The translations under genes and the position numbers were made by a program. DNA of 62,590 bases, counting the filler, from Klebsormidium nitens (lineage: Eukaryota > Plantae > Klebsormidiophyceae), in NCBI GenBank assembly GCA_000708835.1. It is 7 parts of 7 records of this genome, joined end to end, with 100 filler letters (N's around TTAATTAATTAA, not from the genome) between each part and the next. Parts side by side here need not be neighbours in the genome. Positions count along the whole stretch, not along the records: positions 29,838 to 44,300 come from DF238052.1; 6 more parts are not named here. The stretch is one strand, 5' to 3'. The notes under the pieces are model-generated. The model made no database searches and was not told where the DNA came from. It saw only the letters and a list, made by a program, of their open reading frames with translations. Shown here piece after piece: positions 1 through 62,590 of the stretch (position 1 is the stretch's first letter; each line of letters starts with the position of its first letter).

Positions 1-141
1 ATTGACGACATTTTGATCTTCTCAAAAACGGAGGCAGAACATCAGGCGCATTTGCGTATTGTTCTGGATCTTCTTCGGAAGGAGAAATTCTATGTCTGTG
101 AGGCGAAGTCTATGTTCGCCCAGACTGAGGTCAAATACTTG
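1..141 (+). mobile_element. Ty3/Gypsy reverse transcriptase fragment (truncated by window start, decays after ~141)
   Basis: Frame 1 reads IDDILIFSKTEAEHQAHLRIVLDLLRKEKFYVCEAKSMFAQTEVKYL. This matches the (Y)IDD catalytic motif and the following H..HL..VL..LR...F...K..F....V.YL block of Gypsy RT. Confidence 0.85.
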
Positions 142-1715
142 GCTAACAGGAAGCTGATACGTTATAGCAACATCAACTGCCGCACGTTGAATCATTTTGA
201 TGTTTGAGTCTCGTTACTCAATTGAGTGTGTGCTCGCTTTTTTGCAAACATATATACAGGCGACCTTTTCTAAGGTCTATTGAGATTGCTGGAAGGTCTC
301 GCAATCTGCACACTTTGGCCAGTCCATACTAATCACGTACGGCTGGTTCGAAGTGAGTTACTTAACAAGTATCTGCTCGCGAACATGATCAGGAAGCGTG
401 ACTCCTTTCCCCACCTCCTCTTGTGGTTTCTTTTCTTACTTTGGCAGGAAACGTCCTCACGTGCTTCCTGATGCTGGATCCGTAAGAACACGGCCTGTCA
501 TGAACACATTCCTAAGTGGCGTAAGAAGAGAACCCTTTCTGCCGCAGTCGTGACCACAGAAACACTTCAGGAACACCCGAGCTTCTTGTCAGTCTTACAG
601 AGCGGCTCAGAAGGAGCCGTGCCCTGAATTGGTTGGAATTTAAAATGAAAGAAGAGTAATCTAACCACCTCGGTAAGCAAACGAAGCGCTTCGCTCGAGC
701 GCATCTAGGCGTGCCCAATCAAGGGCGCGGCAGCTCAACTCGTTTTCCGCTCCTACAAAGCTCGTTCTTCACCTCCTCCAACCACTCGTATCCTTCCCGG
801 TCCGTCATCTGGTTGCTGTCTGCTCCTGTCAAGGCGTCTCCGAAGCTCAAACACATGCGTATGGCTCTAGGACGTAAAATAAAAGTGCTCGAGGAACCTG
901 CTCATTGTTCCGAGCAGTACGACACAGGGCTCGTAGAACTCTCAGGGCATCCGAAGAACCTGCTTTGCATCATCCATTTTGGGTCCGAATCAGAAAGCGG
1001 TATCCTTTCCTGGATGCCAATGAATGTACGCACTTCTCACCAGGGCCACACATCCGTTCTTGGTATTTTCCGAACGGGGCACCCTATGCACAAACTTCCT
1101 CCTCCATTCAAATGACCGGTCTGACGGTCTTTGAATATCACGAGAAACACCTCAAGCAACTAAGACTCTCAGATTTGCGCGAGGGCTTTTCAGCAAGACT
1201 AGTTACAGTGTCCCGCTCCGCAACTAGAGGCTGCCGCACAAGTTGCTTCGACGACCTTGTGAGCAACTCATACGCAAATGTTCTTACTTCGACTCTTCTC
1301 CTCGAACTCTCAGCTATAAAGCCGTTGCCCGCCCATGTCGCCTGGCTGCAAACCTTCCGATTCTCTTCGCACGCACAGTCTCCCCGAGCGCACTGGTCGA
1401 CTCTCCCGCGGCGGTTCGACGCTGGGCAACTCTGCGACATTCACCGGCCCCAATCTGATTCATGGTCGCCTCAAACCAAACATTCAAACCTAGCTTCTGC
1501 TCTGCCCCAATTGCCCACTGCTCTGCCATTTCGGCATCCGCGGGTTAAGACTATCTGCCGGCTGATTGCCAAACGGGGGAACGCTGCGCGCGCAGGTCTG
1601 CCCTGCGTGCCATGCCATAGTCCTGGTCCAGCGGCCTCCTCCCCTCGACGACCTTTCTTGAAAGCCCCAGCAACCCTGCCTTACGCACCGGGTCCCGGTG
1701 GGCGCTTCTCCATGG

Positions 1716-2019
1716 GCCACGTGGCAATAGTAAGGTCGGTCCGATCATTTGGCCACTTGAAATCCACGGACCAGTTGGCCCCGCGGCCCCCTTCCAATCA
1801 GACCACTCTTCCAGACAGCTGACTCCTGCGGGAGCCTCTCCTGGCGCGCTGCGGTCGAGTCCTGTTGATGGCATCAGCCACGTGGCAGAGCGCAAGATAT
1901 TCCGTTCTACCGAAGCTACATGGCACTCCTTCAAGAGTGATGCCCGGGTCAATCACCAGGGCTTCGCTTCTGAAGGCGTTCCGTCCGGTTCCTAGGAGCG
2001 GTCCCGAGAGCCACGTGGC
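1716..2019. promoter_or_regulatory. Cluster of three perfect palindromic G-boxes GCCACGTGGC
   Basis: Exact 10-mers at 1716-1725, 1877-1886 and 2010-2019, immediately upstream of the decayed paralogue that begins at ~2050. Confidence 0.5.
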
Positions 2020-2049
2020 ATGAAGCTGCCAGGTGGAAAAACGCTCTGG

Positions 2050-3300
2050 GCTTCGAAGTTTTTCGCAGTGCTTCAGACGTTACTAGTAATCACCAAAGAG
2101 ACGGCCAGCGTCGCCTAGTAAATGGTTCTTTGTGCAGTGGGCTCTCGAAGCGTCTTCCCTGTGCTTGCCTTTGGACTTTCTCCGCGGCGCTCTGAAGGCA
2201 AAGCGCCAGACTTCGAGGATGGCCAACGGGTGAACGGCACCATCTTGCCGCAGCTCGCGGCGCTCGATGGGCTGCCAGTGTTGCAGTCAGGCGGGGTCGT
2301 CATATCGTCAGGTCAGGAGCGCGCGTTCCGCTCGTCGGCGTATACCGTCTTTGATGCGCGCACGCGATATCGGAAGGGCGACGGCTAAATGCGCGCAGCG
2401 CTGGGGCCCAGTTCGAAAGGAGGCTCTTGAGAACGGCGACGTGTAATGTCGTTAGGACCGGCAGGCCGCAGCATTACGTATACATATCTCTATCTTTCGG
2501 TTCTCCTAGAAATTGGGCCAGAATTGGCTGAATCATGAAGCCCCATCGCGCTTTGAGACTGCTCTTTCTCGACGTCGAATGTCGCAGGCAGCCGCTAAAG
2601 ATGCGGCGATACTGCGCGAGAGTCTTCGGTGCGGTCTGGGACGCTCGCTTGTCAGAAGAGCTGATAGTCTAGAATCCCCCAGAGCTGGAGGGAGGATCTG
2701 AATCACTTTTCACCGCTTTTACCTTTGAACGCCCATCAAAGGGCCAGCAGAACTGGAATACTAGGATTGTCTCCTGATTGTTTCGCAGTTTGAATCGTGT
2801 TTGATATGAACAACCGTGGTCCTGAATCACTGGCCGGCATTTTGAGGGTTCTCCAAGGGGCAGATCTGATAAAAACTCAAAGCTTTGCACCAGTATTTGG
2901 CTATCAGCTTATGGGAAAGATTGCTACTTCAAAAGAAAATTGAAACTGTAAAGAATGTGCCGGTCGTGTTCTATCATAATCCAATTCAAAAGATGATCAA
3001 TGCCATAATCAATGGATTCCGTCGAACGTCTTTGGGACCAATGCCCCGTTGGCGATTGTGTTCCGTTCCTCGCAGGATATGACAGGTGCGGCTTTCACCG
3101 CACCTCGACCACTTCGGAGTTCCGGTACTTTGGCCGAGAAATAACTGAAAGAAAGCTGAACCAAAGGGGCCTTTAGGAACTATCTCGAAATACGTGCACT
3201 GAGTCTCAAATCTACGAATAAATGTCTTCCACAAGTAACTCCGTCTGCCAGCTGCCACTCAATAAGAGCCGTTCAGGTATATGTACCAAAGCCGGCGGGT
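2050..3300 (+). pseudogene. Decayed inverted paralogue of the Cys-rich secreted protein gene at 3898-5732
   Basis: 2050-2275 aligns with the reverse complement of 5670-5870 (ggcaaagcgccagact..gatggccaacg..cttgccgcagctcgcggcgctcg; NGTILPQLAAL vs NGTALPQLAAL). 3074-3300 resembles the last exon (EFRYFGRE vs ECGYFLPE; NSVCQ vs NTLRCQ) and has in-frame stops. Confidence 0.65.
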
Positions 3301-3897
3301 AGAAACAACACGACTCTGCGAGCTCGCAATCGGACGACTGGCATGCGCCGCCTGTGAGAATCAAGCGGATTTGATACATAACTGCGAATATGTTTAGCCC
3401 GATCATTTGGCAGTCCAAGGAAGCCCTGGCAGCGCATATACGTACGAAACGAGCTACGCATACGTAGCTTGTACGTTTGCTCTTAAGAGCTTCTCTTTAA
3501 ATTGGTCCAGCTATAATGACTGGACAACGTTGTCCCTTGACGGGGTTGAAGCCTGTGCTAATTGACAGAAGGAGAAGGCTACATATATCGGGCGTGTTCT
3601 ATCTTAACCAAGCTTACATGTTATACCGTTTCCAATAATGTAGATTACAACTTGTCCGACGAAGAGTATGGAAGATTTCTAAGCCAGTCTGCTACGATTT
3701 AGTAACCCTACGGACTATAACTACTGTATATGCACTCTTCACGACCTGTTACATTAGTCACGAAGATATTGACTCTATTCTGATATACACGTAGCAATGG
3801 TGTCCCGTTGACTGTCAACTAAGGTACCCTTCTTATTGCGGATCACTTTGACCGCGACCTCCACTGGTGAGCAGCAACCAGCGAGGTTCGTGACACA

Positions 3898-5732
3898 TTA
3901 GCACGAAGCAGTATACGGGCAGCACGTCTTATTCGCCTGGATCACCCCCGTATACTTGTCATATTCGCAGCGCTGCGGCGAGCCGTTGGTCCCAGATGGC
4001 TGGCACCGGAGAGTGTTGGCATTATAACTCTGGTCGAACGTGCGAGTACACAGGTCATTCGATGGGCAGACGCAGACGCTATCGGCTAGCCCGCGCCGCG
4101 TGGACGCCTCTTCTGGGAGGAAGTAGCCGCACTCCTCCCCGGTGTTGGCGTTCAAGCTGTTGCCGTCCTCCTGACGTCAGCGGTGGAGGAAGTGACGTCA
4201 GCAGAAGCCAGAAGGGTAGCAGGTTTTCTCGACGGTCTTCGGACAATGACGAAAGAGTAAAGCTATCCAAGTTGGAGAAATTAAAGGGCGGATTTGTCCG
4301 GCTTGGACGATGTCGAGGTTCCGCTAAAGTTGCTTTCGACATGAGGAAACATTTGCAAACGGACAGCGCACGGAAGAATCTGAGATAGGCATTGACAGGT
4401 GTCGCGGACTTAGTGTACCAAAAGAGACGTAACCTTTCAAGGTCCTTCGCAAGTACTTTGACGTACCCACTACAGATGCACCCCAACTAGTTCGTAACAA
4501 CTTTCAGAGCACGCGTTGTGTGGGTCCGACGCTCCAGCAGCTAGTATAGCATGAAACTTTTCAAACCAGGAAGTGGATCTTCTCCTATCTTGCCCGCTTC
4601 AAGTCGGCGTGGCGACTGAGATGTCGACAAGCACCTGATCACGTAGGATGCATCTCCTCATAATCGTCACAGCTAACAAATATTCCGGCCTGCGGCAGGT
4701 GTGAAATTGCACTGTCGCGGCGGGGTTGGATGCTTACATAGTTGAAGCAGCCGACGTTGTACCCGGCAGCCGCGGGGCAAGAGCACTTGGAGCTTCCGGA
4801 AAGGCTGCAAAAGTGAAAAAAGAAGCTTGCGATCTTCGCTGTTCAATGACCTCGCTTTTCCATACAAAACGAGGCTCCGTCGGGCAAGAGGGGCAGGGTT
4901 GCTGTAAAGCTGGTTGGGGTTGGACTATGCAATTTGGACCTCAACTCCTCCTAAACACCAGGCTAGCCCCACCCGCTTGTCAAGGACCAGTTTAAGGCAC
5001 ACCGGGATTAAATTGAGTAGATCGGTACCCTGACTAATCCGCAGCACGTCAACACTTACAGTAAAGTTGGAGGAAATTGTCGTCCCCAAGACGTAGTTTT
5101 ACAAGGTGGGCTGTTCATGACCGTCAGTGTCAAAGTTCTGTATCTTGTAGGCTGTTGCACTGAATCCACTTCCCCTGTTCTAGTTATCGTTTTATAGGAC
5201 TTTCGTCTTAGAAAGTCGCCGGTCGTTACAAGCATGTTTTAGTTTATGTACCTTCTGGGTCAAACATACTAAAACGTCCGCTGTCTATGCAGCAGCTTCC
5301 TGCAAGAATTTCTGGTTCGAACATACGAAAACGTCCACCATTTTTGCATCTTCCTGTTAGAACGAATCACCAGTAAAACTTACCTGGTTTGAAACTGAAG
5401 ACCATAATCATGACCATGACCAGCTTTCTAGTGACTCACCAGCAAAACTGGATGGAACCGTCCACCCCATAGCACGGCTGGTGTGCCAGCCCCGCGTCCC
5501 TCAGGTCCGTATTGTCATAGAAACCGCACGCGTAGTGGTTCACGGGGTTTCCCATGTTGTCTGTTTCGAAGTCGCCGACGTGCCCGGAAGAGGGCTTGAG
5601 CGTCCGGTGCGCCAGCGCCGGCTGCGCTACTCCGTTGAGCATCCAGAATGACGTCAGCACGGCGAGCGCGAGCGCCGCGAGCTGCGGCAAAGCGGTGCCG
5701 TTGGCCATCGTTACAGTCTGGCGCTTTGCCAT
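3898..5732 (-). CDS. Secreted cysteine-rich protein, ~210 aa, 3 exons (5732-5440, 4804-4738, 4170-3898)
   Basis: Hydrophobic signal peptide (LPQLAALALAVLTSFWMLNGVAQPALA). GT-AG junctions join in frame (..SIQFC|CLSGSSKCSCPAAAGYNVGCFNY|EDGNSLNANTGEECGYF..KTCCPYTASC*). Family not recognised. Confidence 0.7.
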
Positions 5733-6307
5733 GTAATGAAGAAGTAGGCGCTTGACGGCAAAGGAAAACGCTTCAGGAGCCCAGTGGATAAGAGATTTTC
5801 AGGAAGCGAGGCCGGGCCGATCGCTTTGGTTAGGTATGTTTTGAAGCAGTGCGGAGCAACTTCGAAGCTAGTCAGATGCGCCGGTACTGATCAGCTGCGC
5901 CGCCGCAGACGGCTTTGTGAGGCGAGCTTGTGCGCCTCCTTGGAAGTGATAGACGTTCGAGTAAGTACTACTCGGTTCTTCAAAACGACGGTTGCCAAGA
6001 CGATTCGACTGAATGAAGCTTTTAAACCCCTCTTGAGGAAAACAAGGCGACCAGCGCCAGCTGACAGAACACTGAAGTCAAGCTGCTGGAAGGTTCTGAA
6101 GGGACTTGAATAGCTCGGCAAGCCGCTTCGACGTTAGGGTACTACCAGGGTGGTGTTCGACGTCTACTCTTGCCTCCGTGTTGCCAGTTGCCAGGATAAG
6201 CCCTGACCGGTTTTCGAAGATATATAGAGGCAGGGTTCTCAAATGTCATTGTCAGTCCGCGTCAGTCTGCCGTCGGATCCATACGCGCATGCAGCAGGCG
6301 CGTTATA

Positions 6308-6475
6308 CGTTGACGCTGTTGATCAGAAACTTTACGTGTTCTGACGTCGACTCCATGCGTTGACGCTGTTGAAACACTTTTTGGGCTCTCTATCTACCAT
6401 TCCAAACATAGGCCTAACTTGCAGTTCATGCTGATCGAAAATCCTGAACCAAACTTCGTGCGTTGACGCTGTTGA
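6308..6475 (+). repeat. Three dispersed copies of the 15-mer CGTTGACGCTGTTGA
   Basis: Exact copies at 6308, 6358 and 6461. Confidence 0.85.
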
Positions 6476-7994
6476 CCCGTTCAATGGACAGCTTCCATGC
6501 CATGAATTTCAACGCCTAAAAGCGGACCTAAAAGCTCGCACCCGCCGGTCAGTCTGACATTATGGATCCATTGGTTCGCAACTTTCGCGTCAACTGCAGA
6601 TGGCCTGTCGACATGATGTCATTGATGAGGTGGTATCAAATGTGCGTTGAAGCCCTGCGTCCATATGGCAGACAGATGGCGGGCGGCATTCGGCTCATGC
6701 ACATTCACAATTGAAGATCGATGTTTTTGTACAGGTGGTTTCGAAATTCGAACATTCATTGCAGTCCGCAGTCTCCGCCGTATCTGACCGACGTTACTAG
6801 GAACGTCACACCCGCAGTCTTTTCTACGGGGAAATTTGGGCGCCGTTTGCTCAAGACCGTGATGCCGGTTTTGCACTTAAGCGCCATAAGCTTATGGCTT
6901 TGACTTCGTCCCAGTTGTAAAATGAAATGGAATGTCCATCCAAATTTCATCCCCACGCCAGCGCGGCCGCGAGAACAAGCGGGCCCAGCCATGCAGGCAG
7001 TGAAAGCTATCACAATTCATATCCAGCTATAGGGCTGCTGCCGGCAGGCGCACAGTTTGTGTCCAAGAGAAGTCATCAGGAGCGTCTGGAAGAGAACAGG
7101 GAACAGGTTGGACCAACTCAACAGTCCGGTACAGTTTGATTGTTGGCAATTGAAGAGGACGGCATGTTACCTTTCCGGCACGGGGGCGCAGCCCGACCGC
7201 TGCTCACCCTAGGCGAGATGTTGGAGGATCTGGCGGGAGAGGACGTAGCAGGGGGAGCCCCTCCGAATGCTGAGCAGCTTGAAGGTGGGAGACGTTGAGA
7301 ACTTTCTCTCCTGCCTGCATTCAAGAGCTGTTGCAGAGAGTTGCATTTTATTGGTGTTTGGCAGCAATCCAGGCAGAGCTTTAAAATGAGGAAATGCACG
7401 TCATTGGACTGTATATAGTCCCCTGCAAAGTTCTGGGTACAGGAGCTTGAGGGTCGGCGCCAACGGAGTTCGGAATTTGCTTATGGATGAGCTACGGATT
7501 GCCTGATGCATGATTTGATGGATGAGCTAATGCATTGCTGCTCTCCGAGTTGAGAGCAGCTTTGGAGCTGGTAGCTGCGTAACCTGTAATCTGCCAATGA
7601 TTCTTGCTAGATTCCTGGTTTTTCTTTGCGTAAGTCTGCAAGTGGCAGCTTGACCAAAAAGTCTCAGCCAGTCGCTGGCAGAATATAACTCCATTGTGAA
7701 GGCCGGATTGTCGCTGGCCAAATATGTTGGTAGAAATCACACTTGCCCCGCAACCAGGTGTGTCTTTGCTAGCAGAGTGCAACCAACTCGTATGCTATTG
7801 CTGAAACGAGGCTGTATGATTACATACTTAGAAAATTTGTGCAGGTGCACGAGACCGAGAATCTGGTGGGACCGGGACCCTGGAGGCACGGTTTGAAGTA
7901 TGTTCATCATCCGTCTTCTGTTCTGAGCTAATGCTCATTTTGGGGTGTTCTTGTCTGTTCTATTGAAGAGAGTTCCAAGCAAAAATGGAGACTT

Positions 7995-8288
7995 TTATGA
8001 GTGTACAGTGTCGCAAGCATGCTGCACGAAGTGTCTGCAGAGCAGAGTTTTAGCACCGTATGCACAGGGAAGACTGCTGTCATCAAATAGCGCTTCTGGG
8101 GTGGAACCTCTTGACTGTCGGTTCACTTTCATCACTGATAAGGACTTTCTGAGGTTGGATTCACAGAGCCAGAGAGGAAGCTGGGCAATCAAAGTGATGG
8201 GAAATAAGTTCGTAACAATCAGTAGACATTGGAATAACCTCCACACAGACACCCTCCTGCTGAGCACAGCCCCTGTCGTTCCAATCAT
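7995..8288 (-). pseudogene. Possible degenerate transposase remnant (SWIM-like motif)
   Basis: LPCAYGAKTLLCRHFV loosely resembles the CxC..LLCxH SWIM finger of MULE transposases. The surrounding 6.6-9.4 kb looks like broken coding sequence. Confidence 0.2.
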
Positions 8289-10067
8289 AGGCGTGGCATT
8301 TCAGGTATCTCTTCACGCTCGATTGATGGCGTCCTGTTTGCGGTGTTTCCTTTTACCCCGCTTTACTTACTTTGGCTGCTACTCTGGCCGAGTTCAGCGG
8401 CTTCACCAAAAGTCGAAACGCTAGGTAGGAGGGAGTGTGCCTTTTTTATTTCGTCTTGTGGGGTTCACCGCCTTGAACGTAGCCGTCGTGTGCTTGCAGC
8501 GTGCGCTGAGTGAGACCAGCTCCTCCCTTCGAAACCCGGGGACGTCTTGGATAGGGCCCACCCAGAAGGTTAGCAATAACCCCAACTTCGTATATTCTGC
8601 TATTCAAGATTGTGCTAACCCAGATGGTTGAGACCCGTTAAGCCTGCCACCTACTCGCTGCATAATCCACGGTTCCCCGCATATTAAGTGCTGCTGTGTG
8701 CCCCACTTCGACTCGTTGTTCGCAGATGTTAGCAAGCCCGGTTCTGCTACCGAAAAGCAGGGGGTTTAATGAACAGAGTGAACCGGGTTACCGGAAGTAA
8801 CCAGTTCCGCTAGTGTAGTTTGTGAGTGCTGGACCCCATAGATAGGCCGACATTGAGCGAGCCCGGTTCGCGGTATATCCTGCTTCCTGATGTGGACGAG
8901 TAGAGTGATACTGGAAGCTTGAAAAGCGGGCTTTATCTTGAAAAAGACTGTGCAGTTTTGGTTCCAAGTGACTGATTCGTTCTTTGGGTCCGTGTACTTG
9001 TTCTACACTTTATATTATCCACTCTACCCGAAACTTCGAACCAATGTATTCTCTGGGTTTCAAGTATCCAGGGTTCGCAGTCCATTGTAGCTCTTTAAAT
9101 CGGAAGAATGGGTAGCTCTGCAGTTTTACTATTTAAAGTACCAATCTAAAGATTCGGAGTGTCTGAACCAGTACATTATGTCTATTTCACGTTGCCTAAT
9201 CTTGTACGCCAGCGGCACAGTAGTGCTTTCTGATTAGGCAGAAGCGTTCACAACTGTAACGCCCCAGTCTGTGGCTGCTTCGTTGATTGTGCCTCTCTTC
9301 CGGAACTCTTTTATAGAGGAGGTGTCCAGCTTTGTAGTGTCTACTTTTCTTCAAGCCTCATGAAGCTCGCCTGAGTTGATAGGACCCACGTATGCTCCAT
9401 TTGCGTCCCAGCCGGTCTGAGCAAGCAAGCTCACCAGTGCAAGCTATTGTGTGCTTCCCTGCCTTTTTGCAGCTCTCCTCGAGCCTGACGACAGCTGATC
9501 AGCTCATCTCGGTGGCCGCTTCAGAGCTTTTGAGTCTTTCTCGTAAAGTAGATCAGGCTGCTCACTTAGTGACGCGCTCTCACAATCAGTTGGAGAAACT
9601 GAAATCAAGACCGCTAAGCTGATGCTCTGCCGCTAAGAAAGGCTGAACGTCCATGACGTAGGAAATGAAAGCAATCTACAAAGCCATTTGAATTCAGATC
9701 GGAGTCCTAAATACAGTCTCACTGTAGCACCTAGTCACTAATATGTACGTAGCGCCACAGCATGTACCTTCTGATCATGTACATTTACAATCTGAGCCAT
9801 GGCCGAAGCGCCACGGGCATTCGCTGGGAGCTGAGTCCAACGAAGGCCGCCCGGGCTCCTACTTATTTCTCGTCTTCTGTCTTGGGCTTATAGTGTATCG
9901 GGCGGCCGGGGGGACTGCCACTTCAGTGCACAGACTGTAAAGCTGACTCCTTAGTGCGTGCATATAATGGTAAACTGCAACTTACCGTCGTGCCCGGATC
10001 AGACCCCATGGGCCGGGCCAGGTAACTATGACAGGCCCATTTGTGGTGGCACAGCATGCGAGTGACT

Positions 10068-10126
10068 CATATTTGGTGTTCAACACCAAATATGCATTCC
10101 GGGCTAACGGTTAGCCCGGAATGCAT
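10068..10126. repeat. Two overlapping perfect palindromes
   Basis: catatttggtgtt-c-aacaccaaatatg (10068-10094, 13-bp arms) and atgcattccgggctaac-g-gttagcccggaatgcat (10092-10126, 17-bp arms). Confidence 0.95.
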
Positions 10127-10745
10127 GCAGCCTGATGCGCCCATGATTTCGACTAATTTGCCGGAGGTGCGCAACGATGCAGTCCGACCGTCTTAGCAGA
10201 GCGGGCCGGACTCAGCTATCTAGGGGCGGGCCGGGCCAGGTTGCTGTCGGCGAGTTAGTACGTCCGGCAGCTAGCCGCCTCTAGGCCATTTCGGTGATGC
10301 TTACTGAGCGCATCTTAGTTGGACAAAATGGACGGAATCATTGCCACGCGGCTAGTGGGTGGCCTCTACGCCTCGTGAGCCGCTGAGCCATGTCATATGA
10401 CATGGGGGCGGCCAGCGCGGCCGCCGTGCTCGAACCAATGTGAGTCGAGTCCGGTGGTCACTGCATTCCAACCATTGCCATCATCGTAGCAAGATGAATT
10501 GAACTATGATTTCATCATGCAGTATACACTGCTTTCCACTTAGAGAGTCGCCATGATCATCCCCTTTCCCATTGCACATCGAGCACCATAAGTTGGGGCC
10601 GTCGGACATTGACTACGGATTGAAGCAAGAGAGCAGGCAAACTACGTGCTTAGAGAAGGAGGCCCGGACAACCACGCCTGTGCCTTCACACTCTCATCGC
10701 CCGACTTATATGTACAAGCAACACCGACATACCAGACCCCGAGCC

Positions 10746-13700
10746 TCAACCATACCGCCGCTGCGGCTCCTCCCAGTCCTTCAGCTTTTTGCTCCCCTTC
10801 GGCTTCTCGATCGGCCGCGCCATCGCCGCCATCTTCTGATTGTACTTTGCGCGCAGCAAGTCGTTGGTGGTCCAAGGCGTGTCCCACTCCGTCGTGTCCT
10901 GGTCCACGAGATGCGTCCATTTCGTGCGTCCCGCGCGCCCGAAGTGCTTGACCTGCATGGAAAACGGATTTCAGTTTGGGTTAAGCCAGGTTGAGCTACA
11001 CAAGAACTCCACGAGGTGGGTCCACTTCGTACGCCCTGCGCGCCAAAGTGCTTGACCTGCATGCGACTTCCAATCTCAGATTAACATCGCAGAAAGCGTC
11101 TAACCACGTAATTTGCGGCCGTCTCTGCACAATGAAGCCTGGTCTCGTGGGGCCGATAGTTTGACAACGTGGCGCCGACTTCGGGCAAACTCAAAACAGC
11201 GCCCTTCGATCAATCAATCATCTGAACGTCGAGCCGCTACAGATCGCACGACGCTTCATACTTCTCGATTCATGTTGACTAAGTGCATGTTGACTAAGGA
11301 CAGTGCTCGGGAACAGAAACAAATTAAAAATTAAAATCCAAAATTAACACGCTACGCACCCACACCCGCACCCACCCTAACCCCAAACCAACCCTACCTG
11401 TCCTCCGGGCGCCCTCCTTAGTCAACATGAAATCGAGACAAGTCGATGCTTCCGGTGGAGATACACGTCAGAAACCGGTGAACGCACTCACTCAAACCCT
11501 AGGGACATTCGCGAGCTTCGGCCCCGTACCCACCCTGAACACCCCAAATCAGCCCCACAGGTGACCCGGACTGTGACCCGTCTCAAACCTGAGTTTGACT
11601 CTACTAACCTGCATGACCTTGGGCAGGATGCTCTTGTCCAGCTTGTCCTCGCCCGTCGCCTCCGAGAAGTCGCGCCGGAAGATCTCGGCCGAGCCCGCTG
11701 TGCCAAACTTGTCGTCCGGCTCCTCCTGCGCAAAAGATACAACGACTAGAATCAAAAGACGTTAAAACATTGTGAGGATATGCGCTTGCAACGCACGTTG
11801 AATAGACCCAATCGAACCGGAAAAGAAGAGGGCGATCTTGACCGGTGCAGCCGTGGCCGTGCTTTGTCGTCCGGCATCTCCTGCATCTTAGCAGAAACAC
11901 GGTGGCACGGAGTGGAAGAGAGTGACAATGCAGAAGTGCGTTCTTCAAGCATAGGTTCACGGGACAGATACCCGTCTTGTTACTAGAGCACGCATATGTG
12001 CAAATGGAACGGTCGTAACAGACGGACAGGACTTGGGCGGTCTTATATGAATGGTGAAAGGCGTGCCAAGATTTGGCAGTGCGGCTGGCGGCAGACTATC
12101 CTATCGTCGGAGACGTGGCAAGTGGGAGTCTTTGAAGCTTGTGACCTGCTTCGAAAATCAGAAATCACGCGCTTTCTGCGCTAATGTTCCCGAAACTGCA
12201 AGGTCGGACATCTCCCAGCCCAGAGCGCTGCATCATCGCTTAAGCTGACGTCGTGCTTCGCTTTGCATCACCACAACTGAGCAGGGAAGCACTTTCACCA
12301 AGTCTACATGGAGGAGAGACTCTCCAAGGACGACAAGCAGAAAGGACGACAAGCAAATCGAGGCACGCCTCTTTGAAGCGAGCTTACGGAAACGTCAAAG
12401 ATGTTTGCCTTAAAGGAGGCCCATACCTGGAAGAAGGGGCCCCTGTGGTAGTATAATTTCTACTTCTTCTTGGTCTTCACTACTTGCCTATGGTAAGACT
12501 TACAAGGGACGACGGGCTTTCGGAAACTAAGTGATACCATTTGAAGCGACGTTGGAAAATCGCTGTGAACAGATGAAAGTCCTGTCACTGTAATAAGTCC
12601 CTTACCTGGAAGAAGGCGCCCTTATGGTAGTACTTTTGCATGAACTTCCACTTCTTCTTGGTCTTCTGCGTCTGCTCCTTGGGGTTGCGCCGCTCGTACT
12701 CGGCGCGCTCCTCCTCCGTCATGCTCCGCAGCTTCTCCAGCTCCTCCTTCTCCTTCGCCAAACTGCAGAAGAACGGGTTATGGACGATGGTTAGGACGAG
12801 TTTCAAAGTGCATTTACTTTGCAGAGAGATGCGAATCCAATTACTGATAGAGGGAAACTAGGAACGGTGATTCCCACACAGAAGCTGAGTCGCGAGTTAC
12901 CGCTTCTTTAGCCCCTCCTTCTCTCCCGCTGAAGTGCGAGGAAACGGGTCAGGCACAAACTTAACCAGGGTTAGGCATGTGAGAAGGTGGTTCGAGTCCG
13001 CAGTAATGAGCATATCCAGCCAATTGCAGGGAGATGAGGAAACATAGACAGAGACGGAAGCTGAATAAGAAGCCAAGGCTTCCTTCTCCTTCGCCAAACT
13101 AAGGAGAGGGGGGTTAGGGCCGTTATCGAACGAGGGTCAGGGAACTAAAGAAGGTTGAAACGGGGTTAAGAGCTGGGTTAGTCCCCAAAAGATAAGAATT
13201 GAAAGTATATCGCGATAGTAGCATATCAAAAGCCGCCGCTCCACTGGCTCCTCCCCACCTTCGCAAGACTGCAGGACTACGGGTTCGAGGCCAAATTCAG
13301 CAAGTGTACAAGACTGGGTCTAATTCGCCGTGATGAGCGCAGATCTGCAGGACTACGGGTTGAAAACAAGATTTGGACGAGTGACTTGATGGTTGAATGC
13401 GCCGGTGATGAGCGAAAATACTCACAACTCAGAGAGGAAGAAATGGGCATCCTCCAAGAAAAAGCAAAATAAAAAAGCGAACGCTTCTCCAGCTACTCCT
13501 CCATTTCCTCCAAGTTGGATAAGAACGGGGTTCAAAAGAACCAAGGGCATAAGTGAAAGCTGGGAAAAAGCACTCGCGATCCGTCATGAAAGCTGTCAGG
13601 CACGTGGGCAGACTAGCTTTGGCAGTGCCTCAAAGAAGCGGGCAAACACCTCAACCTAAACCCTGCGAAAACGGCGAAAGGAGCACTCACGCCGTGCGCT

Positions 13701-16700
13701 CCGCCCGGTCGCGCTTGATCCGCGCGAGCTCGCGCGCCTTCCACCCCTCGTACTCCTCTTCTTCATTCACCTCATCGTCCGTCTCAACATCCTCCGCTTC
13801 TTCCTCCTGGTTCTTCGCCCGCTCCTCTTCTTGCCGAATCACCTCGACCACAATCTGCTTCGTCTCGATCTTCCGCTGCTCCAACCGTTTCTTGAGCTCT
13901 TCTTCCTGGGCGTCTTCCGCGGCTTCTAGGCGTTCCCGTTCGGCGATGGTTTCTCGCTCGGCCTTCGGGACGAAGATTGGCTTGCGCAGCTTTGGGCCCG
14001 CGTCTGAGTCGTCCGAGTCGGTCTCGTACTCGGACTCGGACTCTTCCTCCTCTTCTTCCTGTGGGGAAACCGAGACAGAAGTCAGGCAATCGCAAAGAAA
14101 AACTTCTATCAGTCGCACTGATTCGGACTCGTTTTCGCTCTGGATGAGGAAGAGACGAAGAACGAGACGAAAGTCAGGCCGCGCAAAGTCAGGCCGCGCT
14201 TTGGCAAAGAGAAATGACCTCACGATTCTGGACATTTTCTCCTCTTCTTCCTAAACAAGGGACGCCTCACGATTCGGGCACCGGAACAAGGAGGAACCGC
14301 AGATTCAACCGGTCTCGTACTCGGAAAATCATCAACTTCTTTTCCGTGGTTGAGGAACGAGGCAAGAGCTGCGTAGTGTGTATCGTAGCAAAGAACGAAC
14401 TTCTATTGACCTGCACAGATGGCAGTGCAGCCTAAACCTCAGACCTCTAAAACTCTCTGCGTGGGACAAGATTCAGGCAGTGACAAAGATGGAATCAAAA
14501 AAAGGACTTCTGTTGACCTTAAAGTGGGCGTAGGACGTGCACGTCCTTTCCAGGTCGAATGCCGATCGGACGACTCAAAATCCATCGGGTCCATTCGGCC
14601 ACCTTCCGATGAGCGGTCACGATGACTCGTAGGTCCAGCGCGCCGCGAGGTACCGCGGTACCAATGAGACCGTACCATTTGTCAAAAGAGTACCGCGGAC
14701 TCCTAGTGACGTCACGAGCAGGGTCACCCGGTACAGTGGACTTTTGCAGCTTTTCAGGCCTTCCGATCAGCTCCAAAGTACCAATCTTGGTTCTTGACCG
14801 TCCGATGGAAAATTTTGGGCAGGATCGGGTGCCCGGTATGCTCCGATCGACAGGTCCTATTAGGCATGTGTCCCAAAAAGGAAGGTGCAAAATGTCAAGA
14901 ATGTTGGCCTTCGCGGTTCGAACCCGAGGCCTCAGCATATTTCCGCCAAGTTTAGGCGAGCGCGCTATCCACCTGAGCTACCGTGAGTTGGCCGAAACTC
15001 GGATTGGCTCGAAAATAGCCGGTTTTATACCCCGACGCCCACTTTAAGATGGGCCAGTCTGACATCAATCTCACACCGTCCGTTCCCCTGAGCTGTTTTG
15101 CCTACCTTCAAAAGATCTGCTTCGACTGCAGTGGACCCTCACAACAAGATTCCGTCCAGGTCTCCGACAAAGAGCTCATTAGTTGACTCGAAAGAAGCGC
15201 CATCCTTTCTATTGAGCAGGTACATCTACATTCAACGTGAGCCGTCGAAGAAGGCCTACTCATAGATGACTTGCAAATATTGACGGTGGATGAAGGTGGA
15301 TGTGTCGAATAGACAAGCAGATATTGATTCCCCCACTAACCTCTTCTTCCTGTGGCAACACCTCCTCCTCCTCCCGCCTCTGCAGCGCGCGTTCTCGTAT
15401 CCGCCTCCGCCGCTCCTCGATCTTCTCCTCGTCTTCTTCCTCCTCTTGCTCCGCTTTCCGCTGCGCTTCCTTCTCGTGCTCTTCCTGCCGGCGCGTCGTC
15501 ACGACCTCCGCGGCACGAATCTCACGGTGCTGCTGGACCGCCTCCTCGCGGTCGCGCCGCGACTCGGCAAGCCTCCGTAACCGTGCGTCTTCCCTGCACA
15601 TTTTCAGGTCGACGATTTAGGGGCGTGGTACATTCGAAGTTCTGAGGCTCACTTTGTAATCTTGCGGTGCTGCTGGACTATCTCCTCGCGGTCGCGCCGC
15701 GACTCGGCAACTTTCCGTAGCCGCGCATCTTCCCTGCATAGGTTTATAAGAAACTATACGAATATCCATTGATTTCCTTTAGATAAACATTAAATTCAGT
15801 GACCTCTTGATGCGGTCACCTGACGGCCTTGCCGCAAGCCGGCGGGTCCTCTCGTGCCTTCCCGGTAGATATACGACAGATTCGAAAGGTCGAGTGCGCA
15901 AGTTACCAGTCTTGAAACAGATTGGATTTTGTGCTCTCGCAATCCTGCTGGGCGGCCTCGTAGTGGCCCCGCTTCGACTCGTGGCCGCGCATCTTCCCAG
16001 CAAAAAACTCCCAGTTGCCAGGGTTGCAATGCGGCTATGCTCACGCTGGTGGCCAACTAGTACAAATTGCAGACGGACATAAATTGCAGGACAAAGACTG
16101 ATGAACATCTGCAGCAGTGCAAAACCTCATGAGGCAGAGAAATACAAAATCTGACAGACTGAAAGGCAGTACTAACTTTCTGGGGAAAAAGAAACACAGT
16201 CGAACGCATACCTAGCCTACGTGGGGCCTCCTATTCCCCTGCAAAACCAGAAAAGTGGCACAAAGCCTTGAGAAACCTTTGCAAAACAAAGATGGCGGGT
16301 GAAGAAACCTGCGTACCTGGCAGTAGGGCGATCAAACCCTGTCTTGACTTGCTGCTTCGGAACCAGGTCATCCGCTGCAAAGACAAGGCCGAGCGAAGCT
16401 GAGTAATGCGTCGTTACTTCTTTGACAAATACACCCGCCACTTCCAAGCAAGCTTATGCACGTGAAGACCTATTGTGGTAGTGGGCCCAAAAACAAGGGG
16501 ACTTCAGAAAATCCGCTGCGCAGCCATCTCTCCATCGCAAGACCAAAATTTGGAGCATTGTACATAGCTCCGATTCCAGTGCAACTGCACTGTAGCTGAC
16601 ACCTAACCATTTTTTCAACAAGAGCAGCAAATGGTCCAATCAGCGTCAACGCTTGAGAAGCGATTGCCATTCTCAGCAAGATACCGCCTCAAAACCCTAA

Positions 16701-17002
16701 GAGCTGGGAGGAACTTCATAAGGAGCCGCCGGCGAATAAAGCCCAGGCTGATCTGCATCAAGGCTTCACAATGACAAGCTCTCCAGCTTCTTACGAAGCA
16801 TTCAATGCAACCAGCCTGCAGCGCCAGAAACGACCGAAAACTAGCACGCTAAGTCAGGAGACACCTTACCATCGTCAGCCTCAGTCGCCCAATCTGGCCT
16901 CTTCCCCGGCCAGTATCTTCTTACTTTGACCGTAGACACTTTTCCCTGCAGCTTCTCCCGGACCGCCATCGCCGTGTCGGCGACGGCACCAACAGCCGCC
17001 AT
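10746..17002 (-). CDS. MFAP1: Microfibrillar-associated protein 1 (spliceosomal B-complex protein), 7 exons: 17002-16870, 16374-16317, 15593-15341, 14058-13691, 12762-12605, 11725-11609, 10952-10746
   Basis: Motifs [99 protein letters not shown]. All GT-AG junctions keep the frame. Confidence 0.95.
13269..13420 (+). repeat. Two diverged ~77-nt tandem units in an MFAP1 intron
   Basis: ctgcaggactacgggtt...gcc(g)gtgatgagcg occurs at ~13269 and ~13346. Confidence 0.65.
14523..15043 (-). mobile_element. Non-autonomous DNA transposon with TTAA target duplication and purine-starting TIRs (Kolobok-like), carrying a tRNA-like cassette
   Basis: TTAA|AGTGGGCGT ... ACGCCCACT|TTAA (TTAA at 14519-14522 and 15044-15047). 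It lies in MFAP1 intron 3, and a related copy is at ~30120-30535. Confidence 0.75.
14913..14987 (-). ncRNA. tRNA-like Pol III cassette (not a canonical tRNA)
   Basis: A-box TAGCTCAGGTGG, B-box GGTTCGAACC, TATAAAA ~35 nt upstream, CAA just 5' of the cassette and downstream T-runs. The cloverleaf is imperfect. Confidence 0.5.
15653..15733 (-). other. 81-nt duplicate of the 5' part of MFAP1 exon 3, with acceptor and a candidate donor (possible in-frame cassette exon)
   Basis: tatgcag|GGAAGATGCGCGGCTACGG...ATTACAAA|gtgagc. Phase 2-2; encodes [26 protein letters not shown]. Confidence 0.55.
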
Positions 17003-17801
17003 TCTGACAGCTTACCCAAACCCTGTTCTTATATGTATCCTTCCGTTTCGACCCCTTCCTTTCCTGCTTCCGCCTTTCCTGGTTTCTCGGGTCCTGGTTT
17101 CTCGCAGTGCAGTCACGCCAACTCAATTATCCCTTCAGCCGCTGTTTCCCGCGGTCGCAGAAGAGTGGTATTAATCGTCTTTCTAGAAAATGTTATCAAA
17201 GGAGAATAACCTCAATGAACCTTCAACTCGAAGATTGAAGGGATGATATACCGCTAGACAAAGCCCTCCTAAACGCACCAATCTCGTTGAACAAGCCAGG
17301 AGCACAGTTCACCTGAAGGCTGTCAGAGTTTGCCCGCTTTCGAAAGAAGCATTGAAGCCTGAAGGGCGCCCTGTACAGCTCGCTGTTTCCACATTTACCA
17401 ATGGCAATGCTCCACTTGATTTATTTTGGCACCCTGTTTGTTGACACGAAGGGAGTGCAAGAGCACAAAGGTGGTCGCTAGAGTTGAGCATCATTGATGG
17501 CCGGGAGAGACAGCCGGGGGCTTCACATCCGGTGTAAACAACAAAATTCCCGGGCTCAGGATGGTTTCCCGGCCACTTTCAAAAGACTCTATGGCGACCA
17601 TGCCCCACAATGTGTTGGAATACATTTTAGATATCGTGGAACTTGTGCAACACATTTCCTCGGCGTTTGACGTCTCCTTGGCAACACTGCCAACAGTGCA
17701 AAGGTTGACGACTGGAATCTTTTAGGCTTTCAGTCCCCTTTCAGCAGCATTGCACTTTAAAGTTCCAGAAAGCACATCTTGCATACCTGTTTCCAAGGGC
17801 G

Positions 17802-20290
17802 ATGGGTTCCCACACGGCCGTGTGGGGCAAGACAACAGGCCGGTTCTGCGCCTCGCTAGAACGACTTTCCGCATATCACCTGAGGACTCGTGGCCCTAGA
17901 TCATTCTGCACTTTTCAGCTCCCCCGAAATTCAACCAAACTTTCTAGCCAGAATGTCAGCTCGCAATCTGGAGCGGGTTTGAAGCTTCGGGACACCGATC
18001 GGTTAGAGAGGGCGCCCCAAATAGCACAGACTTTCATACCACCGTATAGGTCAGTGTGCGTTAGAGGGGCTGCTTCAAAGGCGCTGTCCCCGTCGTTACA
18101 GGATAGTCAACGGCAAGACCAAAGTGCGGGCGCTCGGTATTTTGCGGCTGACAAGAGGCCAATCATTCTCTTTGATGGTGAGAGTGCAACTGCAAAGTCC
18201 AAACAAAGTGGACATATCCTCTTCGTGATTCTGTCTCAAGCCTCCTTTCAGCCCCTTCTGAAGTGCTTCTTTCCGTTAGGAGATATGCTGATGGCCTCTC
18301 GAGTTCGATCCATGAGGGGCAGATTGAGGTGAAGTATGTCACACCAGGATGAAAGCACAGAGGAGAGGAGTCATGGGAGACTCTCTTCTTATAGTCTGGT
18401 CAGGGTGACCATTTTAGCGAAAACCTCAAACGGGGCCGACTCAATGCCTGAAGTCTGTGACCGCTTCAAGACTTCGGTTACACCCATTGCCTTTCCAATT
18501 GCTGCATGTGAGAGTGCTCCTCACAATCACTGACATGCGAAAATGGATCTTGCAGGAGTTTGCAACTTTTGCAATGGTGGTGTGAACTTCATGCTGGACA
18601 ACGACCCTCAGGGGTGAGTTTCTTGAGTTTCTCCTCCTCAGCTGCATCTGCTAGCCCTTCACTACAATCCACTTTTGCAGGTGATTGAAAGAACTGCAAA
18701 TCAGGGTCCGTTTCTGATTATTTGTTGTCAAGATTGGGCCAATCACACCACTTCTCCATGGTCCGGTTCCTGTTAGACAGCTCCCCTGCCATGTAGCCAG
18801 ACTGAGGGGCTTTGAATCGACATCGAAAAGGGTGCATTCTGTGGCGGATCATTGAGCTGAAAGTGCTTGTTCATACAGGAGGCATCTCTCCTCAAAATCA
18901 TGACAAAAGGCAACCACTAAATGTAGGCCAGATATTGCATTTCAAGATTGCTATCTTGAGTTTCTTTTACACACCCTTTCTGATCTGGACGTTCTTGCCC
19001 ACCGCAGCAAGTTGCGGTTTGCCGCTCTCCAAAGTGACGCCGGGAGGGCTCTGCTGCAGCGGGCTGGCCGGGCTCCAGAGGATATCTCCAGCATCGTCTT
19101 GATAGAGCCGGACAGGTATGTTTTCCCTCCTTGCAATAAAAAAGGCAGATTATGCTCAGTTGGTGGTGGTCTGAGTCCGTTTGGGCTCCTCGCAAGATCC
19201 GCTTGACCAGGAAGTTTTGGTTGGTGAACTGCAAGTCAATATTGCCGTGTTAGAGCCTGACAGGTGCTTCTTACCCTTGCCTTTGTGGGTTATCAGTGGT
19301 CGGATTGTGCTAATGTCTTTGGAGGGAAGTAAAATCACTGCTCATCGGAAAAGCTAGTAGTCAATTTCGAACATGGTATCCTTAAAACCCTGACAAGTGC
19401 GCACCCTCATCGGGGCAACTTGGATTGGACTATTAGTGTTGGAGCCCCGTTATTGTTCCATGTCTTTTTACAGGCCATGGGTAGGGGAAACTTGGATGAT
19501 ACATCTAGCACAGGCGTTCTAACGAGTCAGATATTCAAAGCCCCGAGGGGCAGTATAGACAGATTGCCATATGAACCGCTCGTCTCTTGTTTCTCCAATC
19601 TCCTCCAGTATTGTTTGCAGCGGTCTCTTAAAGGTCAACTTCTACTTTCCACTATATTCGACATCGAGCTTCCCCCCATGAATCCCGAGAAAGCAATTGG
19701 CCTTCGATCACTATCCTGCAGGTCTTACACCCACTCAGAAGCCATCCTACGGATTGCCCAATATCTGCCGGAGCCCTTTTGGCGTGCTCGGAAAACTGGG
19801 CATGGTTGCGCCTGGGTAAGCCGAGATTTACTGTTTCTGTCTTCTGAACTTCCGCGCTTCTTTGTATCTGTCGATGCATGTGCTCGTGACCTAAGTGGCA
19901 GTGTATGCGTAGGATGTTCTGCTTGAATGTTGTTAGAAGGCAGATTGCAATATTGGCCCTAAATTGTTGAGGAGCCAGGATTCGAGACGTGCTTGATGGG
20001 TGACAGGATCTGTAGAAGTCTACTTTTATATGAAGTAGCTTAGCCGGGAGTGGATTTGAGAAGTTTCAAACAGTTCGATTCATGTTGCTTGACGGCCCCG
20101 TTTTCATGACGAGTAATCCAATAAATTTGCACTGCATTCAATCTGACCCTGATCGTGTTTGGCTGTTTGCAGGCTTGTTAGAGACGCCTTCTACAAGCTT
20201 GTTGCGGAGAACCGGTACAACATTCTTGGAAAGACAGACCAATGTCGGATAGGCGATGAAAGATTCAATGACAGGTTTGTGAGTTCGTGA
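17802..20290 (+). CDS. DCC-family (DUF393) thiol-disulfide oxidoreductase with transit peptide; exons 17802-18177, 18556-18613, 19008-19115, 19722-19815, 20173-20290; one apparent +1 frameshift
   Basis: RPIILFDG|VCNFCNGGVNFMLDNDPQG|KLRFAALQSDAGRALL...|SYTHSEAILRIAQYL...|LVRDAFYKLVAENRYNILGK..C. The DGxCxxC motif and GT-AG sites are present. Confidence 0.88.
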
Positions 20291-21103
20291 GCTTGAACCG
20301 AGTTCAGTGGATATCAAGCCCAGGCTCCTCATAGATCAGTGAATTTAGTACATACGATTACTTCTTATGCTATGAAGGTTCTGTACATACATTGCTTACG
20401 AGGGTTCGGCTTCAGGACTGAGTCCAGTCGCGACGGTTTCGACCGATTTTAGAGTGATATTTTGATCATGCAATAATCTGCCCATTCTCCAAGATGTACG
20501 GCTCCAATGGCATGTCGACAGCCTGCATGAGACTTCTATATGCATCGATCTATCATCACTAAGTTATCATTAACCGTTTAGTACAACTTACCTGTAAGTC
20601 AAGCTACGCTTGCCAATGATGCACGCGCGGGCCCGGGCCGCCAGCTGGCGTATTGTCTCAAAGATCACTGTACACTGACAGCTATAACAAAAGTAAACTG
20701 AATGTTCATGGTTACCATGTCTATATGCAGGCCTCCTGCTGCTGATCGAGCTAGCATGCGAGCGCATGTATGATCGACCCTGCAGCTCAAGGTTGCAACG
20801 TGATCATGTGCGGACGGCCCGAATCATATATGAGCACATGGCCCACGCAGCACGGAGTATACGAAGGCAGCTTATTGTGCCTAGATCTTGTACCCCGTGG
20901 CATCGCCGCTCAATGAGTCGGAGTGCCATGCAGGAACTGAAGCACTAGGCTTATCAAATCGAACAGCTTGCAGATAAGCTGCGCCAGAGTGCACAAACAA
21001 CTCGCCGGTCAAGCTTGATGCTGGTTATATATGCACTGATTTACAGAAAAATGTAACCAAAGTAAATTCTTTCGTTTACGGAAGCTATCTCAAAGCAACA
21101 GAA

Positions 21104-23635
21104 CTATCCTCCGGCCAACTGAGCTATGGCCTTATCTCTATCATTGTCGAACATAGCCAGGGCGCCGCTTATTGCTTCGGGCGCAAACCCCATTTCTTTC
21201 ATCACCCCGAAGTGCGAGCAAAAATCCAAGACCTGCAAGAGGAAACCGTTCTTGAGTTGCGAAAGTCGACAAGATTGCTAAAGCTGCCAAGTCGGGTACC
21301 GTCGTTGAACAGAGTTGTTCAGAGTGCATGAGAATTTCAGGAACTTCTGTGGATATTGTTTGAGGCACAACTTTCGAAGGTACCTCACTAGCGTCAAGAG
21401 ATCAACCAACAACAAGGGCTCAGTCCAAACACTTATCTCGCATTATCTTTGATTAGCAAAGCGTTGAGAGATGAGACCAGCGCTGTTTGATGTGGTAAAA
21501 CCATGCGCAATCAACTCTGACAAAGTTGGTCTATGGCCCCGTGCTTCAATCAGGTAAAGAAAAGCGCCATGTAAGCCATTACCAAGACACTGGACACGTA
21601 TGGCCAAAAAGCGTTGGGGAAACAACATAGGATGGCTAGCAGAAGCGCACGAGGTTAGGCAGACGAACCTTATTCTGTACATCCCCAAAAGTGGCCACCG
21701 CTAGTTGGACGGCATCCCGAGGCAAGCCCGTAGCCACGTACTTACTGACGACAGGGTCTTCATGTAGGTTAGACTGTAAAGGAAAATGGGTATGTCAGAC
21801 ACTCGGTAAGGGCTACCGTTTGAACGAAGAGGGCTTGCCCCGCGCCAAGTCGAGTCCCACGCTCGTGGCACTTCCGCATTGCAGTAACACAAGGCTTGGC
21901 GAAAGGGGTTACCGGGTCTAGTCGAGACATCTGTATCGAGTCACTTTCGACGCAGCTCCTTGTGCCAGGAGAAGACGTCTGCGGCCAGAGATGGTTTTCG
22001 AAGACCCACACGAATCCTTCCAACAAAATCCATCTGACCGGCGCCTGAAAATCTGTAGCTGGGAAAGTGCTCAGAGAAGACGGGACAAATTTTTAGACCG
22101 ACTTACAAGAGCAAGGCAGTTCGCTCAAAATCATCAAAGCAGTCACGGTAGATCAAGGAAGTTCTTTGATTGTGGATCGCGGCCTGCCCCATGCATCGAC
22201 TCCAGATGCAAGCTCCTGAAGAATCTAGCTGAAAGCACGTAATCAAAGCGACTTATGCCCCAGCACTCTTTATCTACCCTTTCCTCGATTCAAATTCAAG
22301 TCCAGCAATCGTCCTTCCCGAAAATGCAATGTATGAGCATACCGTAGAAACAATCCCGTTTGAGTGCGAATGGTCTACAGCCCGGGCGCTCCGCTCCCAA
22401 TTTCCTCGCTCCGCTTCTTCGATAATCTTTCGTTCCAGGTCGAAATCGAACATGAAAGTGCTGCGGGGCACATCGATGTTCTGGGGGGACAGCTGGACCT
22501 GTACGTGAGAACGTGGGGGTCGAGCTGAGAACTTGTAATTGAAGAAGTCCAATCTAAGAAATGACACAGCACTGGCGGGTCGCGCTGCTAGTTGGCGTTT
22601 GCTCGGAATCTTCTTAGAATAGGGTACAATCCCCCCTTGAAGAGCAGTCAACTGCAGCATCGTTCCATTTGTGGGTTTGATGATCTCAGCACGTTCTTGT
22701 AAGACTGAAGAGAAAAGGGCGGCTGGCCTTCTCCAATGCATTGCTTCTTTAAACTTCATTTTTCAGAGCATTCAGAAGTCAGTTGACAAGTGTCCGCCGA
22801 CGTTCACACACCAGGGGGGAACACACACCAGGGGGGAACCACTTGACTACCATTGGAAGGGGGGAACTTAACCACTTGACTACCATTGGAAGAAGTCCAC
22901 AGACAGAAGTACTTGCTCAGTCTCATTCTAAGCTTTGACCTTGCTTAAATGAGAGGAGTCCTCACCGCAGGCGCAACCCTGTATGCTGGCTTAATAGTCA
23001 CCCGAATGCCACCGTTGGCAGCTGCAAAAGAATGGGGGTCGATAAGGTCAGAAGGTTTGAGAATGCAGGAGAATCCAATGAGATCCTGAAGTACAAGCAT
23101 TCAATTGAGCATCCAAGCTTAACGGCCGTTGAGGACGAAGGCAAGTCAGATCAATTGTTCTCCCCTGGAGCATGCAGGATCTCCACAAGGAAAAACTCAA
23201 CTCCATCGAGCACAACTCATGGCCATCTTATGTCCTAGAAAACATGTCCAACATGAAGCCATCCTCTCTGTCAGACCACGCGGAAGATGACCTCCGCGTG
23301 GATCAAAGCCGATCAACACTTGCCACCCTACCAGTAAGCATCTGGCCTGACGAAGATGGCCCAGCATTTGGCATGACCGGAGTGGGCCCCACCGAAACCC
23401 TAGGATAGAGAGACGACGCCCCATAGCTGCCGACCGGCTGCGCATAAGGAACGCTTCCAGACGAGGTATAGGGCACTGGCCGGGCGTGGGGTGGGCCAAA
23501 CACCTGCTGTCCCTGGGAATGAGAGGAGCTCGGCGGAGCGTAAGAGCTACTGGAGACTGGCTGAGCATAAGGAGGGGTGCTGGAAGAAGGCTGGGCGGGG
23601 GGGTCGCTGCGCCTCCGGAACAAGCTGTCCATCAT
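21104..23635 (-). CDS. UMA + UBA-like protein (At5g53330/UBAP1-like, ESCRT-I-associated); exons 23635-23332, 23021-22966, 22498-22343, 21773-21669, 21232-21104
   Basis: Pro/Ser-rich N-terminus, GIRVTIKPAYRVAP, VPRSTFMFDFDLERKII.EAE, DPVVSKYVATGLPRDAVQLAVATFGD, MKEMGFAPEAISGALAMFDNDRDKAIAQL. Junctions are in frame. Confidence 0.88.
22806..22892 (+). repeat. Two adjacent short tandem duplications in an intron
   Basis: acacaccaggggggaac x2, followed by aaccacttgactaccattggaag x2. Confidence 0.85.
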
Positions 23636-24028
23636 TTTGGATCAGCAGGAGCTGGTTGCCCTCCTTCTTATGGCGTGCGCGTTGATGACCCCGACTTTAC
23701 TTTGCACGGGAGATCAAGACTTTTGTTTGTGGTACGGATCAGTAGCTGGGAAATCAATCGTTCTTCACAGTGTCAAAACTTAATTTGCGAGGGCTCACGA
23801 GAAAATTAAGAAAAGAGCACCAGCAAGAGCTTACGGGGGAGGACGAGCTATCATAAAGGCAATTGTCACAGCGCATGTGATGGGCTCCCTTTTGCCTTCC
23901 CTGCATATGCAGATTTTGGGCTGCCGAGCTGATCAAGAGAAGTTGAGACAAGAGAAGGAAGACCTTGAAACCTGCATTTTAGGGTTTTGTTGTGAGTGAC
24001 CCTGTGGGGCTCAGCTAGCTCAGCTAGC

Positions 24029-24060
24029 TCGAAACCCTAGTTACCGTAGTAGGGTTTCGA
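24029..24060. promoter_or_regulatory. Inverted pair of telo-box-like motifs forming an 11-bp-arm hairpin, ~400 nt upstream of the UMA/UBA gene
   Basis: tcgaaacccta-gttaccgtag-tagggtttcga; AAACCCTA is the plant telo-box core. Confidence 0.45.
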
Positions 24061-25815
24061 CAGGGGCTGCGACCAGAAACTCAACGATGGACTTGGCCGT
24101 CGATGAGCTCGCCTTCTAATCGCACGACGTCAAAGATGCTTACGTCGACCATGTTGAAGCGTCAGATCTTATCGAACGGGTCATTCCAGCCTGCGAAGGA
24201 GCAGCCTGCGAAGATCGCACTCTCGAGTCTAGAGTCTACGTAGGCTGCTTCCTCTCCTCGTTCCTTGAAGTTGCCAGCTAGGTGCTCCACCTGGTCTTCA
24301 GCTGCCCTTGAGGCTTGAGACATTTTGCAGGACCGGATCATCTCTGTTGCGAAGTTCACCGATGGCGAGAAGCATCCTCTCCCAGCACACAGTCTTCCCG
24401 AACTCCCTCGCTCACCTTGAGACAAGCGCTGCGACTCAAAGCCGAAAAGCAGGTGCCGTTTTGGGAGAGCGCAGCCAAGGGTTCTTCCTTTCAGCACGCC
24501 GGCTGCTGAGCTTCCGGGACCTAGGACACAAGCGATTGCATCTAGAAAGGATGGGCAACGCATGTGGCGCAAGTGGTACGCGTGCGCAGTCAGGCAATGC
24601 TGACGTGTCTGCAAACCCACGGGCAGGTGCGTGTTGAAAGCATACCTCTTCAGGTTTTGCCTTTATGCTTTCTGATGCAAGTGACTGATGCTTCGACTTG
24701 AAGGTTTTTATCATTGGAGTAAGCTGACTCATCAGACCAACAGCATCAGCAGTCAAGCAAGTAAACATTGGGTAAAGTGGGGCGTCCTTGTCATGAAAGT
24801 GGATGGGCAGAGCTTTGAACCATGGTCGTTCTGTAATGGAGTTCTGCGGCACAGCCCGTTGTCGAGTGTTCCAAAGTTGGGGGCTCATAAGTTTTTTGTC
24901 TGAACATCTCAATCTACTCTTCAAAAGGTTTGAAGTTTTGAAACCTCTTCCCTGTGAGGACGTAAGAGATGTGTTTGGCATCTTCCTTATAAAGAGACGT
25001 ATGTTCGAGATATTGGTGGTCAAGGTATAGAACGCCTGCTGCAGTGACATGTAACTTAGTGGATAGCTTGTTGAAGGCCCTGGATTAAAGGTTTGCATCT
25101 GCAATCGGCGTTCGTTTCAGCACAGAAGGGCTTTTCTTCTTCCGAAAGGAAACAGCTGGCTCTAATCTGGTCTCCACTTCGTTAGGTTTACAGTTTCAGA
25201 AACTCTCACCACTTGTGTGGTGTTTCTTTGGTGATACCAGGCAGAGGACTTGACACAATGGCCCCTGATTAGAAATCAGATTACTGATTTTGGCGTTGGT
25301 TGTGCTTCCTGAATTGTTGTATTAAGCAGGCTCTGTTGCAAAGAGTATCAGTGATCATACAGAATTTGATTAGAGGTTTCTTTCTTTTTAGGCCGCAAAG
25401 CTGGGCGCTCATCATGGCCCACTCGACTGCTTGTCTCGGTCGCCTTCCTGTTCTTGATTCTTGCTTGGAGGAAGTGGTCGTTTTGTGGGGTTGAGCCCCA
25501 ACTCACAAAGAAAACTGGCGCCTGTGAGTTGCTATTCTCTTGCAGCAATTTCCTTTAATTCTTGGAGAAAGCAGCATCTTTGTGCTTTCCCACTTGGCTT
25601 TGAAGGTCGAGTCTGTATTGTGCATGATCGTGTCGCTCCAAGCGCCATCCGTACCATACTACTACGTCTGGCAAGAAAATTTTTATCATACTGTCCGATG
25701 ACTCGAAGATCACGGTTTGTAGTGGCAAATTTCGCTTGAAGTCTTACCATGTTAAGCGATCATATTCTGGTGAGACTGGGTCTTGTTGCTGATCTTAGTC
25801 TCCTTTCTTTTGCAG

Positions 25816-27268
25816 CGGAGTTTGCTAAAGTCAGTGAAGCAGAGTGGCAGAAGCGCTTGACGAAGGAGGAGTTTTATGTTGCAAGGAAGAAAGGAACGGA
25901 GCGGGCGTTCACAGGGTAAGTGCTGCATCTACGTTGTTAAAAGCATCGCCTGCCACAAGAAGCCCGTTGTACTTCGGGGTTTTTACGTCATATATGACGA
26001 TCCTTGAATGTCTTTTTACAAAAGAACTGCAGGAAGCGTCTGCCAACAGACATGCACAGGTTTTTCTCAAAGTGATGCAAGCTAGCCTTCAGGCTTGTAT
26101 TTCGTGCGGCGTTGTGTTATCTAGAGATAGGTCTTCAGTTCTCTGGAGCGTCGATTTTCTAACTGTTAATCTCCTGAGGTCCTGAGTTCCGAAAAGGTCG
26201 AGACCTATTTCATATGACAGGCGCCTAGTACGGTTAGCCAGGCACTAAGAGATTCCAAGTCAAAAGCCGTGCTTTGGGCTTAAGCTCGTACCCAAGTTTT
26301 CGAAGGGCCGCTTTGTGTCGGGTTTGCTGCGGCAAGTGAGCTTTTCCTCCTTATTGACGTAACTTCATCCCATCTGTCTTGCAGGCGCTATTGGAACAAC
26401 AAGGAGGCCGGTGTGTACAGCTGCATCTGTTGCGATACACCGCTCTATAGGTGAGCCACGTGTGAAGTAGCAAGCATGGTGGTGACATGCTGACGGTTCT
26501 TCTGACGATGCTTGGTTGTTTTCCGTGCACATCAAGTCCGAGTCGGGACTACTCACTTCGTCTCAAGCGGCTGGCTCCCGAGGATTGCTGCTTACATTGG
26601 GTTTGCAGCAGTTGTCCAGGTCGAAGCAAGAATACATCAGATATTCGAATCATGATGGATAGTTCGGCAGACGGTCCGGTGGCCGTGCGTAAAAGCGTCC
26701 AGGAACTGTTCAAGCTTTTTGTCTCCCCTTAAAAAGCAAGGGAAAACCGCCCTCGGCGACTCGATTTGCAGGAAGTTTGGTTTTGACGGGTCCATTTGGC
26801 CAAATGTTACACAATTTTGGAACAGCACTTTGACTAGCTAGCCCTGAAGTGGGGTCCTCGCTTTTCATCTTTCGCCTCAGTCGTCTTGAGACCCTCAAAC
26901 TGGTTGCAATTTGCGAGAATTCCCTCTAAGCCGGCTTTTGACAGACTCAGAAACTTCAAACTCTGACAAATGTATCTTGCATTGTCTTGATCGGTTCCGA
27001 TGCCTTTCGCCTTTGCAGTTCCGAAACGAAGTTTGACAGCGGCACCGGGTGGCCCTCTTTCTACGACAAGATTGGCAACAACGTCGACGAACACTCCGAC
27101 TGGTCGATTCCGTTCATGCCTCGAACGGAAGTCACGTGCGCCGTCTGCGGCGCCCACTTAGGCCACGTTTTCAACGACGGGCCACGGCCCACCGGTCAAC
27201 GGCACTGTATCAACAGTGTGTCTTTGAAGTTTCACCCAAAGGATAGCGGGAAGGCTGACGGAGCATAG
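25816..27268 (+). CDS. MSRB1: Peptide methionine sulfoxide reductase B (plastid MSRB1 type); exons 25816-25915, 26385-26450, 27019-27268; 5' transit-peptide exon(s) not resolved
   Basis: [25 protein letters not shown]|[21 protein letters not shown]|[53 protein letters not shown]. Confidence 0.93.
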
Positions 27269-28174
27269 AGCGCCTGGGGGAGGCTCCAAAGTGCAGCTTT
27301 AGAATGTGCCTGTGCTCAGGCTGGTAGGTCGAGGCTGGCGAGCGCAGCTTAGGTTGTGGGCAAGAACGGCAGGGATCACAGTGCAGAGGTTGATAGAGCA
27401 GGTGCTTGTCCAGCTCTGAGAAGCTCAGTGGCGTAGTCTGGGTTTTGTACATAGCAGCGTTCTTTGGATCGGGCTGCAAATGGCCTTCCTGAAAGCTGTG
27501 CTGATTGACCTGTGAAAACTTTGTTTGATTGGTCGGATCTTGAGAGCGATCTTGAGAGCCTGGCCGCTCTCAATATTCGACCAATTATACGAATTGTAAA
27601 CCTTAAACTTTTTGAGCTATCGCAGACATGGGTACAGCCTCGGGACACAGACTGTGCGCGCTGCATGTCAAACGCACCAGCGGACTCACTATCTATATTG
27701 GTATGTTACTTTTGTATACCTTAGATTTAGTCATATATGTCGCCACTTAAAGCATATCAGTGTCAAGACACGTTTTCTATCCGTGCGCCAGTGACCTAGC
27801 ATGCGGATTGACCACCGTATGCACTCACTTGCACCAATCATGATAATGTTGTGCGCGGGTCACAAACCAAACAAGGTGCATGCGTGGCGTTCAAAGCCCC
27901 AAATTGCAAATTCAGTCGCTAAAGCAGTCGACCAGCTGTTGTACTTCCATCAATGTCATGTATCAAACTTGTCAAAAGTTTCATATTAGCTGCGGGCCGC
28001 GCTAGTCGACTCGACAATGAACCTACGCACCCGGCTGGCCCCAAGTTTTGCCAGCTAGCGGCCCCTTGATGCAAACAGACGTGTCCTCATCGTCCTGATC
28101 GACCACGTATACCAACGAGCGCGGCCTGGAACTGAGATTCATCATTGCGGCGACGCGGCGGTGCCTGTAGAAGG

Positions 28175-28707
28175 CACGGGGTGGCAGGTCCTGTTTTAAA
28201 AGAGGTTTGGTTTTGAAGATTTTATTCACCAAAATCAGTACATTTGAGTGGATTTTCCAGTTTTATTCACATCCATTGGATCCGCCATGTCGACAAACCT
28301 CTAAAACCTATCTTGTTTTCAAAATTTACACCCCCCCCTCCATTTTAAAACGACTTTAAACAATTTAAAACAGAAAAATGCGCTTGTAGATGTGGTCGGG
28401 TAAGATCCCATCTTGAAATTACGCGTTTTTAAAATGGCAAGTTGTTTTGAAATGAATTAACACTTCATAAGTTTTGATTGTTTTTTCGAATAATTTCAAT
28501 CGTTCGATGCGTGGAAGAGCCCATGCAAGCTTGTATTCAAGCGAACGGGTCAAAAAAACAAGGAAAAGGTATACCGAAAACCCTCAAAACGTTAACAAAT
28601 GGCGTTTTAAAACAATTTTTAAAACGTTTTAAAATCGCCAAAGTAAGAAAATACCCGTGTTTTAATCCGACCACGTTGTAGTTTTAAAACAGGAGTTGCC
28701 ACCCGAG
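28175..28707. mobile_element. hAT-family MITE (533 bp) with 8-bp target duplication
   Basis: TSD GTAGAAGG at 28167-28174 and 28708-28715. Termini CACGGGGTGGCAGGTCCTGTTTTAAAA / TTTTAAAACAGGAGTTGCCACCCGAG. Many internal GTTTTAAAA(C) motifs. Confidence 0.88.
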
Positions 28708-28923
28708 GTAGAAGGCGGCGGCCGGCCGGCCCATTCAGTCGAACTGCATCATTATATTGTGGAACGCGTAGTCGCGGGCTCGCCGCGGGCCGTGGGCCTT
28801 AGGTGAATCATACATAGTTGGCCCTTAAGAGGACTTTGACAGCGCCTTGTGCGGGTCTGCATGCATCATGGCCTCTTTTCAATTGCGCCATAGCCATTGA
28901 AAAAGGCATACGCTTCTCGTGGC

Positions 28924-29253
28924 CACGGGGTGGCAACTCCGGTTTTAAAATAGAGGGCGTTTTTATTTTGCCTTCATCCAAAACGACGGAAAAACAAATG
29001 CATCCAATGTTTTGTTTTTGACCATCGTATAGCCCTTCGTCTATAGTTTCTAAAACACTACTCGTTTTGAAATTTGGCCCCCCTCACAAAAAGTAAAACG
29101 GTTTTAAAACATTAAAAAACGCCAAAATCTTAATACATGTATCTGCGGGTTAGGCGGACTTCAAAATAGCCCGTTTTATAAAACAAATAAAACAGCAAAA
29201 CGTTTTAAAACGCCTGTAAAGTGTATTAAAACAAGGAAAGGCGACAACCCGAG
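28924..29253. mobile_element. Second member of the same hAT MITE family, degenerate right end
   Basis: Left end CACGGGGTGGCAACTCCGGTTTTAAAA, internal GTTTTAAAAC motifs and a worn right end ..ACAACCCGAG. No matching TSD. Confidence 0.6.
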
Positions 29254-29378
29254 GCCCTTTTGGCCTATTTTGTCACCCTAATATACATAAAAGTGCATGG
29301 ATGCGGCATACGAGCTCTTGACAAGCCGACAACCGCCATAAAAACAAGGAAAATGATACAATTTTTCGGCCAGGACCA

Positions 29379-29482
29379 GGCATATTCCGACTTCAATATG
29401 CCATATGCCAACCCGATTTTCAGACGATATGCCATATGCCAGCCGCGTTTGAGAGCAATCTGCCAATATGCCAGTGGCATAT
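29379..29482. repeat. Cluster of ATATGCC motifs (5 direct, 2 inverted flanking)
   Basis: ATATGCC at 29396, 29403, 29427, 29434 and 29466; GGCATAT at 29379 and 29476. Confidence 0.75.
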
Positions 29483-30119
29483 TCTGTATATAAAATCGGA
29501 CGTACCCTTGCAAACAGCCGCTTTTTAGCTAAGACTTCCGAAGTTCGTCACTGAAACGGTCAAAGTTGTTGGTAGTGTGCCCTGAATGGTGGCAAAACAC
29601 GAGGTGGGTGTGCCGCGTTACCTTTTCCATACTTCGACGTCAGATCTGAAAGTCCTTGAAAATTAAATCTGGGAGAAAACTTCTTGTAGCATTTGCTATA
29701 GCAGCACGTGTATTGAACTAGAAATGCCACCGGATCANNNNNNNNNNNNNNNNNNNNNNNNNNNNNNNNNNNNNNNNNNNNTTAATTAATTAANNNNNNN
29801 NNNNNNNNNNNNNNNNNNNNNNNNNNNNNNNNNNNNNCTGCAGAACTTGCCGCAGGCCAACAAGGGCGGGGAGAAGAAGGGAAACTAGTTTGCCGTAGAA
29901 CCCGGTATTTAATTAGAGACACTTCTGATAAACCCTTTGCCTCCGATTGGTATTGCTAAGTGACATTTCTACCTAGTACTTACGCCATGATGAGGTAGCA
30001 TGTCATGTTAGTCATGTTGCTTTGTTGTTAGTAACTGCTTGGTACCTAGCTATAGAAACATTTTTTGATGAAGCCCAAACTCCGAAATTGCTTGTTTCTG
30101 CGCCATGGGCCCAGATGCC

Positions 30120-30535
30120 TAAGCGTGTATAAAAAGAAGTGACCATCTCCGGCTGTGCACATTTTGGCGACTTGACCAAAGTGGCAAGCGCGCTCGCCTT
30201 GAGGTCGAAAGAAAGCTGCGGCCCGGTGCGGGTTCGAATCGAACGCATTTGACATTTTTGCTCTCTTTTGCCCCTTCCTTTTTGCGACGTTTTGCGGCTG
30301 ACGTAGGGTGATGTCAACGCGCGGGAACCGCGGTACCTACTGGTACGATACCTGCGGACAGCCTCCGGTCCCTGCGCCGGGACCGGGAGCCATGCTTCGG
30401 TCGGTACCGCATTCGGCTGGTCCTTGAAAGGTTCCGTACCGTGTCGATCCTCCGACAGATTCTGATCGTCCGATAAGTTTCACTCGAATGAATACACCGT
30501 TCGATCAAAATGCAAGCGCGCTTGCTACGCCCACC
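30120..30535 (+). mobile_element. Second copy of the TTAA/tRNA-like element family (left end eroded)
   Basis: TATAAAA (~30128), A-box TGACCAAAGTGG (30173), AGCGCGCTCGCCT shared with the 14.9-kb copy, B-box GGTTCGAATC (30231), shared ttgacatttt..ccttcctttttg, and terminus TACGCCCACC|TTAA (30536-30539). Confidence 0.65.
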
Positions 30536-30555
30536 TTAAGTTCCTTATTTACTTA

Positions 30556-30969
30556 CCGTCACTTTGAAGTGGCACCCCCTTAGGTATTCTGTTGGGGGGG
30601 GGGGCTTGGTTTGGATCAGCCAAGCAAAGGTGGGGAAAGGGGGGGGGCTTGAGGCTTTGCTTGGGGCGGAGCCCCAGCCAGGTTTCAAGTGAAAAGCCTG
30701 CGTTTTCATGCACATTTACCCTTATTTTGTTCAACGTTCCGACTTTTCAGCCCAAGAACGAGACAAAAAAGCACTTTGCAGCACCAAAATGGGGCAAAAT
30801 CCATGTATAAGATTGTGTTTTTAAACCAAAAACTTGCCCGGTTGGTAGCCCACCGGACTAGGACCTTGACCTTGCCCGTATTGACAAGGCCGGGAGAGGG
30901 GGGTTGCTTGAGACCCTTATGCCAAAGTGCCTCCAAAATACCTAACCGGGTGCCACTACAAAGTGACGG
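30556..30969. mobile_element. Tc1/mariner-type MITE (TA target duplication, ~38-bp TIRs)
   Basis: TA|CCGTCACTTTGAAGTGGCACCCCCTTAGGTATT ... AATACCTAACCGGGTGCCACTACAAAGTGACGG|TA. Confidence 0.8.
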
Positions 30970-31681
30970 TACCCTTTAATACTATGAAAGTTTATCCCTA
31001 TGTGTGCAGGTACCTACACCGGTACATGGGTAGGATATCGGGTGTGACGGTTAACACACCAACGCCAGAGCACCGGCATACAAGCAGCCGGCATTTAAGC
31101 AGCTCTTCGGGGCCTCCTATATTGGCTTGCCTCTTCCTCTGAGGAAGTAGGCAAAAATAGGAATCGGGCCCACCGCCACTGTACGGCGCCGCGAGGCGGG
31201 CCCGCCGTTCGAGGTGCTTGGATTGGCTGTGTTCGACGATAAATCGCACGGTACGGCATAAAAAAATGACTGCATAAAGGTGCGAGATTTTCCTCGACTG
31301 GAGTCCCCAAGCGGTGCGGTCAACGCTTACGAATCGATCATATTTGGTCACAGCGGTTTGTGGCTTGCTTTTTTGTCAGTCTGTATTTACGCCAGCGCCG
31401 GATTTCGCGATCGATTGGCAGAGGGAGTGGCTGTACACCGTCGGATTCTGCCTTGATGTCGGTCTCGTGTCGTCGGCCGTCGATTTTGTTCTTATGTTGG
31501 TGGTTTGTTGGTAGCTGGTGATCGATCCTGCATGTTGACAATCGGTTCGTCGATATGCGGTGGCTTCTTCTTCATTTCTTTCACTGGGCTTCAGAGCTTG
31601 GTCTTTCGGTGTGTGTGTCTTTCAGCTAATTACGCAATGCTGTTGATGGTGCTGAAGCCTGTGCATTAGAGGCGCTCTACG

Positions 31682-32530
31682 ATGGCTTCGCCTGCCGATG
31701 ACGTGGATAGGTATGGTCCGCAAGACCTGGTTGGTCTTTCAGTGTGTGCTGATAGTCTCGATGGTCGCTTTCAGAGGTGCGCTGGAGAGGTGATAAGCTG
31801 GGAGGGTGAGGAGGTTGGGTTCTCTGTCAGGGTTAGGTCGCCGCATTTTGACAGCGGGAAAGTGGTGGCAGGGGTGCATGCGCACGAAATGAGTTATCTG
31901 ACTTCTGGTCGCTCGCGTCACCTGCCGTCTTCTGCTGAGGTACATTCTAGGTCTGGAGGGACACAGGAGCACGAGTTTAGTGGGCGGTATAAGGGTGTGG
32001 GTCGGAAGAAGCGTGCTGATCTGCCGTTTGAGATTAGATGTGCAGTTGCTTCGAAGCAATATCGGATAGGCAAGTTTGCATCTGAGGAACAGGCAGCGAG
32101 GGCTTATGACTATGTGGTCGGGGCATTGATGGCGGAAGGGGCGCAGCATCGTCCACTCAACTTTCTGGAGGGGGTGGTGATGAGTGCAGGAGAGCGGGCA
32201 TATGCTGATGAATGTTTAGCCGTTATAAAAGGTAAGATTGGTCAACGAAAAATCGGATGCAAGCTGGAGCATTCTTCTGCGCACTACTCTGATTCTTCTA
32301 ATGCTGTGTCTGCTTCGAGATTTGTTGGCGTGTCCGTGCAATTAAATCGTGGGGATCTGCAATATCGAGCGCGGATAAGAGTTTCTAATCGTGTGTTCGA
32401 GCTTGGCTTGTACAAAACTCCTTTTGAGGCTGCTATGGTTTACGATTATGTCGCCCGTCGAAGTGTGGCTGGACGGAGATTGAATTTTCCATTGAATTTC
32501 GATCTTCAACCGTACATGAAGAAGTGGTAG
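31682..32530 (+). CDS. Two-AP2-domain ORF, apparently the frameshifted N-terminus of the Helentron RepHel protein
   Basis: AP2 #1 SGRYKGV..RIGKFASEEQAARAYDY..LNF; AP2 #2 SRFVGV..YRARIRV..ELGLYKTPFEAAMVYD..LNFP. It overlaps the start of the Rep ORF in another frame (EEVVERLNRV). Confidence 0.8.
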   Translation: MASPADDVDRYGPQDLVGLSVCADSLDGRFQRCAGEVISWEGEEVGFSVRVRSPHFDSGKVVAGVHAHEMSYLTSGRSRHLPSSAEVHSRSGGTQEHEFSGRYKGVGRKKRADLPFEIRCAVASKQYRIGKFASEEQAARAYDYVVGALMAEGAQHRPLNFLEGVVMSAGERAYADECLAVIKGKIGQRKIGCKLEHSSAHYSDSSNAVSASRFVGVSVQLNRGDLQYRARIRVSNRVFELGLYKTPFEAAMVYDYVARRSVAGRRLNFPLNFDLQPYMKKW

Positions 32531-35500
32531 AACGCTTGAACCGCGTTCTAGCTGAAATGATGCCGGCACATAAATGCCCGGCGGATGATCCAAGTGAGAA
32601 ATCGTTCGACGATATCATTCGTGAGTTTCGGTGCTCGAGTGATGAAGGTCCTCTTTATGTCTGCAGTGGTTGTCGCCGCATTTGGTTCTCACATTCAGTC
32701 CATAAGCTCAGCGATAGTTTGAGATGCCGTCTTTCTTTCTCTGAGACTTCTGCTTGGCTGTCTGGTCGGCGGTCTCTTGGTAATGAGGAGTGGATTTGTA
32801 CGACATGTAGTCGATATTTGTTAAAAAAGAAATGCCCGCCTAGAGCTCCGTGCCGACAGCCTGACTTTCCGCGGTTGGATCTCGCGCTGGAAGGACTTAG
32901 TGGTATGGAGAATGACCTCATCGCTCTACGTCTCGCTTTTATGAAGATGCGGGGCTTACCGCCATCGGTGGGCGGAGGTCCGAGGAGATTAGGACAACGG
33001 GCGCTGAAAGGGATGGTTATCAATGTTTCGGCTGATTTGAGTAGGATCCAAATCGCTTTGCCTCGTTTCGTGGATTCGGAGGGTACAATTCCTGTAGCAA
33101 TGAAGTACAAGCTTCGTAACAAGGCCTGTTATCGAGCGGCTGAGAACGTGCGTCCCGCAAAGTTGCGTGATGCTTTAGCTTTTTTAGTTTCGCAACCAAC
33201 TTTATGGCGCGAAGCGCATGTGACCATTCGCTCGGATTGGTTAAACGGAACTGGAGCGTTTGCAGCTTCAGATCTGCGTGCGTCTTTGGCTGTCAAAAAT
33301 GGTCTTGGGATTGAAGGTGGGATGCTTCCAGATGCTTCCGTTTCTTCTTCTTCTGATTCAGTCGACGAGTCTGACGATGACGATCGTCTTCCGCCGGAGG
33401 AAACAATGTTGCATGATGTGCCATCGTTCGTAGCTTCTTATACTTTTGGTATCAATGTTGCTCTTGCTGAAGGGCAGATTCCGGTTGGAATGTTGCAAGA
33501 TCCGTATGCGGAGGAGAAAGCTTTTCCTTGTCTCTTTAATGGCTACGCTAGACCGGTTAGCGCGCTGAGTTATAGTCGAATATGCAAGTTTGAGCTCACA
33601 AATGAGGATCGTCGCTTTGCACGCTATCCTAGCAACATTTTCTTTAAATTTCGAAAGTTACAAACCATTTTCGTGGCCGGCAAGTCATGGGTGCGGCTGC
33701 GTAAGAAGAAGTTAACAAATTCAGCGCCTCCTACCGCTGGAGAATTGCGGAAACCCGACTTCAAAACTTCTCTCATGTCACAGAATGTGGGGTTTCGTGA
33801 TTTCAAAACGTTGCGTGGAAGCCCAGAGTACAATCGGCAGGGGAAGAAAGAAGCGTTTGCAACAATACGACAGCTTGGTCCTTTCCAAATATTCGCAACT
33901 TTCAATATGGCAGAAACGCATTGGAGCGCTCTGTTGCAAAACTTACAGTACTTAGCGACTGGAGAATTTATTGCAAAAAATGCTGCTCTAGATTTGCCGT
34001 GGATTGACAAAGTGCGCTTAATTCGAGACGATCCCGTTACAGTGGCGCGCTGCTATTGTAATCGTCGATCTCATCTGCTCCGCGTTATCCGGAAGTATCC
34101 GTCTTTGATTGGGCAAGTTACGGATTTCTTTTGGCGGGATGTGAAACGTTCTTNNNNNNNNNNNNNNNNNNNNNNNNNNNNNNNNNNNNNNNNNNNNNNN
34201 NNNNNNNNNNNNNNNNNNNNNNNNNNNNNNNNNNNNNNNNNNNNNNNNNNNNNNNNNNNNNNNNNNNNNNNNNNNNNNNNNNNNNNNNNNNNNNNNNNNN
34301 NNNNNNNNNNNNNNNNNNNNNNNNNNNNNNNNNNNNNNNNNNNNNNNNNNNNNNNNNNNNNNNNNNNNNNNNNNNNNNNNNNNNNNNNNNNNNNNNNNNN
34401 NNNNNNNNNNNNNNNNNNNNNNNNNNNNNNNNNNNNNNNNNNNNNNNNNNNNNNNNNNNNNNNNNNNNNNNNNNNNNNNNNNNNNNNNNNNNNNNNNNNN
34501 NNNNNNNNNNNNNNNNNNNNNNNNNNNNNNNNNNNNNNNNNNNNNNNNNNNNNNNNNNNNNNNNNNNNNNNNNNNNNNNNNNNNNNNNNNNATCCCCGCG
34601 AGGGGCTCGGAAAGCTAGCGCCGTTACAGGATGAGTTTCAACAACGTGGAACGCCTCATACGCATGCTGCTTTTTACTTGGCAGATGCACCAAGATACGG
34701 AATCGATGATGACTCTGTTGTTGTCGCTTTTATTGATAAGCATGTGACTTGTTCTTCGACTGGAGCGTGCGCGACTGATTTGGCTGCTCAGTACCATCAT
34801 CATCTGTCAGATTACTGCCTAAAACGTCGAACAGCCGAAGGGATGCCCAAGTGTCGCTTCGGATTTCCTAGACCTCCGTTGCATGAGACTATGATTCTGC
34901 GGCCTCTGCCAGAATGCTTGTCGGACTTTCGGAAGCGAGAGTGTTCTCGGATCTATAAGCGAATCGTGGACGGAATAAAGTGGTTGGAGTCTGATGAAGC
35001 TGGTGTTCAAGATTGGACCTGTTTCGAGTTTTATTCTAGGATCTCTCTCTCGCCGGCTGAGTATGTATTAGGTCTGCGTTCACTACTCACCAAGCCGGCA
35101 GTGTTTTTGAAGCGGTCTCCAAAGGAGATTCATATGAACAACTACAACCCTAATCTGTTAAAACTGCTTGGAGGCACGAATATGGATTTTCAATTTGTTC
35201 TTGAAGCATATGCTGCGGCAAATTATATCAGTTCGTATATGATGAAGACGGATTTCAGGCTGAGCAGAATTTTAGAACAACCGTACGCGGACGCACGACG
35301 AGGTAATATGGAGCTACGTCGAGGCATAAGGCACGTCGGAATGGCTCTTTTGAAAGGGCAGGAGGTCTCGGCTCAAGAAGCTGTGTATGGATGTCTGGGA
35401 TTACCGTATAGATATAGTTCTCGGAAGCACATTTTCATTCCTTATGGTGTGCCGGAGAGTCGCACGTTCGCGATCAAGCTTTACGCTGTCTCCCTGAGGA

Positions 35501-38482
35501 TTCTACGGATTACATTTCTTCTAATATCATTGACAAATACGCCATGCGATTACAAAATTCGAGTTTACAAGGCACCGAGCAGATATCTTTAGCTGATTTT
35601 GCTGCTTGGTATGAACCCACGTCTAGCTTTCCGGTTCCAGAGGAGGAAATTAACGACGACCAGGAACCCAGTGTAGAGTGTGAGAAAAGCGTGGAATACG
35701 AGTTACCGGCTAGTGCTCGAACTGCTCGCAGCTGTCGTATATATCGAAGACGACATAAGGCGAAAATCATACATTTTGTGGGTTATAAGAGAGCGCAAGA
35801 TCTAGAGTTGTTTTGTCGTGAGCGAATCCTTTTGTTTCTTCCCTGGTCTTTCGAAGGCGACAGCCTGGCAGTACTTAACGCAGAGGAAGATGGTATTTTG
35901 CTTGCGGGTTATGATAGCTTTGAATCTCGATATGAAGCCGAGAAAGAAACGGTAGAAACGACAGCCGCGAATTACAATTATCAAGCCGGGCTCGATTGGG
36001 ACGAGCTGGAAAAGTACGCTGAAACTCTAGCTGCTGAAGATGCGGAATTATTAGACACGTTTTCTGGCGATTTGCCGCCTGTCAACCCGGGCGCGGAGAG
36101 TACGAGAATTCCGCCGGAATCCGCGTCGCCAGCAGAATCAGCGGTGCCAGCGGAATTCACCGTTTCTCCTGATTTCTCTCCGTCAACAGCGTCGGTTACA
36201 GAAGAGAGGCTGCCAAGCGCGCAGGTTCTGTTGACTGACGAAGATTTCCGTTTTCAAATGCGCGCACACACGTCAGCCCAGCGGGCATATGTCGACCACG
36301 TGGTGCATTGCTTGAAATTTCCGGGGGATCACAAGCTTGTAGAATTTCTCACAGGAAGTGCTGGAACAGGGAAAAGTCTAACGATTCGCTGCATCACTCA
36401 ACTGGTGGCGCGAACTTTCAGTGGTGCTCTAGGTTTGCATTCGTCGTCTCTGAAAGTTTTGCTTTCTGCGTTCACCGGAAGTGCTGGTTTCAACATAGTT
36501 GGAGTTACGATTCACTCCGCGTTCAGGATTCCCTTATATGCAAAACTGGAGACATTTGTGCCCCTTGGTGGTGAACGAAAAGCTATTCTCAGAGATGCTA
36601 TGTGGATTTGCAAGGGGACGTCGTAGATGAAATTTCTATGACGGGTACGAAAATGCTACAAATGATCAATTATAGAATGCAGGAGATCTTCGAATCCTCC
36701 AAAGTCTTTGGGAGTATGCCAACAATTTTTGGGGGAGATCTGTTTCAATTGAAGCCGCTGTGGGACGGGTATTGTTTTGAAGGAATTTGGAAAAAGGGTG
36801 TACTAATAAGCAACATTTGGGAAGAAAACGTTCGTATGTTCGAACTTGTTCAGATCATGCGTCAACAAGGTTGCCTGGAGTTCGCTGAGGCGTTGAGCCG
36901 CTTACGAGTCGGGGAACACACAGCTGCAGACCTCGCGTTATTTGGAACTAGAGTCGTAGACCCGTTAAATCTACCCGTCGAATATTCACCTTTTGACAGG
37001 CACATTTTTGCAACACATAAGAAGAGAGACGCACATAACGCTTTAGTGCTGCGCTTGACCAGAGGGCCCGAATTCACTTTGCGTGCCAGAGATGAGGCCT
37101 TATCATGTGGCGCGTCTTTCCGCGAGCAACAGCATTTTATGACCAAAGCTGAACAGATGCCAGATACGCAAACAGCGACTCTATATACACTTCTCAGTCT
37201 TAAGGTTGGTCTCTTGATTGAAGTCACTTGTAATATTGACATCCCGGACGGCTTATATAACGGGGCGACCGGGTATATTCGTCACTTTCACGATCTGGGC
37301 GGTTCCGATCCACACGCTGTATGGGTAGAGTTCACAGAAAGTCGAATCGGAAAACGTTCTCGAGAGCAATCATCTAATTTGTACCGTCTCTGCCCTTCTG
37401 TGGATCCTATTTGGACACCAATTTTTCGGCTTTCTCGTACGTTTCAGGCAACACAGAGAGTTGAAAGTACCGTGTTACGAACTCAATTTCCGCTTCGCCC
37501 CGCAACTGCGGGGACTTTCCATCACACTCAGGGAATGACCGTGCGTAAGGGGGCTCTGGATTTCAGGGGTGCTTCTAAGAGTCATGTTGATGCGGAGCGC
37601 CATTATGTAGGATTAAGCCGCTTTCCCGATCTGCAAGGACTACTGATCTTGGATCCGGCTTTTGAAGAGATATTGGTAAGTCCAAAGGTAATTACGGAAA
37701 TGGCACGGCTTTGTCAACACGCTTCTGTCATTCCTTGCATCCCGTACGTGCCACTCAGTGACGGAAGTGACCGACAATTGCACCTGATTGTGCACAACGT
37801 GCGTTCTTTCCGTTTGCACGTGCCGGACATCTTTGCTGACGTCAACTTTACCCGCAGTCACATTCTTGTGTGTACAGAAACTCGGACGTTGCCAGCGTGG
37901 CCGCTAACTGCTCTCGTTCAATCAGACTTCAACGTGTTTCGCGCTGAAGCCGATACTTCAACTAGGGATGGATTTGATAACGTTCTGGTTTGCCTTACGA
38001 CTCAGGACAGCTCTTTAAGTGGCACTTTCCATTCTGCTTTCTCTGATTTCAACACGCAGCTGTTGTGCATACACATTCGAGGGCGACCAAACCCGGATCT
38101 TTTTGTAATCTCTGTATATAGATCTCCCTCTGATTTTCTAGTCAGCAGATTTCTCGACAATCTCAGAGTGTTTATCGAGCAAATGGAACAGAGATCTTTA
38201 AAGGCGTCTCCATCCGTCGTATGCGCAGGTGACTTTAACATCAATTTGCTGAAACCTTCACACGAAGCCCAACAACTCGTAGATCTGATGACTTCTTGCG
38301 GAGCATGTTTGCTAAACTCGCTACCGACAACTAACCAAGGTACTTTGCTTGACCACGTTTGGGTATCTGCCGACTTAGCACGTACATGTTCGGCAAGAAA
38401 CTTAGAAGCATATTGGAGCGACCACAGCCCAATTCATGCTACATTCCAGTGGAACGGAGGCGCTCAACAAACTTCAGCGTGA
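32524..38482 (+). mobile_element. Degenerate Helentron RepHel: Zn finger, HUH Rep, PIF1 helicase and APE endonuclease; frameshifts near 35490 and 36610, insertion at 34142-34628
   Basis: CxxC pairs (CSGC, CTTC). Rep motifs FATFNMAETHW, FFWRDEFQQRGTPHTH (after removing the insertion) and YISSYMMK. Helicase motifs LTGSAGTGKS, VVDEISM, GGDLFQL, QFPLRPA and YVGLSR. APE motifs HNVRS, TET, GDFN, LDHVW and SDH. Confidence 0.92.
34142..34628. mobile_element. LTR-type insertion (TG...CA ends, 5-bp TSD), interior hidden by N-gap
   Basis: GGATG|TGAAACG ... CGTTACA|GGATG (TSD at 34137-34141 and 34629-34633). Removing it restores W-R-D-E-F-Q-Q-R-G. Confidence 0.8.
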
Positions 38483-39330
38483 ACTTCTGTGGACATGAGG
38501 TAAGTACATAGATACACGTGCTGAACTTTTTTGTGGAGTTTAGGCTGTCTTTGCGCTCACTTGTACCGCGCCTGCAGACCGTTTGTAGATTTCTAAGGTA
38601 CGCTGATCATTGCATACTCATGTGCTTCCAATTAAGAGCGACAAAACCACGCTCGAGAATAGGATTTCGCGCTTTTGTTCCAATCGAGCTTTTAGTTTCT
38701 GAACTCGATTGGTCGATTTCTGTCACACCTAGTTCGTCATCAGGTAGCAGTCTTTATGACGTGCCCCAGGCCGCGCGCGCGAGAATTACGTAGGTGCGCG
38801 CGCACTGTCTGTGCTCAAGGTCTCTGATTTCCGCATCGTCAGTGGATACAGTGGTACGTGGGGGGTGTATTATATCTTCGACTTCTGCGACCTCAACAAA
38901 CAAACATGCATGGACATTTGCGTAAGCACTGTGATTTCGGCGACTTCTCAGATGTCTGCCAACTTTGCAGCATGCAAACCTTCCGATTGACACGTCGGCA
39001 TCTTAAGAGAAGCTCCTCCTTTCCGTAACTTTTGTGACTCCAATATCTCCTAAGCAAAGAAGCACGACTTCTTCGACGCATGCTGCTCACAGTCAATTAT
39101 CCTAGCTGACCTCTTTATTCTCAAACAGTTCACTCGGCCTTCTCAACCTTCTAGTAGGCACAAGTTCTTTGCTTGCTTCCACTTTCTGCTTCCTACGATT
39201 CCGTGCAAGTAGAGCAATAGCCAAAAAGCTAACAGTGTAGCAAGCAGCCGCGCAGGGTTTAACACGAAGCACGCTGCTCTGTAACTCTCGCTGCTGAGCA
39301 TTGCTTAGAGCACGACCCGCGCCGGCCACA

Positions 39331-42300
39331 ATGGAGGTACCCACAGTAACCGTGAAACAGATTGAAGAATTTCCGGTAGACTCGAGCCTGTTCCAGGTGC
39401 ATGCCAGGGTAGTTGACCTTGACAGCCCCACAGAAAACAACGAGCCTAGAGTCCGCGAGCTTCCGTTCGGGCATCTCTCAACCATGGCTGCAGTCCTTCA
39501 GGATAAGGAAGGAACCAGAATAACGCTGGAAGCCACGAGCAAAGATAAGAGCTTTGTCGAGTATGTCAGCGACAAGTGCGAGAAAGAGAGCACAATTCTG
39601 CTGTACAGGCCGACTGTGGCCTCGTGCAGGTACGCATGCAAGAAGTCTGGGTCTTCTGGGAAGAACCTTCTTTGCTGAGCTTGTGCATGCTTCTTTATTC
39701 CCTCTAATATTTTCCTAGGAACAGCAGTTTGTTGAAGTCGGTGCTCTATTGTGTTGACTCTATAGGCCGCAAAGATGCTTGCTGTATGCGAGACCCTATC
39801 GCCCATCGACTTCAGCGTTTATGCGTGACATAAAAACGCACTCTAGCTTTGGTGCTTAAGAAGTTGCTTGACTGTTTTATAGCAGGCAGCAATTTGAAAC
39901 TTATTGCGACGAACACATACTAATTGCATCTTCTTTTTTCCAAAATTGCGATGAAGGTACTCTCTGACAGATCATCCGACGTCTCTGAAAGTGGTGGAAG
40001 ATCGCACGGTTATTCTGGGCTCGAGCGAGCACATCGATACAGTGTCGGAAACTTCCGTCAGCTTCGGCGCGCTCCAGCCCGGCGGGGTGAGCACTAAGAG
40101 AGATTACCGTTGATGGAGTGGCGCTTATGACTTTCACACTGATACGACCTAATGCACGTAACGCTTTTTGTTTCTGTTTCTGTTTTTCCCAGCTGTCTAC
40201 TAATCCAAGAACCATACTGCTCTCCAATCTTCTGTGCCTTTTTTGAAACTGTTCTGAGACCACGCTTCGTTGTTTCCTTTCGCTTCTTTGTTTCTTAATT
40301 GCCCAAGAACTCCGATGCCCTCTAGTCGTTGCGTTCTTCTTTGAGATGATTCGGAAAGCTTCTCCAATTGAGTAAAGGATTTACGCGTAGCTCCCGAATT
40401 CTGCGTGCGAGTACTGTGCTCCTTAAGACTGTCTTCAGACGACCCCGCTTTCAGCACATCGCGTAACAAAACGCTCGCATACAGAAGAATCATTTTGGAA
40501 ATCGCGTATCATCTGCTTCACAATCAGCGCCGCATCTTTTCCGTCACCTTTGGCTGGCAAGCTGATTATGCACCTTTTCCCCAGAAGAACGTGCGAGTTC
40601 ATATGAAAGGAGCTAAGTAAGATCACTGCTGTGCTCTGAAGAAGTCGACAAGTAGCACTCACGTTCACATGTTTTGGCGTGACGCAGGTGCACAAAGTCG
40701 AAGGCCTGCTAATCTACAAGAGTCGTATCTCAACGCCCACGACAGCCAGGGGCGACCGTGACGTCATGAAAATCGTCATCAAAGACATGAACGGGATCAT
40801 GGGTGGGATTGCGATCTCGGGCGACATGGCGCACCTTCCAGAGCTGAAGAAGCTCAAGGTTCGCGAGGACGTCGTCGTGGTCAGCGGAGTTCAGTATGAT
40901 CAAGATCAGGGCTGCAGCAGTACCAGAAAGTGAGTCTGCTGTCTTCTCCGGCACTCCCATACTTTGCTGATCTTATCAGAATTGATTGTTGATAAGGTGT
41001 TTCTAGTAATAGACCACTTTGTTGATTCTGGCGGACCTCGTGCGACTGAAAACGGTAACAAAGCAACAAAGCAGACTTGACGTTCTCTTCCTACTGCTTT
41101 CGAAGACCGCAAAAAAACTTTGGTGGAACAGACTGGTTTGCTATTTCTCTAATGCTTTCAATGATCTTCAACTCACTCACACGTTGCGTCAAAAATAATT
41201 TGCGGCCTTCCTCACTGTCTTGTCGTAGATGCATTGAGATAATGGAAGAGTCGCAATCTTCGAATGAGCAACTCAATGAATTACAGAAGCCGAGTTAATC
41301 GGGGTGTCACTGACATTAAACCGTTTGCCTTTCTCCACAGCACTACGATTGCTCGAAGCGACGCGAGCGCACCTGCTGTAGCCGGGATAGGGCTGACTTA
41401 CCGGGTGTGCACCGTCGATCGGATCACTCCGTGGGCTCGCGACGTCCAGTCACTCGCGGGAAACAAGTGGACGACCATGACGGCGCTGGCAAGCTTCACC
41501 AACCTCACCAAGATTGACTCCATCGGATATGCAGCTCAGCCAGCCGCAATCCGGTGACGCACGAGATGTTCTGCGACCAAGGCTGCCAACCGGGCCCGCT
41601 GGAAGACGCGTGCATCAAAGTCACGTTAGGGTGGATGCCGGACGTAAGCTTCCATTCCGTGACCCTTACGTTTGTCCGGCTGATTCATAGATATGCAACT
41701 TTTACTGTCGGTCGACTTCTTACGCTTCTTCGCTATAACAGATGCGACGAACTAGACCGCTGAGAAAATTTTCTGAAAGGCGGCAGCTGTACTGCGCGGC
41801 CGCGTGCGCGGCGCTTATCGGCTGCCACGTGGCGTCCTGTATTCCGGCGTTCATGCACACAAGTATTAAAAACATACAGATCCCGCTTTCATTCGCCTTC
41901 TCACGTTTCTCCACTGTATCAGACACAATAAGCTGGATCCTTTGAAGAAAATTCTGAAAGGCGGCAGCTGTACTGCGCGACCGCGTTCGCGGCGCTTACG
42001 GCTGCCACGTGGCAAACTGCATTCCGACCCTCGTTGTCACCCACATAGCTATTTAGGACACATAGCTCTCACCCACGTTCGACTGCTTTCTTGATTCTCC
42101 GCTGTCTCAGATGAAACAAACTAAATCGTTTGAAAAGTTTTTGAAAGATGCTAGCTACACAGCGCGGCCGCGTGTGGCACGCCTGTCGGCTGCCACGTGG
42201 CAGATCACGTCTCGGCGCTCGTTGCTGAGCACACAGCTGTTTAAGAACTCAATGTTTCTTCTTAGACCCAAGCGGCCATCCGATCAGTTACTTCTCCTAT

Positions 42301-42669
42301 TTCATGCACTTCTGTGAAAGCGAGCGTTCTTTTCGATCTATACTTCTAGTTTCAAAGTCGAAAACTCTTCTACGCTTCCTCAGTCAAATTTCTCTTCTTA
42401 CAATTACCGCAGCGGATGTGCTGTCCGTGAAGATCTGGCCGAACGAGTTCGCGCTCGTGACGGGCGCGCATCTGAAGAGCTTCTCTGCCAAGCCCCCGAA
42501 CGAGCAACTGGAGAATCTGAACACCCGACTCAAGAATCGCAGCTTCGCGATGCACCTGCGCATCCGCGAGAACCCGAATACCCAGTACAGTCAGTTTCAG
42601 GCCAACGTGATTGGTCTCGAGCTGCCTCCGGAATTCCGCTTTTTCAACAAAAAATACAAGGCAGAATAA
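39331..42669 (+). pseudogene. Multi-exon RPA70-like OB-fold ssDNA-binding protein gene, probably Helitron cargo, with at least one frameshift (~41555)
   Basis: OB-like segments at 39331-39629, 40688-40928, ~41341-41643 and ~42410-42669. The C-terminus (LSVKIWPNEFALVTG..FAMHLRIRENPNTQYSQFQANV) resembles RPA70 DBD-C. The GC-rich segments have GT/AG borders; the exact exon chain is unresolved. Confidence 0.6.
41761..42215 (+). repeat. Three diverged ~180-188-nt tandem units inside the RPA-like gene intron, each with GCCACGTGGC
   Basis: gaaa..ctgaaaggcggcagctgtactgcgcg(g/a)ccgcg..cggctgccacgtggc at ~41761, ~41941 and ~42130; G-boxes at 41824, 42004 and 42192. Confidence 0.9.
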
Positions 42670-44482
42670 AGCAATCCAACTATAGCAGCCTAGATTGTGA
42701 TTACGTCAGATAAGATTTGTGGACAATTCTGGTATGGGAGGAGAGCAATAAGTGCAAACCTTTCCAAACAGATGCATAGTGTGCGCTCCAGTTTGGAGAA
42801 CACGAGATACTTGGCCTGGTTAAATCCGTAAATTCTATAAGCTAGGGTGTAGAACTATTACTTCAATCTTTGCTATTCACAAAAAATGATTTACTAAAAG
42901 TGATTCATTAGAAAGTGCAGCGTACATAGCGGAGCTCAGAGCACTCGTGTAACATTTGAACTTGTTCTGGAAAAGTGAGCGCAATTTGGCTTCATTTGCA
43001 TTTAGATAATTCTATACCATAATTCAATGCATGGCTCGCACGCACAAGAAACCAGATTATATTGCATCCAGGAGGTGAATGACGCAATTGTGATAAATGC
43101 ACCCGTTACAAGATGTCTGTCGAGCTATCGGCTCCATCATCTCCTTTGCAAAGTCGAATCTGCATGCGCGTAATGTGGCAAGGATTCAAGAGAAGCGAGT
43201 AGGCCCAGAACTGCCGCAAAAGGTGGTCGAGCAACGCCCAGTCCTGTGGGCAGTTTGCGGGACCAATATTCATAAATGTCCCTGCTTTCGTCTCCTATTT
43301 CCACATGACACTCACCCACGAGAGCGTTGACCCAGCAGCTTCTTATACACACTTTTAGCCAATAGCAAGCATCCGCAACTCACACGTACATACGTGGCCG
43401 TCTGAGCAACGACAAGAGCTCGCCTCTTTTGTGAATATTTCACTGATTTCGCACGAATGGTAGATGCTCCATGAGAGTCATATGCTGACTTATCAAGCAT
43501 CCGGAATCATTTTTGCATTAGGTCTTAGCTATTTCAACTTCCAACATACATATCAATTCAGCGTGGAAACTGAGAATGGATGAAATAAGAGCCACAGTGA
43601 ATCTCGTGGTTGCATTCGAACACTGGTTCGTACGAGTAAAACAGTCTCTGAGACGTTTTCGAAATGTTTTTGATCTGCTCTCAAGCTATGGCGATTTTGC
43701 GTACTCGATTATTGCTACTACTGCTGTGATCTGACGGCTTTGAGCTTTCTGGATCCGTAGTTGAACCTCTGCTGACTGTCGGTGTGCAGCCAGATGTGCA
43801 GCTTGACGGCGCTCGATGATGGCGTTGGGCGAGTTTCCGGGCTGAGAGCGTAGCCTATGGAGTAGATCTTCTGCCTGCATAAGATGAACAAAAAAAACTG
43901 AGCGTTTCATACTGTGAACGTTGCTTTCAATCGCGCTATCAGATAAGCCGTACTTCAAAGAATGCCAACGCTCTTCACTTAGTCATCGCCTCCACTGGAT
44001 TAGCTGTGCCTATCCGGGCGCGTCCAACTTCCGTCATGGGCCGCGCTCTAACACTGACTCTTGTTATACAGCAATTCTTTGTCTTCAGCATTCGTAGAGG
44101 ACTCAGGCTTTACTGATTGTTCAGAAACGAAGCTCACTTCACGAGTGACCCAAGTGAACGGCAATGAAGCTGCCTACTATCCGTTAAAGTTGATATGTTA
44201 ACGGCACCAGAAGAAAGAAGATAGAAACAAGCCTGATTGTATCTTATATAAGGAAAGTGTGACGATTCGAATCTATGAATCTTCATATCGAACTCGTCCC
44301 NNNNNNNNNNNNNNNNNNNNNNNNNNNNNNNNNNNNNNNNNNNNTTAATTAATTAANNNNNNNNNNNNNNNNNNNNNNNNNNNNNNNNNNNNNNNNNNNN
44401 AATTGTTTACTTTAGAAGGTTACGTGTCCCTATGCTTCCCTCCTGATCGACTATATGTAGCCAGCTGATGACCCGATTTTGC

Positions 44483-44773
44483 TCAACGTAAGGCAAACCA
44501 GCTGGAGTCTGGGATTATCTTCTCACCAATCAGAATCACTCCGGCCACGACAGCGCCGATGACTAGTAATTCATCGCTCGAAAGCGCAGAACCGTACACA
44601 GGCACGACGTGTACAATAAAGGCCGTGAACGCTCCATAGATAGCATAGCGCGCCAGCACAATGAGGGCGGTCCTAAGATCACAGAGAGTCCGGCCAGAGA
44701 AGTACTCATCTTCCTGGTAGTTTTCTTGCTGGTCCTCGTAGCCCTCGTACTGGGTTGGTTGCGGGACTTCCAT
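44483..44773 (-). CDS. Small two-helix membrane protein, virus-like block
   Basis: Intronless ORF with an acidic N-terminus and two hydrophobic segments, divergent from the DUF5832-like gene across an ~90-bp gap. Confidence 0.6.
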   Translation of the reverse strand: MEVPQPTQYEGYEDQQENYQEDEYFSGRTLCDLRTALIVLARYAIYGAFTAFIVHVVPVYGSALSSDELLVIGAVVAGVILIGEKIIPDSSWFALR

Positions 44774-44860
44774 TAGCACAATGATACTTACTCAAGAGAA
44801 AAAAACCGGGGCCTGGGTGCGGGCAAAGACAGCCCTTTTCTTTCTGAGCAACCTCCAGAC

Positions 44861-45337
44861 ATGGCCGAAGGCAAGCAGTTGTACTTGGACGAAGATCCCA
44901 TTCGAGTTCCCGGCATCAACTATAGCGTCATCAGCTTCCTTACACCAAGGGGCCCGCAAAAGTGTGAGACCTTTGGTGTCAAGGTCCGAGGTTCGTTTGA
45001 TACTTATGACCAGGCCAACGCACATGCCCAGAGGCTGGCAAAGGTGGACCCAGCCTTTGACATCTATGTCGTTGACTGCTACCGCTGGCTCACCGCAGCT
45101 CCTGACCCTAATCTGCTCGACAAGAAGGTGTACAACAATCCCACGTTGAATACACTCATGGAGTCGTATCAGCAAGAGCAAGAACGAGCAAAGCAGCTCT
45201 TTGAGGAGCGCAAGGCCAAGGTGATGGCGGAGGGCCTGGAGGCTGTGGAGGAGACCTTAGAGAGCCCGGACCCTGAGCGTGAGACGAATAATGCCGATGA
45301 AGATAAAGATAAGGCGGATGGCAGCTCTGCCTCTTGA
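44861..45337 (+). CDS. NCLDV-conserved protein (DUF5832-like)
   Basis: LDEDPIRVPGINYSVISFLTP..GVKVRGSFDT..A..HA.RL...DPAFDIYVVDCYRWL..PDP..Y.N..L..LM..Y...Q..A...FEERK matches the family common in phycodna/mimi-like viruses (recognised from memory). Confidence 0.75.
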   Translation: MAEGKQLYLDEDPIRVPGINYSVISFLTPRGPQKCETFGVKVRGSFDTYDQANAHAQRLAKVDPAFDIYVVDCYRWLTAAPDPNLLDKKVYNNPTLNTLMESYQQEQERAKQLFEERKAKVMAEGLEAVEETLESPDPERETNNADEDKDKADGSSAS

Positions 45338-45344
45338 TCTTGAC

Positions 45345-45719
45345 ATGGGGAACCCCAGGGTTGTGGCGGCCCTCCTGCTGATCGGTGGGCTCATCATCTT
45401 CCTGAGCCCCCTCATCAATGTACTGCAGCTCTTTGGCGTGATGCTCGTCCTTAGGGGCGTCCTAATCTACACGACCGGCAGCCTCCGGGTTGTGAGGGGC
45501 GCCCGAGCCCGCCTGCAGGCGCTGCCTGAGCGGATGGACGCGGCTACTGCTGCCTTGAGGGCCGCGGACTCTGCCACGCAGGCGGCCAAGGCTGCGGCCC
45601 CAAAGAATACCGTGCAATATCTGCCAACCCTGGACATGTTCTTTGCGGGCAAGAGTGTAGGCACCTACTTGTCGGACAACATGTTCAAGCTGAACGACCC
45701 CCACCCGTCGGGGACATAG
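45345..45719 (+). CDS. Virus-like membrane protein
   Basis: Starts 7 bp after the previous stop. N-terminal TM helices and a C-terminal TVQYLPTLD..S..MF..P tail reminiscent of small NCLDV membrane proteins. Confidence 0.6.
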   Translation: MGNPRVVAALLLIGGLIIFLSPLINVLQLFGVMLVLRGVLIYTTGSLRVVRGARARLQALPERMDAATAALRAADSATQAAKAAAPKNTVQYLPTLDMFFAGKSVGTYLSDNMFKLNDPHPSGT

Positions 45720-45724
45720 TCCTT

Positions 45725-46123
45725 TCATGCGATGCGCTCGTCTTTGTCTCGAACTCCGACTTCAATAGACGAGGGCGGAAGCTGCTTCTGTGATTCGGAC
45801 TCCGACTCCGACTCAGACCTATTCTCTGTAAAAAGCACGTATTCAGACTGTTTGCCCCAGCGCTGCTGTACCAGTTCTACTTCGTAAATATCGTAGCCAT
45901 TGTTTTGTAAATTCTGATAGTGGCGGACTACTTCCGGAATAGATGCGTTGTCACTTCCCTGCATTGCGAATATTCGTTTGCCATTCAGTGTTACATCGTC
46001 AAAAAATGCACCATCTCTTGCCAGTACAGTAACCCGAAGGTACGATTTTATCACTTTTGGATGTTGACAACAGATCAATTGTAAGCCCTTCCTGATCAGT
46101 TTGATTGGGTCTGGATCTGCCAT
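45725..46123 (-). CDS. Hypothetical protein
   Basis: Open intronless ORF (MADPDPIKLIRKGLQLICC...), tightly packed between virus-like genes. Confidence 0.5.
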   Translation of the reverse strand: MADPDPIKLIRKGLQLICCQHPKVIKSYLRVTVLARDGAFFDDVTLNGKRIFAMQGSDNASIPEVVRHYQNLQNNGYDIYEVELVQQRWGKQSEYVLFTENRSESESESESQKQLPPSSIEVGVRDKDERIA

Positions 46124-46292
46124 TTGCAGTACTGTCAGGAAGAATACAAAGGCTCCAGACGAGGTAACGAACCCTAGGCGCCCCTTGGACAGCAACTCGC
46201 GGCTAGCAGGTGCCGGCCTGAAAAGCATCTAGCCTTGAGCATGGCACAATTCAAGGGTTGAAAAGGGGCTTAGGGCGACGCGTCTAGTAGAG

Positions 46293-49009
46293 ATGGCAAC
46301 TATTTTCATGGCATCTGCTATGGCTTCCCTGAGAGCCACAATCTTTGAGCTCGCAGAGTGTGGGTTCTATGGGATTCCTGTCAAAATCACCCTCGAGAAC
46401 GGTAAGAAGGTCAGCTCGTTCCCGCGATCCTATGCGCACCTGACAACGGTCGAGAGGTGGAGGCAGAGCATCGATGGCATCATCGCCTCGCACGGGCGCG
46501 GCTGCAACAGCATCGCGGTCCTGACGGGCATCAGTGACCTCTTTGTTGTCGACATTGACACCACATCCGACTCCACAAAGCAGGCTGGAATGGACCTCTG
46601 GAACAGGCTGGTGTTTGAGCACGGGGAGCCAAACACTCTCCGCGCAAAGACGGGGAGCGGTGGTCTCCACTTTTACTTCTCTGTCTCACAGACGCCCCGC
46701 CTGAAGCGGACCCGCAACTTCTCTGGTGTCAAGGTGGACGGCCATACCCACGGCATCGACGGGAGAGGGAGGGGAGGTGTCATCTTCTGCCCTCCCAGCT
46801 CCTACACGGACGAGAACGGCACCCGTTACAGCTACTTTTGGGAGCACGGGGAGCCGCGGCTCGGCTGCAACGGCATGCCGGACTGGCTGACCGATCTGGT
46901 CAACGCGCAGGGCGGGGCGGCGCTTCCAGACCCGGACGAAGCACCCGGCGACCTTCAGGCTCTCCAGGCCTTCGCTCCCGATCCCCAGGCCGGCCCGAGC
47001 GCCCTGCAGCTGCCAGTGGACCGTTCCATTGTTCCACGCGGAGAGCCGTTCTTCACGGAGAGGGAACCGGCTCACTACGATCTTGCATCCGCCCCCAACG
47101 CGCTGATTGTGAGCGGCATCAGGGACCTGCTGCTCGAGAAGGCGGGTGACAGGACAAGCCGCTGCAGCAGCACGCTCGACCACGGCCCGTTTGGCACCTT
47201 CTACTGCTTCCGGGTCAGCGGGCCCCGCATCTGCTTCCTCGGCCAGCAGCACGACGGGGCCAACAACTTCAACGTCCTCAAGCAGGGCAAACGGCTGCTC
47301 TATCGGTGTCACGGCACCATCTGCAGTCACGAGAAGGTCAAGCCGCTGGGCTACCTGCCCCTCGAGGTCGCACTGATGGACGCGAGCTCGGAAGCAGTGG
47401 ACGATGCTAGCGATGACTCCGTCTTCAACTTCCGGACAATGTCCTCCAACAACCAGGCGCTCCTCCTCCGGCTGCTGGCGGAGAAGATACGGGAGAACTA
47501 CACCGGGTTGGGCCAGGTCTTTGCTTACGTCTACGCCAAGGAGGGGCGCATCCTCGTGACAGACCCCAAGAGGACCTTCTACTTCTGGGACGGCAAGCAG
47601 TGGATGCGTGACGACGGCGGGAAGGTCCAGAGCACCTTCTGCGTGCAGATGGCCAGGCTGCTCAGGTGGTACGACCGTCAACGCGATGCTCTCCTTAAGC
47701 GGAAGCTTATTGAGGCGGGCGCCTGCCAAGAGGACGAGCCCATGAGCTCGGTGATCGCGGCTGCGCGGAAGAGCGACGCAAGGGTCAAGAAGGCAGAGGC
47801 CCAGGTGGAAGAGGAGCTGCCACGCAACAAGGTCAATGTCAGCAACCCAAAGGAGGCGCGCAGCTGCCTGGAGTACTGCCAGAGTTTTTTCTACGAGCCG
47901 GATCTCCTGTCATACATGGACAGGAACAATGACATCATAAGCTGCCCCAACGGCATCCTGGACCTTCGCACTGGCAAGCTCACCGCACCGCACCCCAGCC
48001 ACATGTGCACACGGTCTGCAGGCACGAGGTACATGGGTGCCGGCTACGACACGAGCCGCTTCCAGGCGTTTGTGGACGACATCTTCAACTCCGAGGCCGA
48101 GGTCGTCCAATGGATGCAGCTTTTCCTCGGGTACTGCCTTACGGGGCACACGATCGAGGAGATGTTTTGTGTGTGGTTCGGTTCAGGGGCAAATGCGAAG
48201 GGCGCCCTTAAGCAAGCAGTTGCCAGGGCGTTTGGCACCTACTACACGGTGATGAACAAGGACTGCTTCATCAAGCCGGGAGGGAAGCGGGCGGAGGGCG
48301 CAGCGACCAGCCACATCATGCAGCTGAAGAGCGCCCGGCTTGCAATCTGTGACGAGAGCGAGGAAGGACAGCAGATCAACGGTGGAATCATCAAGGAGAT
48401 GTCCGGTGGAGGGGCCGTGACCGCACGCGAGCTCTTCTGCAAGCCAGAGACGTTTGTGCCAACGCACAAGGCCGTCCTCCTGACGAACCACAAGCCGGAC
48501 ATCTCTGACGCGGACGAGGGACTCCTAAGTCGGAGGCTGTGTATCGTTCCTTTCGTCAACTGCTACAAGCCACCCGGGGAGCTCGACCCCAACAATCCGT
48601 TCCACAAGCCTCAGGTTAGCGCTCTCAAGGACTTTCTAGAGTCTGAGGAGGGCTGGTCTGGTGCGTTCGGGGTGCCATGGAGTGGTACCGCAGGCGGGAG
48701 CTCAACCCGGTGGCCAAGGTGCTGCAGCCCCTCCCAAGGACTCTGGCAGCGGCTTTCAGCGACTACAAGCTGGAGGCGGATCAGCTCCAGCAGTTCAATA
48801 TCAACGACTGCTGTGAGATTGGGCCCGACTATGCTGTCAGCTCCGCAGACTTTCTGGCTCAGTACGTTACAGAGATGGGAGCAAGCATCAAGCCACGTGC
48901 ACTCGGTATGGCCATGCATAAGAAGGGGTTCGCGCCCACAGAAGTGACGGTGGGTAATGCTCGGAGGAGAGGCTTCAAGGGCATTCGCCTCAAGGAAGTA
49001 CTGGACTGA
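46293..49009 (+). CDS. Bifunctional primase-polymerase (PrimPol) fused to D5-like SF3 helicase; frameshift near 48660
   Basis: IAVLTG..LFVVDID, KTGSGGLHFYF, DGRGRGG, D5_N (PNGILDLRTG), Walker A-like GSGANAKG, AICDESEE, LTNHKP. The C-terminus continues in another frame (48677-49009, ..RGFKGIRLK). Confidence 0.9.
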
Positions 49010-49096
49010 CCCATGTTACAGAGCTCTTCTAAAATTCCTGCGTTTCAACAGAGGCGATTATTATACACTCGAGCTGTAGGTGTACCGATCGCAAGT

Positions 49097-50186
49097 ATGG
49101 ACTCAATCCAACCTGCTACTGCAACCAGATATTGCAATGGCTGTAGAATAACCCTCAACTCTGAATCGTTCAACAAGGGAACCGCACGATGCAAGCTCTG
49201 TTGCAAGCAATACAAGAAGTTTCATTACGACAAGAACCGAGATACTATTGCTGCAAAACACAGGTTGTATCGAGAGGCCAATGCTGAAGGCATCAGGATT
49301 GCAAAGAAGAGATATTGCAAAGAGAACAAAGACAAGGTGGCGGCCGCGAAAAAGGGGTACAAAGAAGCCAACAGGGAAGCGGTCAATCGTCGCAAGCGGA
49401 TATGGGCAAGGAATGCTTACGAACCTACAAAGTGGCTCGTATCATTCAAGAAGAGGTTCACACCGGTACTTGAAGAGCTCGTGCGGCATTTTGCCTCTAA
49501 GACCTGCATAGTCTGCGGCGTTAACCAAGCTGTAACAGAGTTTGTACACTTGAAGCAGAACAAACCTGTTGCAACATGTCTTCGATGTCGCACAAATGTT
49601 AAGCAAGCCCAAGCAACTGCAATCTACAGGGAGAAACAGAGAACGTACTACCGGGAGATCCTCTGCCCGTACAGCGACTCTGTCAAGCAGGCTGGAGAGT
49701 GCGTCGACTGTGGTGAAAAGGATTGGATGGTCCTTGAATTTGACCACCGCGACCCAAAGACCAAAAAATGCTGTATTCTACATTGTCGTACACTGGAAGC
49801 AATGAAGGCAGAGATTGCAAAATGCGATCTCCGTTGCTGTGTATGTCACCAGCTCAAGACGTTGCGTGATAAGAAGACTCAAGGATCTTGGTCCGGCCAG
49901 CACAAAGTCAAAGCTGCTTTTGTGAATGAACACAAGCTGTCAGCAGGCGGGTGTACCCATTGCGCACGTTTTATCACAAGAGCCAGTACATCGGCCTTTG
50001 ACTTGGATCACCTTGATCGCTCTACGAAGGTGCATTCCAGCAGTAAAGATGGTAAGTAGTGCTAAGTACACACTCTCTGACATCAAAGAGGAGCTACTAA
50101 AAACCCGCTTACTATGCAAAAACTGTCACCGACGCCACACCCTGCAACAACTTTTCCAAAAAAATCCAACGCAGCCCGCGATGTAG
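49097..50186 (+). CDS. Zn-ribbon protein with two HNH-like endonuclease domains; frameshift near 50040
   Basis: CVDCG..VLEFDHRDP.TK..EIAKCDLRCCVCH, then CTHC..FDLDHLDR.TK../..IKEELLKTRLLCKNCHRRH. The N-terminus has CxxC pairs and helical Y.E.N repeats. Confidence 0.75.
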
Positions 50187-50744
50187 AACAACATGAAGAG
50201 GGATACTCTTATTACCATTTTCGCCCAAACNNNNNNNNNNNNNNNNNNNNNNNNNNNNNNNNNNNNNNNNNNNNTTAATTAATTAANNNNNNNNNNNNNN
50301 NNNNNNNNNNNNNNNNNNNNNNNNNNNNNNAAAACTTGTTGACCCGGGTGTAGGTACACTGCAAGAGTACGTGGTCGGCCTCTTGATAGGTAGGTACCTC
50401 AGAAGTGTAGGTACCCTCGATTCTCGAGCATTGCGTAGTCGCCCGCGTGACGTCTGCGATAGTGAGATCCAACATGCAGTCGGGTCACGTCATGACCACC
50501 CCAGAAAGCTTGTTTTAACCTCAATAATCGGAAGCACGTAAGCATGTTAGACAACGCGGGAGGTCTGACACGTCGATTCGAGGGATGTTGTCAGCGAAGA
50601 TCAACAGGTTACAGCTCAGGCCTGGTTCAGAGTTCTGCTGGTTCACGGTCAGGACGACCCAGGGGCCAGGAGCATTGTGACTCGTGAGTGTCTGAGCCTG
50701 GGGCACGGTAGGAGTATCTACCAGCAGGCTGCATATTGAATTTA

Positions 50745-51270
50745 GGGAAGGGTCATTTTGAAGCGGTACCCCCCGCGGTAGTAACTGTTGAGGGGGGGGG
50801 ACACGGGACCAAGATTGGATTCCAGGATCATGAAGGGGGGGGGGACTTGGCCACCTGTGAAGTTCCTCGAGGCTACATGGGGGGGGAGCCTTTGCAGATC
50901 TTGCAGAAGAAATTGGTCAGAGAGAGAAATCTCTAAATTTAAAGACCAATACAACCTTTTTCAACGGATTTTACTCTCCTTTCTTCGGCAAATACTCTAC
51001 AGGCTTGTCAAAAAGCCCTTGCGACTAGCTTGCAATAGGAGCTAATAGGGGACAAATTTTGGAAAATACTCCGATCAGCCAAAATATTTGCAATTTTTAA
51101 GCCTTTCTATGGGAGGGGGACTTGAAACCCTCCAACGCTCCGACGGCATGGGGGCGGTACTTGGGACTTGAGCCAGCGAGACAAGTGAGTATGGGGTGGG
51201 GACAAGGGTCCTCAAACGAAAAGGGCTCAACAGTTACTACGGGGGGTACAGCTTCAAAATGACCCTTCCC
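50745..51270. mobile_element. PIF/Harbinger (Tourist-like) MITE, 526 bp
   Basis: TTA|GGGAAGGGTCATTTTGAAGC..GTAGTAACTGTTGAG ... CTCAACAGTTACTAC..GCTTCAAAATGACCCTTCCC|TTA; ~45-bp TIRs and a 3-bp TTA TSD. Confidence 0.9.
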
Positions 51271-52118
51271 TTACCAGTACGTCCAATAAACCAGCTCACA
51301 ATTCTGTCTGGAAGCAAGGACCTTTGAGAGATGTTAACGCCGTACCCGGGCCGGTAGCTGCGCTGTACTATCCGCCAGCTCAGCCGTTTAAGCAGTACGG
51401 CGTAGTAGGTAGAATAATATAACGTTGAGTACAGACAAAGTGAGACCCGGTCAATATACCGGTATGTGGGTACTTTGAACGTTTCAACTCAAACGGGATG
51501 AGGACATCAGCGTAACAATCCTGTTAATGGGGCGGTCGAACGTCGGAGAACAGCCAGCCTCGGTTGGATCGACTTGGAAGTTGGGGGCAACTTTCCAGAT
51601 CACTGCGACCACTGATTGCGTCAATCTTGTACACGATTCTTGTGCTCACCTTGCCATGTGTGCATCATGCACAGAGCTAGTAAGAAGGGTCCATTTTTCA
51701 ATTTCAGCTTCCGATTGTTATGTTAGACGCCGATCCGACCGCCTTTCGTGCAAGCCGCATTTCTGCCTGCAGCTTTACGCGCAGCTGCCTATCTTCCGTT
51801 TGTTAGCTGGTAGACCCTCAATTTCTGGCTGCAGGTTGGAAGCACTCCGTGCAGATTGTCCTTTTATCCATTCCTGCTTTGAGCCTTAGTACGAGAGTCT
51901 CCTTGTCCCTAAAAACAAGCTCAACCTGAGCGCAAAAGCGAACCTCTTCACGCTTATCAGCAAAGTCAACTTTGTGGGAAAAGCTGAAAAGGCGCACTAT
52001 GGCCGACTCCAACACGTTTCTGTGAGCTGTTACGCTATCCGTAGGGGATGCAGAGAGGCTCTAAACGAGAAGCAACCCCTGAGCGAGTCTCTGGCTAGCC
52101 GAGCCTTACAGCGGCGGC

Positions 52119-54105
52119 ATGGCTGATGAATGGGAGATGGACGAGTCATTCGGAGATCCTGCCTTTGACTTGGGGGGAATGTCTCCAACCGCAAAGTCAT
52201 CCCCTTCCTTATCAACGTTGAGTTGCAGCGTCCCAGAGTGGATCCCATCCCCCAGTTTCGAGGAGGATTCTGGAAGCACAAGCCAGCTTAATAACGTTTG
52301 CAGAGTGGATTGGGGCGCGTCACTCTCGTCAATATGGGGGCCAAGAGAGAGGCAGGATGTGAGCATACCAAATCCCTACAGCCCACAGCCAGCTCGATTG
52401 CCCGGTTTGATCCTTTGGGTAACGAATTCTAACTTCTTTCCAAGCCAGTTTCAGATTCGGTCCTTGGATGCAGGCGACCAAAGAGCTGCCTAAGCGAACG
52501 CTCTGGTTGACCTAAACGGCCGACTCCTTTGCATGCAAAGTGTTACGTCCCGGCCTAATTTGGACGGCCAACTACTTTGCACGTTGTAGCACCGAGATCA
52601 GTCGCTGGCAAGAGCTGCTTTCTGCGGGTTCAGGCCAGCTGCATAATGGTTTTCAACACCTTGATTGACTGGTGCTTTGCAATTGAGGTGGCCACAGGGT
52701 GCATTATGGAGATTACCCACAACCAACAGGAAACCGGGATGTCACGTGTTTGCCCTCCTGTCTCACAAGCTGAAGAGATCCTTGCGCATAAAGTATTCCA
52801 GTTTGCTTCTCCCTGCGTGGAGCAGGTAACCAGCTATGGCCACTTTCAGCCTTCAATGGCGGAGGACGTCCGGAAAAATGCAGCCTTCAATCAGTTACAA
52901 AGATATCCATATATGCAAGGCAAGCGAGCTGAGACATACATACAGGGTCACTTAAGGAGCATGCAAATCGCACCAGGCATCGAAGTATTCCTGCCTGATA
53001 CTTGCGCTTTCCAACAGTTTTGAACAATCCAGTCGTTGAAACGCCTGTTATCTTGTAAGCACCTGCTGAGAACCAATCTCTTGCTTTGGCTGCTCAGGTG
53101 ACTAGCAATCAAGGAGCGGATGTCGAATGGATCGCAGCTAGAGATGCTCGCGCACAAATTGCGCCGGTTCGAAGAATATGTGAAAAATGCTCGGGAAGTG
53201 GACTTCAACCTACTCATCTTCAGGTTAGTACTCAGAACTGTCACGACTCGTCGCTTTATCTCACCTCCCTAATCTATCAACGACGGGGCAACTTACTTCG
53301 TTCATACTGCCTCGTCTCAAATCGTTCCAACTGGCTTTAAACGGCTTCTAAATAAAGCTCGATCGACCCTTAGGACGACGCGCCGTTCATTTCGAGAGGG
53401 TTTGCTCGAAGCTGAGTTTCGGTGAAGGGCGCTTACCTGAAGACTTCCGAACTGTCTCGGAGTGAACTCAGAGACGCAAATCGCGAGCAGGAAGCGTAGG
53501 CAGAGAACCAAATGGTTTTCGTCAGAATGCTCTTGTCCGGAAAGTCGGTGAACACAAGAGTTTGACGTCAGCTTGCAAGCACGCCCGCTTTGGTGGGCGC
53601 TTCCGAATCTCTCGAAACCTTCTTTGGAGGAAGGAAGCCGACATTATGAACGTACCCAAGTGGGCTGAATGCTTCTAGACCTGAGGTCCAAGGGTTTGAA
53701 TCCAACAATTCCTTGATCAGGTGACAAGTTTTTGCAACTTCGATTCGACTGTGGACGTCAATTGAGAGCGTCGAATTTGAATTGATAGCATTTGTCGGGA
53801 AAAACAGCCACGTTGACTCGTCATCACTCGATGCGCTGGAGGCAAGGATCCAGTATCGGGCAGCTTCCAGAGCGTCACACGATCGTTTTGATCTTGTCAT
53901 CCTTGTCGATCTTTCCGGGAGACCATTCCACGTTTCAACGTGCTCAGGCAAAGGTCGACTGACCTTGAATTCACCAACTTTCAAAGCTAACGGTGGTGTT
54001 CCTATCCAAGTCGGCCGCAAAGTCGTTAATTCTCCATCTTCTTCCTCTGACCTACCTCTTTTGATGTCGTCAGATCAGTACAAATTTGGCCAAGAGTTGT
54101 TCTGA
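52119..54105 (+). pseudogene. Unidentified degraded coding region
   Basis: A chain of stop-interrupted, protein-like + strand frames (52119, 52577, 53086, 53782). No family recognised. Confidence 0.25.
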
Positions 54106-54444
54106 TTTGCAGTCTTTCCTTTCTAGGGTCACAAGATAGCAGTCGGGATCAGGCAATACCCGGCGTTACGCCCGCAAGAAGCCGAGCTTGTAGGCGCTGA
54201 AAATCAATGCTCATCATCGACGAGTGGTTCAGGAGTCTGAGAGCATCTGCGGAGAACAGCGTGCGTTCAGAAGAAAAGGTATTCCCATCAATACGTAACT
54301 GAAGCGCCTCTAACCGAAAGCTCGTTTCCAGATGAGACTACCGTNNNNNNNNNNNNNNNNNNNNNNNNNNNNNNNNNNNNNNNNNNNNTTAATTAATTAA
54401 NNNNNNNNNNNNNNNNNNNNNNNNNNNNNNNNNNNNNNNNNNNN

Positions 54445-56300
54445 ACGAGGTGATCCCAAAGCGGGCTGAGAAGCTTTGCATGGTTTCCGCACATGTGAAG
54501 TAGACAGGCAGCGTGTGACCCTGTCCAACCGTCACACAGAAGCAACTGATTGCGGCACGTAGGTGGTCTTAAACCATCCCAGAAGACTTGAGAATAACGT
54601 CTTTTGCTTGGGACGTCAGCCGAACTTCTAATCGTTGACCGATCGCGGCGGTCAAGACTTTGCGGTGGCATCATCGTCTCTGTGACAAAGACAAACGGAA
54701 AACGAGGACAGACCTTTACTGTCAGATTTCATAAGATCTCCGCATTCCTAATGATATCGCGTCGCTTTCTAAGTTATTGTGAGCAGTCCAGACAACGAAA
54801 CGCGAACACTCAGAAGAATCGAATACTATGCACAGCAGCCATCAAGCGGGGACACTCCAATCACAGCTGCATTGTCAAAGCACCAAACAGGAAGCCCAAC
54901 CGAAAGTTTCACAAGTTCCTCACGTGACCCGCTTCCACTTGAGCATCTCGTGTACCGCCTCTCTTTGGTCCTCGTCGTCGGGGGGCTCCCCCGGGGGCTT
55001 TATCATGCCCCAGTTCACGTACTCCTCATCCCCCGGGTGGTACACCACCGTCGATTCGTCCGTCTCAGCACTTTCCACCGTCGATTTCCCCGTCGCAGCG
55101 CTTTCCAGCGTCGATGTCCCCGTCGCAGCGCCTCTCACGTCCGTGGATTCCTCCATCGCAGCGCTTCTCCCGAGCACTCGGCTCCCCTCCGAGGTTCCTA
55201 CTGCCGGACTCTGATCACCGGGGAGAACCGCGAAGACGAACGGCGACTTTGAAACCCTCGCCCTCCGGTCGCCGACTTCCACACGAAGCCCTGCTCTTCC
55301 GTTCTCCTTCCGCTTTCCGTGACCGCGTACTGAGATTCCGGGCGCCTTGAGCTGTCGTTTACTCGGTTTTCTTGCCCGATTGATTCTGTCCCGGTCGCTT
55401 GCTTCACGTCCGCTTCCGTGCACCAGTTGGGCGGCGGCTCATGGGGAGCTTTTCCCGGTGAGCTGTTCACCGGGCCCTTTCCCTGGTTTGCAAAGAACCT
55501 TTTCAGGACAGCTGTCGAGGAGCGGGGAACGACGAGCAGCCTGCGCAAGCCCCATCTTGGCTGAAACCTGGTCAGACAATGCAGCCACAAAATTTGTTCA
55601 GAACATGATGAACCGCGAATACAGAATTTTTTGGACCTTAACCATGGATGGTTATGGGTGGCTATGGCTGATCACAAAGTGGTTAAGTGTCCAATAACCA
55701 GACACGGGAGATACCCAGCTTTGGCACAAGATTATAGCTTGGTCATCTGTCCAACGACCTGAGTCTCACGTTTGTCAAACACCCTGTTTAAGAGCCAAGA
55801 TTTAATGGAAACAAAGATGACAAAAGGCTTTTGGAGTGGCGAACACAAGCCAAATTCTGCCCGAGAGTAGGAAGGCGTCTGATGGGCATCGTGAAAGTCA
55901 AGGAAAGCTATCGTCACAAACAATGTGTTCAGCGAAAGACCCTTGTTTCGCCACCAGAATCACGAAGAGAATGTCAACGAATCCACTCTGTGTCTCCATG
56001 CTCTTTAAAACGAACAATCCACATTCACCTTCTTCCTGCATTTTGAAGCGCTGCTCGGTGCTTACCTGCGGTGAACCCCGAAAGGGACCAAAATTCGTGC
56101 GGTCTTTGCGTCGCCGTAAGCACAACCTCTGTCAAACGGGCTCCCACGGTTTTAACGGTTTAGAACCTTTGCATGCACTCAAGCTTCTTGGCAAGCCGTT
56201 TAACAATTCTGTTGAACACAGCCACCCTTCATGTTTTGTGGCTAAACTAACAGCTCTCTCGCGCCCGCGGGCGACACATCGGATCAGAGCATGGAATGCG
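54445..56300 (-). pseudogene. Degenerate transposon-like coding segments (possible PHD finger and FAR1/MULE-like remnants)
   Basis: CRNQLLLCDG..H..CL near 54500-54560; TGC../W.L..F..SHSHP spread across frames near 55640-55790; low-complexity ORF at 54920-55423. Confidence 0.25.
55046..55165 (+). repeat. 30-nt coding minisatellite, 3-4 copies
   Basis: caccgtcgat(t/g)t(c/g)cccgtcgcagcgctttc-like units, encoding AATG(T/K)ST(L/V)ES repeats on the - strand. Confidence 0.85.
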
Positions 56301-56959
56301 CTTCTTGCGGGGGTTAGAGAAAAGGCGTTCCCTTTCAGTGTCATTCTCCCGCCTCGCGGGATGCCTCCAGTCTCTGGTCACGAAACAGAACGATTCCGTG
56401 AATCGTTCAGAATCCTAAAGAAGGCAAGCCAACGAGAACAGCGCACCAGACCGCCGTCGACAGTGCACTGGCGCCAAGTGGGCGCGCAGGACTGTGTCGG
56501 CGGCGGCGGCAAGCGAGTCTGCCAGATCAATTGCGGTCAGCAGCGTGAAACTTGATCGTGCATGCGGACGTCTGATGAGATCAGAAGCGATTGCTGACGT
56601 ACCGACTGGCCGGGGGCGCATGCATGGGCCGATCTAATTCTAAGCGCGCGCAATCACTGACGGCGGCCGCGCACGGAAGCGAACGTCTAGGTTCGGACGG
56701 ATCGCTCAGTGGTCCCTGAAGCAGGTCGTCGGATCTGCAGTCAGGTCTATAAACGGTGACCGAGAGAATGGTGAGCTGGTTTCGGCACCGCTGTGTCGTG
56801 CCGCTAGGCGTCGCTGCCATGCAGCCTCGTACGACCGTAGCGATGCAAGCAAAACGGANNNNNNNNNNNNNNNNNNNNNNNNNNNNNNNNNNNNNNNNNN
56901 NNTTAATTAATTAANNNNNNNNNNNNNNNNNNNNNNNNNNNNNNNNNNNNNNNNNNNNT

Positions 56960-58409
56960 TAGCTTGGCATCTCGTTCGCTTTCTGCTTCTCGAATCCTCT
57001 CGTCGATCTCATCTTTGCAGCCCTTGGTCCAAAAGCATTTCACTCTTCCCATGTGATACATGAAAGCATTCTTCACAAGCGTTGCTTCTGAATCGTCGCA
57101 TGCGACCCACGATGTTTCGTTCCAAACCCAAAACGTGCCAGCATCATACACAATGCGTCGGTCGTGATGAAACAACTTGGCAAAAATCGAGGCAACTCCC
57201 CAATCGCTTTTGCAAACCATACTCTTCACAAACTGCATCGGCAATCGTGCTTCGAGAGTGTCATCAGAGCTCGCTCTCCAGTCTCGAAATCCAAACTCAT
57301 CGACCGAGGCTTGCTCCAAAGCGGCAGAGATGCTAAGCCTTCCCAAGAGCTTCGTATTATTGCCCTGGCATGTGCTGCCAAAGCAGTGGTAGTAAACGTT
57401 GCGAATGTCTCCTGCACATCCCTGAATCACTGTAAAGTTGTTCGAACCATTGTGCTGCTGTCCAAGATAGCAAGTCCTTGCCCCATTTACGCGGAATTGG
57501 AATGCCCGATTGCCCTCCGGAAGCACTGCTGTGCCCCCAAAGCGTGCGTTTCCATCTTCCTTCGTCTTTTCTTGGAGCAACCTCTGTACCTCTTGGACCG
57601 CCGACGATTTTTTGTGAATCTCACCGACTTCTTTCAATGCAGGCAAGGTCTCAATTCCCTCGAGCTCTACCAGAGGTTCACGGTTCACCTTATTTGCTCC
57701 CTTCTCCTCTCTGCTTCCAACAATATGCTGGCCCGCATGATTGTTTACCATATTGGCGACCCACGAGGACAATTTCGGCGCATGCTTCATAGCTCGGAGG
57801 CCCATTGATCCACGAGTATGTTGCAAGCTCCCCCCGACCACCCACATAGCTTGTTGGTTGAGCAATAGCAACGCCGCCAACACCTCTTCCGTCTATGGAA
57901 TAGATCTCATCATCTAGCTTCACGGTCTCGAAGTTTCTCTTCCACTTCAAGCCGGGAGAGTCAAGCTTGAAATACAGATGTAATCCCCCGGACCCCGTTC
58001 TTGCCTGAAGTGTCTTTGGTTCTCCGTGAACACCAACGAGTTGCTCCCAAAGTTCCATACCGGGTCGCTTCTTCCCTTCGCCTTTCACGTCAACATCAAT
58101 GGTGTATACCCGACTGACCCCGGTGAGAATGGCCAGTCCGTTCGCATCTTGCATCTCTCTCATTGTGTGGTTGATGGATTTGGTCCAACCTTCCACATTC
58201 AAGTTCATGTGGTCGTATTTGGAAGGAAATCGAAGGTCCTTCTTACCCTTCTTATGACTCCAAGACAGACAGACGGGGATCGCATAGAGGTCCTTGTCAC
58301 AGAGTTGTTGGATTGCCTCCTTAATGCCTGATGGCCCTAGGGCCTTGGTCGAGTTGGAGGCCGAGGCCCCAGGGGCAGCGACAGCGTGTTGTACGTTTGG
58401 TGCAGTCAT
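56960..58409 (-). CDS. Second PrimPol-D5 primase-helicase (N-terminal half; frameshift near 57790; runs into gap)
   Basis: LAILTGVSRVYTIDVD, RTGSGGLHLYF, DGRGVGG, FRVNGARTCYLGQQHNGSNNF. Collinear with the 46293 protein (FRVSGPRICFLGQQHDGANNF). Confidence 0.88.
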
Positions 58410-58513
58410 TCTTCCTATGTCATCACCAGGAAAAAAAGGGGCGGATTTGGACGCACTTAGAATTTCGACCGCGGCCAAGCAGCAGTGTTTATTTTCTCAC
58501 AAATGATAGGACA

Positions 58514-58849
58514 ATGTCCACAAGCTTTGGAGATACCGTTGACTTAGGCAATGACACCCGTCCATGCCCTTGCCGTGCGTGTCAGAATCATAGACGATAT
58601 CAGCAAATGCACCCAGAAAGGCACAAGGAGCACGCGCGCGCCTACTATGGCCGAAATCAGGAGCGAATCCTCCTGCAGAAGGCCTACACGCGCTATCTTG
58701 CGGGCCACACCAAGAAATTCCACAAGCAGACTCTTGTGAGGCTGCAAGCAGCGGGATTTGCAATACCATCGGCCACAACCTCACGATTCGGTGGCGATGA
58801 CAACCTTTCGGGAGATATCTCTTCATATATAGCAGCCGAGGTCTGCTAG
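58514..58849 (+). CDS. Small basic protein with CxCxxC and YY.RN.E helical motif (PLV/virophage-like)
   Basis: CPCRAC..HARAYYGRNQERILLQKAY; divergent from the PrimPol gene across ~100 bp. Confidence 0.6.
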   Translation: MSTSFGDTVDLGNDTRPCPCRACQNHRRYQQMHPERHKEHARAYYGRNQERILLQKAYTRYLAGHTKKFHKQTLVRLQAAGFAIPSATTSRFGGDDNLSGDISSYIAAEVC

Positions 58850-58907
58850 ATCTCTGCCAAGTGCGGCGAACTCGCTCAAACCTCAATGGCAACCGATACA
58901 TTGAGAC

Positions 58908-59969
58908 TTAAGCGTCCGTGAACTGGATCTTAGAGCCGTCCGGAAGGTACTTCTTCTCGTAAGTCCGCATTTGCATTGAGGCCGAATGGAGCATCCGCTT
59001 TGCGAGCGCCTCTCGCTCGAGGAGGCTTGGAGCGTCTTTCATGGCATTGGAGACGCATATCTTGCGGAGCAGACATGTGCCGACATTAGCATCGTCGAAG
59101 ATGGAGCAGCAGAACTTTGTGAGGTAATTGCGGCTCATTGGCTCGTTCGGCGTCCGCATGCGACTCAGGAGATACTTTCGAGGAAAAACCTCAAGAGTTT
59201 CTGCGATCACGTTGCAAGTGCGCGTTGTTAAGTCAATTGTCTGCTCACCATACGTCTTGGCTGTTTTAAAGTCCTTTAGTACCATTCGGAATTGCCCCTT
59301 CGCATATTCGAGGAGATAGTTGCTGTTACCAGCCATGAGGGCTTTTGCCGATTGAGTGTGCATGTCTTCAAAACGAACAATTTCGAGATTCGAATAATCG
59401 TTGCGTAAGCTAGGGGACTGACTGTACAAGCAGAGGACCAAATAGCGAATCAAGATGACCTTGTCGGCCGTCGTAAGCTGTCCGGGTCCCTTGGGCAATA
59501 TGAAGCGATTCACTCGTCTCTGTAGCTGGACACGTTTCTCGTCGATCTGGGAGAGTGTCTTCCAATTGCGACTTTCGGCTTCTGTCATTACCTGTGGCGG
59601 AGGACGTGCCTTATCCATCAGTCCGCGCACCTCCTGGTACCTCTTGTAGTAAGTCTGATACAATTCCGTGTCTTTTGGAAACTCCTTCTTGACCAAGACG
59701 AGAAGAGGATTGAGTCCAGTTGCTTGCATTGAGAGCTTGTCTGGATAGGCATCGGAAAAGTACGCAATCACTTTCGGCGCATCTCTAATCCAGTCGAAGC
59801 TTGTAATTTCCGCCTCCGAACCGAATATTCCCTTATACAAACGGATGACATGTGCACAATATTGCTTGATGGTTACTGGCTTCCTGGAACCGTCATCAAA
59901 GACCGCTTCTAACCTCTCAAGGGTCCTTGGCATGGGTACAGAGCCCTCGTCAGCCTTAGCAGCCTCCAT
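58908..59969 (-). CDS. Tyrosine recombinase of the PLV/virophage (OLV11-like) type, uninterrupted
   Basis: LY..SPSLRNDY (R), DFKTAKTYG (K), LLRKI..S (R), LAKRMLHS (H), MRTYEK (catalytic Y). Confidence 0.88.
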   Translation of the reverse strand: MEAAKADEGSVPMPRTLERLEAVFDDGSRKPVTIKQYCAHVIRLYKGIFGSEAEITSFDWIRDAPKVIAYFSDAYPDKLSMQATGLNPLLVLVKKEFPKDTELYQTYYKRYQEVRGLMDKARPPPQVMTEAESRNWKTLSQIDEKRVQLQRRVNRFILPKGPGQLTTADKVILIRYLVLCLYSQSPSLRNDYSNLEIVRFEDMHTQSAKALMAGNSNYLLEYAKGQFRMVLKDFKTAKTYGEQTIDLTTRTCNVIAETLEVFPRKYLLSRMRTPNEPMSRNYLTKFCCSIFDDANVGTCLLRKICVSNAMKDAPSLLEREALAKRMLHSASMQMRTYEKKYLPDGSKIQFTDA

Positions 59970-60612
59970 GACCTGCTTATCTGAGATAATCTCAGAAAAA
60001 AAATGACCAGCCGACGAAGCCGCGCTTCTCAGAAAAGTGAATATGGTCGGTCGTAATTTTTCTGCGCTTTTCGACTTCACATAAAGCTTCTGCGAGTTTT
60101 CCAGCAGAAAAGAGCTTGTAGAACGGTTATCCAGCGAGGTTATAAAAGTCGATTTTCGGCCNNNNNNNNNNNNNNNNNNNNNNNNNNNNNNNNNNNNNNN
60201 NNNNNTTAATTAATTAANNNNNNNNNNNNNNNNNNNNNNNNNNNNNNNNNNNNNNNNNNNNTACAACCAGCAACCGGCAAGGTTGGGGAACTTAAGGGAG
60301 TTCCGAGATCGATCTGTACAATCTGAGATAGATCAGATCGATCACCCCTTTTCTGAGGGCCTCTGAAAAATTGTCCGGTTGCCGGTTGCTGGATGGTGAC
60401 GTGGCACATCCAAAAACGTGCCCTGACATGCGTTATCACGGTGGGATGCCCTGTTCCTCAGGGCACTGGCGTTCCTCCTCTGAAGGGCGCCCAAAGAGCA
60501 AAGTCTCCCTCGTTCTCGTAATGATCATCGAATCCTTCGCTTCGATGTACGCCGATCGGGTCCATGGGCGCGATATAGGAAGGTCGCACGAACAAATGAC
60601 GGGTACGCAGAC

Positions 60613-62211
60613 ATGGACCCTAGATTGCACATCCTGTCGGTCGGCGAAGAGCGCATCGTCGCGACTTGTTTCGCGGACGTCAGAGACAGGGCCAACTCCC
60701 TAGCCGCTCCTCTGATCAGGAGTCTCAGCGACAGAACGTGCACGGCCAGGGCCGTAGAGTTCCGCGACTACATGTTCGACAAGCAGTCTCTGGAGGCCTT
60801 GAGCGAGTACCTCTCCATATCTACGAAGCTGGAAAGGATAGTCTTTGGGAACGGCTGTGCTTCCGAGATATGCATGGCCGGGGCCAGCTTGTCCAGAGTA
60901 ATCGGTGGGTGCGACAGGGATGTCTTCATAGAGGGCTCTTTGCCGAGGGCTATGGGGCACGTGAACGTCCTCCAGGCGGCTGACCCGACCGGGCAGCGAT
61001 TGCGACAGGCGCTGCTCTCCTTCGAGCCGGATCACTGGGCGTACGATTGGTCTTCCGACTCGGAGACGCTGGGTCGCATGCCTTCCGTGACAAACGGAGA
61101 CTTCTTTTGGAGTCGACTGCATCCGGATGGCATCCTGACCTTGAATGTCACGGACGAGGATATGCTACAAGTGGAGTGGAGCGTTTGCGCGAACGAGCTC
61201 AAGAGCACGGCGCTACAATCTGCAGACGACGTCGCCTCATTCGCCAGGGCTCCTCGCGCTTTCGGCTCCCTAGAGAGCTTGACGGTCTCCTCGTGTGGAT
61301 CCAAGGGACTCACTTACTTCGGACGGCACCTAGCGGCGGAGACGCGCGTGAGACGCATCCGTTCGGAGGGTCCGTTGGCGGACTCGGTGGCTCTGTTGAA
61401 GGGATTTGAGGAAGGGCTCGTCGAGGGGAGACCCTATGAGGCCAAGTGCACGTCGCATCTCGCTCATGACGGCGTGGGCGTGAGGCTCCGCAGGCTGGAG
61501 AATCTGTGCTTCCTCAGGTGCTACCGTCTGACTCTGCACGTCCGAGTAGACGGTTGCAATGGTTTCGAGAGGAGGCACTTCGACGAGACCATAACGTTCC
61601 TGCTCGGGTGGTTCCCGAAGCTGGAGGCCCTGGAGGTGGACATCGGCGGAGACTCTATCGGCGGCCCTTACCAAGGGTGCGTCCCCATAGGGCGCTTCGT
61701 AGCTGCGGTGCCGCGGACGTTGAAGGAGCTGCGGCTCGCTTTCGGTGGAGCGTCCACGCTCTTCTGTGCTGCGAATCGGATCCACGAGTTCTTAGAGGCA
61801 GCTCGATGCCGGTTGCGGTATCTCAGCATCGAGGGCTGGGCGGCCGGAGCGGAGGCCCTATCCAGTGTGGTACGGATCGAGGGTCTCGAACGACTTTGCA
61901 TACCTCAGGCTTGCACCTCCGTAGCAGGCTTGAGGAACGCGTTACGGAGACGGATGAGAGAGCTCGACGTGGGAATCTCCCTTCTGGGTAGGAGGGACGT
62001 GCCAGAGTTCGCTCGCCTCGTCCAGAGCTTCGCTAGACCCACCCGCCCTAGCAAGCTGCTGTTGCGGAACGGCGTCCGAAGCGAGATGATGGGGGAGCTA
62101 GGACGAGCTCTGAGGGCAGCAGGATGCTTCGACTACGTCTACACGTCTGCCGATGAGAAGACGATCACGATCTGGCTCGCTCTGCCCGAGGAAGAAAAAG
62201 ATTGCCAATGA
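60613..62211 (+). CDS. Intronless leucine-rich-repeat (RNI-like) protein, 532 aa
   Basis: Recurrent LxxLxL units (LESLTV, LEALEVDI, LKELRLAF, LRYLSIEG, LERLCIP, MRELDVG); long ORF without introns. Confidence 0.65.
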   Translation: MDPRLHILSVGEERIVATCFADVRDRANSLAAPLIRSLSDRTCTARAVEFRDYMFDKQSLEALSEYLSISTKLERIVFGNGCASEICMAGASLSRVIGGCDRDVFIEGSLPRAMGHVNVLQAADPTGQRLRQALLSFEPDHWAYDWSSDSETLGRMPSVTNGDFFWSRLHPDGILTLNVTDEDMLQVEWSVCANELKSTALQSADDVASFARAPRAFGSLESLTVSSCGSKGLTYFGRHLAAETRVRRIRSEGPLADSVALLKGFEEGLVEGRPYEAKCTSHLAHDGVGVRLRRLENLCFLRCYRLTLHVRVDGCNGFERRHFDETITFLLGWFPKLEALEVDIGGDSIGGPYQGCVPIGRFVAAVPRTLKELRLAFGGASTLFCAANRIHEFLEAARCRLRYLSIEGWAAGAEALSSVVRIEGLERLCIPQACTSVAGLRNALRRRMRELDVGISLLGRRDVPEFARLVQSFARPTRPSKLLLRNGVRSEMMGELGRALRAAGCFDYVYTSADEKTITIWLALPEEEKDCQ

Positions 62212-62221
62212 CAGTAGGAAG

Positions 62222-62590
62222 ATGCATCTCTTCTCTACTTCTACCGTCTTGGTCGTATCCCGCGTTCTCTTGTTCGCATGCGTCACCGGAGGGGTCATGT
62301 GGTGGTTCTACCTGAAGGAGGAGAAAAGGACCAAGCGCCCGGTAGGAGTGGTAGGATCGTGCGATACGGAGAGAGTCGTGCAGCCCCGGGAATCGGAAAA
62401 GACTCCGGAGTTGCAGGATATACCCCCTGGTCACGAAAAATACGCTAATGCATTCAAGAAGCATGCCGAGAGGTTCGATGATGCATACGCTAAGATCCGG
62501 GAGGAGACACTCTGCCTGGCCAAGAGGAGGCGGCAGTATTCTATCATGTTGGACGCTTCCTCCAGGTGCATGCGTTGCCTTTACAATATT
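62222..62590 (+). CDS. N-terminally anchored membrane protein, open at the window end
   Basis: MHLFSTSTVLVVSRVLLFACVTGGVMWWFYLKEEKR...LDASSRCMRCLYNI with no stop. Starts 10 bp after the LRR stop; absent from the ORF track because it is unterminated. Confidence 0.55.
   Translation, partial: MHLFSTSTVLVVSRVLLFACVTGGVMWWFYLKEEKRTKRPVGVVGSCDTERVVQPRESEKTPELQDIPPGHEKYANAFKKHAERFDDAYAKIREETLCLAKRRRQYSIMLDASSRCMRCLYNI

Follow-up and report, generated by a model that had tools for sequence, protein, structure and literature searches.

The window analysed here, a stretch of 62,590 nucleotides from the Klebsormidium nitens assembly GCA_000708835.1, harbors at positions 31682-38482 (within the part 29,838-44,300, record DF238052.1) a sequence that we interpret as one copy of an autonomous-type Helentron, that is, an HLE2 element with an APE endonuclease, representing a distinct and previously undescribed family. 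We put the probability of this architecture and family assignment at about 0.8. Read through four successive frames, the region exhibits an SH3/Tudor-like barrel, an AP2 domain, a helical linker, a second AP2 domain, a Zn-finger/DUF6570 region, an HUH Rep, a PIF1 helicase and an APE endonuclease, in this order (Table 1). The transposase of the family is a single polyprotein of about 2,170-2,250 aa. We found no report of AP2 domains in Helitron-like elements in the literature, the main text of the HELIANO survey included, and AP2 is absent from the domains named in the main text of PMC11417382.

Domain content, reading frames and lesions

The window gene was searched as separate ORF pieces, frame by frame. 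DUF6570 (PF20209, 33.8 bits against a cut-off of 24.3), Helitron_like_N (PF14214, 42.5 against 28.9), PIF1 (PF05970, 27.2 and 39.9 bits) and Exo_endo_phos_2 (PF14529, 44.3 bits) all scored above their curated Pfam cut-offs; AP2 stayed below, and PF03372 scored 22 bits. The original prediction of a Helentron is supported by these matches: the Rep carries an HUH motif and two tyrosines, PIF1 follows Rep, the APE domain is C-terminal, and DUF6570, described as the HLE2 marker (PMC11417382), lies upstream of Rep. PIF1 follows Rep in a single frame in the relative L013, and is split by frameshifts 2 and 3 in the window copy. The catalytic motifs (HUH, YxxxY, Walker A, Walker B, SDH) are all retained. 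The GC content is 49%, with a CpG observed/expected ratio of about 1.07. Cnidarian, fish and insect Helentrons share with the present family, all within one frame, the Zn-finger/DUF6570 region, the Helitron_like_N domain with HUH and two tyrosines, PIF1 and the C-terminal APE; the present family differs from them by the additional N-terminal barrel and two AP2 domains, and by a branch of its own. The nearest labelled matches of the helicase-APE part are cnidarian-annotated proteins, with 30-35% identity.

Table 1. Coordinates of the features of the element and its flanking DNA, in positions of the window.
Feature	Position	Strand	Basis or remark
Conserved 5' non-coding block, candidate left terminal/cis region	31113-31350	+	blastn to L004, L006, L013
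AP2 ORF	31670-32527	+	start position modulo 3 = 2
Small beta-barrel (aa 1-73), SH3-like fold class (Tudor, KOW or PWWP-like)	31682-31900	+	conserved in 7 copies; AF2 model
AP2 domain 1 (aa 98-162), divergent	31973-32167	+	sub-threshold Pfam; model with three strands and helix; WRI1 fold match
Helical linker between AP2 domains (aa 169-195)	32186-32266	+	AF2 secondary structure H169-195
AP2 domain 2 (aa 208-272)	32303-32497	+	profile-PDB matches, VIA
Zn/Rep ORF	32428-35589	+	start position modulo 3 = 1
Frameshift 1, net -1 nt, linker between AP2 domain 2 and Zn finger	32507-32508	+	tblastn and MAFFT against L001, P0073, P0074, P0075, continuous here
Zn-finger region, DUF6570 and Helitron_like_N	32509-34140	+	Pfam, motif positions; 50-61% identity to L001 and L005
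CxxC Zn-finger motifs	32662-32679 and 32794-32808	+	motif positions
DUF6570	32827-33243	+	Pfam
Helitron_like_N	33586-34137	+	Pfam
Copy-specific insertion in Rep with assembly gap 34154-34591	34141-34626	+	relatives uninterrupted, FFWRD/EFQQRG
Rep catalytic core	34627-35478	+	52% identity to L001
HUH motif HTH	34657-34665	+	motif search
Two-tyrosine motif YISSYMMK	35224-35247 (YISSY 35224-35238)	+	motif search
Linker and helicase-N ORF	35418-36623	+	start position modulo 3 = 0
Frameshift 2, net -1 nt, not in homopolymer	35472-35478 (~35475)	+	tblastn segments from P0244 and P0245 overlap; relatives continuous
Rep-helicase linker and N-terminal half of PIF1 helicase	35475-36596	+	Pfam PIF1; alignment to P0245 residues 705-1093
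Walker A GSAGTGKS	36354-36377	+	motif search
Helicase-C and APE ORF	36575-38479	+	start position modulo 3 = 2
Frameshift 3, codon reduced to GC, net -1 nt	36597-36598	+	P0001 and P0245 continuous here
C-terminal half of PIF1 helicase and APE-type endonuclease, then stop codon	36599-38482	+	Pfam PIF1 and Exo_endo_phos_2; 49% identity to P0001
Walker B DEISM	36626-36640	+	motif search
APE-type endonuclease	~37754-38434	+	SDH at 38417-38425
Second conserved ORF downstream of RepHel, candidate OB-fold ssDNA-binding accessory gene	39301-39678	+	tblastx L001 7605-7790, L002 12913-13242

A single frameshift at about 32520 had been proposed to join the AP2 and Rep frames. The shift is real, but tblastn and MAFFT alignments move it to the dinucleotide CA between CTT (32504-32506, AP2 frame) and ACC (32509-32511, Rep frame), and two further frameshifts, which the prediction did not mention, interrupt the gene downstream. 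None of the three net -1-nt shifts lies in a homopolymer. They occur at sites where the relatives are continuous, and the converse holds for the breaks of the relatives. An explanation of the AP2/Rep junction by programmed -1 frameshifting was discarded, given the position fixed by homology, the absence of a slippery heptamer there and the continuity of the relatives. Introns were likewise rejected as an account of the three frame changes, each being a discontinuity of 1-2 nt against uninterrupted relatives.

The Rep part contains in addition a copy-specific insertion with an assembly gap. The left flank of the gap reads DFFWRD followed by 13 nt, and the right flank consists of 36 nt followed by DEFQQRGTPHTH, so that the insertion measures at least 49 nt; it starts with GT, ends with AG (it is possibly GT..AG bounded), and GAT is repeated at both junctions. 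Since the relatives read across this site uninterrupted (DFFWRDEFQQRGT(P/A)HTH), both flanks belong to one collinear gene with no coding sequence missing. That the frame seems to continue through the Ns results solely from the estimated gap length of 438 nt, i.e. 3 x 146.

Three frameshifts and an insertion in Rep, but with every catalytic motif kept, indicate a young copy that lost its activity recently, or else one that is mis-assembled in part. In the latter case the frameshifts, perhaps together with the gap insertion, would have arisen in assembly or sequencing, and the copy in the genome itself would be intact and potentially active, a possibility compatible with our main interpretation. 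About 2,200 codons without a substitution-type stop, the intact catalytic motifs, the common direction of the three net -1-nt shifts and the presence of a scaffold gap within the same gene speak for such errors. However, 0 of the 3 shift sites is in a homopolymer, and individual lesions are found in other copies too (two breaks in L001, a TAG in L013, frameshifts in L004 and L006); a lack of stops alongside only three indels would not be unexpected for a young dead copy. An intact copy was not observed in the genome from which the window comes. On balance we regard the error explanation as rather unlikely.

The AP2 fusion in related copies

The barrel and AP2 module was found in seven related copies from other samples (L001, L002, L004, L005, L006, L013, L014), and it is in frame with Rep in five of them (L001, L004, L005, L006, L014). 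In L001, an ORF of 1,271 aa comprises the AP2 pair (200-340), DUF6570 (455-590) and Helitron_like_N (700-894). In L013, one frame of 2,168 codons covers everything from the barrel through the APE and is broken by a single internal TAG. The degraded copy L002 shows, upstream of Rep, the barrel and a stretch resembling AP2. The module is likewise fused in frame in P0073, P0074, P0075 and P0140, and the collinearity of the copies extends to the N-terminal MA(S/T)P. As judged from these alignments, the architecture is shown to be a conserved in-frame fusion, shared by eight or more copies that come from several samples. The predicted AP2-AP2-Rep-helicase-endonuclease fusion is thus upheld. Continuity of the ORF among other copies, all from other samples, is established from the module into Rep in the five relatives, and through to the APE, apart from the TAG, in L013.

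In a phylogenetic tree of the helicase-APE part, the AP2-bearing copies cluster together (SH-aLRT 99), and the window copy lies on its own branch with P0001, P0002 and P0245. Copies without the AP2 ORF, which would have suggested a one-off adjacent capture, were not encountered within the AP2-bearing clade. AP2 was not found in the more distant Helentrons L007 and L011. L012, whose closest grouping is with a protein of Oculina patagonica, also has an accessory domain fused ahead of DUF6570-Rep within a single ORF; this domain is an OTU protease in place of AP2, and the helicase-APE identity is only 33%. A metagenome scan with the alignment of the AP2 module gave no match. When the Rep alignment was used, the scan retrieved the loci L007-L010, all four distant or truncated; AP2 was seen in none of them, and most had little upstream sequence.

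The linker joining AP2 domain 2 to the Zn finger is broken in two of the eight copies, which leaves room for an AP2 protein produced separately. The barrel and AP2 module might then also be made, via a stop, a shift or splicing in this linker, as a regulator or an end-binding accessory factor. The frameshift of the window copy and the only internal stop of L013 both fall in the same stretch of about 40 aa, and most captured domains of the other Helitron-like elements described in PMC11417382 are in separate ORFs. Five copies nevertheless run in frame straight through the linker, no slippery heptamer is present at 32504-32511, and the lesions of the window copy and L013 are at different positions. 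We consider a separate product improbable. Among the accessory domains of the elements described in PMC11417382, all are in separate ORFs except DUF6570, Herpes_Helicase, Herpes_teg_N and UvrD_C_2. B3 and STPR are there nearly exclusive to HLE1; such elements resemble the present family in stably carrying a plant-type DNA-binding domain, and differ in that B3 and STPR occupy separate ORFs whereas AP2 is in frame with an HLE2 transposase.

The AP2 pair and the N-terminal barrel

The Pfam AP2 model (PF00847) matches repeat 1 only (residues 102-144, 26.7 bits, E-value = 7 × 10-6), short of the gathering cut-off of 33.3; it does not match repeat 2, and gives no match to most relatives, or 19.2 bits. 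Because of these sub-threshold scores, the identification of the AP2 domains rests on profile and fold matches. A phmmer search retrieved 441 proteins (E-value<=10-3), of which the closest checked matches outside the element family carry 4-9 Pfam-verified AP2 domains (E-values as low as 10-33). Against the PDB, the family profile matched WRI1 (E-value = 10-7, spanning repeat 1, linker and repeat 2), ERF096 (8 × 10-5), TEM1 (10-4) and ERF1 (2.5 × 10-4). In the predicted AF2 model, both repeats (E106-108, E116-122, E125-132, H135-148; E217-222, E225-234, E237-244, H247-260) exhibit the AP2 fold of a three-stranded antiparallel sheet packed on one helix. Fold comparison with VIA likewise retrieved WRI1 (Z = 9.3, model residues 100-275) and, on AP2 domain 2, TEM1 (Z = 9.2, rmsd 2.9 over 66) and ERF1 (Z = 7.9, rmsd 2.1 over 59, 32% identity), the matches to AP2 structures having 27-32% identity. 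The presence of two AP2 domains, as first proposed, is well supported by these searches.

Between L001 and L013, pS is about 0.75, with pN of 0.07-0.11 for the barrel, Zn, Rep and helicase parts; in the AP2 pair, pN is 0.32 and pS 0.57. These substitution rates show strong purifying selection on the barrel, Zn, Rep and helicase, with the AP2 pair as the fastest-evolving part.

Plant ERF AP2 strands have conserved tryptophans. Their not being evident in the AP2 module alignments, along with the sub-threshold or silent Pfam model and the fast sequence change of the pair, would suit degenerate remnants or a look-alike beta-sheet/helix motif devoid of AP2 DNA-binding function. Such an explanation seems very improbable to us in view of the phmmer matches to multi-AP2 proteins, the WRI1 profile match over both repeats and the fold scores, as well as of pN being lower than pS in the pair and the YRARI and LG.(F/Y).T..EAA.AYD signatures being kept in the alignment. 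Least probable of all is the mere juxtaposition of a Helentron with an unrelated host gene or with a fragment captured once: the different frames of the AP2 ORF and Rep in the window would fit it, but this chance neighbour is excluded by the occurrence of the same module at the same position in the seven relatives, five of which have it in frame with Rep, by its collinearity to the N-terminus, and by the purifying selection on the barrel between element copies.

The Tudor/SH3-like barrel suggested speculatively before AP2 domain 1 holds up as a predicted fold only. Its AF2 model has a pLDDT of 86 and no Pfam match was obtained for it. The best VIA scores are Z = 6.3-7.0 against KOW, Tudor, PWWP and SH3-like chains; YorP, LBR Tudor, Spt5 KOW, PHF19/PHF1 Tudor, PWWP and NdhS are tied at Z = 6.3-6.9, within a range the tool calls common. 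Binding of chromatin or nucleic acid is a conceivable role of the barrel.

Flanking DNA and possible role of the AP2 module

A GC-rich non-coding block conserved between lineages precedes the gene. It matches L004 (200-429, 73.6%), L006 (1-76, 79%) and L013 (51-79, 90%) in blastn, and contains an imperfect hairpin (31116-31161) and the motifs CACTGTACGGCGCCGC (31177-31192) and GTTCGACGATAAA (from 31231), with a DNA fold z of -3.3. Similarity to other copies starts at about 31118, an approximate 5' limit, and similarity upstream of the block does not exceed that of shuffles. HLE2-reverse and proto-Helentron forms are described with a stem-loop near the 5' end, to which the stem-loop near the 5' end of the window copy might correspond. 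In the piece presented, we found no short terminal inverted repeats and no inverted copy of the 5' motifs downstream, nor the TT target site and 3' stem-loop typical of HLE2; the 3' end was not located in it.

Helitron-like transposases are thought to find the element ends via the Rep and Zn-finger region and single-stranded hairpins. The present element would transpose by the usual Helitron rolling-circle route, the Rep tyrosines nicking the element and the 5'-3' helicase unwinding it, and the double-AP2 module would add sequence-specific binding of double-stranded DNA. With somewhat less than an even chance, the module recognizes the subterminal DNA of the element itself, the conserved 5' block being a candidate site. 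The AP2 pair evolves fast (dN/dS ~0.4) but the 5' motifs are nearly invariant, which argues somewhat against AP2 reading those motifs. Tethering of the transposase to preferred target sites is a less likely role, and regulatory or other roles take up the remaining probability. More tentatively still than end recognition, this may be the first eukaryotic rolling-circle transposon whose transposase acquired a transcription-factor-type reader of double-stranded DNA (double AP2 with a chromatin-reader-like barrel) directing end recognition or the choice of integration site, the fast-evolving AP2 pair diversifying in step with binding sites particular to each lineage; AP2 domains might, moreover, travel on such elements from one eukaryote to a distant one. 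We consider this broader scenario doubtful as a whole. A conserved in-frame double-AP2 module would give a Helitron-like element a new way to read double-stranded DNA, and offers a concrete starting point for asking how Helentrons recognize their ends or choose their targets. Surveys of captured domains based on Pfam thresholds overlook divergent modules of this kind.

Mobile elements carrying AP2 form a short list, namely HNH-AP2 homing endonucleases and integrase-type domains. The list, central to ideas on the spread of AP2, would now include a eukaryotic transposon. The HNH-AP2 homing endonucleases of phages and cyanobacteria likewise place AP2 on a mobile-DNA nuclease, and PHROG HNH families match both AP2 stretches (E-values 10-9 and 3.5 × 10-7; HNH-AP2 family phrog_953 on domain 1, HNH endonuclease phrog_99, at 10-9, on domain 2). 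They combine HNH catalysis with a single AP2, whereas the window element unites an HUH Rep, a helicase and an APE in a eukaryotic host. WRI1 (PDB 7wq5; AP2/ANT subfamily) shares the two AP2 repeats and the helical linker; in contrast to such double-AP2 plant factors, the AP2 pair of the Helentron family belongs to a transposase, has a divergent sequence and scores under the Pfam threshold, and in a weak tree its repeats 1 and 2 do not clearly pair with the host repeats. A role of such elements in the origin of plant AP2/ERF factors, as originally suggested, is not borne out. The nearest labelled AP2 proteins are green-algal (Apatococcus, Trebouxia, Chlamydomonas), and the phylogeny of AP2 domains (497 domains, 62 columns) is poorly resolved and does not allow a donor to be named. 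These sequence relationships would fit capture from a host-type gene at least as well as the reverse.

Searches for dinoflagellate spliced-leader relics and Rfam families gave 0 matches each. Repeats of 181-187 bp were shown by a repeat search, and Tandem Repeats Finder did not report them. The conserved ORF downstream of RepHel has no Pfam match; it is 26% identical to an ORF of L002 (BLASTP E-value = 3 × 10-13), and weak Atlas matches to POT1, Ssb-like OB and REPA_OB (scores 0.79-0.84) suggest that it is possibly an OB-fold ssDNA-binding accessory gene. A putative further OB-like ORF is located at 40679-40933.

Coding frames of the Klebsormidium nitens copy

The gene analysis was confined to the piece 29838-44300 of the window and used stop-to-stop frames. 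Four consecutive long open stretches were identified, with an equal step in start position modulo 3 between neighbours (see table). The window gene was searched against Pfam piece by piece. It exhibits matches over the curated cut-offs to DUF6570 (33.8 bits), Helitron_like_N (42.5 bits), PIF1 (27.2 and 39.9 bits) and Exo_endo_phos_2 (44.3 bits), and the full set of catalytic signatures is kept. These matches, together with the signatures, confirm the original prediction of a Rep-PIF1-APE transposase (RepHel) of the Helentron (HLE2) type, adjoined by an AP2-like ORF.

Features of the window copy (window positions) and of the long ORF in the related locus L001 (ORF positions)
Feature	Position	Strand	Remark
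Conserved non-coding block	31113-31350		5' of RepHel
Barrel + AP2 ORF	31670-32527	+	start mod 3 = 2
Zn/Rep stretch	32428-35589	+	start mod 3 = 1; passes through N gap
Linker + helicase N-terminal half	35418-36623	+	start mod 3 = 0
Helicase C-terminal half + APE	36575-38479	+	start mod 3 = 2
CxxC pairs	32662 and 32794	+	motif
HUH (HTH)	34657	+	motif
YISSY	35224	+	motif
Walker A (GSAGTGKS)	36354	+	motif
Walker B (DEISM)	36626	+	motif
SDH	38417	+	motif
Lesion 1	32507-32508	+	net -1 nt; two bases in place of one codon, with L (32504-06) before and T (32509-11) after
Lesion 2	about 35472-35478	+	net -1 nt
Lesion 3	36597-36598	+	net -1 nt
N run	34154-34591		438 nt
AP2-like repeats, L001 1,271-aa ORF	200-340
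DUF6570, L001 1,271-aa ORF	455-590
Helitron_like_N, L001 1,271-aa ORF	700-894

Three lesions, none of them at a homopolymer, were placed by alignment to continuous relatives. The single frameshift predicted at about 32520 to join the AP2 ORF to Rep does exist, but its site is that of lesion 1, and two more lesions follow. L001 is interrupted at points where the window copy reads through, and the window copy is broken where relatives are continuous; we thus infer that the ancestral gene was a single ORF. No substitution-type stop was found in about 2,200 codons of the window copy, which is either a recently inactivated copy or in part a product of mis-assembly.

The Rep sequence ..DFFWRDEFQQRGT(P/A)HTH.. 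is uninterrupted in the relatives L001, L002 and L005. In the window, the left flank of the assembly gap reads ..DFFWRD followed by 13 unrelated nt up to the Ns, and the right flank exhibits 36 unrelated nt before DEFQQRGTPHTH. When L001 and L002 are aligned by tblastn, their segments meet across the gap, even with a 2-residue overlap, so that the flanks belong to one collinear gene with no coding sequence lost. Judged from these alignments, the gap sits within a copy-specific insertion of at least 49 nt (34141-34626 as assembled). The gap-flanking segments 34141-34153 and 34592-34626 are absent from all relatives. A 1,022-aa ORF running across the Ns is an artefact of the estimated gap length, which happens to be divisible by three. 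The insertion starts with GT and ends with AG, and GAT stands at each of its junctions; candidate explanations are an intron-like sequence, a nested insertion flanked by a short target duplication, and noise at the contig ends.

A barrel and two AP2 repeats in frame with RepHel

The 282-aa barrel/AP2 ORF served as query in an exhaustive phmmer search, which retrieved three full-length relatives (P0073, P0074 and P0075; 41-49% identity, E-value = 4e-65 to 2e-40), followed by several hundred AP2 proteins. In L001, found by a word search with the helicase-endonuclease (Hel-APE) piece, one 1,271-aa ORF encodes the N-terminal segment, two AP2-like repeats, DUF6570 and Helitron_like_N. The module likewise continues in frame into the Zn-finger region in P0073 (locus L004), P0074 (L005), P0075 (L006) and P0140 (L014). 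L013, obtained with L014 by a profile search, stays in one frame for 2,168 codons (367-6873) from the N-terminal MATP to the APE end, its sole internal stop being a TAG at codon 372 (1480-1482) in the AP2-Zn linker. In the more distant and degraded L002/L003, a barrel at 4323-4676 and, after it, an AP2-like stretch at 4913-5308 precede Rep. Four of these contigs are from one run (SRR23617307) and are mutually very divergent, and therefore represent a diversified multi-copy family. The predicted AP2-RepHel fusion is thus recovered in relatives; a one-off capture of an adjacent AP2 ORF was looked for among the copies, and the recurrence of the module speaks against it. The first frameshift of the window copy falls in the same AP2-Zn linker as the TAG of L013. 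L014 also exhibits a zf-MYND ORF (3025-3594) after its Helitron_like_N ORF, close to the contig end.

Pfam by itself does not establish AP2. The first ORF of the window exhibits a single AP2 match (residues 102-144, 26.7 bits, E-value = 7e-6) that does not reach the cut-off of 33.3; five of the six relatives scanned have no match, and one has 19.2 bits. The nearest matches outside the family, where checked, contain 4-9 Pfam-verified AP2 domains (e.g. database protein P0076, Pfam AP2 E-value = 7e-76). A family profile built from five sequences was compared with the PDB: the double-AP2 protein WRI1 (7wq5) aligned over repeat 1, linker and repeat 2 (E-value = 1e-7), and ERF096, TEM1 and ERF1 were matched at 8e-5 to 4e-4. 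An AlphaFold model (pLDDT 70.8) exhibits two units of three strands and a helix each, connected by a helical linker. Its top Foldseek ranks are WRI1, TEM1 and ERF1, with VIA-align Z scores of 9.3 (127 residues aligned), 9.2 (rmsd 2.9 over 66) and 7.9 (rmsd 2.1 over 59, 32% identity), respectively. Both repeats are also matched by PHROG families of HNH-AP2 endonucleases. From the phmmer neighbours, profile matches and predicted fold, we conclude that the two repeats are, as proposed, divergent but genuine AP2-fold domains.

The N-terminal segment is kept in all copies. Modelled alone, it forms a five-stranded barrel (pLDDT 86), for which YorP, the LBR/PHF/TDRD3 Tudor domains, Spt5/NusG KOW, PWWP and NdhS are tied best structural matches (Z 6.3-6.9). 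The model supports the Tudor/SH3-like barrel of the original prediction, there offered as speculative, as a fold class and not as a more specific assignment.

Full-text literature searches turned up no report of AP2 in a Helitron or Helentron. The HELIANO survey of 404 species describes 20 extra domains stably carried, including RPA, OTU, EN, B3, STPRs and Ssb-like_OB, and AP2 is absent from its main text (PMC11417382). The extra domains reported there are mostly separate ORFs, whereas in the present family AP2 is fused in frame to the transposase.

Selection, distribution and origin of the module

Comparison of L001 with L013 shows saturation at synonymous sites (pS about 0.75), with pN at 0.07-0.11 in the barrel, Zn/DUF6570, Rep and helicase. 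No other part of the protein changes as fast as the AP2 pair (pN 0.32, pS 0.57, dN/dS about 0.4); APE exhibits a dN/dS of about 0.13. These pN/pS values indicate that the module is maintained.

In a quick maximum-likelihood tree of Hel-APE, with long branches and an incomplete thorough search, the AP2-bearing sequences (window, P0001, P0245 and P0002) form one group (SH-aLRT 99), with P0003 adjacent and a large group with cnidarian-labelled proteins apart. The family HMM did not find the AP2 module in loci L007, L011 and L012. Since the AP2-bearing copies group together and these three loci are without the module, it looks like a clade-specific acquisition. In L012, a distant Helentron on a 125-kb contig, DUF6570-Rep is instead preceded by a fused OTU domain; a 1,602-aa ORF (4699-9507) spans OTU, DUF6570 and Helitron_like_N, and the Hel-APE of this locus clusters with an Oculina patagonica protein.

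The closest labelled AP2 proteins are green-algal (Apatococcus, Trebouxia and Chlamydomonas sp. UWO241) or come from MMETSP transcripts. In a 62-column AP2-domain tree, a single clade (support 0.88) unites the repeat-1 domains of the elements, and their repeat-2 domains lie in a weakly supported group shared with domains of other proteins. That repeats 1 and 2 do not come out as sisters weakly argues against a recent internal duplication and is consistent with a captured double-AP2 gene. The tree lends no support to the earlier suggestion that such elements were a source of plant AP2/ERF factors. The closest labelled helicase matches are cnidarian (30-35%). GC content is 49% and CpG observed/expected about 1.07; no spliced-leader relic was found.

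Element limits and a possible role of the AP2 pair

The 5' non-coding block exhibits 73.6% identity over 231 nt to L004, 79% to L006 and 90% over 29 nt to L013, unlike the coding DNA of these lineages, which mostly no longer aligns. It contains two almost invariant motifs and a hairpin (31116-31161, fold z -3.3). The most conserved motif region (31177-31220) is GC-rich with short palindromes (GGCGCCGC .. GCGGGCC) and is a candidate protein-binding or hairpin site. Similarity to L004 starts at about 31118, with nothing significant farther upstream, making this position a candidate left end; searches found no matching right end.

The analyses above show the architecture, its conservation and the catalytic motifs. 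By analogy with established Helitron biology, transposition would be of the rolling-circle type, with HUH/Tyr nicking and 5'-3' unwinding. The double AP2 would bind duplex DNA in a sequence-specific manner, either to recognise the ends or to tether the transposase to targets, and chromatin or nucleic acid may be the ligand of the barrel. That the 5' motifs are nearly invariant and the AP2 pair evolves fast suggests caution for the end-recognition version.

Downstream of RepHel, the window copy shares a conserved ORF (39301-39678) with L001 and L002, so that the element reaches at least about 39680; the OB-fold leads for this ORF (POT1, Ssb-like, RPA) are weak. Another ORF (40679-40933) is OB-like by eye only, with no supporting match. 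A unit of about 181-187 bp occurs in three tandem copies (73-79% alike) at 41705-42250, 3.2 kb past the APE stop; the copies were seen by a general repeat search and unreported by Tandem Repeats Finder. Upstream of the element, 30554-30971 exhibits a MITE-like pair of 38-nt inverted repeats (89% complementary, 342 nt apart), and a second pair of 29 nt (79%) lies at 30181-30209 and 30500-30528.
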